Assembly (NCBI GenBank): GCA_951406725.2
Contig: OX597827.1
Location: 72,664,001 to 72,728,000, forward strand
Length of the DNA stretch: 64,000 nucleotides
Direction of reading: 5' to 3'
DNA from: Octopus vulgaris
Lineage: Eukaryota
The position numbers and the translations under genes were made by a program. Below, piece after piece: positions 1 through 64,000 of the stretch. The notes beneath the pieces were generated by a model that was given only the letters and a program-made list of their open reading frames with translations, did no database searches and was not told the DNA's origin. Numbering within the stretch: the first letter of the stretch is position 1; every line of letters begins with the position of its first letter.

Positions 1-142
1 TGTAATTTTCTAGATGGTGTAATTTAACTTTTTATTTTGAATTGATAAAAGGTGTTTTTTCTAATTTATATATATATATATATATATGTCTGCTTTCTCT
101 GCTGGTATGGATTGGATGTTTGACATAATATGTGATTAATTG

Positions 143-529
143 GATGGAAGCACTCCGTCGGTTACGACGACGAGGGTTCCGGTTGATCCGAATCAACGGA
201 ACAGCCTGCTCGTGAAATTAACGTGTAAGTGGCTGAGCACTCCACAGACCATGTGTACCCTTAACAGTTCTCGGGGATATTCAGCGTGACACAGAGAGTG
301 ACAAGGCCGGCCCCTTTGAAATACAGGTACAACAGAAACAGGAAGTAAGAGTGAGAGAAAGTTGTGGTGAAAGAGTACAGCAGGGATCGCCACCATCCCC
401 TGCCGGAGCCTCGCGGAGCTTTAGGTGTTTTCGCTCAATAAACACTCACAACGCCCGGTCTGGGAATCGAAACCGCGATCCTATGACTGCGAGTCCGCTG
501 CCCTAACCACTGGGCCATTGCGCCTCCAC
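143..529 (-). mobile_element. tRNA-derived SINE, full length, with 13-bp target-site duplication
   Basis: The minus strand starts TGGAGGCGCAATGGCCCAGTGGTTAGGG...GGTTTCGATTCCC (A-box/B-box-like). ATGTGATTAATTG flanks both sides (130-142, 530-542). Confidence 0.9.
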
Positions 530-670
530 ATGTGATTAATTGAAAAGAATGTGAATATATAAAAGCTAGATGTGACTGAGTAATCTGACAGTAAAAGTGT
601 TAATAACTAAGCCACGAATCCCTACAATGGCATCATGAAGCCCGAATATATTATTAACCGCATCACTTAC

Positions 671-718
671 CACCAAATCATTATCAAAACATTCGTAGTT
701 CTCTTCCTGGGGATCATC
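671..718 (-). CDS. Micro-exon of minus-strand host gene (DDPQEENYECFDNDLV)
   Basis: ttttatttcag acceptor, GTAAGT donor, 48 nt, open in phase 0; ENYE motif shared with exon 3316-3363. Confidence 0.75.
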
Positions 719-1283
719 CTGAAATAAACAGTAAAATTGAAAGAATGAAGTTTGCTGATCGCAATAGACTTGGAATGTATTGCAATTAGAAATAGTAATT
801 AATTATTTATGAACATTATTGAATGATAGATCTTTTTTAATTAGGATCCTAGATATGATGTGTGTGTGTGTGGCATTCGCTTAAAAGAAACATTTTTTAA
901 TCATGTACATGAGAAGCAAAAAGTTTCAGATGTGTGAGAGTAGGGAATGTGTGATGTTGTGATGCTCAGGCTTTTTCCAAGTACATCAATGACATGTTCT
1001 ATGTGAAATGGTTCCAGTTACATAACCAAGACATTTGTCGGCCTTATTTCTGTTCCTCCATCATATTTCCTGATCTTCTTTTAATAATCCTTTCTACTAG
1101 AGGCACAAGGCCTGAAATTTGATGGGAAGGGGCTCGTTGATTATGTCAACCCCAGTGCTTAACTAATACTTACTTCATCACCCCTAAAAGATGAATGACA
1201 GAGTTGACCTTTGTAGAATTTGAACTCAGAACATAAGGACAGATGAAATGCCACAAAGCATTTTGTCCAATGTGTTAATGATT

Positions 1284-1932
1284 ACTGGCCTCCGTGCCGG
1301 TGGCACGTAAAAAGCACCATCCGATTGTGGCCGTTGCCAGCCTCGCCTGGCCCCCGTGCTGGTGGCACATAAAAAGCACTACCCGACCGTGTCCGTTGCC
1401 AGCGCCGCCCCGACTGGCCTCCGTGCCGGTGGCATGTAAAAAGCACCATCCGATTGATGCCGTTGCCAGCCTCGCCTGGCCCCCGTGTCGGTGGCACATA
1501 AAAAGCACTACCCGACCGTGTCCGTTGCCAGCGCCGCCCCGACTGGCCTCCGTGCTGGTGGCACGTAAAAAGCACCATCCGATCGTGGTCGTTGCCAGCC
1601 TGGCTTGGCCCCCGTGCCGGTGGCACATAAAAAGCACTACCCGACCGTGTCCGTTGCCAGCGCCGCCCCGACTGGCCTCCGTGCCGGTGGCACGTAAAAA
1701 GCACCATCCGTCCGTGGCCGTTTGCCAGCCCCGTCTGGCACCTATGCGGGTGGCACATAAAAAGCACCCACAACACTCACGGAGTGGTTGGCGTTAGGAA
1801 GGGCATCCAGCCGTAGAAACACTGCCAGATCAGACTGGGCCTGGTGCAGCCTTCAGGCTTCCCAGACCCCAGTTGAACCGTCCAACCCATGCTAGCATGG
1901 AAAGCGGACGCTAAACGATGATGATGATGATG
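1284..1932 (+). mobile_element. 3' fragment of RTE-like LINE with internal ~60/119-bp GC-rich minisatellite and (GAT)n tail
   Basis: Same sequence as the 3' region attached to the RT ORF at 9218-10862; ends in a gatgatgat tail. Confidence 0.8.
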
Positions 1933-2262
1933 ACTAGCTTGTTGCCAATCTTCCTTTAATAATGGCAATATTAACAATTATAACATATTTATTGAGACTA
2001 ATTAATTAACACAAGGGTTTATATCTATTCTTTCTAATTTTGACACAAGACCAGCAATCATGAGAGGAGGGGTTAAGTTGATTTCATCAATCCCAGTGAT
2101 CCACTGGTATTTATTTAATTTACCCTGAAAGGATGAAAGGTAAAGTTGACCTCAGTGGAATTTGAACTCAGAGCATAAAGAGCTTGAAGAAGCACCAGTT
2201 AGCATTTTGTCCATCATGCTAACAATTCCGCCAGCTCACCACCTTACAGGTTTATATTAATA

Positions 2263-2445
2263 CTAGCAGTATCGCCTGGCGTTGCTCGGGTTTGTTTCGA
2301 CCCTTTAGAATTGGAATTTTTGAAATGTAAAAATTTTGCATTATGTAGCTTGTTATTCTCTTTAAGTGAACATTTTTCTGGTTGAAATACACCGAAAAAT
2401 GGCGACACAGTAGTAAAAAAATTGTAAAAAATGGGGATCTAAACA
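2263..2445 (-). mobile_element. Helitron 3'-end fragment
   Basis: Minus strand CCCGAGCAACGCCAGG-cgatactg-CTAG|T; matches the terminus at 20597. Confidence 0.65.
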
Positions 2446-3315
2446 TTTTTACAGAAACTGATATTTGCAGACACTATCTCAAAAGAAACAGGAGAGAAGA
2501 GACTAAAGATTCATTAGACAAAAACAAAATCTTTGAGTGACCATGGGGTATCACTCAAGCTGTACCTGCCAAACATTAGTGGCAAAAATAAATACAACAT
2601 CAACCAAGTGCTTGTGAAAATGAAGTGAATAACATCCTACTGGATGATAGTGAATTTCTCACAAGGCACACATCTAGATAACCTCCCACACAAACCCAGA
2701 AGTTGGGGGCTAGCATACCCCGGAAAGGCTATGCATGGATATACTAGGTCAAAAATGTCAAGATGAGATAATTGACCTAATATGTTGCCTCTCTTGGAAT
2801 TAAGCTTAAATCATTTGAAACACAAGCCTGGGACCATATCACGAGGCAGTGTTCCATCACGATTGGAAACAAAAACTTTGAAGCCACCAAAAGAGAAAAG
2901 GAAGAAATCAAATGACAGGAGAGAAAAGCTCAAAAGAATCAACCTTGTCCTTGACCAACATTACCATTCAGTCAATGCCGTCAACTCTTCTCTGCAAGGA
3001 TTGGTCTACAGAGTCATTAATGGCATCACCATAATGGAAGCATTCAGCAAAGTAAAATATATATTCTTGGATAGAAGACATTACATCGCATTTCAAAGTC
3101 TATGTTTTTCTAATCCGAAAGCTGAAGATAGCACTTGAAGCACAGTTAGAGATATTAGAAATGCTTGAAGAATTAAACAAGTTTGTTAGTCAGGCAAAAG
3201 TTTCAAACACAAAACCAAGTCTTGCTGTCTTAGACTACAGAAGGAATCTTCTAAATCCATTTAGAAAAGGCAGTTATTAAAGAAATATATATTGAACAGA
3301 AGAACACCAACTTAC

Positions 3316-3363
3316 CAGCATCTGGCAAGGAAACTCTTCATAATTTTCATCACAATCTGGAAC
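3316..3363 (-). CDS. Micro-exon (VPDCDENYEEFPCQML)
   Basis: ttttctttttttctttag acceptor, GTAAGT donor, 48 nt, phase 0. Confidence 0.8.
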
Positions 3364-3789
3364 CTAAAGAAAAAAGAAAATTAGTTTAAATCTCGAGTTA
3401 GGCTTTATGTTTATGTTGACATAAATAAATTGTAAAAACATCTTAATGCTTTCACAGAAACCTCTAAACATTGCTTTTTTTTTTTTTTTATACCCTGTGG
3501 GCTGAACTGTCAAAAGGCAGATGAACTTAAGAGAGGGCCCATAGCTTTCAAATTACACGATTGATGCATGTCTGTGCATGTATGTGAGGATTTAGAAATT
3601 TCTGGTGTGGTGCCTGGGTATGCATTTAGCCTACCAGGGTGGCTTGGACTCTAAGACATGGTGAAGGCAACTAACCCAGGAAATGGAAATCACTAACAGA
3701 AAAGCCTGCAGCATATTGTTTATTGAGTTTGTAGTAAACATTTGCACCAGCTTTCTTGGAAACCCATTATATGATATATATTATATATA

Positions 3790-4175
3790 AAAGCACCCAC
3801 TACACTCATGGAGTGGTTGGCGTTAGGAAGGGCATCCAGCTGTAGAAACATTGCCAGATAAGACTGGAGCCTGGTGCAGCCTTCTGGCTTCTCAGATCCC
3901 CGGTCGAACCGTCCAACCCATGCTAGCATGGAGAACGGACGTTAAACGATGATGATGATTTCTTTATTGCCTACAAGAGGCTAAACACAGAGGGGACAAA
4001 CAAGGACAGACAAAGGGATTAAGTCGATAACATCGACCCCAGTGTGTAACTGGTACTTATTTAATCAACCCTGAAAGGATGAAAGGCAAAGTCGACCTCA
4101 GCGGAATTTGAACTCAGAACGTAACGGCGGACGAAATACTGCTAAGCACTTTGCCCCAGCATGCTAACGTTTTTG
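3790..4175. mobile_element. RTE-like 3' tail fragment followed by a SINE copy
   Basis: Matches dispersed copies at 1284, 19280, 29020 and 42183. Confidence 0.7.
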
Positions 4176-4647
4176 TCATATAATATATATATGATATATA
4201 TTATGGGTGCAGGCGTGGCTATGCAGTAAGAAGCTTGCTTCCCAATCACATGATTCCAGATTTGGTAGACAGAATTGGAAGATGGAAGTGGATTTGCCAG
4301 ACGGAAATTGAAAGAAGCCCATCATATATATGTGTGTGTCCTTGTGTTGGTATGTTTATGTTCCTGTAACTTAGCGGTTTGACAAAAGGGATCAATAAAA
4401 TAAGTACCAGGCTTTAAAAAGAAAAGTCCTGGGGGGTCAACTCATTCAACTAAAATTCTTCAAGGTAGTGCCCCAGTATGGCCACAGTCTAATGACTGAA
4501 ACATGTAAAAGATAAAGAATATGCTTAAAGATTTTGTTTACTGTTTAATCCCAAATGTGGAAGTTCCCCCTGCAGCTCTTCCCATCCCAGCCACATTGTT
4601 TAAGGGAAACCAATATAACTTGGTGCCACTGATGCTATCACAAGTGA

Positions 4648-7600
4648 ACACAGAATGTAAAAGAGATGGAACTAGTACAACAGAATAGTTTGTCCAATGC
4701 TCTTGTGATTCCACCAATCTATCATCTTGGACCGGTACTTTGTTTTATTGGTTCAAGAAGGGTGAAAGACAACATAGATCTCAGCAGGATTTGAACTCAG
4801 AATGTAAAAGAGATGGAACTAGTACAACAGAATAGTTTGTCCAATGCTCTTGTGATTCCACCAATCTATCATCTTGGACCGGTACTTTGTTTTATTGGTT
4901 CAAGAAGGGTGAAAGACAACATAGATCTCAGCAGGATTTGAACTCAGAATGTAAAAGAGATGGAACTAGTACAACAGAATAGTTTGTCCAATGCTCTTGT
5001 GATTCCACCAATCTATCATCTTGGACCGGTACTTTGTTTTATTGGTTCAAGAAGGTTGAAAGACAACATAGATCTCAGCAGGATTTGAACTCAGAATGTA
5101 AAAGAGATGGAACTAGTACAACAGAATAGTTTGTCCAATGCTCTTGTGATTCCACCAATCTATCATCTTGGACCGGTACTTTGTTTTATTGGTTCAAGAA
5201 GGGTGAAAGACAACATAGATCTCAGCAGGATTTGAACTCAGAATGTAAAAGCTTGCAACAAATATTGCAAGGCAGTTCTAATGCTTCCTGATTGACTAAA
5301 AAATTCTTGAAGAACACAGAATGTAAAAGAGATGGAACTAGTACAACAGAATAGTTTGTCCAATGCTCTTGTGATTCCACCAATCTATTATCTTGGACCG
5401 GTACTTTGTTTTATTGGTTCAAGAAGGGTGAAAGACAACATAGATCTCAGCAGGATTTGAACTCAGAATGTAAAAGCTTGCAACAAATATTGCAAGGCAG
5501 TTCTAATGTTTCCTGATTGACTAAAAAATTCTTGAAGAACACAGAATGTAAAAGAGATGGAACTAGTACAACAGAATAGTTTGTCCAATGCTCTTGTGAT
5601 TCCACCAATCTATCATCTTGGACCGGTACTTTGTTTTATTGGTTCAAGAAGGGTGAAAGACAACATAGATCTCAGCAGGATTTGAACTCAGAATGTAAAA
5701 GAGATGGAACTAGTACAACAGAATAGTTTGTCCAATGCTCTTGTGATTCCACCAATCTATCATCTTGGACCGGTACTTTGTTTTATTGGTTCAAGAAGGG
5801 TGAAAGACAACATAGATCTCAGCAGGATTTGAACTCAGAATGTAAAAGAGATGGAACTAGTACAACAGAATAGTTTGTCCAATGCTCTTGTGATTCCACC
5901 AATCTATCATCTTGGACCGGTACTTTGTTTTATTGGTTCAAGAAGGTTGAAAGACAACATAGATCTCAGCAGGATTTGAACTCAGAATGTAAAAGCTTGC
6001 AACAAATATTGCAAGGCAGCTCTAATGCTTCCTGACTGACTAAAAAATTCTTGAAGAACACAGAATGTAAAAGAGATGGAACTAGTACAACAGAATAGTT
6101 TGTCCAATGCTCTTGTGATTCCACCAATCTATCATCTTGGACCGGTACTTTGTTTTATTGGTTCAAGAAGGTTGAAAGACAACATAGATCTCAGCAGGAT
6201 TTGAACTCAGAATGTAAAAGAGATGGAACTAGTACAACAGAATAGTTTGTCCAATGCTCTTGTGATTCCACCAATCTATCATCTTGGACCGGTACTTTGT
6301 TTTATTGGTTCAAGAAGGGTGAAAGACAACATAGATCTCAGCAGGATTTGAACTCAGAATGTAAAAGCTTGCAACAAATATTGCAAGGCAGCTCTAATGC
6401 TTCCTGACTGACTAAAAAATTCTTGAAGAACACAGAATGTAAAAGAGATGGAACTAGTACAACAGAATAGTTTGTCCAATGCTCTTGTGATTCCACCAAT
6501 CTATCATCTTGGACCGGTACTTTGTTTTATTGGTTCAAGAAGGGTGAAAGACAACATAGATCTCAGCAGGATTTGAACTCAGAATGTAAAAGAGATGGAA
6601 CTAGTACAACAGAATAGTTTGTCCAATGCTCTTGTGATTCCACCAATCTATCATCTTGGACCGGTACTTTGTTTTATTGGTTCAAGAAGGGTGAAAGACA
6701 ACATAGATCTCAGCAGGATTTGAACTCAGAATGTAAAAGCTTGCAACAAATATTGCAAGGCAGCTCTAATGCTTCCTGACTGACTAAAAAGGCATTCTTG
6801 AAGAACACAGAATGTAAAAGAGATGGAACTAGTACAACAGAATAGTTTGTCCAATGCTCTTGTGATTCCACCAATCTATCATCTTGGACCGGTACTTTGT
6901 TTTATTGGTTCAAGAAGGTTGAAAGACAACATAGATCTCAGCAGGATTTGAACTCAGAATGTAAAAGAGATGGAACTAGTACAACAGAATAGTTTGTCCA
7001 ATGCTCTTGTGATTCCACCAATCTATCATCTTGGACCGGTACTTTGTTTTATTGGTTCAAGAAGGGTTGAAAGACAACATAGATCTCAGCAGGATTTGAA
7101 CTCAGAATGTAAAAGAGATGGAACTAGTACAACAGAATAGTTTGTCCAATGCTCTTGTGATTCCACCAATCTATCATCTTGGACCGGTACTTTGTTTTAT
7201 TGGTTCAAGAAGGTTGAAAACTCAGACAACATAGTTTGTCCAATCAGCAGTTTTATTGATTTGAACTCAGAATGTAAAAGAGATGGAACTAGTACAACAG
7301 AATAGTTTGTCCAATGCTCTTGTGATTCCACCAATCTATCATCTTGGACCGGTACTTTGTTTTATTGGTTCAAGAAGGGTGAAAGAATGCAACATAGATC
7401 TCAGCAGGATTTGAACTCAGAATGTAAAAGAGATGGAACTAGTACAACAGAATAGTTTGTCCAATGCTCTTGTGATTCCACCAATCTATCATCTTGGACC
7501 GGTACTTTGTTTTATTGGTTCAAGAAGGGTGAAAGACAACATAGATCTCAGCAGGATTTGAACTCAGAATGTAAAAGAGATGGAACTAGTACAACAGAAT

Positions 7601-8080
7601 AGTTTGTCCAATGCTCTTGTGATTCCACCAATCTATCATCTTGGACCGGTACTTTGTTTTATTGGTTCAAGAAGGTTGAAAGACAACATAGATCTCAGCA
7701 GGATTTGAACTCAGAATGTAAAAGAGATGGAACTAGTACAACAGAATAGTTTGTCCAATGCTCTTGTGATTCCACCAATCTATCATCTTGGACCGGTACT
7801 TTGTTTTATTGGTTCAAGAAGGGTGAAAGACAACATAGATCTCAGCAGGATTTGAACTCAGAATGTAAAAGAGATGGAACTAGTACAACAGAATAGTTTG
7901 TCCAATGCTCTTGTGATTCCACCCAATCTATCATCTTGGACCGGTACTTTGTTTTATTGGTTCAAGAAGGGTGAAAGACAACATAGATCTCAGCAGGATT
8001 TGAACTCAGAATGTAAAAGCTTGCAACAAATATTGCAAGGCAGCTCTAATGCTTCCTGATTGACTAAAAAATTCTTGAAG
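4648..8080. repeat. Tandem satellite of 147-bp A units interspersed with 78-bp B units, SINE-derived
   Basis: cagaatgtaaaag recurs at 4651, 4798, 4945, 5092 (period 147); B units at 5239, 5464, 5983, 6355, 6727 and ~8007. Confidence 0.95.
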
Positions 8081-8185
8081 ACAGCGCTCAGGAATGGTTA
8101 TCGTCCAAAGACTGCAACAAGTAACAGAATGACAATGGGATGAAAGAATGTCTGAACATTGATTTAATGTAAAATATCAACCTAC

Positions 8186-8236
8186 CTGTGGGATGATTGG
8201 ATTGATTCTTGGGAGTGATCCACTTCTGAAGTCCTG
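8186..8236 (-). CDS. Micro-exon (QDFRSGSLPRINPIIPQ)
   Basis: gacttccag acceptor (CAGCAG tandem), CAG|GTAGGT donor, 51 nt, phase 0. Confidence 0.65.
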
Positions 8237-8445
8237 CTGGAAGTCAATGAGCAATCGTGGTTATTAAATATTCAACATTAGTAGAGCACAACAAGGAACA
8301 AGGGAATATAAGCATACAGTCACACCTGCACCCTCCCATATATATACATATATATATATATAAATATATATATACATACATATATGTATATATATGTATG
8401 TATGTGTATATATATATACACACATATACATACATATATACATAC

Positions 8446-8478
<33 letters not shown>

Positions 8479-8525
8479 CATATATACATACATACAAAAT
8501 ATATATATATATACATATATATATA

Positions 8526-8829
8526 TCCCGCGATCAGGTGACCAACCAGACCATCAGATATTGCTACACATCACTGGTCACAATGCGTTCGCATTGTTTT
8601 AGCCTTCGAATGACGCCACCCCGCTGGCTAAGCGAGCAGGCCAACAGATGAAAGAGTGAGAGAAAGAGTGGTGAAAGAGTACAGCAGATCACCACCCCCT
8701 GCCGGAGCGTCGTGGAGCTTTTAGGTGTTTTCGCTCAATAAACACACACAACGCCCAGTCTGGGAATCGAAACCGCGATCCTACGACCGCGAGTCTGCTG
8801 CCCTAACCACTGGGCCATTGCGCCTCCAC
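8526..8829 (-). mobile_element. tRNA-derived SINE (same head as 143-529, different tail)
   Basis: Near-identical tRNA-like head; embedded in TA/CA microsatellite. Confidence 0.85.
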
Positions 8830-8861
8830 ACACACACACATATATATATATACATACATAT

Positions 8862-8911
<50 letters not shown>

Positions 8912-8933
8912 CTATACATACATATATACATAC

Positions 8934-8977
<44 letters not shown>

Positions 8978-8982
<5 letters not shown>

Positions 8983-9173
8983 ATCCAAACAAGAAAGCAT
9001 AAAAAAAACACAACAACACGAGGACGTGGAACAAATATAGTATTACTGGACGCTCAGGAAAGAAGGAGGGTTTAACGTTTCAAGCGGAGCTCTTTGTCGG
9101 AAACATAGGAGAAGGAAAGATCCAGAGAAGGGAAGACAGAGGAAAAAAGTCGCCAACGGTACACACGAAGTCA
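8978..9173 (-). mobile_element. Short repeat with decayed minimal hammerhead (9070-9104)
   Basis: Homologous to 39925-40400 and 42005-42155; begins at a (TA)n tract. Confidence 0.65.
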
Positions 9174-9217
9174 AATTTTGTATATATATATATATACATA
9201 CATATATAAACATATAT

Positions 9218-10862
9218 CATCATCATCATCATCATCATTTAGCGTCCGCTTTCCATGCTAGCATGGGTTGGACGGTTTAACTGGGGTCTGTGAAGCCGGA
9301 AGGCTTCATCAGGCCCAGTCAGATTTGGCAGTGTTTCTACGGCTGGATGCCATTCCTAACACCAACCACTCCGCGAGTGTAGTGGGTTTTTTTTACGTGC
9401 CACCTGCACAGGTGCCAGACAGAGCTGGCAAACGGCCACCAACGGACGGTGCTTTTACGTGTCACCTGCACGGGGGCCAGCCGAGGCTGGCTACGAACAC
9501 GAACGTATGGTGCTTTTACGTGCCACCGACACGGGGCCAGACAGAGCTGGCAAACGGCCACGAACGGACGGTGCTTTTACGTGTCACCTGCACGGGGGCC
9601 AGCCGAGGCTGGCAACGAACACGAACGTAAGGTGCTTTTACGTGCCACCGACACGGGGCCAGACAGAGCTGGCAAACGGCCACGAACGGACGGTGCTTTT
9701 ACGTGTCACCTGCACGGGGACCAGCCGAGGCTGGCAACGAACATGAACGGATGGTGCTTTTACGTGCCACTGACACGGGGCCAGACAGAGCTGGCTAACG
9801 GCCACGAACGGACGGTGCTTTTACATGTCACCGGCACGGGGGCCAGCCGAGGCTGGCAACGTACACGAACGGACGGTGCTTTTATGTGCCACCGACACGG
9901 GGCCAGACGGAGCTGGCAAACGGCCACGAACAGACGGTGCTTTTACGTGTCACCGGCACGGGGCCAGGCGAGTCTGGCAACGAACACGAACGGATGGTGC
10001 TTTTACATGCCACCGACACGGGGGCCAGACAGAGCTGGCAAACGGCCACGAGCGAATGGTGCTTTTACGTATCACCGACACGGGTGCCAGACGAGGCTGA
10101 CAGTGGACACGAACAGATGGGTCACTTAACCCCTGCTTTCTGATATATGATTTGATTTTGATTGTTCTCCCTGGTCTTGCCGGGTCTTCTGACGCACAGC
10201 ATACTTCCATAGGTCTCGGTCTCTGGTCATTTCCTTGGTGAGACCTAGAGTTCGAAGGTAGTGCTTCACCACCTTGACCCAGGTTTTCCTGGGTCTACCT
10301 CTTCCACAGGTCCCCTCAACTGCCAGGGTGTGGCACTTTTTCACACACCTATCTTCATCCATTCTCACCACATGACCATACCAGCGCAATCGTCTCTCTT
10401 GCACACAACATCTGATGCCTCTTAGGTCCAACTTTCCTCTCAAGGTACTTACACTCTGTCGACTATGAACACTGACATTACACATCCAACGGAGCATACT
10501 AGCTTCATTTCTCGCGAGCTTACGCATGTCCTCAGCAGTCACGGCCCATGTTTCACTGCCATGTAGCATGGCTGTTCGTACACATGCATCATACAGTCTG
10601 CCTTTTATTCTGAGCGAGAGGCCTTTAGTCACCAACAGAGGTAAGAGCTCCCTAAACTTTGCCCAGGCTATTCTTACTCTAGCCGTTACACTTTCAGCAC
10701 ACCCACCCCCACTACTGACTTGGTCACCAAGATAACGGAAGCTATCAACTACTTCTAGTTTTTCCCCCTGGAAAGTGATGGAAGTTGTTTTCTGCAGATT
10801 TTCAGAGGTTAATGCTCCCGAGCATCTGCCACATACAAAAACCATCTTCCTAGTTAGCCTTC
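9218..10862 (-). mobile_element. 5'-truncated RTE-like non-LTR retrotransposon: RT C-terminal region, 3' UTR minisatellite, (GAT)n tail
   Basis: ORF 10126-10890 has LEVVDSFRYLG, HGSETW, RRLRWYGHV and RGRPRKTW motifs typical of RTE-clade ORF C-termini. Confidence 0.9.
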
Positions 10863-11057
10863 TTATACATATACATATACATGCATGCATACATACAGAC
10901 AGACAGACAGACAGAATATCAGACCTAAGCCATTACATTTAATTTGTTTATCTGCACAATTGCCTCCATATCTGCTTACCTTAATTCCTCTTACAGTACA
11001 CACAACTTCTTGTGGCTACAGTATTTTCGGATGCTGAGGACAGACAGACAGACACAA

Positions 11058-11110
<53 letters not shown>

Positions 11111-11480
11111 AAAATTTATTAACTGAAACCAAATGACATAAATAATTGCCCCCTCTTCAGATACATAAAAAGAAATACGCCCACATGCATAAGCAGAGAG
11201 GGAGATAAGTATTAAAATGTCTGATGTCAAATAAGTCAGCATTGAATCAGTGATGCCAAACAGGCAGCACCGAAACAGCTGCGCCAAAACGCTTCATATC
11301 TGTGCCTTAAAAGCTATTATTTGTAGCTGTATTCATTTCAAGATATGCCATTAACTGGCATATTTACATATTTAATACATGCTTCTACATTCATGTTTGG
11401 AATGTAAACAGATGCAGCATAAGGTTTTAATGATTGATTTAAGTCTATAGCTTTCGACATTCCTTCTCCTCCTCCTCCTC

Positions 11481-11508
11481 GTTATCATCGTCATCATCAT
11501 CATCATTG

Positions 11509-11539
<31 letters not shown>

Positions 11540-11770
11540 TATCATCATCATCGTTATCATCATCATCATCATCGTCGTCATCATCGTCATCGTCATCATC
11601 ATCGTTATCATCATCATCATCATCATTATCATCATCATCATCATCGTCATCATCATCAACTTCATCGTCGTCATCATCATCATCATCGTTATCATCATCA
11701 TCATCATCATCGTCATCATCATCAACGTCATTGTCATCATCATCATTGTTATCATCGTCCTCATCATCAT
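11481..11770. repeat. (CAT)n/(ATC)n trinucleotide microsatellite
   Basis: Seen directly; explains the poly-D/M/S ORFs. Confidence 0.95.
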
Positions 11771-12908
11771 TTAACGTCCAAATGACGATGATGATGTTAA
11801 AACAGCTGAAAACAGTTCTCATTGGGATTTTGTTTACACCAAAACCACCATCATTTAATGTCCATGTTCCATGCTGGCATGGGTTGGACAGGCTCCAATG
11901 GGTCTGATGACTGCATCAAACTCCATTGTCTACCTTGGCATGGTTTCTATGGCTGAATGCCCTTCCTAATGCCAACCGCATTGCAATTTGTATTGGTGTG
12001 TGTGTGTGTGTGGAGGGGGGTCCTCTCTTTTGTGCCACCAGCATTATTGAGGTCACAAGATTGTGACCTCTGGGAGTGAGGAAGCAGGGGTGTAGTCAGC
12101 TTTATGCTAGGGGACAAAGGACGGGGCAGGGCAGGTTCTTGTAGGGGATCTGCATGGTTACTCACAATTTGTAGGAGAGGAAGAGAAAGAGAAAAGAGAA
12201 ATGATCAGTAGGAGCAGCATACGATAGAGAGTGGTGATGAAGTGCCCAGATGGCTCTCACCCCTCAAGGTACAAGGTGAGCAGAAATGGGTGGATGGGGT
12301 GGATGGCCTGCAAGATTGTATGAGCAGACAAGGGGATCAAGAGGCTGACAGCAGCTGCAAAAATAGGGTAGAATTGATGAGTGGATGATTGAGGAGCCAG
12401 GAGTTTGGGAAAGATAGAGGAATGCAGAAGAGGGAGATGACATGGTTGGAGTGTTTGCAGGATCAGAGAGAGGGAGAGAGAGCAGGCAGGCAGGCAGGCA
12501 GGCAGGCAAAGGACATGATGGGAGGTAGTTTGGTTCAGGGTTAGGGGTGAGTCGCTGTAACATGCAAGTGGAGAGCATATTATATACAGCACTTCCTGGA
12601 CGATGCAACAAATTTATTTAAAGGTACTTGCTTTGGAATGTTTTGGTAGAACTAATGGCTTTTTCTGTGTATCTTGCTGAAATAATATAATAGAACTTTC
12701 AATAGAATATGAGTTTATAATATGTATATTTTTCTTGATGATGTTACTGAAATATGTAAATGCATTTTTATTAACAAACTAAATTACATGTGTTCAGTCG
12801 CACTGTGTGGCACCTTGGGCAAATGTCTTCTACTATAGCCTTGGGCCGACCAAAAACTTGTGAGTTGATTTGGTAGATGGAAACTGGAAAAAGCCCGTCA
12901 CATATTTT

Positions 12909-12945
<37 letters not shown>

Positions 12946-13471
12946 ATGTTTGTGTGTTTGTGTTTGTCCCATCATCACCATCACTTGACAACCGACGTTG
13001 GTGTGTTTAAGTCCCCGTAACTTAGCGGCTCGGCAAAAAACATCGATAGAATAAGTACTAGGCTTACAAAGAATAAGTCCTGGGGTCGATTTGCTTGACT
13101 AAAGGCAGTGCTCAATTATGGACGCAGTCAAATGACAGAAACAAGTAAAAATGGCATAACTTATATGAGGTAGGAGGTTACAGGGATTTGAACTCAAAAA
13201 ATAAATAAAAACAACATCATTAAATGTCTACGTGTTTATCCTGGTCTTTACCTATAATTTATCAGCATAACATGTTTGCATATGTATGCCCATGGTTAAA
13301 CATAGGTAATATACCAGTAGTTGTAGGAGACAGATACCCAAGCTGCTCCATAGAGGGACTGAACTTGGAACCATGTAGCTAGGAAACAAACCTCTTACCA
13401 CACCACCACATCTGTGCCAATACATACACACACACTGACATACATATCTACATATATACACATATATACAT

Positions 13472-13503
<32 letters not shown>

Positions 13504-13505
13504 AT

Positions 13506-13804
13506 CACCGTGACCGACCAGGCTATCAGATGTTGCAACACATCGCTGGTCACAATGCGCTTCGCATTGTTTTAGCCTTCAAATGACGCCACCCTGCTGG
13601 CTAAGCGAGCAGGCCAACAGAAGAAAGAGTGAGAGAAAGTTGTGGCAAAAGAGTACAGCAGGGATCGCCACCACCCCCTGCCGGAGCCTCATGGAGCTTT
13701 AGGTGTTTTCGCTCAATAAACACTCACAACGCCCGGTCTGGGAATCGAAACCGCGATCCTACAACCGCGAGTCTGCTGCCCTAACCACTGGGCCATTGCG
13801 CCTC

Positions 13805-13807
<3 letters not shown>
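13506..13807 (-). mobile_element. tRNA-derived SINE (same subfamily as 8526-8829)
   Basis: Near-identical to 8526-8829; flanked by (TA)n. Confidence 0.85.
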
Positions 13808-13847
<40 letters not shown>

Positions 13848-13850
<3 letters not shown>

Positions 13851-15260
13851 TCTCCGGCTTTTCAACTCTTTCTCCTTTCCTCCCGGCTCCTCCAAAATCC
13901 TTTTTACTATGGACATCCAAAGCCTCTATACTGTTATCCCTCACCACGAAGGACTGCAGGCCCTTCGACACTTTCTTGACCTCCGCTCTAACCCTGTACC
14001 TGACACCTCCACACTCATTCGTCTGGCCGAACTTGTCCTTACTCTGAACTGCTTCTCGTTCGCGGGCGAGTTCTACCATCAGGTCTCGGGAGTGGCCATG
14101 GGAACGCGAATGGGCCCCAACTATGCGAACTTGTTCGTTGGCTATGTTGAGGCCCAAATATTCTCTAATTTCACTGGTCCCACTCCTGAACTATATGGTC
14201 GTTATATTGACGACATTATCGGTGCCACCTCACTCTCCCGCGAACATCTAGATTCCTTCCTCTCTTTCGTCCAATCTTTCCATCCAGCCCTCCACTTCAC
14301 TTCCACTATCTCCAACACCTCTGTCTCCTTCCTCGACATTTCGGTTAGCATTCTTCACTCCACTCTTACCACCTCCATTCACTACAAACACACAGACTCA
14401 CACTCATACCTCAACTTCTCTTCCTCCCACCCAGAACACACCAAGCTTTCCATCCCCTATTCCCAATTCCTCCGTCTACGTAGGCTCTGTAGTGACGACC
14501 ATGACTTTGAGACTCAGTCTCAACGTATGGCTCACCACTTCACCCTACGTGGATACCCCCTCACCACTATCCACACCGCCCTTGCCAGAGCACGGTCCGT
14601 GGACCGTGTATCTGCTCTCTCTCCCCGAACCCGCCCTGTAGTCTCCCGCCTCCCTTTTCCCCTCACTTACCACCCCACGAACCTACGTCTCCAACGCACC
14701 ATTCTTCGAGCTTTCCGTCATCTCCAGTCCGACCCGTCCACTTCACACCTGTTCCCTAACCGACCCCTCCCCTCTTTCAAACGAGCCCACAACCTTCGAG
14801 ACCTTTTGGTCCATAGCTCCTTCCCTGACCCTACCTCCCAACCCGGCTCGTTCCCCTGCTCCCGCCCACGTTGCCGCACTTGCCCTTACCTCTCCAACAC
14901 CACCCGCCTCACTAGCACCCACCATCGACCCTATCCCATCATCCACTCCTTCACCTGCACCTCCAGCAATATTATCTATTGCATCTCTTTTGCTCTCTCT
15001 GCAATTCCTTGTACATCGGACAAACGGGACGCCGCTTGGCTGACCGGTTCGCGGAACACCTTCGTGACATCCACCTTGCGAACGACACACCGGTCTCACG
15101 CCATTTCCGCTCCACCGGTCACTCCTTGCAACACCTATCTGTGTTCGGTTTGTCCTTACACAGAGGCCATCCGGATTCCCATTTGCGCCGTGAACAGGAA
15201 TTAATCTTCTCTCTTCGCTCTTATACGCCATTTGGTCTCAACTCTCCCCCCTCCTCATCT
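13848..15260 (+). mobile_element. Penelope-like retroelement, 5'-truncated: reverse transcriptase plus GIY-YIG endonuclease with a frameshift near 14990
   Basis: MDIQSLYT, QVSGVAMG, RYIDD and FLD RT motifs; C-x4-C-x2-C linker; NIIYCIS continues in another frame as CSLCNSLYIGQTGRRLADRFAEH. Confidence 0.93.
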
Positions 15261-15550
15261 AACCTCACCCCCTCCTCACCTATCCTTTCTCCCCCCGACC
15301 CCTACTTCTTCAGTCCTTCATCCTTTCACCCCTACTCCCCTTCCCTTCTTCCCTCTTTCTCCCTCCCTCTTCCCCTTCCCTCTGCTCCCTCACTCCCTCT
15401 CTCCCCTTCTCCCTCTTTCCTCCTTCATCCCCCTCATCCCCTTCCTTCTCCCCCATCCTCTCCTCCCCCTTCTCCTCCCCCTCTTCTTCCCCTCCCCTTC
15501 TCTCCCCCCTCTTCTCCCCTCCCCCTCTTCTCCCCTCCCCCTCTTCTCCT
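15240..15550. repeat. CT-rich low-complexity tract
   Basis: Seen directly. Confidence 0.9.
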
Positions 15551-15767
15551 CACTACACCACATGACTTTACACATCACATCACATATGATGTGCCATACT
15601 AATACACACACCAATACTAATATGGCATTTTTATAAAAATAAGAATAAAGCTGACCGCTTATTAGCTCCATGAGGCCATCGCCTTAAGTTAGCTATTTGA
15701 TACACAAACTGTATCCATATAACCTTTGAACAAGGGAGGTCAGTCGCTCCACACTACTTGGCCGGCA

Positions 15768-15808
15768 GCTACAGACGCTTTCGGGGTATTGCCCCTTTTC
15801 AATGCAGC
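15768..15808 (-). ncRNA. Type I hammerhead ribozyme (U3-A8 core variant; stem III 1 nt short)
   Basis: GCTGCA-TTGAAAA-GGGGCAATACCCC-GAAA-GCG-TC-TGTAGC. Confidence 0.65.
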
Positions 15809-16277
15809 GTAGCCAAACCAGTAGGTGTCGCTTCTGACAATCTCTGTTCAAAGGTTTTATTTACCTAGCTTCGGTGGAATACATCCACTTGTTTTCAATA
15901 ATAGAAATATTAAAATTACTAAGTCTCTCTAAAAGAGAACAACGGCAGCGTTCCCGGAAAATATTAGTTATCGCCATACTAATATGGCATTTTTATAAAA
16001 ATAAGAATAAAGCTGACCGCTTATTAGCTCCATGAGGCCATCGCCTTAAGTTAGCTATTTGATACACAAACTGTATCCATATAACCTTTGAAAAAATGCC
16101 ATATTAGTATGGCGATAACTAATATTTTCCGGGAACGCTGCCGTTGTTCTCTTTTAGAGAGACTTAGTAATTTTAATATTTCTATTATTGAAAACAAGTG
16201 GATGTATTCCACCGAAGCTAGGTAAATAAAACCTTTGAACAGAGATTGTCGGAAGCGACACCTACTGGTTTGGCTAC

Positions 16278-16319
16278 GCTGCATTGAAAAGGGGCAATAC
16301 CCCGAAATGCGTCTGTAGC
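16278..16319 (+). ncRNA. Type I hammerhead ribozyme (U3-A8 core variant)
   Basis: GCTGCA-TTGAAAA-GGGG CAATA CCCC-GAAA-TGCG-TC|TGTAGC; stems I and II pair. Confidence 0.75.
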
Positions 16320-16481
16320 TGCCGGCCAAGTAGTGTGGAGCGACTGACCTCCCTTGTTCAAAGGTTATATGGATACAGTTTGTGTATCAAATAGCTAACT
16401 TAAGGCGATGGCCTCATGGAGCTAATAAGCGGTCAGCTTTATTCTTATTTTTATAAAAATGCCATATTAGTATGGCGATAA

Positions 16482-17370
<889 letters not shown>

Positions 17371-17612
17371 TATATATATATATATATATTTGAGTAATTG
17401 AATGAATTATCTTATTAAGGATAATTCGAAAGATAACCGATACCTGGGTAGCAAATTCACATCAGAACTCTTGAACCTTTAGAAACTTCTAGATTCTTCT
17501 ACATTCAGCCACTCTGACGTCACTCATTATAAAGAGACACTCATTATTGCCATAGGCTCCTTGAGAGCGGTCAGCTAAAAGTTTTTTGTGCATTTTGATG
17601 TCGACATAAGTT

Positions 17613-17707
17613 CCTTGATTTTCCTGATGAGAAATCTGCATAATGTACTCCTTATTCCTTCGGAATTAGGAATATGCAGCCTTCGAAACATATGTCGAGA
17701 ATAAAGG
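17613..17707 (+). ncRNA. Canonical type I hammerhead within a ~360-bp monomer (17390-17752) flanked by (TA)n
   Basis: CCTTGATTTTC-CTGATGA-GAA...TTC-GAAA-CATATG-TC|GAGAATAAAGG; all three stems pair. Confidence 0.85.
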
Positions 17708-17893
17708 ATATTTGTTAACTAGTCGTTCAACTCCATTCTTTCATATACTTATATATGTATATATATATATATATATATATGTATATTCAACAATCATTAA
17801 GGGGTGCATCAAGGTGCATTTTGTGCCCTCTTGCTACAGCCATGTCAGTAATCACTATATAAACCCAAGAATTGTATCTGGGTAGTTACTTAC

Positions 17894-17944
17894 CTTCAAT
17901 TTGTTCCGTGCAGGTGGCAGGGGTGGAGCATTCATCTTGGGTGC
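17894..17944 (-). CDS. Micro-exon (APKMNAPPLPPARNKLK)
   Basis: tttttccaccattccag acceptor, AAG|GTAAGT donor, 51 nt, phase 0. Confidence 0.8.
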
Positions 17945-18120
17945 CTGGAATGGTGGAAAAAAAAGATGAGAAATAAAACAAACAAAACATTTACAAATCT
18001 TTTTAAATGAAGTATCAGAGAGCTGTCAGTAAAAGGAAGGGTATCTAGTTTTATTGCATTTTATTATCTTGTATAAAGAAAGAGTATTTAATTAAAAGAG
18101 TCATCTATGTATCATTTATG

Positions 18121-18231
18121 CTGTTGATAGGCCCTGTTACTGTAGTATTTGTTCTGAGATAACATCCCTTCTGGAGTTGCTAAGAGATGTTATTTCGGGA
18201 CAAATACTGCAGTCAACTGGCCTGTCAACAG
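18121..18231. repeat. ~110-bp imperfect inverted repeat (small MITE-like hairpin)
   Basis: ctgttgataggcc...ataacatc pairs with gatgttat...ggcctgtcaacag. Confidence 0.65.
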
Positions 18232-18433
18232 TATTCTTTTATTTGTTTCAGTCATTTGACTACAGCCATGCTGGAGCACTGCCTTAAGCAAATCAACCCC
18301 AGGACTTATTCTTTGTAAGCCTAGTACTTATTCTAGCGGTCTCTTTTGCCGAATTGCTAAGTTACAGGGACATAAACGCACCAGCATCATTTGTCAAGCA
18401 ATGTTGTGGGGACAGGCACAGACACATAAATAA

Positions 18434-18474
<41 letters not shown>

Positions 18475-18833
18475 GTGAAGGGATGAAATGGAGCCGAACG
18501 AAGATTCTACAAAATTCCTTTTTATTATTTTCTACACATGTTTCTGGTGTGATTTTTGCTACACAGGTATCGGTTAAATTTTGAATAATCCGTAACAAGA
18601 TAATTCATTTATCCATTTCATTAAATATATATATATATATATATATATACATACATGATGGGTTTCTTTCAGTTTCTGTCAACCAAATCCACTTACAAGG
18701 TTTTGGTTGGCCCGAGGCTATAGTAGAAGACACTTGCCCAAGGTGCCATGCAGTGGGACTAACCTAGGACTATTTGGTTGGTAAGCAAACTACCCACCAT
18801 ACATCCACTCCTGTGCCTATAAGGATAGAAAGA

Positions 18834-18952
18834 CGTTTACAGGACTTAGGTTTCCCGAGTGGTCACCTATCTAAGTACTAACTAGGCACGATGTTGCTTA
18901 ACTTTGGTGACCAGACAAGAACCGGTGATCTCAATGTGATATGGCCGTAGTA
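18834..18952 (-). pseudogene. Diverged 5S rRNA copy
   Basis: Minus strand CTACGGCCATATCAC...ACCGGTTCT...AAGTTAAGCAAC...GTTAGTACTT...GTGACC...GGGAA, colinear with eukaryotic 5S and carrying many transitions. Confidence 0.85.
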
Positions 18953-19764
18953 TTTATACATTAAGTATGATACATAGATGACACTTTATAATGTTTGCTA
19001 AACTATAAGATGGCTAGGTTGAATGAATCGGTAGATCACCAGACAAAATCTTGTGATATTTAAAATACTGGTGAATATGACATTTATAATATGTTCTCCA
19101 AATGTGGAAAGGTACTGAGTGAAATGTTTTATTCCAGACAAGGAGGCAAGACGGCAGAATCGTTACTATATTGGACAAAATGCTTAGTGGCATTTTTCTG
19201 TTTTGTTTATGTCCTGCATTCAAATGGCATTAAGGTTGACTTTGACTTTCATCCTTTTGGGGTCACTAAAATAAATACCTATTTCTTTATTGCCCACAAG
19301 GGGCTAAACATAGAGGGGACAAACAAGGACAGACAATGGGATTAAGTCGATTACAATGACCCCACTGCATAACTGGTACTTAATTTATCGACCCTGAAAG
19401 GATGAAAGGTAAAGTCGACCTTGGCGGAATTTGAACTCAGAACGTAACGGCAGACGAAATATGGCTACGCATTTCACCCGGCGCGCTAACGTTTCTGCCA
19501 GCTCGCCGCCTTCTAAAATAAATACCAGTTGAGTACTGGGGTTGACTTAGTCCTTTACCTGAAATTTTTAGACCAATATCTTGTTTCACAGAAATATCTC
19601 AAAGAGATTTATGAGCTAAAAACACAGGGTCTCTCACTCAGAATGCTGGTGGATCTCCTCAAATGTTCTGAGCTAGGTTGAAAAATGGTTATTCTGATAT
19701 AGAAATCAGTAAAAAAGATATTTATTGCAGTTCTATACTTAAGAGATGAGGAATTATATACATT

Positions 19765-20163
19765 ATTTACACTTGATGGATATTTGTCCTCATCTTGTTT
19801 GTTGTTAACACGTTTCGGCTGATATACCCTCCAGCCTCCATCAGATGTGCTGGGGAAATTTCGAACCTGGGTTCTCATTCCTAAGGTATTTTCCAATGTT
19901 ATTATTATCATTATTATTATTATTCATATGCCCACGGGCATATGGCATAGTGGATAAGAACACAGGCTACTAACCCCAAGATTCCAAGTTCGATTCCAGG
20001 CAGTGACCTGAATAATAATAATAATATCGAAAAATACCTTAGGAATGAGAACCCAGGTTTGAAATTTCCCCAAGACACCCAATGAAGGCTGGAGGGGTTT
20101 ATCAGCCGAAATGGTGTGTTAACAACAAACAAGATGAGGACAAATATCCGTCAAAGGTAAATA
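19765..20163. mobile_element. Fold-back element: two inverted ~130-bp arms with degenerate minimal hammerheads around a tRNA-like segment
   Basis: 19765-19895 is the reverse complement of 20030-20163; central TGGCATAGTGG...GTTCGATTCC (19943-19997). Confidence 0.7.
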
Positions 20164-20513
20164 AGTTAAGATATTTATTCATTTGCACAAAAGTTAGTCA
20201 GACTTGGTATGACACTTTACATTTTGAGTCCAAATCCTACGCAATATAATTCTGACTTTTGTTCCTTCTAGGGTTGCAAAATAAGTACCATTTAAGTACA
20301 GGAATTGATCTAATCATTAGCACCCACTACCCTTTGTTCTTATGTTACAAATCAATATTTATATATCCTAAAGGAAGTTTGCCAAACAATTAAAAACATT
20401 AAACAAAATACCTTTTCGTATTTACTTACAAACGTTTACATTTTTAATCCAAATCCCACTAGAGTCAGCTCTGACTTTCATCCAGTCAAGTACTGGATGA
20501 GTTTTATTGACTA

Positions 20514-21887
20514 CTAGCAGTAAAACCCATTGTTGATCGGGTAATTATTTTTACTGTTTATCGGGAGCCACATTGAAAGTGTTATTATATGTATAACTAG
20601 CAGTATCGCCCGGCATTGCTCGGGTTTGTAAGGGAAATAATTATATAAGCATTTTTAGAGAGTTATAGCAAAAAAATGCATTGAAAATGGAATAAAAAAT
20701 GATAATTTTTTTTTTAAATCGTTGACTCAGTGTCTTCAAGCCATGAAGTCGTTGTTCTAAAAGAACGCTGGTCTCCTTGACAACGCATTACGACGTTGAT
20801 TTCTTTACACTCCCTTCCCCACAGCTTCACGAGGGAGGGAAGGGGGAGAAGCAACACAGGTGCAGCTGTGAGCGTGGACGCCAACTCCGCCGCTATCGAC
20901 ACACGAAAAATTATGCATTAAAATGGAATAAAAAATGATGTTAAATTATTTTTAAAATCATAGACTCATCGTTGACGCGCGCTAATACTCAGACGGGCTC
21001 GATATGAATCACGACTATAAGATACTCGAATTTGGTTAAACTGCACCGCAAAATGTGGGAGGAGTTAGGAATCTAAATCGAGGGGGACAGACACTCACAC
21101 AACTAGAGTTTTATATATATAGATTTACTCCTCCTGTATGTGTATATTTTTAGAAGAGAAAACCATGTAATAACTGAAGCAGAATAAAGATCAATATCAT
21201 ACATGAACTTGTGTTTGTTTATGATATGACAATGAGAAGAGAGTTATATTATTTTAGGGTTAGGGTTATTTTATTTATCTATACAGTAATGGCAATGATG
21301 TAATATTTTTATTAGAGAAAAATATTTAATAATTGAAGTAGAAAAAAAAATCATTTTTTATACATGAAGTTGTGTTTGTTTATTACATGATAATAATAAG
21401 TGAGATGTATGTGTTATTTATCAATATAGTAATGACAATTATATAATACAGTTCATTGAAATAGGTAATTTAGTCATTCTTGAATGTGAAGATAGTAATG
21501 GGAAATTAAATTATTGAAATATTCATGTTGCATTAAGAGTGAATATTTTTTATAAACAATGTTTTTTGTTTTATTTTAGGGTGTATAAGCAAAAAAAAAA
21601 AAAGGAGAGACAAAGAGAGAAAGAAAGAGAGGGAAAATAGATAGGGAAGAAAGAAAATGATAGAGATGATGTCTGGTTTTAGTTTCACTTTGAGGGACAA
21701 ACACAGAGACAGAATCTCTTTGAAGTAGTATGGCAGAGAGACAGAAAGACAGACAGACAGACAGAATATAGAGGGGGAGAGAGAACAGAGGAGACATAGA
21801 AATAAAACCATAGAGAGATCGTGTCTGGTTTTAGTTTCACTTTGTGGGACAAACAAACAGACAGAATCTCTCTTTTATATATATAGA
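20514..21887 (-). mobile_element. Non-autonomous Helitron (outer element)
   Basis: Minus strand A|TCTATATATATAAAAG ... CCCGATCAACAATGGG-ttttactg-CTAG|T. Confidence 0.7.
20597..21123 (-). mobile_element. Non-autonomous Helitron (inner, nested)
   Basis: Minus strand A|TCTATATATATAAAAC ... CCCGAGCAATGCCGGG-cgatactg-CTAG|T; AT target, no TSD. Confidence 0.85.
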
Positions 21888-22065
21888 TACAAGGCACAGA
21901 GAAACCTACAATTTCAAGAATTACATGTGACCTTCAGGGGACCCAAGTGAGACTTTTGAAGATTTAAATACAATCTTTGAGGTTTTAAGTTCAAACTTCT
22001 GGAAGATGTTTGGCGTTTGCATTAAAAAATACATTTCATCAATTTACATAGCACTATTCTGAAAA

Positions 22066-22590
22066 TCATCATCATCATCATCGTTTAGCGTCCGCTTTCT
22101 ATGCTGGCATGGGTTGGACAGTGCAACTGGGGTCTGGGAAGCCAGAAGGCAGCACCAGGCCCAGTCTGATCTGGCAATGTTTCTACAGCTGGATGCCCTT
22201 CCTAACGCCAACCACTCCGTGAATGTAGTGGGTGCTTTTTACGTGCCACTGGCACGGAGGCCAGGCGAAGCTGGCAACGGCCACGATCGAATGGTGCTTT
22301 TAGCGTGCCACCAGCACGGAGGCCAGGCAAAGCTGGCAACGGCCATGATCGGATGGTGCTTTTAGCGTGCCACCGGCACGGAAGCCAGTCGGGGCAGCGC
22401 TGGCAACGGCCACGGTCGGATGGTTCTCTTATGTGCCACCGGCACTGGTATCACAGCTACAATTACCATTCATGTTGATCGATTTTGATTTTTGATTTTC
22501 ACTTGCCTTAACAGGTCTTCACAAGTAGAGTTTTGTGTCCCAAGAAGGAAAGGTATGCATAAGTGGACTGAGGCCATGGGTTATGGTCTC
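22066..22590 (-). mobile_element. RTE-like 3' fragment
   Basis: (CAT)n followed by the same 3' UTR as at 9218. Confidence 0.8.
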
Positions 22591-22882
22591 ATTAAAAAAT
22601 TAGTTTACATATTAATTTCTGAGGTGAATTATTTATAATTACATTTTCACATTAAATGGAATTACATTTCACTGTATATTTAATAAAATATTTGCATTTA
22701 CATATTTGTTTTGCAAAATTGTTGATGTGAAATCGTGTGTTGAAACAGACATTGAAATAGTTGGGGATGGTCATTTTTGCCAGTAAACACACACACTGTT
22801 TATCTGATCTTCACCTTAGCTTTATTATGCTTTATAACCATCATCATATAGCGTTTGCTTTCAATGCTGGCTTGGGTTAGAG

Positions 22883-23159
22883 CAGTGGTTTCCAAAGATT
22901 TTTGGGTTGCCACTCCCCTTGACATCCACTCCGCATTCCTAGCACCCCCACCCCCAACTAACCATCACAAGCATAGACCCCTTTCTGAAGCAAATTCAAA
23001 GCAACCGTGTTTCACAAATAAAACTGAACCTATTGAACCCATTATTTTGTTGTTTCTACATGAATCGCTACCCTATTATCACCTCATTTTTCCTCAAATC
23101 TCCCTCAGAACTTTGCACTGCCCCCAGGGAGGCAATAACGCCCACTTTGGGAACCACTG
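22883..23159. mobile_element. hAT-like MITE
   Basis: TIR CAGTGGTTTCCAAAG / CTTTGGGAACCACTG; imperfect 8-bp flanks ggttagag/gattagac; related inverted copy at 31010-31316. Confidence 0.7.
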
Positions 23160-23684
23160 GATTAGACAACTTGACTGAAGCTACTAAGCTGTTGGACAGC
23201 AGGTTCCAATCTGATTTGGCATGGTTTCTATGACTGAACGCCCTTCCTAATGCCAACCACTACATACTAACAAATAGATAATTTCAGTGGGATAATGGTT
23301 TGGTGAGGAAGGACTTGAAAATAAAGGGGTTAGAGAGGATTACAGGGAAGATGGACACTATAGGGCAAGTGACTCAGGACAGGCTGAATGGTGATGACAT
23401 TTGACCAGCCAGCTCTGAGGGTCAGATGCCATAGTCATAGCAGGAAATAAATTTATTATTATTATTATTTGTTTTTGTCTGTTTTTCATCCCACATTATG
23501 GGACCTCTTCAACGATTTTCTGTTCCTCTTCTCTCCTCTTCTATAATTTTTATCATATTAAAATAGATTCAACGAGGCCTAAAATATTCCCTGTCTTTGA
23601 ACTTTCACCTCTTATCCTAAATCTGTAGCCTTGTGTCAATAACAACAAAAACAACAATCACAATAACAAGAGCAACAACAGCAC

Positions 23685-24040
23685 TATGGCTCAGTGGTTA
23701 GGGCAGCGGGCTCTCGGTCAGAGGATCGTGGTTTCGATTCCCAGACCGGACGTTGTGTGTGTTTATTGAGTGAAAACACCTAAAGCTCCACGAGGCTATG
23801 GCACGGGGTGGCGGTGACCCTTGTTGTACTCTTTCGCTCCAACTTTCTCTCCCTCTTTCTTCCTGTTTCTTGTCCCCCGACTTCCTATGCAACCGCTGAG
23901 CCTGGATGCGCATTCATCCATCCGTCGATGCTCTTGGTGTCAGGGGTTGACCTGCTTTCTCTTCTGCGGGTCTTACGAATAGCAAAGGACGACGTTTCGG
24001 ACTTCTCCCACTACAAACAAATGGGACGAAGACCGCTTCA
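23685..24040 (+). mobile_element. tRNA-derived SINE (third tail type); partial duplicate at 24620-24782
   Basis: Same head family as 143-529. Confidence 0.8.
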
Positions 24041-24166
24041 CTCAACAAATAAAGAAACAAGCAACAACGACAGTAACAACAATAATAGTACAACAACAAC
24101 AACAACAACAATAACAACAACAACAAATAGTACTACTACAACCACAAAAACAGCAAGAATACTTAC

Positions 24167-24196
24167 AACAATAGTGTCGGAAAGCGGTTCATACAT
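24167..24196 (-). CDS. Micro-exon (MYEPLSDTIV)
   Basis: ttctctgcag acceptor, GTAAGT donor, 30 nt, phase 0. Confidence 0.7.
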
Positions 24197-25999
24197 CTGC
24201 AGAGAATTAATTGAATAATTGATTAAATAATTAAATAAAAAGTCATAACGAAGCATGGGTCATTAGGTTAATAAAGAGATCAGTCAACACAACAATAAAG
24301 CAACAGGTCAAAGGTTAATTGGCAAACAGAAACACAGTCCAAAATTATTCAGGTTACAAGTAAATTTTATGGGCATCAATGAAGGCTTATAAACCTTGAA
24401 AATTCACTGTCTACTGGCATAGTGTAGTGGATAAAGGTGCTGCTAAATGCAGTACAGTCACCTAGAGGTTCTAAGTTCAAACCTAGGCAAGGCACCTGAA
24501 GAAGGCTGGAGTATGCAACAGCTGAAATGTAGTGAAGAGCAACAACCAAGTTAAGAACACCAGTTCGACTAATGTAAACAGTGTATATAACAATCACAAT
24601 AACAAGAGCAACAACAGCACTATGGTTCAGTGGTTAGGGCAGTGGGCTCTCGGTCAGAGGATCGTGGTTTCGATTCCCAGACCGGGCGTTGTGTGTGTTT
24701 ATTGAGTGAAAACACCTAAAGCTCCACGAGGCTATGGCAGGGGGTGGTGGTGACCCCTGTTGTACTCTTTCGCTCCAACTTTATAGTAGTGATTAAGTTT
24801 GGCCACAGGTCATTATATGATCAATTTTTTGCTCTGTCAAGTCCATACTTGTTGCAAAGTGTCCATTGGACAAACCTAGCTATATTGTCATGGTGTGTCT
24901 TATATTCCTTCTGGACAAGTGGCATACATTGGCTGTTAATATGCCTTTGATTATTATCATTATCATCATTATTATTATTCTCTCTCTCTCTCTCATCGTT
25001 TAACGTCCGTTTCCCATGCTAGCACGGGTTGGACGGTTCGACCGGGGTCTGGGAAGCCAGAGAGCTGCACCAGGCTCCAGTCTGATCTGGCAGTGTTTCT
25101 ACAGCTGGATGCCCTTCCTAACGCCAACCACTCTGATATTATTATCATTATTATTATTATTGTTATTAAAAGGCAGTGAACTGGCAGAATTGTTACCGCA
25201 TCAGGCAAAATGCTTAGCAGCCTTTCGATTTTTTTTACGTTGAGTTCAACTTATAACTAAGTGCACAGAAACAGAAGAATCTAAAGAGACCTAACCAAAT
25301 GCTATTGAAGCAGTTGTGCCCTTTATTTCTTTGTTCAAATCTCACAGGCAGCAAGCTTACATTTCTTATCCTTCTGAGATCAGTGAAATAGAAAGCCAGT
25401 ACTTAGAGAGTGAGACAACTGAAGCAATTAGTCTCGCCACATCCTCGAGTGCTGGCTCCTTGCATTTTTGCTTTGTAGGATAATCTTGACAAGTGTGAGC
25501 AGAGTGATGGTTGAATGCTTAAGGAGTGTTCTCTCTCTCTCTCTCCACTGGTGTGGTTTTAGAGCCAATGCCTTCTACTCTACCACTCGGTTGACTGTCA
25601 CCTTGTAAGGAATGAAATTCTGCAGGCAGAAACTTCAAAAAACCCATCGTATATATGTGTGTGTGAGTCAGTGTGGGGTTTACATATGTGTGTGTTTGTG
25701 TTTGTGTGTGTTTGTGTTTGTGTGTGTGTGTTTCTATGTGTATGTTTGTGTGTGTATACTCCATTGATTTGTGAGTAAGGTTTTAGTTTTTAGCCAAATG
25801 TTAAGGATGAGTTGACTCTGAAAGAAATCTCTGAATGAAATTTGGTTCCCTAATAGTGGGCTGTGTGAAACACCAGTATGTGGACATGTTCTGATGCCCT
25901 ACAGTCAGTCCCCATTCGGGGCTTAACTGATTTTCCAAATTGCTTGCGACCCAACACTGAAACCACAAAATAACCCACCAAAGAAGTTACGAGAAGTCA

Positions 26000-26598
26000 T
26001 CATTCCTGTCACAAGTGACTATTCCGACAGCTATTCCTGTAACAAGTAACTATTTTTGTCACAAGTGACCACTCCTGTTACAAGTGACTAATCTTGTAGC
26101 TATTCCTGTCACAAGTAACTATTCTTGTCACAACTGACCATTCCTGTCACAAGTGACTAGTCTTGTAGCTATTCCTGTCACAAGTAACTATTCTTGTCAT
26201 AATTGACCATTCCTGCCACAAGTGACTAGTCTTGTAGCTATTCCTGTCACAAGTAACTATTCTTGTCACAATTGACCATTCCTGTCACAAGTGACTAGTC
26301 TTGTAGCTATTCCTGTCACAAGTAACTATTCTTGTCACAATTGACCATTCCTGTCACAAGTGACTAGTCTTGTAGCTATTCCTGTCACAAATAACTATTT
26401 TTGTCACAATTGACCATTCCTGTCACAAGTAACTATTTTTGTAGCTATTCCTGTCACAAATAACTATTCTTGTTACAATTGATCATTCCTGTCACAAGTA
26501 ACTATTCTTGTTACAATTGACCATTCCTGTCACAAATGATCATTCCTGTCATGTGTGGCCATTTCTGTCACAAGTGACTATCCGTGTCACAAGTGACC
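26000..26598. repeat. Minisatellite with ~19-20-bp TTCCTGTCACAAGT(G/A)AC core and ~69-bp higher-order period
   Basis: Seen directly. Confidence 0.9.
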
Positions 26599-27444
26599 CA
26601 CAGAGATGCAAGAAACTCAGTGCTTGATATCCTAATGTGGATGGACAATAAAATCTCTTAACAAGTTGAGGTTTATGTTGTCAAAAAGAAAAGACAAATG
26701 CGTGTGTATAACTTTCACTATGTACATATCACCAGATGATGTGAACATCAAAAAGTAAGGGGGAAAAAAACAAAAACAAAAAGAGTACTTTCCAAACAAA
26801 AAGTAATTTTGTGATACCTAATTTTGTAGTGAGTTCTGGGTAATTATTTTTCATTTTCACAGTCAAATGCAACGAACCAATGGTTAGGCTGTTGGAAATG
26901 TGAACCTAACGAGCAACTTTGTTCAACACTTGTGATTAAAAATAATACACGACTGATAGAAAAATTAAAATGAATAAATAGATAAAAATAAAACAAACCT
27001 GTTTATTCACCCCCAACATGCATGGTTTGTTTATTTGTAATTAGATTCTGTAACCTAATTATAAAACAGAATGAAGATGTGTGCATCTACTTTTTAACAC
27101 ACACAACTGTACATTAGGATAAGATTGTGTACAAGTGACACAGTTCTGCATTCATTGTGGGTTTGTGCGTCAGAGAGAAATTTATCTCTATGGACTTTGT
27201 GTGTAAAAATACATCAAGCTCAGTTCCAAGCGTTATCAGCGGACTAACAGACTGTGTTTTTGATTTTTGCTTTCACTTCCTCAGTGACAAATGCTACCTT
27301 GGCTGGTTTAACCCTTTAACATTTAAAGCAGCCATATCCAGCCAAAGTATTTTTTATGTTCAAACTGGCCAGATCTGGTTTCTCACACCAACCCTACAAT
27401 GTCATTCTTAAATATTAACTGTTATTTCATCAAAATCTCAAAGC

Positions 27445-27672
27445 TTAACCCTTTTGATACTAACATAGCTGAAACCGGCTCTGGCTCTGAGTACAAATGT
27501 CTTGTTTTCATAAGTTTTGAATTAAAATCTTTCACCAAACCTTAGTCACAATTAATGTTCCTAACACTAGATTAATGATAACTAAGTTATTTTACTAAAT
27601 TCTTTGTTATATTTAAAGTAATTGGGAGAAAAACAGAGAATCTCAAAATAAATACAGTAACGAAAGGGTTAA
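27445..27672. mobile_element. TTAA-flanked MITE (piggyBac-like CCCT...AGGG ends); related copies at 30529-30756 and 30780-31007
   Basis: ttaaCCCTTTTGATAC...GTAACGAAAGGGttaa. Confidence 0.7.
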
Positions 27673-28515
27673 AGACAATACATGATTAATTCTAGACAAT
27701 ATTAATTAATAAGCATTACTTTGTGAATGCTAAAGGGTCGAATGCTAGAGGGTGAAAGCTCTGATTGTGGACACTGAAGACTGGGAGCAAATGATGGAAA
27801 AATTGATCAATTTTGAAAGGAAGCAATCTGCGATGGCTATAAAGCATTTGAAGCAGAGAGAACTGAAACCCTCCGTCTTGAAAGGAGGATTTCGTTAACA
27901 GATTGACTTCAACTCCAAACATTTTTCAACCTGAATATGTTTGTAACATCTGCAGAGTAGGGTCACTTTGCCCAAAGCTGGACTTGCTAGTTATATGAGA
28001 TCTCATAACATCTTTTACTAACTGAAGAGATTGTCTTCTTCTGTAAGGAAGTGGCAAACTTATTGTCTATTCACATAATAAATATAATGAAATTATGGGA
28101 TTTCCCTGCCATCACTTCCAGCTTCTGTGGCAATTTACTTTCATTATCTTAGGAAACTACACTGCATGTTGGTCTCTTTATTTAGTGTGTCATGTCTGCT
28201 GGTGCCAACTTAACTGTTGGCGTTTCATGCAGCAAGCGTACCTGGGCATTGATGGCTGTGAGCAGTGTTTCATAGTCTCAGTTAATTGTTGAAGAGTTTG
28301 AAAAGTTGAGCATCAGTTAAGTATGAGTGAAATGATTTGCTCCGATCAAAAGTAGCAGGGGAGACAACTCTGATATTCTAAATTAATTCATTAGAATTAA
28401 TTAATTAATTATAGAACACAACAGAAAGTACTAGAAATATTGTGAGATTATAAGAGGGGGAGTGAGAGGTAGTAAAGTGGGAGGGGTCAGAAAGATAACA
28501 AAAACATCTACTTAC

Positions 28516-28554
28516 CTCCCCATCAGATTGCTCATATTCAAAAGTATCATAGTT
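28516..28554 (-). CDS. Micro-exon (NYDTFEYEQSDGE)
   Basis: ttcattttcag acceptor, GAG|GTAAGT donor, 39 nt, phase 0. Confidence 0.8.
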
Positions 28555-28619
28555 CTGAAAATGAACGGTAAAAGCATGTGATAGTAACAATAGCAATGGT
28601 ATTAACAGTAACAACAGCA

Positions 28620-28963
28620 ATATCTGAGACCCCCTTCGGTCATGACACTGACCATAGGATTGCACCTAGAAAGTTTACCTCTGAGGTACAAGTCTGGGCA
28701 AGGTTGTTTATGGAAGACCAGCAGTTGCCCATGCATACTGGCTTCCCCTCTCCACACCACCAGTGTTATCCAAGGGAAAGGCAAGGGCCGATACAGCTTG
28801 GCACCTGTGACATCGCAACTCATTTCTACAGCTGAGTGAACTGGAGCAACATGAAATAAAGTGTCTTGCTCAAGAACACAACACTCAGCCTGGTCTGGGA
28901 TTCGAACTCACAACCTCACGATCGTAAGCTCGATGCTCTAACCACTGAGCCATGCGCTTTCAC
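28620..28963 (-). mobile_element. tRNA-derived SINE
   Basis: Head TGGCTCAGTGGTTAGAGCATC...GAGTTCGAATCCC. Confidence 0.85.
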
Positions 28964-29019
28964 AACAGCAATAATAACTACAAAAATAACAACAATAATG
29001 GTAATAACTACACCAAATA

Positions 29020-29438
29020 GGGTGGCGAGCTGGCAGAATCGTTAGCAGACCAGGCGAAATGCTTAATGGTATTTTGTCTCCTGCTACGTTCTGAGTTCAA
29101 ATTCCTCCGAGGTCGACTTTGCCTTTCATCTTTTTGGGGTCAATTAAATAAGTACCAGTTACACACTGGGGTTGATATAATCGACTTAATCTGTTTGTCT
29201 GTCCTTGTTTGTCCTCTCTGTGTTTGGCCCCTTGTGGGTAGTAAAGAAATAGGTATTTCGTCTGCCGCTACGTTCTGAGTTCAAATTCCACCGAGGTTGA
29301 CTTTGCCTTTCATCCTTTCGGGGTCGATTAAATAAGTACCAGTTACGCACTGGGGTCGATATAATCGACTTAATCTGTTTGTCTGTCCTTGTTTGTCCTC
29401 TCTGTGTTTGGCCTCTTGTGGGTAGTAAAGAAATAGGT
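29020..29438 (+). mobile_element. SINE with internal ~181-bp tandem duplication
   Basis: ctacgttctgagttcaaattcc occurs twice; same family as 42183-42412 and 19280-19512. Confidence 0.8.
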
Positions 29439-30343
29439 AACAACTACACCAGCAGAAATAATGAAACAAAAATAACAACAACAACAACAGCAACAACAAC
29501 TTGTACTATGTTTTTGCTAATTGTTTTAATTACTTATGTCCAGCACTGGATTAACCATTGAGCAGAATAAGCACGTACTTAGGGCATCAAGGGAAGGAGG
29601 GAGACACCAGAGAAATGGTAAATGGTTTATGGTACAAAAGAAATCACTTTAAACTTGCTGAAATAATATTCAAAATAGTTTATATGATTGGAAATATAAT
29701 TTCAAAATGTTCAAGGTGTCATAATGAGGATCTGATCAACGATTTTGCAATTAAAAATAGTAAGAGAAAACTTTGCTAAAATAAAGTGGAAAAATGCCAA
29801 AATAATCATTGTTTTCCATCTTACTGTTTCTATCTATTTACTCTAATTTTTTTTAATCTTAAATATTTAACATAATAAATATATTGAAAGAAACTAATCC
29901 TAATATTTTAAATTTCAAATTTAGTTAATGGAGTTTCTTCTATAAGAAAAATCATTATTTTATTTATTTTTTAATAAATATTGTTTACATCTATTTGCTT
30001 ATTTATTTAACTATTATTGTTAACCTGAAGATTGACTATAATTTTAAATTGAATTCATTTTGATTAAATTTAATTGTAATTCAAATTTAATTATAACCAT
30101 TATCTTGCAATTGTAAGTGCAATAGCCTAACTACAAGGCCACTTGCCACATATGTGTGTGTGTGTGTGTGTGTACCTGCAACTTAGTGTTTTGACAAAAG
30201 ATACCAATAGGATGAGTGTCAGACTTAAAAAATAAGTATTAGAGTCAATTTGTGCGACTAAACCCTTCAAGTCAGTGCTACAGCATGACCGCAGCCCAAT
30301 GACTGAAACAAATAAAAGAAAAAAAAATAAAAGATATATTTAC

Positions 30344-30393
30344 TTCTTGGTCGTTAAGCATCTTTTCAACCTTGTTCTTCGGGGAAATAGAGT
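30344..30393 (-). CDS. Micro-exon ((D)SISPKNKVEKMLNDQE)
   Basis: gtctattattccag acceptor, GTAAAT donor, 50 nt, phase 1 to 0. Confidence 0.6.
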
Positions 30394-31829
30394 CTGGAAT
30401 AATAGACGAAAGAAAGAATGAGAACTAGAAGCAGGAATGACGGCTTATGTTGGTAATATAAGATTAGAATGAAAAATCAGACAAAATTTAGTAGATGTCT
30501 TGATCTCTTCTTATTAATTGTTTAGTGTTTAACCCTTCCATTACTGTATTTATTTGAGATGCTCTGTGTTTCTTTCAATTAATTTTAGATATAATATAAC
30601 AAAGGATTTAGTAAAATAACTTAGTTATCATTCAGCTAGTGTTAGGAACATAAATTGTGACTAAGGTTTGGTGGAAGATTTTCATTCAAAACTTATGTAA
30701 ACAAGACATTTGTACTACAGAGTCAGTTTCAGCCTGGCTGGTATCAAAAGGGTTAAGAATTGTTTCTCTATCATATATTTTAACCTTTCCATTACTATAT
30801 TTCTGTTGAGATGCTCTGTGTTTCTCTTAATTATTTTAGATATAACAAAGAATTTAGGGAAAAAAAAATAAAGTTATCATTCAGTTAGTGTTAGGAACAT
30901 AACTTGTGACTAAAGTTTGGTGGAAAATTTTAGGTCAAAACTTATGAAAACAAGACATTTGTACTAAAGAGCCAGAGCCGGTTTCAGCTAGGTTAGTAAT
31001 GAAAGGAACAAGTAGTTCCTAAACTGGGCGGTATTGCCCCCCTGGAAGTGGTGGAAAGTTCTAAAGGGGCATTGAAGAAAACTGGGGTGATAATGGGGTA
31101 TTGATTCATGTAAAAATTGGGGTGATAATGGGGTGGTGATTCATGTAAAAACATCAAAATGAGTTCGTTAGGTTAAGTTTTGTTTGTGAAATACAGTTGC
31201 TTTGAATTTGCTTCAGAAAGAGGTCTTTGTTCATGATGGTTAGTTGAGGTTGGGGTGCTAGGAATGTGGCCTGGATGTCAAGCGGATGGCAGCCTGAAAA
31301 AGTTTGGGAACCACTGCTTTAAACCAGCAGGAAATTGTAGTTGTGATACCAGTGCTGGTGGCAGGTAAAAAGCACCCACTACACTCACGGAGTGGTTGGT
31401 ATTAGGAAGGGCATCCAGCGGTAGAAACACTGCCAGATCAGACTGGAGCCTGGTGCAGCCTCCTGACTTCCCAGACCCCGGTTGAACCGTCCAACGCATG
31501 CTAGCATGGAAAAGAGATGGCCGAAATAATCTGTTTTATGTAAAAACTGTCCAGATCTAGGATCTCACACCTACCAATAAGTGTCATTCTAAAAATAAGC
31601 AATCGCATCATTGAAATCTTGAAGCTACGAAATAATGCATGATTAATTCAAAACAATGTGAATAAATAAGCAGAAGATTTTATAGAGTAATCTGAATGCT
31701 AAAAGACTGAAATTATTTGCAAGAAGAAATGAAAGAAAATACCAAAAATAGAAGTAGCAGATCAAAGAAATTATGTGGACACTTGCTCAATGGTTTGTTT
31801 TGCTATTGTCCTCACCAGACCCACCTTAC

Positions 31830-31848
31830 CTGAACACCAACTTTTGCT
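31830..31848 (-). CDS. Possible 19-nt micro-exon (SKSWCS)
   Basis: caatccag acceptor, CAG|GTAAGG donor; phase 0 to 1, compatible with the next exon. Confidence 0.4.
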
Positions 31849-32043
31849 CTGGATTGGTTAGGTGCAGAGAATGGCAGGTGTGTAACTGTGGATTTAAGAA
31901 GCTAGCTTCCCATCCATGTGGTGATGAGTTCAGTTCCACCGCACAATACCTTGGGCAAGTGTCTTCTACATAATTTCAGGCGGACAAAAGCCTTGTAAGT
32001 GGAATTGGTGGATGGAAACTGAAAGAACCCCTCCATTGTATGC

Positions 32044-32087
<44 letters not shown>

Positions 32088-33032
32088 TCTTTTATTCTTT
32101 TACTTGTTTCGGTCATTTGACTGTGGCCATGCTGGAGCACCACCTTCAGTCAAACAAACAACCCCACAACTTATTCTTTATAAGCCTAGTACTTATTCTA
32201 TTGGTCTCTATTGCCGAACCGCTAAGCTACGGGGATATGGTTGTCAAGCAATGGTGAGGGGATAAAAAGACTCACACACACACACACGTATATATATACA
32301 ATGGGCTTCTTTCAGTTTCCATCTATCAAATCCATTCACAAGGCTTTGGTCGACCCAAGGCTATAGTAGTCGCCCAAGGTGCCACACAGTGGGATTGAAC
32401 CTGGAACCATGTGGCTGGACTGAACCCGGAACCACACAGCCACTCCTGCACCTATACATATATCAGTCATTAAACTGTGGCCATGCTGGGGCACCACCTC
32501 ATATTCAGTCAAATTAATTGACCCTCACCCCAGGACTTAATTTTTAAGCCTGGTACTTATTCCATCAGTCTCTTTTAGTGAACTGTTAAGTTACAAGGAT
32601 GTAAACACACCAACAGGGGTTGTCAAGTGGTGATGGGTGTGGGTGGGGGGACAAATATGGATACACACACATAAATAAATATACATATACATATATGATG
32701 GGCCTCTTTCAGTTTCTGTCTACCAAATCCACTCACAAGGCTTTGGTTGGCCTGAAGCTATAGTAGAAGACACTTGTCCCAGGTGCCACGCAGTGAGACT
32801 GAACCCAGAACCATGTGGTTGGGAAGTAAATTTCTTACTACACAACCACTCCTGTGACTACATATATATATACATAATAATAATAATAATAATTTCAAAT
32901 TAATAATAACAGGGTAAAATTAATTAATTAAGTTAATTAATCAATCAATTAATTAATAATTTTACCAAGTAACTCGGTACACTAAAACAACCTTTATAGG
33001 TAAAATTATACAAATATTCTATGACAATAAAC

Positions 33033-33649
33033 ATAATTATAATGTGGGGTCAGCTAATTGCTTCACTACATACCGAATTTAGAAATAGGGGTTTAATAAT
33101 TCCTTTTCTACTGCTATAAGTATCTCCATGACGATAAACATACTTTTTTACGTAGGCAAAGAGAAAAACAATGAATCAACACGACCAGGATTAACTATAT
33201 ACGCGTTTTGCTATTAAAGTGATTTAAATTTACTTACTTCTCTCTTCAGTGTAGCATTTCCAATTATAAAATTTGAAAGTGCTAGGGTTAAATATGAACA
33301 CGATTGAGTGACATTGTGCAACAGATATCCAACCAACACTTTTTGAAGTGTCACTTGGTTATCTGTTGCACGATGTCACTTGATCGTGTGCATATTTAAC
33401 CTTAGTACTTTCAAATTTTATAATTGGAAATGCTACACTGATGATGAGAAGTAAGTAATTAAACATTTCAATGTCGAAACATGTCCATGGCTAATAGGAG
33501 TCGTGTTGGTTCATTGTTTTTCTCTTTGCCCCTACGTAAAAATAAAAGTATGTTACTGTCGTGGAGATACTTATAGCAGTAGAAAAGGGACTTTTAACTC
33601 CTATTTCTAAATTTGGTATGTGGTGAAGCAATTAGCTGACCCCTAATTA

Positions 33650-33655
<6 letters not shown>
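33033..33655. repeat. ~620-bp diverged palindrome with a degenerate hammerhead in each arm
   Basis: Arms mirror about ~33345; CTGATGA...GAAACATGTC on + strand and CTGAAGA...AAAACGCGTA on - strand. Confidence 0.8.
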
Positions 33656-33689
<34 letters not shown>

Positions 33690-33690
<1 letters not shown>

Positions 33691-33812
33691 TTTATTTGAA
33701 GCAGCAGAAAATTCAACAAAACCTGTTACTCTGAGTTTCACGTTCCCGACGAACGGGAACGTGAAACTCAGAGTAACAGGTTTTGTTGAATTTTCTGCTG
33801 CTTTAAATAAAG
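33690..33812. repeat. Near-perfect 123-bp palindrome whose centre interrupts a hammerhead
   Basis: CCGACGA-ACG GGAA CGT-GAAA-CTCAGAG-TA at 33746-33775; deleted derivative at 35095-35175. Confidence 0.85.
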
Positions 33813-33883
33813 CATATTACTCTACCACTGGTATTTGAGTACTCTTTTTTCCACCTTGTTTCACATTTATGTGTTTACTCCGG

Positions 33884-33919
<36 letters not shown>

Positions 33920-34307
33920 CGTGTGTGTGTAAGTGTGTGTGTGTGTGTGTATTTGTGTGTGTTTGCTTTTGTGTCTTTGTTTGTGCCCATCATCGCTTGA
34001 CAACAGGTGTTGGTGTGTTTACATCCCTTAACTTAGCAGTTCAGCAAAAGACACCTATAGAATGAGTATCAGGCTTAAAAAAAAAAAGTTCTGGGGTTGA
34101 TTCATTCAACTAAAAACTTTTTATGGCAGTGCCCTAGCATGGCCACAGTTTAATGATTGAAATAAATTAAGCAAAAAAAAAAAAAATCACTTGTGAATGG
34201 TGGTGATGGTGGTGGTGGGGGGGTGAGTTTCTGTGAACAACAGTGACTGTGATGCAGAAGATTCAGAGATGCTGGTCAAGAAACAATGTAAGATGCCCAC
34301 ATGCCTA

Positions 34308-34534
34308 TACATAAGGGGTGGTGCTGAAGAGTTGGTGGCTTTGGGTAAAAGAAAAGGAGGATCAGTTACTTATGATTTTATTCAGCATATTCCCCTCTCA
34401 GATTCACACACTTATTGCAACAGCCCTCCACCCACACCAGTTTTCCTAAGCCCTGTAAAAAAACTCTGAACGTTTGGGCCCCCAGCCAAGCCATTTGCAA
34501 TACCCTTACAGCCAGGAATTTTTCAGCACCCCTC

Positions 34535-34536
<2 letters not shown>
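34308..34536. mobile_element. Mariner-like MITE remnant
   Basis: Degenerate TIRs aggggtggtgctgaagagtt...aatttttcagcacccctcata. Confidence 0.55.
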
Positions 34537-34572
<36 letters not shown>

Positions 34573-34612
34573 ATGCATGAGTGTGTGTGTGTGTGTGTGT
34601 GCGCGCGCATGA

Positions 34613-34645
<33 letters not shown>

Positions 34646-34649
34646 CATG

Positions 34650-34680
<31 letters not shown>

Positions 34681-35021
34681 ATGAGTGTGTGTGTGCGCAC
34701 ATGAGTGCGTGTGTGCGCACATGAGTGTGTGTGTATATATTAATAATAGAAGGGTAAAATTTATCAATTAAATTAATTAATTAATTAATTAATTAATTAA
34801 TTAATTAATTGATCAATTAATTAACAATTTTATCACATAGATCAGTACATTAAAATAACCTTTACAGGTAAAATTATCCACATAATTATAATTATAAAAT
34901 ATATATGGCGGTGCCCCAGCATGGCCACAGCTCATGAGCTGAAACTAGAATCATTCAATCAATATAATTATACGGAGCTTTTGACTGGTAGCACTTGCAT
35001 GTACAAGTTGTTTGCAAGACA

Positions 35022-35098
<77 letters not shown>

Positions 35099-35317
35099 TA
35101 AAGCAGCAGAAAATTCAACAAAACCTGTTACTCTTTTTTCCACCTTGTTTCACATTTATGTGTTTACTCCGGTGTATATATATATATATGTAATGGATAA
35201 TAAAATGAATGGTTTACACCTGATACCTTACTGGTAAAGCACAGTTACTTTCACAGTGATCGTTATGTATATATGGTAAATGAAGGACAGAAGATGGAAT
35301 ATACGAGAATTTATTAT

Positions 35318-35430
35318 TAATCATGACAATTGTTTTGACACATCTTGCATCGATCCCTCATGGGTGGGGGGCACTCAACAACTGGTTAAGGAGCATTTGG
35401 CAGTGCAGACGTATCTCGTCGGGTGATAAA
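35318..35430 (-). ncRNA. Decayed type I hammerhead with CCGACGA core and long stem II
   Basis: ATCAC-CCGACGA-GATACGTC...GATGTGTC-AAAA-CAATTG-TC-ATGAT (G12 mutated to A). Confidence 0.6.
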
Positions 35431-35691
35431 TAAATACAACTCGTTAAAATAACAGTTCCGCTATGTAATTTCCCGTTTTGCAGAGAGAAAAAGCAGCCAG
35501 ATGGAGGAAATATCTTCATTTATAGAGATGATCAAAAATAAAATCACAGATGGCAAAAAGAGAAATGAACACAAAATCCAGCGAGAAAAGTATTAAAAAT
35601 AACCGTTAACAAATATAAATGTATAAACACTTTTGCTCATACAAGTATCTGCCATGCAGCTTGTATGCATATTTATTTGTATTTCTCTATC

Positions 35692-35731
<40 letters not shown>

Positions 35732-35964
35732 TTAAATACAAACACACACATACATATATGCATAAGTGTATATATATATAATATATATATAAATGTGTGT
35801 GAGGTGGAGTAGTTGTGTGTGTGTGTGTGTGTGTATCATTGGCTGAGAGGAGTACATAGAATATGTCTAAATTGAAACAGTATATGGGCATCAAATTTTA
35901 GAGTAGAGGAAGAAGAGTTTGAGAAAGGATACAACAGAATGATGATGCATTAGTTGCTGATAAA

Positions 35965-36260
35965 GAAGGCATGTGGCCTAGTGGTTAGGGCATTTGGTTC
36001 ATGATTGTAAGGTCATGAGTTCAATTCCCGGTGACGCGTTGTGTCCTTGAGCAAGACACTTTATTTTTCATGTTGCTCCAGTCCACTCAGCTGGCAAAAA
36101 TGAGTTGTACCTGTATTTTAGAGGGCCAGCCTTGTCATGCTGAATCTCCCTTAGAACTATGTTAAAGTTAAACATGTCTGTGGAATGCTCAGCCACTTGC
36201 ATGTTAATTCCATGAGCAAGCTGTTCTGTTGATCGTATCAGCTGGGACCCTCGTCATAGT
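35965..36260 (+). mobile_element. tRNA-derived SINE sharing its 3' tail with 143-330
   Basis: TGGCCTAGTGG...GAGTTCAATTCC head; tail similarity. Confidence 0.8.
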
Positions 36261-37215
36261 AACTGACAGAGTGCTCCTAGTTGCTGATACATGAAAGCAT
36301 AAAGGTAACAAACAGCTTTTACTTGAATGCAATTGTTTTCAGGGTCAAGGGAGGATCTTAACCAAATGAAAGGGTTAAAGGAGGCCACAGGCAGAAAATG
36401 GTTGACAACCACTGATTTGTACCCTAAACACCAGTTCAATAAAAAACAAAATTATTTTATCTTATTTTTTTGCTGTTTTCAAAATTAAGCATATTTCAAT
36501 AAAAATATGGTAATAAAAGGCTTAAAGCAGGAGACAGATGAAGTCCACTACATGAAACCAGAATCAGTACTCCTGAAATGCTACCAAACAGCTTTAGTTT
36601 AATAATATTCACTCACAAGGCTTTAGTTAGTCTGTGGCCTTGGTAGAAGATCCTTAAAGAACCTTAAACCACGCAGTTGTTAAGAGAACTTCTTAACAAC
36701 ACAACCATGGTAGCTTGGATTTAATCTTCAATATCTGTATATCGTTACCATCATCATTGTTTAATGTTTGTTTTCCAGATGGGCATGAGTCGGATGGTTC
36801 TACAGGGACTCACGAGCAAGAGGCATGCTCCAAGCTCCAATGTCGGCTTCAACAGGATTTCTACAGCCGGATGGCCTTCATAACGTCATCCACTTCACCG
36901 AGGGAAGTTGGTGCTTGGTCATGATGCTAATACTTGTAACTCAAGTAACTTACAAAACAAGATCCCAAAATTACTGCCCCACACTCACCTAAGTGGGGAT
37001 GTAGTACTGAGGGTGGTTAAAAAGTATGACAGAGAGACAAGAGCAGGTATCTTGCTGATGGTGAGATACATGGCTATCCCAGATGGAAAGAGGGAGAGAG
37101 ATGGTGTTGCAGGTACAAAAAGCTTAGCAATGATTCACGAGGGGGGAATCACATGATAGCTTGTACTGAGATTTTATTAGTTGTTTTAAATATGACCTAA
37201 AGGATGTGACATCTG

Positions 37216-37254
37216 AGAAGAGAGAGAGCGAGAGAGAGGGAGAGAGAGAATAAG

Positions 37255-37300
<46 letters not shown>

Positions 37301-37594
37301 ATGGGGAGAGAGATAGAGAGAGAGAGAATGGGGAGAGAGCTAGAGAGAAAGAGAGAGAGAGAATAGGGAGAGAGAAAGAGAAACAGAGAGAATGGGGAGA
37401 GAGATAGAGAGAGAGAATAGGGAGAGAGAGAGAGAGAAAATGGGGAGAGAGAGAATGAAGAGAGGGAAGAGGAGAGGGGAGAGAGGAGAGGGGAGAGAGA
37501 AGGAGGTGAGAGAGAAAGAGAGGGGAGGAAGAGAGAGAGAGAAAGAGGAGGGAGAAAAAGAGGAGAGGGGGAGGAAGGGAGAAAGAGAGAGAGA
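37216..37594. repeat. GA-rich microsatellite / low complexity
   Basis: Seen directly. Confidence 0.95.
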
Positions 37595-38114
37595 TGTCCC
37601 AGTGTTTGCAGCTGGATGAACGGGCGCAGTGTGAAATGAAATATTTTGACCAAGGACACAACACCACCACCTGATCCAGGAATTGAACTCATAACTCAGT
37701 GATGAGACCAACACTCCAACCAGTGGATCCTATGCCTCCATGCAGATCTGCAGCCTTCAATTTGCAAGTTGTGTCTAGTTGTCCGGTGAAGGCAAAGCCG
37801 TTTGCATCGCTTTATAATTGGGACGATTTTAATTATGGCTGCGGACAACGAAGCAAAGCCTTTGTGATGCTGCTTTTGCTGTTGGCAGCAGCAGCAGTAC
37901 CATGTGGAATATGAGTGGTCAGCACGAAGTATTAACAGGGATTTTAGAGTGACGAGTTCAAGTGTTTAGACTCTGCATGTGTGTTTACTCTATATTTAAT
38001 TTGGTAATGTTTGTGTCTCGGATTTCAGATGTTCTCTTTATGGAGTGTTTGAAGGCCTGGCAGGATGTGTTGATTGTGGCTTCTAATTAGGATATGAGCA
38101 GAGTGTGGTATGGC

Positions 38115-38180
<66 letters not shown>

Positions 38181-39924
38181 GACAGACAGAGAAAGTGTGT
38201 ATGTGTTTAGAAATGACAGTGATTGTTGGCTGTTTTTCATTTCTCTCCAAGTCAGTTCTCCTTTGGCAATCCTAAGATTAAAGGCATTCCAGTTATGACC
38301 ATCTCAACATTTTTTATTTTTAGATACAGGGTAATCTAGGGCAACATTCTTCAGTTAGAGCACAATTAGAGGAAGATATTTGGTGGCTGCTTCTAGCATG
38401 TTGAGTGACCATATACAGGCTCCCTTGGCTTATAACAGTCATTGTCGTTTTTGATTTTGGTGGGATTTGAACTCAAAATGTAAAAGGTTGCAATAATACA
38501 AGATATTTTTTCTGAAGCACTAATGATTTTTCTAATTATCATCATCAACATTCAATACCTGTTTTCAATGCTGGGCATGGGTTGGACGGGTTGACAGGAA
38601 CTGGCAAAGACAGGGGTTGCACCACGTTCCATAGCCTATTTTGGGATGGTTTCTACAGCTGGATACCCTTCTTAATTAATGCCAACCATTTTACAAAGTG
38701 TACTGGGGGCTTACATGGCACCGTCACCAGTGCTTATATGTAACACTATTACCAATACTTTTTATGTGGCACCAGCAATAGTGCTTTTTATGTGGCCTTA
38801 ATAATAATAATATTAATAATAATAATAACAATAATAACTTCTAACATTGGCACAAGGCCAGCAGTTTTAACCCTTTAGCATTCAGATTACTCTGTTGAAT
38901 GTAATGCAAATTTATTCACAATATTTTGAATTAGTCATACATTATCTCATACCTTCGAAATTTCAAGGGTTGGTGTGAGAAGCCAGGTCTAGGTAAATTG
39001 ACAGCCAGTTTAAATGCTTAAAGGATCAAGGGATTAGAGTCAGCTGACACTATCAACCCCAGTACTTGACTCATACTTTATTTTATCAACTCCAAAGAGA
39101 TAAAAGGTGAGGTTGACTTCTGCAGGATTAGAACTCTCAATATAAAGAGACAGAAGAAATTTTGCAATATTTTCTGATGCTCTACAGATTCTGCCAGCTC
39201 GTCCTCTTCTTAAAAGCTGATGGTGTGTCATGACAATTTTAGTGCCTTATTCAGTATGTTAAGTTCCATAATCAATGAGTTACATTGGATGTGCGCCCTA
39301 CTTTTCTAAGACAGTGGAGTGTGAATAAAGAGAGATTTGGTTGCTATTTCCTAAGAGGTCAAGCAACTGTGTAGGACTCTTCTCTTGTAAGGGTCATGTT
39401 TGTTGGGGATAAAACACATATATATATGTGTGCCAGCTCTGTCTGGCACCTGTGCGGGTGGCACGTAAAAAGCACCCACTACACACACGGAGTGGTTGGC
39501 GTTAGGAAGGGCATCCAGCCGTAGAAACACTGCCAGATCTGACTGGGCCTGATGAAGCCTTCCGGCTTCACAGACCCCAGTTGAACCGTCCAACTCATGC
39601 TAGCATGGAAAACGGACGCTAAATGATGATGATGATGATGATGTTTCTTTATCTTGGTGGGGGGTAAATGAATGCATGTAGAAGGATCTCGAGTGCCCAC
39701 AGTTTCAGGGTGAGGTGATCTTGGGAGAGTTCTAGTCATTATCAGTTTGTGGAACTGCCTTTATATACAGGGTGTGTAAGATATTTGAGGAGAGATTTTT
39801 GTTTATAAAAAAGCAGATATATAATAACGGATAATAATATTATTTATCAAAAAATGCTTTGAGGATAAAAATAAACCTTCTTTTCTATAATGTTATTCAA
39901 TAAAGCCACCTATATATATATATA

Positions 39925-40400
39925 TAAAGTTAATCCAAACAAGAAAATAAAAAAGACAACAACGTGAGGAGGTGGAACAATTAAAGTATTATTAGGCGCT
40001 CAGGAAAAAAGGGAAGAAGGAGGGTATGACATTTCGAGCGGAGCTCTTCGTCAGAAACATAGGAGAAAGAAAGATCCCGAGGTGGGAGGACAGAGGGAAA
40101 AAAAATGCAAGTGGTCTTCACAAGGTCAACATATATATATATATATATAAAGTTAATCCAAACATGAAAACACAAGAGAAAACACAACAACGCAAGGATG
40201 TGGAACAAATATAGAATTATTGGATGCTCAGGAAGGAAGGGAAGAAGGAGGGTTTTATGTTTCGAGTGGAGCTCTTCATCAGAAACATAGGAAAAGGAAA
40301 GATCCAGAGAAGGGAAGAAGGAGGAAAAAAAAAAAATTGCCAATGGTACACACGCGGTCACAGAAGAAAACAACAATGCGAGGACATGGTCCATGCAAAG
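39925..40400 (-). mobile_element. Two tandem copies of the minimal-hammerhead repeat (HHRs 40024-40058 and 40252-40286)
   Basis: GTTT-CTGACGA-AGAGCTCCGCTC-GAAA-TG-TC and GTTT-CTGATGA-AGAGCTCCACTC-GAAA-CA-TA; each copy abuts (TA)n. Confidence 0.7.
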
Positions 40401-40641
40401 TTGCAAAATGTTAAAGGATGCTCAAGGAAGGAAAGAACGATTGCTTAATGTTTTGAGAAACAGGAGACAAAGGAAAGTCCAAGAGAAAAGGGAAATGGAG
40501 GAAAACAATTGCCAACAATCCACATGTAGTTACAATTTGAAATGACCAGAAGGGAATGGACAAAGAAAAAGTTCTTTCTAAGACAGGCGAGTATAAGAGA
40601 AGGAGAAATCTGTGTGTATGTATGGGTATGTGCAAGTGTAT

Positions 40642-40679
<38 letters not shown>

Positions 40680-40773
40680 TATTAACTGTTTATATGTGTT
40701 TATGTGAGTGATCTTTGTGTTTGTTAATGTTGTAGGAAATATTCAGCAGCGCTATGATAGCAGAAGTGATGGT

Positions 40774-40821
<48 letters not shown>

Positions 40822-40823
<2 letters not shown>

Positions 40824-41250
40824 GACCTTACTCTAATAGCTGAGTCACTGCCAGAATTAGAGAGGAAGTTTAGGGTGTGGAAGCAAGGTCTAGAATTGAA
40901 GGGCCTTAGGGTTAACCTAGCAAAAACCAAAGTCTTAGTAAGTAGGAGGGCTGTCAAATCACAAACCACTTCAGGGAGATGGCCCTGCTCAATCTATGGA
41001 AAAGGCATGGGTAGAAACTCCATACGATATACCCGGTGTAAGCTATGAACACATAAGTGGTGCAGCAATATCAAATGAAGAATAACTGGGAAGACAGTTT
41101 TTGTGTGTGGCAAATGCACAGGGACAATAAACACTGAAGATGTACAGAAAACAGATTCCATCACATATCAGGGGGAAAAAACTTAGTAGTTGATAGCTTC
41201 TGTTACCTAGGTGACCAAGTCAGTAACAGGGGTGGATGCTCTGAGAACAT
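40822..41250 (+). mobile_element. Degenerate RTE-like RT fragment
   Basis: Homologous to the 10126-10862 ORF (..VDSF.YLGDQVS..GGC); contains stops. Confidence 0.75.
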
Positions 41251-41932
41251 CATAAGCCAAATATACTAACCACTAAGCTATGTGCCTTCACAATATACAT
41301 TCTTTTCTACTCTAGGCACAAGGCCCGAAATTTTTGGGGAGGGGGCCAGTCAATTAGATCGAACCCAGTATGCAACGGGTACTTAATTTATCAACCCCGA
41401 AACGATGAAAGGCAAAGTCGACCTCAGTGGAATTTGAACTCAGACAGACAAAATATCGCTAAGCATTACACCCAGTGTGCTAACGTTTCTGCCAGTGCAA
41501 CGCCTTCTTCACAATATATATTACTTAATGCATGACAAGAGAACAGAAGCCACATAATGACCTTCGTTATCTGAGCTAATGAAGGTGGTAACGTGACTCA
41601 TCTCCTCTTCCATTCATAAATTTTTATTAAACTGTGTTCTTGCCAAATGTCTGTCATGTTAATTAGAAAACAATTACTAGTTTCAAATAACTTTTAAATC
41701 AACTTAATTTAAATTAATTATGTGTCACAATTATATACTTATACATTTAATGTTGCTTATCTTAATTTAACGAAACAGATTTGGAACACAATTAATGTGC
41801 AAAGTTTATACTTTTATCCTTTTATTGAAAATAATTGCACGCATGTACACACACAGATATTTGCTTACACACACACATACAGATACATACACATAGATGT
41901 GTATATATATGTGAATATATACATACATACCA

Positions 41933-42005
<73 letters not shown>

Positions 42006-42112
42006 AAGTTAATCCAAACAAGAAAACACAGAAAAAAAGAGAAAAAAACACAGCAACGCAGGACGTGGAACAATTAAAGTATTATTGACGCTCAGGAAAG
42101 AAAGGAAGGAGG

Positions 42113-42147
42113 GTTTAACGTTTCGAGCGGAGCTCTTCGTCGGAAAC
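42113..42147 (-). ncRNA. Minimal type I hammerhead with CCGACGA core
   Basis: GTTT-CCGACGA-A-GAGC TCC GCTC-GAAA-CG-TT|AAAC. Confidence 0.7.
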
Positions 42148-42491
42148 AAGGAGAATGGTTGGCATATATACATTTATACATAAGGCGGCGAGCTGGCAGA
42201 AACGTTAGCATGCCGGGCGAAATGTGTAGCCGTATTTCGTCTGCCGTTACGTTCGGAGTTCAAATTCCGCCGAGGTCGAATTTGCCTTTCATCCTTTCGG
42301 GGTCGATAAATAAAGTACCAGTTATGCACTGGGGTCGATGTAATCGACTTCATCCGTTTGTCTGTCCTTGTTTGTCCCCTCTGTGTTTAGCCCCTTGTGG
42401 GTAGTAAAGAAATATATACATTTATACATAAATACACACACATGTACATATACATGCATATATATAGATTGACAGATATATATATATATAT

Positions 42492-45400
42492 ATAACATAA
42501 GGGACTAAAGCCATCTGAATATGGCTAGGGACAGGGCAGGGTGGTGGGGGTGTTACTGTTGCATTTAGCCCCAGGCGAACATCGACGTCACCAGAAAGGC
42601 CCGACACCGTCACGGTGTCCTTAACCTGCAAAGGGAGGTAATTCCCCGATGAAGCGGAAACCACACACGGACCATGGTTTCAAGGTGTATTGCCTATCGT
42701 CGGCGTGTGGTAGGCTTCCGCTCCCTCGACGAATCCTCACTCTGCAGGATATTCATATATAGATTTTCAAGCAAAATACATTTGCTGATTTCGAAAATCT
42801 GTTCGAAAGCAATAATAATTCTCTAAAAGAGATATAGACAGTAACTGCTCGATAACATAAGGGACTAAAGCCATCTGAATATGGCTAGGGACAGGGCAGG
42901 GTGGTGGGGGTGTTACTGTTGCATTTAGCCCCAGGCGAACATCGACGTCACCAGAAAGGCCCGACACCGTCACGGTGTCCTTAACCTGCAAAGGGAGGTA
43001 ATTCCCCGATGAAGCGGAAACCACACACGGACCATGGTTTCAAGGTGTATTGCCTATCGTCGGCGTGTGGTAGGCTTCCGCTCCCTCGACGAATCCTCAC
43101 TCTGCAGGATATTCATATATAGATTTTCAAGCAAAATACATTTGCTGATTTCGAAAATCTGTTCGAAAGCAATAATAATTCTCTAAAAGAGATATAGACA
43201 GTAACTGCTCGATAACATAAGGGACTAAAGCCATCTGAATATGGCTAGGGACAGGGCAGGGTGGTGGGGGTGTTACTGTTGCATTTAGCCCCAGGCGAAC
43301 ATCGACGTCACCAGAAAGGCCCGACACCGTCACGGTGTCCTTAACCTGCAAAGGGAGGTAATTCCCCGATGAAGCGGAAACCACACACGGACCATGGTTT
43401 CAAGGTGTATTGCCTATCGTCGGCGTGTGGTAGGCTTCCGCTCCCTCGACGAATCCTCACTCTGCAGGATATTCATATATAGATTTTCAAGCAAAATACA
43501 TTTGCTGATTTCGAAAATCTGTTCGAAAGCAATAATAATTCTCTAAAAGAGATATAGACAGTAACTGCTCGATAACATAAGGGACTAAAGCCATCTGAAT
43601 ATGGCTAGGGACAGGGCAGGGTGGTGGGGGTGTTACTGTTGCATTTAGCCCCAGGCGAACATCGACGTCACCAGAAAGGCCCGACACCGTCACGGTGTCC
43701 TTAACCTGCAAAGGGAGGTAATTCCCCGATGAAGCGGAAACCACACACGGACCATGGTTTCAAGGTGTATTGCCTATCGTCGGCGTGTGGTAGGCTTCCG
43801 CTCCTCGACGAATCCTCACTCTGCAGGATATTCATATATAGATTTTCAAGCAAAATACATTTGCTGATTTCGAAAATCTGTTCGAAAGCAATAATAATTC
43901 TCTAAAAGAGATATAGACAGTAACTGCTCGATAACATAAGGGACTAAAGCCATCTGAATATGGCTAGGGACAGGGCAGGGTGGTGGGGGTGTTACTGTTG
44001 CATTTAGCCCCAGGCGAACATCGACGTCACCAGAAAGGCCCGACACCGTCACGGTGTCCTTAACCTGCAAAGGGAGGTAATTCCTCGATGAAGCGGAAAC
44101 CACACACGGACCATGGTTTCAAGGTGTATTGCCTATCGTCGGCGTGTGGTAGGCTTCCGCTCCCTCGACGAATTCTCACTCTGCAGGATATTCATATATA
44201 GATTTTCAAGCAAAATACATTTGCTGATTTCGAAAATCTGTTCGAAAGCAATAATAATTCTCTAAAAGAGATATAGACAGTAACTGCTCGATAACATAAG
44301 GGACTAAAGCCATCTGAATATGGCTAGGGACAGGGCAGGGTGGTGGGGGTGTTACTGTTGCATTTAGCCCCAGGCGAACATCGACGTCACCAGAAAGGCT
44401 CGACACCGTCACGGTGTCCTTAACCTGCAAAGGGAGGTAATTCCCCGATGAAGCGGAAACCACACACGGACCATGGTTTCAAGGTGTATTGCCTATCGTC
44501 GGCGTGTGGTAGGCTTCCGCTTCCTCGACGAATTCTCACTCTGCAGGATATTCATATATAGATTTTCAAGCAAAATACATTTGCTGATTTCGAAAATCTG
44601 TTCGAAAGCAATAATAATTCTCTAAAAGAGATATAGACAGTAACTGCTCGATAACATAAGGGACTAAAGCCATCTGAATATGGCTAGGGACAGGGCAGGG
44701 TGGTGGGGGTGTTACTGTTGCATTTAGCCCCAGGCGAACATCGACGTCACCAGAAAGGCTCGACACCGTCACGGTGTCCTTATCCTGCAAAGGGAGGTAA
44801 TTCCCCGATGAAGCGGAAACCACACACGGACCATGGTTTCAAGGTGTATTGCCTATCGTCGGCGTGTGGTAGGCTTCCGCTTCCTCGACGAATTCTCACT
44901 CTGCAGGATATTCATATATAGATTTTCAAGCAAAATACATTTGCTGATTTCGAAAATCTGTTCGAAAGCAATAATAATTCTCTAAAAGAGATATAGACAG
45001 TAACTGCTCGATAACATAAGGGACTAAAGCCATCTGAATATGGCTAGGGACAGGGCAGGGTGGTGGGGGTGTTACTGTTGCATTTAGCCCCAGGCGAACA
45101 TCGACGTCACCAGAAAGGCTCGACACCGTCACGGTGTCCTTATCCTGCAAAGGGAGGTAATTCCCCGATGAAGCGGAAACCACACACGGACCATGGTTTC
45201 AAGGTGTATTGCCTATCGTCGGCGTGTGGTAGGCTTCCGCTTCCTCGACGAATTCTCACTCTGCAGGATATTCATATATAGATTTTCAAGCAAAATACAT
45301 TTGCTGATTTCGAAAATCTGTTCGAAAGCAATAATAATTCTCTAAAAGAGATATAGACAGTAACTGCTCGATAACATAAGGGACTAAAGCCATCTGAATA

Positions 45401-46382
45401 TGGCTAGGGACAGGGCAGGGTGGTGGGGGTGTTACTGTTGCATTTAGCCCCAGGCGAACATCGACGTCACCAGAAAGGCCCGACACCGTCACGGTGTCCT
45501 TAACCTGCAAAGGGAGGTAATTCCCCGATGAAGCGGAAACCACACACGGACCATGGTTTCAAGGTGTATTGCCTATCGTCGGCGTGTGGTAGGCTTCCGC
45601 TTCCTCGACGAATTCTCACTCTGCAGGATATTCATATATAGATTTTCAAGCAAAATACATTTGCTGATTTCGAAAATCTGTTCGAAAGCAATAATAATTC
45701 TCTAAAAGAGATATAGACAGTAACTGCTCGATAACATAAGGGACTAAAGCCATCTGAATATGGCTAGGGACAGGGCAGGGTGGTGGGGGTGTTACTGTTG
45801 CATTTAGCCCCAGGCGAACATCGACGTCACCAGAAAGGCCCGACACCGTCACGGTGTCCTTAACCTGCAAAGGGAGGTAATTCCCCGATGAAGCGGAAAC
45901 CACACACGGACCATGGTTTCAAGGTGTATTGCCTATCGTCGGCGTGTGGTAGGCTTCCGCTTCCTCGACGAATCCTCACTCTGCAGGATATTCATATATA
46001 GATTTTCAAGCAAAATACATTTGCTGATTTCGAAAATCTGTTCGAAAGCAATAATAATTCTCTAAAAGAGATATAGACAGTAACTGCTCGATAACATAAG
46101 GGACTAAAGCCATCTGAATATGGCTAGGGACAGGGCAGGGTGGTGGGGGTGTTACTGTTGCATTTAGCCCCAGGCGAACATCGACGTCACCAGAAAGGCT
46201 CGACACCGTCACGGTGTCCTTATCCTGCAAAGGGAGGTAATTCCCCGATGAAGCGGAAACCACACACGGACCATGGTTTCAAGGTGTATTGCCTATCGTC
46301 GGCGTGTGGTAGGCTTCCGCTCCCTCGACGAATCCTCACTCTGCAGGATATTCATATATAGATTTTCAAGCAAAATACATTT
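42492..46382 (-). repeat. Tandem array of ~10.8 x 360-bp near-identical units, each with a predicted hammerhead (retrozyme-like)
   Basis: Units start at 42492, 42852, 43212, 43572, 43931 ... 46091; first HHR at 42664-42709 (minus). Confidence 0.95.
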
Positions 46383-46385
46383 TTC

Positions 46386-46747
46386 CTTTCGAACAGATTT
46401 TCGAAATCAGCAAATGTATTTTGCTTGAAAATCTATATATGAATATCCTGCAGAGTGAGGATTCGTCGAGGGAGCGGAAGCCTACCACACGCCGACGATA
46501 GGCAATACACCTTGAAACCATGGTCCGTGTGTGGTTTCCGCTTCATCGAGGAATTACCTCCCTTTGCAGGTCAAGGACACCGTGACGGTGTCGGGCCTTT
46601 CTGGTGACGTCGATGTTCGCCTGGGGCTAAATGCAACAGTAACACCCCCACCACCCTGCCCTGTCCCTAGCCATATTCAGATGGCTTTAGTCCCTTATGT
46701 TATCGAGCAGTTACTGTCTATATCTCTTTTAGAGAATTATTATTGCT
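46386..46747 (+). repeat. One complete inverted copy of the 360-bp unit
   Basis: Reverse complement of the array unit; followed by (TA)n. Confidence 0.95.
46486..46531 (+). ncRNA. Type I hammerhead of the 360-bp unit (representative copy)
   Basis: CACACG-CCGACGA-TAGGCAATACACCTT-GAAA-CCATGG-TC|CGTGTG. Confidence 0.78.
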
Positions 46748-46771
46748 ATATATATATATATATATATATAC

Positions 46772-47165
46772 AAGCAGTATCGCCCGGCGTTGCTTGGGTT
46801 TGTAAGGGAAATAACTATATAAGCTTTTTTAGAGATGTAAAGTATAATAGCCATCTCAATATGGCTAACCACAAAGGCGGGGGGGGGGCTGTTACTATAG
46901 CTTTTTACGTTCTGAGATTTAATAATACATTTTTAGAGAGTTACTTCCCTTATATAGTAGCAAAAAAATGCATTAAAATGGGAAAAAATTATGGTATTTT
47001 TTTTTTAAATCGTAGACTCATCATAGACGCGCGCTAATACCCAGAAGGGCTCGATATGAATCACGACTATAAGATACCCACTTTTGGTTACACTGCACCG
47101 CAAAATGTGGGAGTAGTTAGGAATCTAAATCATTGGGAGACAGACACACAACTTCACTTTTATAT
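46772..47165 (-). mobile_element. Non-autonomous Helitron copy related to 20597-21123
   Basis: Shares the gcagtatcgcccggcgttgc end and the gactcatc...gacagacacacaac segment. Confidence 0.75.
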
Positions 47166-47917
47166 ATATATATATATATATGACAGATAGTTGCATACAT
47201 ACATATATACATATTTTTTTAACATTCAATTTCTATACTTGTGATTGGTTGGAAGGTGTTTTCTTGAGACAGATTATCTATGGCTGGATGATCTTGCTCT
47301 CGTCACTCTTCACCTGTTTTCGTGAAAGGTAATATTTTCCTCATGACCAGATATTTTCTGAAGGAAGACTGCAAATGAAGGACACTGAATTCATAATGCT
47401 GGTGTGAAGGCGTAGTCATAGGTGCAGACGTGGCTGTGTGGTAAGAAGCTTACTTCCGAACCACATGGTTCTGGGTTCAGTCCCACTGAATGGCACTTTG
47501 GGCTACCAAATTCTCTCACAAGGCTTTGGTAGATGGAAACTAAAAGATGTTGTGTGTGTGTGTGTGTGTGCATATGGATGTGTGTGTGTGTGTATGTGTA
47601 GGAGCATGTGTGTGTGTATAAGCATGTGTGTGTGTGTGTGTATTATGTGCACGTGTGTGTCTGTATCTCTGTGTTTGTCCCCTAAATCCACCATGTGACA
47701 ACCAGTGCTAATGCAACTACATCCTTGTAACTTAGCGGTCCAGCAAAAGAGACTGACAGAATAAGCACCAGGTTTAAAGAAACAAAAATAAGCACTGGGG
47801 TCGATATGTTTGACTGGAAATTCTTCAAGGCTGTGCTCCAGCATGGCCACAATCTAAATACTGAAACAAGTTAAAGATAAAAAAAAAACTATCAGTCGAT
47901 GACAAGTGAAATTGACT

Positions 47918-47951
<34 letters not shown>

Positions 47952-48211
47952 TTTTGCCTAAAGTCACCATCTTGTCCCCTATTCTCCTCTTCAGATGTAG
48001 GGGCTTTTTAGTCATGTACATTACAATGCATTCATGCTGGTGTCACAGAGTAAAGGAAAGGCATCCAGAACACCTTACAAAATGGTTGTTGTTAGGAAGG
48101 GCATTCAGAGGTAGAAAGCATGCAACTTTGGAGTGCAATGTGGTCCCTTGCCCTGTTGGATTGTGTAAAACTCTTCCAACCCATGCCAGCAAGGAAAGTG
48201 GATATGATGAA

Positions 48212-48249
<38 letters not shown>

Positions 48250-49005
48250 AATGGTTTCTCTCTCTCTTTCTTTCTCTCTCTCTCTTTCTGTAAAATCACT
48301 GAAAGAGATTATAAAACTATTTCTCTCTTTCTATGAGAACACAGAGCTGAATGGGCAGTGAAAGTGGGCCAAAAGCACAAAAGACACACAAAAAGGAAAG
48401 AAAAAAAACTAACAACAACAACAACAATTACAACAATAGCAACAACAACAACAACAAACTAGATAGTAAAAATAAAAATATAAACATAAAAACTTCAAAA
48501 TGTGTGTGTGCGGGTCTGTGTGCATATATATGCGTATGCTTGTGTGTAATAATGCATGTGTGTTTGTGTGTGCGTGTATTTATGGTTGTATTTATATATG
48601 CATGAATGCATTATTTATATATATTTATGTGAGTGTATATATGTGTAGTTATGCATATTTTCTGATGGGACAAACTGGAATTTCCTTTATCCTGTTTGAA
48701 TACTTGTAACCTTCACCTAGCACAGATCCAACAGTTGCCCTTAAGAAGTTTGTTTGGCAAAACCTTATAATACTCCGTAACCTTATAATCCATTCTTCCA
48801 TGACCAACCCTCCATAACCTTTTAAGAGTTATTAGGTAAATATAGGCGCAGGAGTGGCTGTGTGGTAAGTAGCTTGCTTAGCAACCACATGGTTCCGGGT
48901 TCAGTCCCACTGCATGGCACCTTGGGCAAGTGTCTTCTACTATAGCCTTGTGAGTGGATTTGGCAGACAGAAACTGAGAGAAGCCTGTCGTATATATATA
49001 TATAC

Positions 49006-49065
<60 letters not shown>

Positions 49066-52000
49066 TTGTGCTTGTCCCCCCACCATCGCTTGACAACCGA
49101 GGCTGGTGTGTTTACATCCCCGTAACTTAGCAGTTTGGCAAAAGAGACCAATAGAATAAGTACTAGGCTTACAAAGATTGAGTCCTGGGGTTGATTTGTT
49201 TGACTAAAGGCGGTGCCCCAGCATGGCCACAGTCAAATGACTGAAACAAATAAAAGAGTATATATAATATATGTAATGTAAGGCTGTGAGTTGGCAGAAT
49301 AATAAGCATACTTAGCATAAAAACTTAAAAGTATTTCCTCCAAGTTGTTTGGAGGCTGTGATTGAAGCCAATGGCTATTTTATTGAATAAATTCACTGTT
49401 TAGTATTTCAAGATATTTTTATGTAATTTTGGTAAATATATCTGATAAAATGAGATGTTAGTGTTATTTTCATTTTTGCGTAATTTAGATAATATATCCA
49501 CCACGCCCTGCATGTGTATTATATATGTAATGTATATATAATAAATAAATATAATATATATGTGTGTGTGTGTAATAATTAAATCATATATTATGCATTT
49601 TATTGTGTTTTGTTATGCATATGATCCCCTGTTCCATGGGAAAACTGTCTTGACTGAAACCAGTCTGTGATACAAAAATGTCTGGAGACCACTAACGTAA
49701 GGCATAAATAAAAGCCCATATGATGTTCAGGTTTTCTGTTGTAGTAAATTTATCATAAGCTAAGAGATACAAACTACACTTTTTAAGCTTGAAATATATC
49801 TTTCCGAAATTAGAAGTCACTTTATAAGGTGGGAATAGAATGTAAACCATAACCACAAAGAGATAATCAAGAAAAATTGGGCTCCGGGTGATTGAGGTGT
49901 ACTTCTTGTTGTAACTCCAGCAAGTTACCACAAATAATTTCAAATAGAAGTGGAAATTAGTGAATCTATTTAATATATTGGAATTTGTAGTTTTGTGGTA
50001 CCAGTGCCGGTGGCACATACGAAAACCATCCGAACGTGGCCGTAGCCAGTACCGCATTGACTGGCCTCCGTGCCGGTGGCACGTAAAAAACACCATCCGA
50101 GCGTGGCCGTTCACCAGCCTCGTCTGGCACCTGTGTCGGTGGCACATAAAATCACCCACTACACTCTCGGAGTGGTTGGCGTTAGGAAGGGCATCCAGCT
50201 GTAGAAACACTGCCAGATCTGACTGGCCTGGTGCAGCCTTCGGGCTTCCCAGACCCCAGTTGAACCGTCCAACCCATGCTAGCATGGAAAGCGGACGTTA
50301 AACGATGATGATGATGATGATGAACATACAGATTACCAGTGACATGTAATAATGATTTAAAAAATTGTTTACCTGGCGGGAGATTATATTTTTTGTGTCG
50401 AAACATGGCCTGGAATCTAGGGTTTTAGATCTAATTTAGCAGAAACCAAAGTCCTAGTAAGTGGGAAAACAGAAAAATCACAAGTCCCTTCTCGGAGATG
50501 GCCCTACTTGATATGTAAAAAGGGTGTCTGTAGAAACTCCATATGTTGTATCCAGTGAAAGCGTTGGTGTAGTGGTATCAGATGAAGGTTAACGGAGAAT
50601 ATAGTGTTGTGTGTTGCAAATGCATTAAAATGGGAAAAAATTATGGTATTTTTTTTTTAAATCGTAGACTCATCATAGACGCGCGCTAATACCCAGAAGG
50701 GCTCGATATGAATCATGACTATAAGATACCCACTTTTGGTTACACTGCACCGCAAAATGTGGGAGTAGTTAGGAATCTAAATCATTGGGAGACAGACACA
50801 CAACTTCACTTTTATATATATATATATATGACAGATAGTTGCATACATACATATATACATATTTTTTTAACATTCAATTTCTATACTTGTGATTGGTTGG
50901 AAGGTGTTTTCTTGAGACAGATCATCTATGGCTGGATGATCTTGCTCTCGTCACTCTTCACCTGTTTTCGTGAAAGGTAATATTTTCCTCATGACCAGAT
51001 ATTTTCTGAAGGAAGACTGCAAATGAAGGACACTGAATTCATAATGCTGGTGTGAAGGCGTAGTCATAGGTGCAGACGTGGCTGTGTGGTAAGAAGCTTA
51101 CTTCCGAACCACATGGTTCTGGGTTCAGTCCCACTGAATGGCACTTTGGGCTACCAAATTCTCTCACAAGGCTTTGGTAGATGGAAACTATGTGTGTGTG
51201 TGTGTGTGTGCATATGGATGTGTGTGTGTGTATGTGTAGGAGCATGTGTGTGTGTATAAGCATGTGTGTGTGTGTGTGTATTATGTGCACGTGTGTGTCT
51301 GTATCTCTGTGTTTGTCCCCTAAATCCACCATGTGACAACCAGTGCTAATGCAACTACATCCTTGTAACTTAGCGGTCCAGCAAAAGAGACTGACAGAAT
51401 AAGCACCAGGTTTAAAGAAACAAAAATAAGCACTGGGGTCGATATGTTTGACTGGAAATTCTTCAAGGCTGTGCTCCAGCATGGCCACAATCTAAATACT
51501 GAAACAAGTTAAAGATAAAAAAAAAAACTATCAGTCGATGACAAGTGAAATTGACTGTAACACACACACACACACACACACACGCTTTTTGCCTAAAGTC
51601 ACCATCTTGTCCCCTATTCTCCTCTTCAGATGTAGGGGCTTTTTAGTCATGTACATTACAATGCATTCATGCTGGTGTCACAGAGTAAAGGAAAGGCATC
51701 CAGAACACCTTACAAAATGGTTGTTGTTAGGAAGGGCATTCAGAGGTAGAAAGCATGCAACTTTGGAGTGCAATGTGGTCCCTTGCCCTGTTGGATTGTG
51801 TAAAACTCTTCCAACCCATGCCAGCAAGGAAAGTGGATATGATGAAATGATGATGATGATGATGATGATGATAATGGTTTCTCTCTCTCTTTCTTTCTCT
51901 CTCTCTCTTTCTGTAAAATTACTGAAAGAGATTATAAAACTATTTCTCTCTTTCTATGAGAACACAGAGCTGAATGGGCAGTGGAAAGTGGGCCAAAAGC

Positions 52001-52664
52001 ACAAAAGACACACAAAAAGGAAAAAAAAAAACTAACAACAACAACAATTACAACAATAGCAACAATAACAACAACAACAACAACAACAAACTAGATAGTA
52101 AAAATAAAAATATAAACATAAAAACTTCAAAATGTGTGTGTGCGGGTCTGTGTGCATATATATGCGTATGCTTGTGTGTAATAATGCATGTGTGTTTGTG
52201 TGTGTGTGTATTTATGGTTGTATTTATATATGCATGAATGCATTATTTATATATATTTATGTGAGTGTATATATGTGTAGTTATGCATATTTTCTGATGG
52301 GACAAACTGGAATTTCCTTTATCCTGTTTGAATACTTGTAACCTTCACCTAGCACAGATCCAACAGTTGCCCTTAAGAAGTTTGTTTGGCAAAACCTTAT
52401 AATACTCCGTAACCTTATAATCCATTCTTCCATGACCAACCCTCCATAACCTTTTAAGAGTTATTAGGTAAATATAGGCGCAGGAGTGGCTGTGTGGTAA
52501 GTAGCTTGCTTAGCAACCACATGGTTCCGGGTTCAGTCCCACTGCATGGCACCTTGGGCAAGTGTCTTCTACTATAGCCTTGGGCCGACCAAAGCCTTGT
52601 GAGTGGATTTGGCAGACAGAAACTGAGAGAAGCCTGTCGTATATATATATATACATATATATAT

Positions 52665-52713
<49 letters not shown>

Positions 52714-55700
52714 TTGTGCTTGTCCCCCCCACCATCGCTTGACAACCGAGGCTGGTGTGTTTACATCCCCGTAACTTAGCAGTTTGGCAAAAGAGACCAA
52801 TAGAATAAGTACTAGGCTTACAAAGATTGAGTCCTGGGGTTGATTTGTTTGACTAAAGGCGGTGCCCCAGCATGGCCACAGTCAAATGACTGAAACAAAT
52901 AAAAGAGTATATATAATATATGTAATGTAAGGCTGTGAGTTGGCAGAATAATAAGCATACTTAGCATAAAAACTTAAAAGTATTTCCTCCAAGTTGTTTG
53001 GAGGCTGTGATTGAAGCCAATGGCTATTTTATTGAATAAATTCACTGTTTAGTATTTCAAGATATTTTTATGTAAGTTTGGTAAATATATCTGATAAAAT
53101 GAGATGTTAGTGTTATTTTCATTTTTGCGTAATTTAGATAATATATCCACCACGCCCTGCATGTGTATTATATATGTAATGTATATATAATAAATAAATA
53201 TAATATATATGTGTGTGTGTAATAATTAAATCATATATTATGCATTTTATTGTGTTTTGTTATGCATATGATCCCCTGTTCCATGGGAAAACTGTCTTGA
53301 CTGAAACCAGTCTGTGATACAAAAATGTCTGGAGACCACTAACGTAAGGCATAAATAAAAGCCCATATGATGTTCAGGTTTTCTGTTGTAGTAAATTTAT
53401 CATAAGCTAAGAGATACAAACTACACTTTTTAAGCTTGAAATATATCTTTCCGAAATTAGAAGTCACTTTATAAGGTGGGAATAGAATGTAAACCATAAC
53501 CACAAAGAGATAATCAAGAAAAATTGGGCTCCGGGTGATTGAGGTATACTTCTTGTTGTAACTCCAGCAAGTTACCACAAATAATTTCAAATAGAAGTGG
53601 AAATTAGTGAATCTATTTAATATATTGGAATTTGTAGTTTTGTGGTACCAGTGCCGGTGGCACATACGAAAACCATCCGAACGTGGCCGTAGCCAGTACC
53701 GCATTGACTGGCCTCCGTGCCGGTGGCACGTAAAAAACACCATCCGAGCGTGGCCGTTCACCAGCCTCGTCTGGCACCTGTGTCGGTGGCACATAAAATC
53801 ACCCACTACACTCTCGGAGTGGTTGGCGTTAGGAAGGGCATCCAGCTGTAGAAACACTGCCAGATCTGACTGGCCTGGTGCAGCCTTCGGGCTTCCCAGA
53901 CCCCAGTTGAACCGTCCAACCCATGCTAGCATGGAAAGCAGACGTTAAACGATGATGATGATGATGATGAACATACAGATTACCAGTGACATGTAATAAT
54001 GATTTAAAAAATTGTTTACCTGGCGGGAGATTATATTTTTTGTGTCGAAACTTGGCCTGGAATCTCAGGGTTTTAGATCTAATTTAGCAGAAACCAAAGT
54101 CCTAGTAAGTGGGAAAACAGAAAAATCACAAGTCCCTTCTCGGAGATGGCCCTACTTGATATGTAAAAAGGGTGTCTGTAGAAACTCCATATGTTGTATC
54201 CAGTGAAAGCGTTGGTGTAGTGGTATCAGATGAAGGTTAACGGAGAATATAGTGTTGTGTGTTGCAAATGCATTAAAATGGGAAAAAATTATGGTATTTT
54301 TTTTTTTAAATTGTAGACTCATCATAAACGCGCGCTAATACCCAGAAGGGCTCGATATGAATCACGACTATAAGATACCCACTTTTGGTTACACTGCACC
54401 GCAAAATGTGGGAGTAGTTAGGAATCTAAATCATTGGGAGACAGACACACAACTTCACTTTTATATATATATATATATGACAGATAGTTGCATACATACA
54501 TATATACATATTTTTTTAACATTCAATTTCTATACTTGTGATTGGTTGGAAGGTGTTTTCTTGAGACAGATTATCTATGGCTGGATGATCTTGCTCTCGT
54601 CACTCTTCACCTGTTTTCGTGAAAGGTAATATTTTCCTCATGACCAGATATTTTCTGAAGGAAGACTGCATATGAAGGACACTGAATTCATAATGCTGGT
54701 GTGAAGGCGTAGTCATAGGTGCAGACGTGGCTGTGTGGTAAGAAGCTTACTTCCGAACCACATGGTTCTGGGTTCAGTCCCACTGAATGGCACTTTGGGC
54801 TACCAAATTCTCTCACAAGGCTTTGGTAGATGGAAACTAAAAGATGTTGTGTGTGTGTGTGTGTGTGCATATGGATGTGTGTGTGTGTATGTGTAGGAGC
54901 ATGTGTGTGTGTATAAGCATGTGTGTGTGTGTGTGTATTATGTGCACGTGTGTGTCTGTATCTCTGTGTTTGTCCCCTAAATCCACCATGTGACAACCAG
55001 TGCTAATGCAACTACATCCTTGTAACTTAGTGGTCCAGCAAAAGAGACTGACAGAATAAGCACCAGGTTTAAAGAAACAAAAATAAGCACTGGGGTCGAT
55101 ATGTTTGACTGGAAATTCTTCAAGGCTGTGCTCCAGCATGGCCACAATCTAAATACTGAAACAAGTTAAAGATAAAAAAAAAACTATCAGTCGATGACAA
55201 GTGAAATTGACTGTAACACACACACACACACACACACACACGCTTTTTGCCTAAAGTCACCATCTTGTCCCCTATTCTCCTCTTCAGATGTAGGGGCTTT
55301 TTAGTCATGTACATTACAATGCATTCATGCTGGTGTCACAGAGTAAAGGAAAGGCATCCAGAACACCTTACAAAATGGTTGTTGTTAGGAAGGGCATTCA
55401 GAGGTAGAAAGCATGCAACTTTGGAGTGCAATGTGGTCCCTTGCCCTGTTGGATTGTGTAAAACTCTTCCAACCCATGCCAGCAAGGAAAGTGGATATGA
55501 TGAAATGATGATGATGATGATGATGATAATGGTTTCTCTCTCTCTTTCTTTCTCTCTCTCTCTTTCTGTAAAATCACTGAAAGAGATTATAAAACTATTT
55601 CTCTCTTTCTATGAGAACACAGAGCTGAATGGGCAGTGGAAGTGGGCCAAAAGCACAAAAGACACACAAAAAGGAAAAAAAAAAACTAACAACAACAACA

Positions 55701-56320
55701 ATTACAACAATAGCAACAATAACAACAACAACAACAACAACAAACTAGATAGTAAAAATAAAAATATAAACATAAAAACTTCAAAATGTGTGTGTGCGGG
55801 TCTGTGTGCATATATATGCGTATGCTTGTGTGTAATAATGCATGTGTGTTTGTGTGTGTGTGTATTTATGGTTGTATTTATATATGCATGAATGCATTAT
55901 TTATATATATTTATGTGAGTGTATATATGTGTAGTTATGCATATTTTCTGATGGGACAAACTGGAATTTCCTTTATCCTGTTTGAATACTTGTAACCTTC
56001 ACCTAGCACAGATCCAACAGTTGCCCTTAAGAAGTTTGTTTGGCAAAACCTTATAATACTCCGTAACCTTATAATCCATTCTTCCATGACCAACCCTCCA
56101 TAACCTTTTAAGAGTTATTAGGTAAATATAGGCGCAGGAGTGGCTGTGTGGTAAGTAGCTTGCTTAGCAACCACATGGTTCCGGGTTCAGTCCCACTGCA
56201 TGGCACCTTGGGCAAGTGTCTTCTACTATAGCCTTGGGCCGACCAAAGCCTTGTGAGTGGATTTGGCAGACAGAAACTGAGAGAAGCCTGTCGTATATAT
56301 ATATATACATATATATATAT

Positions 56321-56374
<54 letters not shown>

Positions 56375-58869
56375 TTGTGCTTGTCCCCCCCACCATCGCT
56401 TGACAACCGAGGCTGGTGTGTTTACATCCCCGTAACTTAGCAGTTTGGCAAAAGAGACCAATAGAATAAGTACTAGGCTTACAAAGATTGAGTCCTGGGG
56501 TTGATTTGTTTGACTAAAGGCGGTGCCCCAGCATGGCCACAGTCAAATGACTGAAACAAATAAAAGAGTATATATAATATATGTAATGTAAGGCTGTGAG
56601 TTGGCAGAATAATAAGCATACTTAGCATAAAAACTTAAAAGTATTTCCTCCAAGTTGTTTGGAGGCTGTGATTGAAGCCAATGGCTATTTTATTGAATAA
56701 ATTCACTGTTTAGTATTTCAAGATATTTTTATGTAATTTTGGTAAATATATCTGATAAAATGAGATGTTAGTGTTATTTTCATTTTTGCGTAATTTAGAT
56801 AATATATCCACCACGCCCTGCATGTGTATTATATATGTAATGTATATATAATAAATAAATATAATATATATGTGTGTGTGTAATAATTAAATCATATATT
56901 ATGCATTTTATTGTGTTTTGTTATGCATATGATCCCCTGTTCCATGGGAAAACTGTCTTGACTGAAACCAGTCTGTGATACAAAAATGTCTGGAGACCAC
57001 TAACGTAAGGCATAAATAAAAGCCCATATGATGTTCAGGTTTTCTGTTGTAGTAAATTTATCATAAGCTAAGAGATACAAACTACACTTTTTAAGCTTGA
57101 AATATATCTTTCCGAAATTAGAAGTCACTTTATAAGGTGGGAATAGAATGTAAACCATAACCACAAAGAGATAATCAAGAAAAATTGGGCTCCGGGTGAT
57201 TGAGGTGTACTTCTTGTTGTAACTCCAGCAAGTTACCACAAATAATTTCAAATAGAAGTGGAAATTAGTGAATCTATTTAATATATTGGAATTTGTAGTT
57301 TTGTGGTACCAGTGCCGGTGGCACATACGAAAACCATCCGAACGTGGCCGTAGCCAGTACCGCATTGACTGGCCTCCGTGCCGGTGGCACGTAAAAAACA
57401 CCATCCGAGCGTGGCCGTTCACCAGCCTCGTCTGGCACCTGTGTCGGTGGCACATAAAATCACCCACTACACTCTCGGAGTGGTTGGCGTTAGGAAGGGC
57501 ATCCAGCTGTAGAAACACTGCCAGATCTGACTGGCCTGGTGCAGCCTTCGGGCTTCCCAGACCCCAGTTGAACCGTCCAACCCATGCTAGCATGGAAAGC
57601 GGACGTTAAACGATGATGATGATGATGATGAACATACAGATTACCAGTGACATGTAATAATGATTTAAAAAATTGTTTACCTGGCGGGAGATTATATTTT
57701 TTGTGTCGAAACATGGCCTGGAATCTAAGGGTTTTAGATCTAATTTAGCAGAAACCAAAGTCCTAGTAAGTGGGAAAACAGAAAAATCACAAGTCCCTTC
57801 TCGGAGATGGCCCTACTTGATATGTAAAAAGGGTGTCTGTAGAAACTCCATATGTTGTATCCAGTGAAAGCGTTGGTGTAGTGGTATCAGATGAAGGTTA
57901 ACGGAGAATATAGTGTTGTGTGTTGCAAATGCATTAAAATGGGAAAAAATTATGGTATTTTTTTTTTAAATCGTAGACTCATCATAGACGCGCGCTAATA
58001 CCCAGAAGGGCTCGATATGAATCACGACTATAAGATACCCACTTTTGGTTACACTGCACCGCAAAATGTGGGAGTAGTTAGGAATCTAAATCATTGGGAG
58101 ACAGACACACAACTTCACTTTTATATATATATATATATGACAGATAGTTGCATACATACATATATACATATTTTTTTAACATTCAATTTCTATACTTGTG
58201 ATTGGTTGGAAGGTGTTTTCTTGAGACAGATCATCTATGGCTGGATGATCTTGCTCTCGTCACTCTTCACCTGTTTTCGTGAAAGGTAATATTTTCCTCA
58301 TGACCAGATATTTTCTGAAGGAAGACTGCAAATGAAGGACACTGAATTCATAATGCTGGTGTGAAGGCGTAGTCATAGGTGCAGACGTGGCTGTGTGGTA
58401 AGAAGCTTACTTCCGAACCACATGGTTCTGGGTTCAGTCCCACTGAATGGCACTTTGGGCTACCAAATTCTCTCACAAGGCTTTGGTAGATGGAAACTAA
58501 AAGATGTGTGTGTGTGTGTGTGTGCATATGGATGTGTGTGTGTGTATGTGTAGGAGCATGTGTGTGTGTATAAGCATGTGTGTGTGTGTGTGTATTATGT
58601 GCACGTGTGTGTCTGTATCTCTGTGTTTGTCCCCTAAATCCACCATGTGACAACCAGTGCTAATGCAACTACATCCTTGTAACTTAGCGGTCCAGCAAAA
58701 GAGACTGACAGAATAAGCACCAGGTTTAAAGAAACAAAAATAAGCACTGGGGTCGATATGTTTGACTGGAAATTCTTCAAGGCTGTGCTCCAGCATGGCC
58801 ACAATCTAAATACTGAAACAAGTTAAAGATAAAAAAAAAACTATCAGTCGATGACAAGTGAAATTGACT

Positions 58870-58903
<34 letters not shown>

Positions 58904-59974
58904 TTTTGCCTAAAGTCACCATCTTGTCCCCTATTCTCCTCTTCAGATGTAGGGGCTTTTTAGTCATGTACATTACAATGCATTCATGCTGGTGTCACAG
59001 AGTAAAGGAAAGGCATCCAGAACACCTTACAAAATGGTTGTTGTTAGGAAGGGCATTCAGAGGTAGAAAGCATGCAACTTTGGAGTGCAATGTGGTCCCT
59101 TGCCCTGTTGGATTGTGTAAAACTCTTCCAACCCATGCCAGCAAGGAAAGTGGATATGATGAAATGATGATGATGATGATGATGATGATAATGGTTTCTC
59201 TCTCTCTTTCTTTCTCTCTCTCTCTTTCTGTAAAATTACTGAAAGAGATTATAAAACTATTTCTCTCTTTCTATGAGAACACAGAGCTGAATGGGCAGTG
59301 GAAGTGGGCCAAAAGCACAAAAGACACACAAAAAGGAAAAAAAAAAACTAACAACAACAACAATTACAACAATAGCAACAATAACAACAACAACAACAAC
59401 AACAAACTAGATAGTAAAAATAAAAATATAAACATAAAAACTTCAAAATGTGTGTGTGCGGGTCTGTGTGCATATATATGCGTATGCTTGTGTGTAATAA
59501 TGCATGTGTGTTTGTGTGTGTGTGTGTATTTATGGTTGTATTTATATATGCATGAATGCATTATTTATATATATTTATGTGAGTGTATATATGTGTAGTT
59601 ATGCATATTTTCTGATGGGACAAACTGGAATTTCCTTTATCCTGTTTGAATACTTGTAACCTTCACCTAGCACAGATCCAACAGTTGCCCTTAAGAAGTT
59701 TGTTTGGCAAAACCTTATAATACTCCGTAACCTTATAATCCATTCTTCCATGACCAACCCTCCATAACCTTTTAAGAGTTATTAGGTAAATATAGGCGCA
59801 GGAGTGGCTGTGTGGTAAGTAGCTTGCTTAGCAACCACATGGTTCCGGGTTCAGTCCCACTGCATGGCACCTTGGGCAAGTGTCTTCTACTATAGCCTTG
59901 GGCCGACCAAAGCCTTGTGAGTGGATTTGGCAGACAGAAACTGAGAGAAGCCTGTCGTATATATATATATATAC

Positions 59975-60048
<74 letters not shown>

Positions 60049-61605
60049 TTGTGCTTGTCCCCCCCCACCATCGCTTGACAACCGAGGCTGGTGTGTTTAC
60101 ATCCCCGTAACTTAGCAGTTTGGCAAAAGAGACCAATAGAATAAGTACTAGGCTTACAAAGATTGAGTCCTGGGGTTGATTTGTTTGACTAAAGGCGGTG
60201 CCCCAGCATGGCCACAGTCAAATGACTGAAACAAATAAAAGAGTATATATAATATATGTAATGTAAGGCTGTGAGTTGGCAGAATAATAAGCATACTTAG
60301 CATAAAAACTTAAAAGTATTTCCTCCAAGTTGTTTGGAGGCTGTGATTGAAGCCAATGGCTATTTTATTGAATAAATTCACTGTTTAGTATTTCAAGATA
60401 TTTTTATGTAATTTTGGTAAATATATCTGATAAAATGAGATGTTAGTGTTATTTTCATTTTTGCGTAATTTAGATAATATATCCACCACGCCCTGCATGT
60501 GTATTATATATGTAATGTATATATAATAAATAAATATAATATATATGTGTGTGTGTAATAATTAAATCATATATTATGCATTTTATTGTGTTTTGTTATG
60601 CATATGATCCCCTGTTCCATGGGAAAACTGTCTTGACTGAAACCAGTCTGTGATACAAAAATGTCTGGAGACCACTAACGTAAGGCATAAATAAAAGCCC
60701 ATATGATGTTCAGGTTTTCTGTTGTAGTAAATTTATCATAAGCTAAGAGATACAAACTACACTTTTTAAGCTTGAAATATATCTTTCCGAAATTAGAAGT
60801 CACTTTATAAGGTGGGAATAGAATGTAAACCATAACCACAAAGAGATAATCAAGAAAAATTGGGCTCCGGGTGATTGAGGTGTACTTCTTGTTGTAACTC
60901 CAGCAAGTTACCACAAATAATTTCAAATAGAAGTGGAAATTAGTGAATCTATTTAATATATTGGAATTTGTAGTTTTGTGGTACCAGTGCCGGTGGCACA
61001 TACGAAAACCATCCGAACGTGGCCGTAGCCAGTACCGCATTGACTGGCCTCCGTGCCGGTTGCACGTAAAAAACACCATCCGAGCGTGGCCGTTCCCCAG
61101 CCTCGTCTGGCACCTGTGTCGGTGGCACATAAAATCACCCACTACACTCTCGGAGTGGTTGGCGTTAGGAAGGGCATCCAGCTGTAGAAACACTGCCAGA
61201 TCTGACTGGCCTGGTGCAGCCTTCGGGCTTCCCAGACCCCAGTTGAACCGTCCAACCCATGCTAGCATGGAAAGCAGACGTTAAACGATGATGATGATGA
61301 TGATGAACATACAGATTACCAGTGACATGTAATAATGATTTAAAAAATTGTTTACCTGGCGGGAGATTATATTTTTTGTGTCGAAACATGGCCTGGAATC
61401 TAAGGGTTTTAGATCTAATTTAGCAGAAACCAAAGTCCTAGTAAGTGGGAAAACAGAAAAATCACAAGTCCCTTCTCGGAGATGGCCCTACTTGATATGT
61501 AAAAAGGGTGTCTGTAGAAACTCCATATGTTGTATCCAGTGAAAGCGTTGGTGTAGTGGTATCAGATGAAGGTTAACGGAGAATATAGTGTTGTGTGTTG
61601 CAAAT
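46965..61605. repeat. Four-copy tandem duplication of a ~3.65-3.68 kb repeat-mosaic segment
   Basis: Homologous ORF positions 49692, 53339, 57000, 60675; junctions at ~50618, ~54266, ~57927. Confidence 0.95.
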
Positions 61606-61945
61606 GTGCAAGTATAATAAGTAGATAACGTCGTGAAAAGTTGCAGATAGCATTTTTATCTAGGAGACAAAGTTAGCAACGGGAGAAGGAGTTGAAAGTA
61701 TAGTTGCTAAGATAAGAACACGCTCGATAAAGTTCAGAGAGCCTGTGTATGTGTAGATGTTAGATGGCAGTGCAACGTGGGCTTTGACGACAGAGGATTT
61801 GCAAAGGCTTGAGAGAAATGAAGATAGAATGCTCTGCTGGAGTAAATGGCCTGTGTGCAAGCGTGACAAAAAGTAAAGGATTTAAGAGGCAAACTGTGTA
61901 GAAGAGGCGTCAGATGTTGTGTACAAGAAAGAAGACTGCACTTGT
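61385..61945 (+). mobile_element. Degenerate RTE-like RT fragment (only its 5' part lies in the tandem units)
   Basis: Similar to 40822-41250 and to the 10126-10862 ORF. Confidence 0.7.
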
Positions 61946-62079
61946 TTGGAGCTAATCAGTGCAGCAGGACGTAAAACGTCTAACATTTCTGCTAGCCTGC
62001 TTGTGTGTCTGTTATTTACACTGGGTATCCAGTATAGAGTATCAATTTACTCCTTTTGTGTATATCAAACATGATCATT

Positions 62080-62113
<34 letters not shown>

Positions 62114-62638
62114 ATGTGATATTCTCTGTCAGCAAAACTGCCCTCTGAAAATATGTGGAGTAAATATGCAGAGTAGAAAATATGTGGAGTAAAAAAAAAC
62201 CCTTGCTTAAAAACAGGTAAAGATTATTAAGGGACAGGATATCCCAGCTGCAAAACAGCACTTCATTAGTAATATGTATTTGGCTAACCTATACTAACAT
62301 GGGAAAAAAGACATTAACCCTTTAGCATTCAGATTATTCCGTCAAAGGCAACACTTATTTATTCCCATTATTTTGAATGAATCATGCATTATCTCAGGGC
62401 TTTGAGATTTTAATGATGTGATTGTATATTTCCAGAATGTCTTTGTGGTGTAGGTGTGAAAAGTCAGATCTGACTAGCTTGAACATAAAACAGGTTGTAT
62501 ATTTGGGTTGGTTATGGCTGGTTTAAATTCTAAACGGTTAAACAAAATATACATATATACAAATATAGTTAAGTTATATTTGGATAAAAATAAAGCTCGT
62601 AGAATGCTGTGTAAAGCATGTCCACATTTACTGGCTAC

Positions 62639-62692
62639 CTGATGTCATCATACAGTTGAGATGCTCCTGCTACTAGATTTATTTCAGAAATT
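62639..62692 (-). CDS. Possible micro-exon ([18 protein letters not shown])
   Basis: tactacag acceptor, CAG|GTAGCC donor, 54 nt, unique sequence, YDDI motif. Confidence 0.45.
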
Positions 62693-62784
62693 CTGTAGTA
62701 TCCATAGAGTTTATATAAATTGATTACAGACAGGAAATGGAATTCATGAAATTTCTTATTCAAAACCACTACAGTTGTTTTCCC

Positions 62785-62787
<3 letters not shown>

Positions 62788-62841
<54 letters not shown>

Positions 62842-62888
62842 TATATATACATATATATATATATATACACATATGCATACATATATAC

Positions 62889-62951
<63 letters not shown>

Positions 62952-63102
62952 CATACATACATACATACATATACATACATATATATATACATACATATAC
63001 ATATACATACATACATACATACATACATATACATACATATATATACATACATACATATACATACATACATATACATACATACATATACATACATACATAC
63101 AT

Positions 63103-63163
<61 letters not shown>

Positions 63164-63270
63164 CATACACACATAAATATATACATACATACACATATGT
63201 ATATGTATGTATATGCATATAGAAAGAATGATAAAAAATAAGTATACATAAACACACACACACACACACT
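62788..63270. repeat. (TA)n/(TACA)n compound microsatellite
   Basis: Seen directly. Confidence 0.95.
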
Positions 63271-63577
63271 TTCATCTTCCACAAGCTACCGACTGCACAA
63301 GTGAAACCTTTTCTGTCCTACTTTGCTGTTTATAATGTCATACAATTACACATGGACCACATTCTCACACATACACACACATACATCGTGCATACGTATC
63401 ATATATCTTAGTCAAATGACTGATATCCTTTGAAATGTCTCCATATATATGTTACAAACGTCTATATAATTATATACTCCTTGTGCTTCGGTTTTTCCTA
63501 TTGGTGTGTTTAATATGTGTGTATGCATGACTGTGTGCGCGTGTATCTGCAAATGTGGATATGCATGTATATACTAA

Positions 63578-63660
<83 letters not shown>

Positions 63661-63742
63661 ATATATATATATATATATATTTATAGATGTGTGTGTGCAT
63701 GTATGTGTGTGAGTGTATATAAGTGTGTGTGTGTGTGTGTAT

Positions 63743-64000
63743 ATACTGGATGCGGTGAATAAACTGTCGTCTAAATTAAAATAACACTGACATCTCAGTT
63801 TAACAGATATATTTACCAAAGTTACATGAAAATATCTTGAAATACTAAACAGTAAATTTATTCAATAAAATCACCATTGGCTTCAACTACGGCTGCCAGA
63901 CGACTTCGGAATCTCCTGCAACTCTTCTGGATGGTCTCCTTGTTTAAGTTGGTGAATGCTGCCATAATCCTTGCCTTCAGTTCATCTTTGGTGTTACAAG
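63743..64000 (-). mobile_element. Tc1/mariner transposon 3' end (transposase C-terminus, stop at 63858-63860)
   Basis: CNTKDELKARIMAAFTNLNKETIQKSCRRFRSRLAAVVEANGDFIE*; older remnants in each 3.66-kb unit (e.g. 49345-49512). Confidence 0.8.

What the first reader, a model, noticed from the sequence alone, without database searches (positions are those of the whole stretch)
33746..46531. The non-canonical CCGACGA (U4C) hammerhead core recurs in four unrelated repeat families
Seen: CCGACGA replaces CUGANGA in the 360-bp array, the minimal HHR at 42113-42147, the palindrome at 33746 and the long-stem-II HHR at 35318-35430. These families otherwise share no sequence. More degraded copies of one family read CTGACGA (40024) and CTGATGA (40252). 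Established: U4 is normally strongly conserved in the uridine turn. Inference: C4 is a lineage-typical functional or attenuated variant, and the canonical-looking copies may be CpG-decay products. Motif searches that require CUGANGA would miss these elements.
Basis: partly seen in the sequence, partly recalled or inferred. Interest (0 to 1): 0.8.

Follow-up and report, generated by a model that had tools for sequence, protein, structure and literature searches.

The report
Off-consensus hammerheads in Penelope retroposons
Several families of jumping genes in this animal genome have spread by the hundreds to thousands while carrying a self-cutting RNA (hammerhead) with a change at a position that is normally fixed, which suggests that these ribozymes are weakened or helped by the element's protein rather than broken by decay.

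Summary
CCGACGA sits in a full type I hammerhead (HHR) frame in four Penelope-like (PLE) repeat families. C4 is their majority state genome-wide: 99/100, 72/100, 89/100 and 58/75 listed copies.

Two parts of the interpretation need correcting. First, C4 is not lineage-typical: a 4,841-copy control family is 95/100 U4, and 21 of 44 census motifs are canonical. Second, CpG decay explains T4 in families C and D but not B. In B, CTGACGA (3,033) far outnumbers the mirror product CCAACGA (228), and T4 copies form their own subfamilies. Families A, B and F have U4 sister lineages, so U4-to-C probably arose repeatedly.

A young autonomous PLE whose 3' end is homologous to B (15,782 matches) instead carries A6U, with N7 free. 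Both changes hit the uridine turn; the other core bases and the stems persist.

Best reading: weakened or protein-assisted HHRs, tolerated or favoured because insertion copies uncleaved RNA. Cleavage was not measured. U4C is already known from one viroid variant, and some searches already allow CYGANGA.

The parts
42492..46382 (-). Family A: 10.8 tandem 360-bp units (non-LTR retrozyme-type, PLE-derived), one C4 type I HHR per unit; short 3' end against (TA)n at 42492
42661..42710 (-). First HHR of the array: core 42697-42703, stem II with U10.1-U11.1 mismatch 42682-42696, GAAA 42678-42681, palindromic stem III 42672-42677, predicted GUC cut between 42670 and 42669; stem I continues as a long rod (z = -7.3)
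46383..46747 (+). Inverted, 5'-truncated family A unit (core 46492-46498) ending 44 nt beyond the other end: the PLE 'tail'
42005..42155 (-). Family B young C4 copy; minimal HHR 42113-42147, core 42137-42143; homologous to the 3' end of an autonomous PLE
39920..40096 (-). Family B copy with T4 (40048-40054); nearest relatives are C4 copies, so probably CpG decay
40143..40325 (-). Family B copy with T4 (40276-40282) from a genuine U4 subfamily; its T7 is probably decay
8970..9143 (-). Further family B copy, C4, with G8A decay
33690..33895 (+). Family C inverted insertion (the palindrome); C4 core 33746-33752, stems II and III intact, 5' strand of stem I lost at the fold-back; short end left, 73-nt tail right
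35094..35184 (.). Second, deleted family C insertion without the HHR core, beside family D
35278..35616 (-). Family D copy; long-stem-II HHR 35318-35430, C4 core 35416-35422, G12A in this copy
13720..15602 (+). Truncated, frameshifted copy of the young autonomous RT + GIY-YIG PLE whose 3' HHR (absent from this copy, present in L241 and L242) has the A6U core

Best explanation
These are type I, short-stem-III hammerheads of non-autonomous Penelope-like retroposons. SHOWN: each family ends at fixed points against (TA)n with a PLE tail, family B is homologous to the 3' end of a young autonomous PLE, and C4 was already present in the master copies that amplified. INFERRED: U4 was ancestral and changed to C several times (A, B, F; C and D have no U4 sister found). 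INFERRED mechanism: the HHR lies between the body of the RNA and the reverse-transcription start about 40-220 nt downstream, so a fast cut would sever the template. Masters whose uridine turn is weakened (U4C, or A6U in the autonomous element) therefore lose nothing or gain. The rest of the core and the stems are kept for slow cleavage as a dimer or with help from the PLE protein.
For: C4 majority: A 99/100 listed of 1,234, in 31 loci; B 72/100 flank-anchored of 8,286; C 89/100 of 2,387; D 58/75. U4 sisters: A' 17/17 T4 against A 83/83 C4; B subfamilies, 3 label changes on a tree with positions 4-5 masked against 24.8 shuffled, 0/500; in F the subfamily with a CC-starting loop is 17/17 T4 while the family is 60/100 C4. 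B's outgroups have U4. Selection on the RNA fold: 4 pairs of the stem I extension changed on both sides between A and A', stem III stays a palindrome with different letters, and one stem I pair is G-C in B and C-G in the PLE. No other core change is amplified in B: G5A 7, T7 4, G8A 4, G12A 3 per 100, the same range as non-core CpGs. Autonomous PLE: position 6 is T in 96/100 while N7 takes all four bases. Tails: A ends at two positions in 13 of 15 ends; C ends at 72 in 16 and at 144-145 in 11 of 30. Copies span the cut site: 11,754 exact B cores, and only 3 of 33 nearby truncations start at +1/+2. Literature passages: U4C lowers activity in vitro but supports a viroid in vivo (PMC3088659); a PLE HHR cleaves only with its protein and cleavage is not needed for insertion in vitro (PMC11167929).
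Against: No cleavage or expression was measured. Many families amplify with a canonical core (E 95/100 U4; 21 of 44 census motifs), so weakening is not required. The B tree is not reliably rooted, and subfamily ages overlap: U4 subfamilies 6.8% and 3.4% from their own consensus, C4 subfamilies 1.7-7.7%. Covariation counts rest on two or three lineages, not many independent events. Copies that span the cut site could also come from religated circles. In a mutational scan of a type III HHR, uridine-turn mutants other than the C3-G8 swap had low activity (PMC9901934), so these cores may be nearly dead.
Confidence: 0.55

Rival explanations
1. The C4 and U6 motifs no longer cleave. The three-way fold is kept only as a binding or positioning signal for the PLE reverse transcriptase.
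For: HHR catalytic mutants did not affect insertion in vitro (PMC11167929). No sharp truncation peak at the cut site. Two different uridine-turn changes in one PLE lineage.
Against: C3, G5, G8, A9, G12-A15.1 and U16.1 stay fixed across A/A' and B/PLE while flanks are rewritten, and N7 and H17 vary as in active HHRs. A pure binding site need not follow the catalytic pattern.
Confidence: 0.2
2. C4 is close to neutral in this setting: protein help or dimer contacts restore full activity, and T-to-C is fixed by drift or GC-biased conversion in master copies.
For: C7, a free position, also accompanies C4 in B, C, D and part of A. The A unit is richer in CpG than A' (o/e 0.90 against 0.66). U4 and C4 subfamilies coexist in B and F.
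Against: F has C4 with U7. The C4 lineage of B lacks a CpG that many U4 copies carry upstream. A4 and G4 never amplify (0-2 per 100), and A6U is not a GC gain.
Confidence: 0.18
3. C4 is selected at the DNA level, for example as a promoter or CpG element in the pseudo-LTR that raises transcription of master copies.
For: PLE pseudo-LTRs hold promoters (review PMC6765202), and CCGACGA carries two CpGs.
Against: The motif lies in different sequence contexts in five families and always in HHR register. The autonomous element changes position 6 instead.
Confidence: 0.05
4. C4 is edited to U in the RNA, switching the ribozyme on.
Against: Edited templates would insert as T4 copies inside C4 subfamilies above the decay level, whereas T4 matches its mirror or T7 level in C and D and is 1/100 in A. 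Edited RNA that is cut would not be seen in this test. The A6U core cannot be repaired this way.
Confidence: 0.02

Closest known systems
Minimal and short-stem-III type I HHRs in PLE pseudo-LTRs (Cervera and De la Pena 2014, PMC4209133)
   Same: Type I topology, palindromic or absent stem III, extra base between 9 and 10.1, dispersed and inverted copies, low activity expected; the U3-A8 core variant reported there also occurs here.
   Different: In the parts read and in supplement file 2, no C4 or U6 core and no octopus entry appeared (file 1 was not searchable). Here those cores are the amplified state.
Non-LTR retrozymes (PMC7229834; bioRxiv 10.64898/2026.07.22.740005)
   Same: Family A is a tandem ~360-bp unit with one type I HHR each, derived from a PLE-type element.
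   Different: C4 core with U10.1-U11.1; arrays carry the PLE inversion and a 44-nt tail; circular RNA not shown.
U4C viroid hammerhead variant (Ambros and Flores 1998, seen only as cited in PMC3088659)
   Same: Same substitution; lower activity in vitro, enough in vivo.
   Different: There a rare variant of an RNA replicon; here thousands of genomic copies in at least five families.
Anolis Poseidon PLE HHR (PMC11167929)
   Same: HHR near the RT initiation sites that make the tail; cleavage needs the protein and is dispensable for insertion in vitro.
   Different: No uridine-turn variant appeared in the passages read. The autonomous element here has the CX4CxxC linker before GIY-YIG described for Neptune/Nematis.

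Membership tests
Hammerhead ribozyme, type I | Three stems around the core, open at stem I | tested here: met
   reversed controls 0. Window copy at 33746 lacks one strand of stem I.
Hammerhead ribozyme, type I | Core CUGANGA | tested here: not met
   C4 in A-D and most of F; U6 in the autonomous PLE
Hammerhead ribozyme, type I | G12 A13 A14 A15.1 and U16.1 H17 | tested here: met
   the window's D copy has G12A
Hammerhead ribozyme, type I | Stems supported by compensatory change | tested here: met
   few independent lineages; C and D not tested across lineages
Hammerhead ribozyme, type I | Match to an Rfam hammerhead model | tested here: not met
   no hammerhead family among 87 matches at E<=1; the canonical-core HHR at 17624 was missed too, so this test is insensitive here
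Hammerhead ribozyme, type I | Site-specific self-cleavage | not testable with these tools
   indirect only: no sharp 5'-truncation peak at the site, 3 of 33
Penelope-like element (non-autonomous derivative) | Fixed 3' ends with a tail, inverted 5'-truncated partner, (TA)n target | tested here: met
   A and C; B ends at (TA)n; tail not examined in B or D
Penelope-like element (non-autonomous derivative) | Homology to the pseudo-LTR of an RT + GIY-YIG element | tested here: inconclusive
   met for B (72% over 83 nt, E 3e-6); no autonomous partner found for A, C or D within 1.5 kb flanks
Non-LTR retrozyme | Tandem non-coding units of a few hundred bp, each with a type I HHR | tested here: met
   family A
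Non-LTR retrozyme | Accumulates as circular RNA | not testable with these tools
   no reads were laid

The most novel reading that the evidence does not exclude
In this genome PLE hammerheads have repeatedly and independently given up the uridine turn (U4C at least three times, A6U in the currently young autonomous element) under selection against cutting their own template. They keep the other core bases and are switched on only by the element's protein, which stands in for the turn. That would be a natural, replicated shift from a self-sufficient ribozyme to a protein-gated one, with matched U4/C4 sister pairs ready for test.
Probability: 0.25. Interest if true: 0.75.

Novelty: new variant of a known kind. 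Interest (0 to 1): 0.5.

Why it matters
Why PLEs carry hammerheads is unresolved (PMC8557442 and PMC11167929 say so in the passages read). This genome offers natural sister pairs that differ at a normally fixed core base (A/A', B-U4/B-C4, F-U4/F-C4) and a young autonomous element with another uridine-turn change. Cleavage rate can therefore be set directly against amplification success. Strict CUGANGA searches would miss about half of the HHR-like motifs sampled here (23 of 44), including the 15,782-copy A6U family, which CYGANGA descriptors also miss.

Tried and rejected
CpG decay as the general origin of T4: rejected for B, accepted for C and D.

A fifth C4 family suggested by locus L126: rejected, the family is 95/100 U4.

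An antisense HHR at the CCGATGA on the + strand of each array unit: no room for stem II and not called by the scan; it is the other arm of the long stem I.

Position 4 pairing with 16.3 in an inactive rod: it covaries in A/A' but cannot pair in B, C, D or F, so not general. Monomer folds bury part of the core in U4 and C4 forms alike.

Genomic footprint of cleavage: 3 of 33 TA-joined truncations at +1/+2, 4 upstream, the rest spread downstream. No sharp peak; the upstream deficit is unexplained.

Rooting the B tree: outgroup too distant. Autonomous partners for A, C and D: none found.

Expression: no RNA holder listed on record and no reads were laid, so nothing is claimed.

Earlier scan findings: 0 in three look-ups.

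Lunse et al. 2017 (PMC5785218) and Ambros and Flores 1998 (PMC147498) were not held. The first may already list such cores.
Full report
SETTING. The window is G000:C14:72664001-72728000, in a 2.80-Gb genome of 227 contigs. Its repeat content looks like an octopus to me; that is recall, and no call names the organism. I call the four families A (360-bp array), B (minimal HHR at 42113), C (palindrome at 33746) and D (long stem II at 35318). Counts 'of 100' are my hand counts of the first 100 rows that a genome search listed, in position order from contig C1, not random draws. Exact-match patterns favour young copies.

OBSERVATION. A stem-aware scan called the 12 array cores and the B core. Reversed-sequence controls gave no calls. 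Two window copies are damaged. At 33746 the inversion cut through the ribozyme, while family C elsewhere has a stem I of four pairs, a mismatch and further pairs, a 3-bp stem II, and a GUA site. The D copy has G12A, while most family copies read GAAAC. BLAST among representatives showed only low-complexity matches between A, B, C and D. Rfam has no hammerhead hit here, but it also missed the canonical-core HHR at 17624.

C4 IS THE AMPLIFIED STATE. With positions 4 and 7 left open, A gave 1,234 matches and 99/100 C4 over 31 loci, with both C7 and T7 amplified. B gave 11,754 matches with 74 C4, 24 T4 and 2 A4; a search anchored only on the flanks gave 8,286 matches with 72 C4, 27 T4 and 1 A4. 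C gave 97/100 C4 of 616 with a tight pattern and 89/100 of 2,387 with a looser one. D gave 58 C4, 16 T4 and 1 G4 of all 75.

IS T4 DECAY? Deamination of a CpG gives TG and CA about equally (established knowledge). In D the 4-5 dinucleotide is TG in 14 and CA in 10 of 75, and in C T4 (11) matches T7 (14): decay. In B the exact counts are 3,033 T4 against 228 mirror copies. I aligned 30 T4, 40 C4 and 10 mirror copies. Nine columns outside the searched 26-mer separate T4 from C4 copies at p<1e-3, and mirror copies side mostly with C4. On a tree with positions 4-5 masked the T4 label needs 3 changes against 24.8 in shuffles (0/500). So most T4 copies of B were inserted as U4.

DIRECTION AND RECURRENCE. 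A has a sister, A', about 352 bp long and alignable over the unit; 17/17 listed A' cores are CTGATGA and 83/83 A cores are C4. Between them four pairs of the long stem I changed on both sides, and stem III stayed palindromic with other letters. B's outgroups have U4. A fifth family, F (1,828 matches), is 60 C4, 38 T4 and 2 A4, and its subfamily with a CC-starting loop is 17/17 T4. I infer that U4 is ancestral and C4 arose at least three times. Against a simple story, the B root is unresolved and ages overlap: U4 subfamilies lie 6.8% and 3.4% from their consensus, C4 ones 1.9, 4.0, 7.7 and 1.7% (n = 15, 11, 20, 7, 5, 4, that is 62 of 80 rows).

NOT LINEAGE-WIDE. Family E (4,841 matches) is 95/100 U4. 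A census of the window and all loci then held, leaving out each locus's target family and the window's A-D, found 44 motifs: 21 canonical, 9 A6U, 6 U3-A8, 6 U4C, 1 A6G, 1 G5A. In 400 kb taken at fixed positions alone the split was 8, 4, 4 and 4 of 20. A loose genome-wide pattern gave 37,162 matches against 16,521 in its control.

WHAT THE ELEMENTS ARE. Family A insertions end against (TA)n or similar at two fixed points 44 nt apart (13 of 15 ends), and C at points 73 nt apart (27 of 30). This fits the PLE tail and inverted partner described in PMC8557442 and PMC11167929. The window holds a truncated RT + GIY-YIG element (13720-15602). Its 105 best-scoring relatives, of 20,172 candidates, are 98-99% identical, with open frames up to about 1,200 codons. 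A full copy encodes 1,072 residues with a CX4CxxC linker before GIY-YIG, as described for Neptune/Nematis. Its 3' end is homologous to B (72% over 83 nt, E 3e-6) and holds the same minimal HHR about 100 nt before the end, but with core CUGUNGA. Of 15,782 matches, position 6 is T in 96/100, position 4 is T in 97/100, and N7 takes all four bases. No partner was found for A, C or D.

MECHANISM. Shown: the HHR lies upstream of the fixed 3' ends, and thousands of copies run through the predicted cut site. Only 3 of 33 nearby TA-joined truncations start at it. In B no other core change rises above decay level. From literature: U4 contacts the A6-N7 phosphate (PMC3088659 section 8); uridine-turn mutants are weak in a type III HHR (PMC9901934); U4C is weak in vitro yet supports a viroid; a PLE HHR cuts only with its protein and is dispensable for insertion in vitro. 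That A6 accepts a hydrogen bond from the U4 ribose is my recall. Inferred: fast cutting of a 3' HHR would destroy the template, so weakening is tolerated or favoured. The kept core pattern, with N7 and H17 free, argues that some cleavage still matters, probably as a dimer or protein-assisted. I put this at 0.55, a dead ribozyme kept as a binding site at 0.2, neutrality at 0.18, a DNA-level role at 0.05 and editing at 0.02.

WHAT IS KNOWN. PLE minimal HHRs, their dimers, low activity and the U3-A8 variant are published (PMC4209133: parts 1-2 of 4 read, supplement file 2 searched, file 1 not searchable). Retrozymes as PLE derivatives are published (bioRxiv 10.64898/2026.07.22.740005: part 1 of 5 and passages, supplements closed; PMC7229834 and PMC6765202: passages). 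U4C is known from a viroid, and CYGANGA descriptors exist (PMC13481778 passages). PMC8557442, PMC11167929, PMC9901934 and PMC8490949 were seen as passages only. Eight searches showed no report of amplified C4 or U6 cores in PLEs, or of HHR families in octopus. Lunse et al. 2017 and Ambros and Flores 1998 were not available, so prior description is not excluded.

VERDICT. A real feature and a new variant of a known kind. The added finding is recurrence beside U4 sisters, plus an A6U core in the young autonomous element. Activity is unmeasured. Interest 0.5.

Noticed in passing
window 15700-16487: Tandem and inverted repeat family with an HHR whose core is the U3-A8 covariant (15796-15802 on -, 16284-16290 on +); also seen in L146, and other U3-A8 families in L099, L148, L174, L180.
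   Followed up: partly
L241:1455-1595 and L242:5575-5720: 3' end of a young autonomous PLE with an A6U hammerhead core, 15,782 exact matches, N7 free.
   Followed up: yes
window 17614-17705: Canonical CTGATGA HHR with a long stem II and palindromic stem III; a relative in L004.
   Followed up: partly
G000:C1:4739422 and C1:6756085: Two related HHR-like motifs with both C4 and G6 and a palindromic stem III; possibly another core variant family.
   Followed up: no
window 18834-18952 (-): 5S rRNA-like sequence above the Rfam gathering score (61.7 bits), with several broken pairs; likely a pseudogene or SINE head.
   Followed up: no
window about 47300-61300: Near-identical segment of about 3.65 kb repeated roughly four times in tandem.
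   Followed up: no
window 4645-8019: 147-bp satellite array with higher-order periods.
   Followed up: no
window 10126-10932 (-): Open frame resembling the C-terminal part of an RTE-type LINE reverse transcriptase (family name from recall); a related fragment lies near 40830-41240.
   Followed up: no
family B: TA-joined 5' truncations are much rarer just upstream of the predicted cut site (4 of 33) than just downstream; unexplained.
   Followed up: partly

What the first reader, a model, noticed from the sequence alone, without database searches (positions are those of the whole stretch)
42492..46747. Homogeneous 360-bp tandem array in which every unit encodes a predicted hammerhead ribozyme (retrozyme-like)
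Seen: ~10.8 near-identical 360-bp units plus one inverted unit, bounded by (TA)n on both sides. On the minus strand each unit reads CACACG (stem I) - CCGACGA - AGG caataca CCT (stem II) - GAAA - CCATGG (palindromic stem III) - TC| - CGTGTG. Stem I extends into a ~130-nt rod (CCTGCAGAG...GCGGAA / TTCCGC...CTTTGCAGG), and the rest of the unit is rich in hairpins. Established: type I hammerheads with a short palindromic stem III occur in Penelope pLTRs and metazoan non-LTR retrozymes, where tandem copies self-cleave (often as dimers) into monomer RNAs that can circularise. Inference: a multimeric transcript, possibly the host pre-mRNA itself since it is on the same strand, would be cut into 360-nt RNAs. 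The array could be an integrated rolling-circle cDNA.
Basis: partly seen in the sequence, partly recalled or inferred. Interest (0 to 1): 0.92.

Follow-up and report, generated by a model that had tools for sequence, protein, structure and literature searches.

The report
Hammerhead repeat copied by Penelope enzymes
This array is one insertion of a young, protein-free repeat spread across the genome, whose 360-letter units each carry a predicted self-cutting RNA, and whose insertion scars indicate that it was likely copied from a small RNA, probably a circle, by a borrowed Penelope-type jumping-gene enzyme.

Summary
In detail: 10.8 direct 360-bp units plus one inverted unit between (TA)n runs, each with a type I hammerhead motif. 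The core is a variant (U4C, U·U at the base of stem II). The motif occurs 1,332 times genome-wide (control 2). Its stems co-vary across 20 related sequences.

Dispersed copies show the Penelope-like element (PLE) footprint. They are mostly two inverted arms in (TA)n, one starting at unit position ~1 and the other at ~317, which leaves a one-sided 44-nt tail (42 of 46 and 48 of 49 two-arm insertions). Young RT/GIY-YIG PLEs in this genome end the same way. Both arms share one haplotype. Three A→G alleles are each confined to one insertion yet recur in several laps, which fits re-reading of one RNA. Arms either both stop before the predicted cut (21 of 48) or both pass it (21).

Against: cleavage and RNA are untested, the active fold is not the predicted ground state, this array is a haplotype mosaic, and the partner PLE is not identified. 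Verdict: a new member of the animal non-LTR retrozymes with informative scars. The scan found this kind before, in this genome and others.

The parts
42476..42491 (.). Left part of the (TA)n target microsatellite
   Evidence: sequence
42492..46382 (-). Long arm: 10.8 tandem 360-bp units, hammerhead (RNA) strand is minus; begins at the proximal start site (unit position 1)
42664..42709 (-). Predicted type I hammerhead of unit 1 (U4C core, U·U at base of stem II, palindromic stem III); predicted cut between 42670 and 42669; repeated in all 11 direct units
   Evidence: sequence; covariation; cleavage untested
42625..42748 (-). Predicted 124-nt rod that encloses the hammerhead (unit 1)
42723..42723 (-). 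A-to-G allele (RNA sense, unit position 232) found only in this insertion: units 1, 2, 3, 5, 11 and the inverted arm
   Evidence: 6 genome matches, all in this array
46383..46747 (+). Inverted arm, about one unit, hammerhead strand is plus; begins at the distal start site (unit position 317); junction uncertain by 4-5 nt
46486..46531 (+). Predicted hammerhead of the inverted arm; predicted cut after 46525
   Evidence: sequence
46704..46747 (+). 44-nt one-sided tail between the two start sites (unit positions 317-360)
   Evidence: tail concept from PMC11167929
46748..46770 (.). Right part of the (TA)n target microsatellite
   Evidence: sequence

Best explanation
The array is one insertion of a young non-coding repeat family whose 360-nt RNA unit carries a predicted hammerhead ribozyme and was likely reverse-transcribed into (TA)n sites by a borrowed Penelope-like (Neptune/Nematis-type) RT-endonuclease. 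Shown: family size, two inverted arms, two fixed start sites 44 nt apart with one used per arm, shared arm haplotypes, covarying hammerhead stems. Inferred steps: (1) tandem copies are transcribed; (2) the hammerhead, probably slow and working as a dimer through palindromic stem III, cuts out monomers, some of which are ligated into circles; (3) the PLE protein cuts both strands of a (TA)n target, and each DNA 3' end primes cDNA inside the same RNA, one at each start site; (4) on a cut linear monomer both arms run out before the cut site, while on a circle they run past it for several laps, which would give arrays like this one; (5) the two cDNA ends are joined head to head. The mosaic interior of this array would then be later conversion, template switching or assembly polishing.
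For: Ends: 42 of 46 two-arm insertions in set 1 pair a start at unit position ~1 with one at ~317. In set 2, chosen on the distal end only, 48 of 49 do so and none pairs two distal starts. All two-arm cases have starts facing outward. 99 of 107 start ends abut (TA)n (hand count of flags), and 13-nt target duplications flank the two clearly non-(TA)n two-arm sites, L103 and L109. Frangieh et al. (PMC11167929) show that a PLE RT starts at two internal sites and that the tail is the sequence between them. PLE families A and B of this genome (RT + GIY-YIG) are young, sit in (TA)n and also end at two sites. Hammerhead: 97.8% of 278 cells paired, 9 of 14 pairs with two-sided change including C3-G8 to U3-A8, slid controls 19-40% paired. 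U4C with U·U also dominates PLE family B (1,171 against 356 U4 matches). One template: arms share a haplotype in 43 of 45 and 30 of 35 insertions against 12.6% of 1,953 random pairs. A-to-G alleles confined to one insertion recur in 6 of 6, 3 of 3 and 6 of 11 units. A-to-G makes up 7 of 21 such shared rare alleles against 12 of 189 single-unit variants (p 8.5e-4). Arms both stop before the cut in 21, both pass it in 21, mixed in 6 of 48 (p 1e-7).
Against: No cleavage assay and no RNA evidence. The active fold is not the predicted ground state (stem I 0.24-0.28, stem II 0.05, stem III 0). U4C lowers activity in vitro (PMC3088659), 8 of 9 frog retrozyme dimers did not cleave, and a PLE inserted in vitro without hammerhead cleavage. 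No significant sequence match between the unit and PLE family A or B (best E 0.088). Arm stops do not pile up at the cut site (5 of 92 and 7 of 98 within unit positions 170-190), and the short/long boundary fits any threshold from 160 to 250, so stalling at the rod explains it as well. This array is a mosaic of family haplotypes (2.4 differences between units against 0.8 in other loci). Two set-1 insertions pair two proximal starts. Of the 7 A-to-G alleles, two are one site seen in two loci and one matches a sister-family allele. Copies show no lower variant density in the hammerhead (2.27 against 2.06 per kb).
Confidence: 0.72

Rival explanations
1. Same PLE-driven insertion, but the template is an uncut linear multimer transcribed from a source array. 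The U4C hammerhead is nearly inactive in this youngest family, and no circle is needed.
For: Hammerhead mutants did not reduce insertion by a PLE in vitro. Low predicted active fold. This array and a few others mix family haplotypes (11 of 61 multi-unit loci heterogeneous at a common site). A source array with uniform units would also give matching arms.
Against: Alleles present in several laps or both arms are found nowhere else in the assembly (3 of 3 tested) and are enriched for A-to-G. Excess stops at unit positions 120-180 occur in the first lap only (0.35 against 0.13 in later laps, p 5e-4), whereas a multimer would present the same rod in every unit. U4C is also the main form in active PLE family B.
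Confidence: 0.2
2. Insertions were short, and long arrays such as this one grew afterwards by unequal crossover or conversion, as ordinary satellite DNA.
For: The mosaic block pattern in this array looks like conversion. Many insertions have arms under one unit. Li et al. favour local amplification after birth.
Against: Both arms can be long (L093: 14.7 and at least 6.3 units; L094: 9.1 and 3.1), arm lengths fall off smoothly, and passing the cut site is coupled between arms. This rival explains length only, not the ends.
Confidence: 0.06
3. A DNA-level mobile satellite or Helitron-type element with a chance hammerhead look-alike.
For: No Rfam hammerhead hit. A 58-bp stretch of the unit resembles (76%) the neighbouring repeat at 46849-46905, which I recall as Helitron-like.
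Against: Covariation of all stems and of the 3-8 core pair, two fixed outward starts, target duplications and strand-biased A-to-G alleles.
Confidence: 0.02

Closest known systems
Metazoan non-LTR retrozymes (Cervera and de la Pena 2020, PMC7229834, passages and section 14 read; Li, Clavereau and Pollet 2026, 10.64898/2026.07.22.740005, parts 1-3 of 5 read)
   Same: Non-coding tandem units in the 170-400 nt range (mussel 350-390) with one type I hammerhead each, GC under 50%, self-paired RNA, many dispersed copies, PLEs in the same genome.
   Different: Core variant U4C plus U·U. Insertions are mostly two inverted arms with two fixed start sites and a one-sided tail, which the parts I read do not describe for retrozymes. 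No sequence match to a PLE pLTR was found here, unlike 24 of 57 frog families that matched known elements. Cleavage and circles are untested here.
EN+ Penelope-like elements (Craig et al. 2021, 10.1101/2021.04.23.441226, passages read; Frangieh et al. 2024, PMC11167929, parts 1-2 of 4 read; Cervera and de la Pena 2014, PMC4209133, parts 1-2 of 4 read)
   Same: Partial tandems, an inverted 5'-truncated copy, a tail on one end only, AT-rich or (TA)n targets, two internal RT start sites, a hammerhead with small palindromic stem III.
   Different: No ORF. The whole element is a 360-nt unit repeated up to about 15 times per arm. The tail is 44 nt rather than 30-40.
Natural hammerhead core variants U4C, U3-A8 and U10.1·U11.1 (Perreault et al. 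2011, PMC3088659, passages and section 8 read)
   Same: Each variant is known and compatible with some activity.
   Different: Here U4C and U·U occur together in about 1,290 genomic matches, and again in a co-resident autonomous PLE family.

Membership tests
Non-LTR retrozyme | Tandem units of a few hundred bp, each with a type I hammerhead | tested here: met
   360-bp units, motif in all 12; covariation
Non-LTR retrozyme | No protein-coding capacity | tested here: met
   No stop-free frame of 100 aa or more within the direct arm; one 173-aa stop-to-stop frame runs from the inverted arm out through (TA)n into the next repeat
Non-LTR retrozyme | Dispersed multi-copy family with signs of retrotransposition | tested here: met
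   1,332 matches; 120 family loci analysed; 13-nt target duplications at 2 non-(TA)n sites
Non-LTR retrozyme | Canonical catalytic core C3 U4 G5 A6 N7 G8 A9 | tested here: not met
   U4C in 1,293 of 1,332 pattern matches; older and sister families keep U4. A known tolerated variant, so this makes it a core variant rather than a non-member
Non-LTR retrozyme | Self-cleavage | not testable with these tools
   Indirect only: covariation, short/long arm classes
Non-LTR retrozyme | Unit-length circular RNA in tissue | tested here: inconclusive
   390-391-nt contigs in 3 of 4 runs fit a circle or a tandem array equally; runs only guessed to be RNA
PLE-mobilised non-autonomous element | Inverted arms with a tail on one end only (two RT start sites) | tested here: met
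   42 of 46 and 48 of 49 two-arm insertions
PLE-mobilised non-autonomous element | Young autonomous PLE with the same target and end pattern in the genome | tested here: met
   Families A (781-aa frame) and B (775-aa frame), RT + GIY-YIG, best copies 99-100% alike, (TA)n, two end sites
PLE-mobilised non-autonomous element | Sequence shared with the partner's pLTR or tail | tested here: inconclusive
   None with A or B, but only 150 of 6,136 GIY-YIG candidates were scored and 46 PLE loci compared
Neptune/Nematis clade (partner PLEs) | CX2-5CxxC motif upstream of a C-terminal GIY-YIG | tested here: met
   Motif seen in both translations (definition). No RT tree was built, so the clade is not resolved
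Autonomous PLE | RT-endonuclease ORF | tested here: not met

The most novel reading that the evidence does not exclude
The family is a genomic record of rolling-circle reverse transcription: a Penelope-type enzyme primes both target ends on one small RNA, cut linear monomers give short two-armed insertions, ligated circles give multi-lap arrays, and A-to-I edits made once on the circle are copied into every lap. The slowed U4C hammerhead has spread in both the passenger and a driver PLE, which would suggest that slow cutting is favoured.
Probability: 0.4. Interest if true: 0.72.

Novelty: new member of a known kind. Interest (0 to 1): 0.5.

Why it matters
Animal retrozymes have been proposed to move through circular RNA using PLE machinery, on grounds of co-occurrence and pLTR similarity. 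This family adds base-level scars of that route: the PLE two-start tail in nearly every two-armed insertion, and insertion-specific alleles repeated across laps. It gives exact predictions (two start sites, one cut site, two candidate driver ORFs with open frames) for an in vitro test of circle-templated PLE reverse transcription. Each two-armed insertion would also make long double-stranded RNA if transcribed from either strand.

Tried and rejected
Rfam scan: no hammerhead among 19 matches. RNA evidence: no RNA holder listed on record; 390-391-nt contigs in 3 of 4 guessed-RNA runs cannot tell a circle from a tandem array. Read support for a host gene was not obtained, so it stays a prediction from splice-like signals; aligning four candidate exons showed nothing. 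A 46-bp match between the tail and PLE locus L153 (E 2e-5) looked like a link to the driver but lies in an older retrozyme copy about 800 bp beyond the PLE end: rejected. An apparent A-to-G excess among within-locus minority variants (18 against 6) vanished once family-wide sites were left out (12 against 11): rejected. A pile-up of arm ends at the cut site was not found. My first idea that the inverted arm is exactly one lap because RT met its own start does not generalise: arm lengths vary widely. Locus L089 was dropped from set 1 (64 to 63 loci) because it holds only short scraps. Family PF26215 is not in the library.

Full report
Observation. The window holds 11 direct starts of a 360-bp unit from 42492 to 46382 and an inverted arm from about 46383 to 46747, between (TA)n runs. 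On the minus strand each unit reads CACACG CCGACGA U AGG caauaca CCU U GAAA CCAUGG UC CGUGUG. Two details were missed: the core has C at position 4 (U4C), and stem II starts with a U·U mismatch. Rfam returns no hammerhead. The surrounding rod is far more stable than shuffles, but the predicted ground state mispairs the hammerhead (stem I 0.24-0.28, stem II 0.05, stem III 0); the stem III palindrome can pair with a second copy at -11.2 kcal/mol. No call names the organism; earlier scan notes call it octopus-like, which fits my recall of its repeats.

Family. The core pattern matches 1,332 times in the 2.8-Gb genome against 2 for the control. 39 matches have canonical U4, and only 1 of these has this family's stem II. 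Most of the others belong to older, homologous repeats with the same layout. A second motif finds 1,020 matches to sister families, 75-93% alike over full units, with a U3-U4...A8 core and the same two start sites. On an alignment of 20 sequences from these families, 97.8% of 278 cells pair, 9 of 14 pairs change on both sides (5 in stem I, 2 in stem II, 1 in the palindrome, and C3-G8 to U3-A8), and slid controls pair at 19-40%. The count of two-sided pairs alone was reached by 30 of 500 shuffles, and related sequences can beat shuffles, so the slid control and the core covariation carry the weight. The hammerhead has been under selection in the lineage. Whether the present U4C form still cuts is untested. 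U4C lowers activity in vitro yet supports viroid infection, and U·U is the best-tolerated mismatch there (PMC3088659).

Insertion anatomy. I examined two sets. Set 1: 63 loci including the window, taken from the best BLAST hits and the first places listed on contig C1 (L089 dropped). 46 have two inverted arms, all with their starts facing outward; 42 pair a start at unit position 1-15 with one at 315-322, 2 pair two proximal starts, 2 have one end truncated or outside the stretch; 17 are single-armed. Set 2: 60 of the 206 exact distal-end junctions, chosen without regard to the other end or the hammerhead. 49 are two-armed; 48 pair with a proximal start and none with a second distal start. 99 of 107 start ends in set 1 abut (TA)n (hand count). 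The two clearly non-(TA)n two-arm sites have 13-nt target duplications, allowing a few bases of boundary shift. This is the PLE pattern: tandem plus inverted copy with a tail on one end (Craig et al., passages), the tail being the sequence between two internal RT start sites (Frangieh et al.). It also fixes the RNA strand: both arms enter as the complement of the hammerhead strand.

Candidate drivers. A GIY-YIG search scored 150 of 6,136 candidates. Two young families carry RT plus GIY-YIG with a CX2-5CxxC linker. Family A has a 781-aa frame, ends at two sites about 40 nt apart in (TA)n, and has a U3-A8 hammerhead-like motif. Family B has a 775-aa frame in 4,271-bp tandems, two end sites, and a hammerhead with U4C and U·U; the U4C form has 1,171 matches and the U4 form 356. 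Neither shares significant sequence with the unit, so the driver is not identified. The parallel between cores (sisters like A, this family like B) is a lead only.

Template. Arms of one insertion share a haplotype in 43 of 45 (set 1) and 30 of 35 (set 2) cases, against 12.6% of random pairs. Units differ by 0.8 substitutions within and 5.0 between loci. Rare alleles carried by two or more units of a locus are A-to-G in RNA sense in 7 of 21 cases, against 12 of 189 single-unit variants (p 8.5e-4); two of the seven are one site, and one matches a sister allele. Three were checked genome-wide and each is confined to its insertion: 6 of 6 laps in L037, 3 of 3 pieces over both arms in L238, and 6 units over both arms here. 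The simplest reading is a change made once on one RNA, plausibly by A-to-I editing, then copied on each lap (inference). Spread by later conversion, or a source locus absent from this assembly, cannot be excluded. In set 2 both arms stop before the predicted cut in 21 of 48 insertions, both pass it in 21, and 6 are mixed (p 1e-7). Among long pairs the lengths are uncorrelated (rho -0.04, n 60), and excess stopping at positions 120-180 is seen in the first lap only. This fits a mix of cut linear monomers and circles.

This locus. Unlike most arrays it is a mosaic. Units 1-3 and the inverted arm share the private allele and agree at 110 and 244, while interior units carry combinations seen in other loci. 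Conversion, template switching or polishing of the assembly could each give this; raw reads are needed. A host gene on the minus strand is suggested by small exon-like segments but not shown.

Known or new. It works like, and on the testable features belongs to, the animal non-LTR retrozymes (PMC7229834; 10.64898/2026.07.22.740005), with a core variant. Those papers propose PLE mobilisation from co-occurrence and pLTR similarity; in the parts I read they do not report the two-start tail architecture for retrozymes. Seven paper searches listed no description of a cephalopod retrozyme family; the library lacks most subscription papers and I read no supplements. The scan's own notes already report such families in this and other genomes (158 findings by words), probably including this one (e1-8663039, 359-bp unit, same genome); a look-up by sequence was empty. 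I had the two-start pattern before reading those notes; the editing test was prompted partly by one of them.

Verdict. Real feature; new member of a known kind; interest 0.5. Confidence about 0.9 that it is a PLE-mobilised retrozyme-type element, about 0.7 for the full model with unit-length RNA templates.

Noticed in passing
window 13720-15300 (+): A 5'-truncated Penelope-like element: 494-aa stop-free frame with RT-like motifs and a GIY-YIG-like piece in another frame (motifs recognised from recall, not scanned).
   Followed up: no
window 46966-61606: Four tandem copies of a ~3.66-kb segment, 98-99% alike; each may hold a small minus-strand exon-like piece such as the one near 47307-47350.
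   Followed up: no
window 46771-47170: A repeat next to the array, recalled as Helitron-like, shares a 58-bp stretch (76%) with unit positions 18-75, including an inverted GCCAT motif pair; possibly a shared promoter module.
   Followed up: no
window 671-718, 3316-3363, 17894-17944, 28516-28554, 33238-33281 (-): Small candidate exons with tyrosine/acidic and proline-rich peptides, suggesting a signalling-adaptor-like host gene on the minus strand; prediction only.
   Followed up: partly
L153, L276-L279: Young PLE family B: 454-aa and 775-aa overlapping frames in 4,271-bp tandems; hammerhead U4C form outnumbers the U4 form 1,171 to 356.
   Followed up: partly
L143-L152: Young PLE family A with a 781-aa RT-EN frame, often preceded by a separate long upstream frame, and a U3-A8 hammerhead-like motif.
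   Followed up: partly
L056, L160: Retrozyme and PLE family B copies sit side by side in the same (TA)n run, showing shared target use.
   Followed up: no
L225, L274, L219, L232: Arm junctions overlap at self-complementary parts of the unit (rod, 132-135 nt; GACACC hairpin, 15-18 nt), suggesting the two cDNA ends can be joined by annealing.
   Followed up: no
L066, L193, L197, L068:1909-2098: Other hammerhead families with long stem II and the same kind of palindromic stem III, not related to this unit.
   Followed up: no
window 4645-8019: A 147-bp tandem array with 225-bp variant units, up to 99% alike.
   Followed up: no
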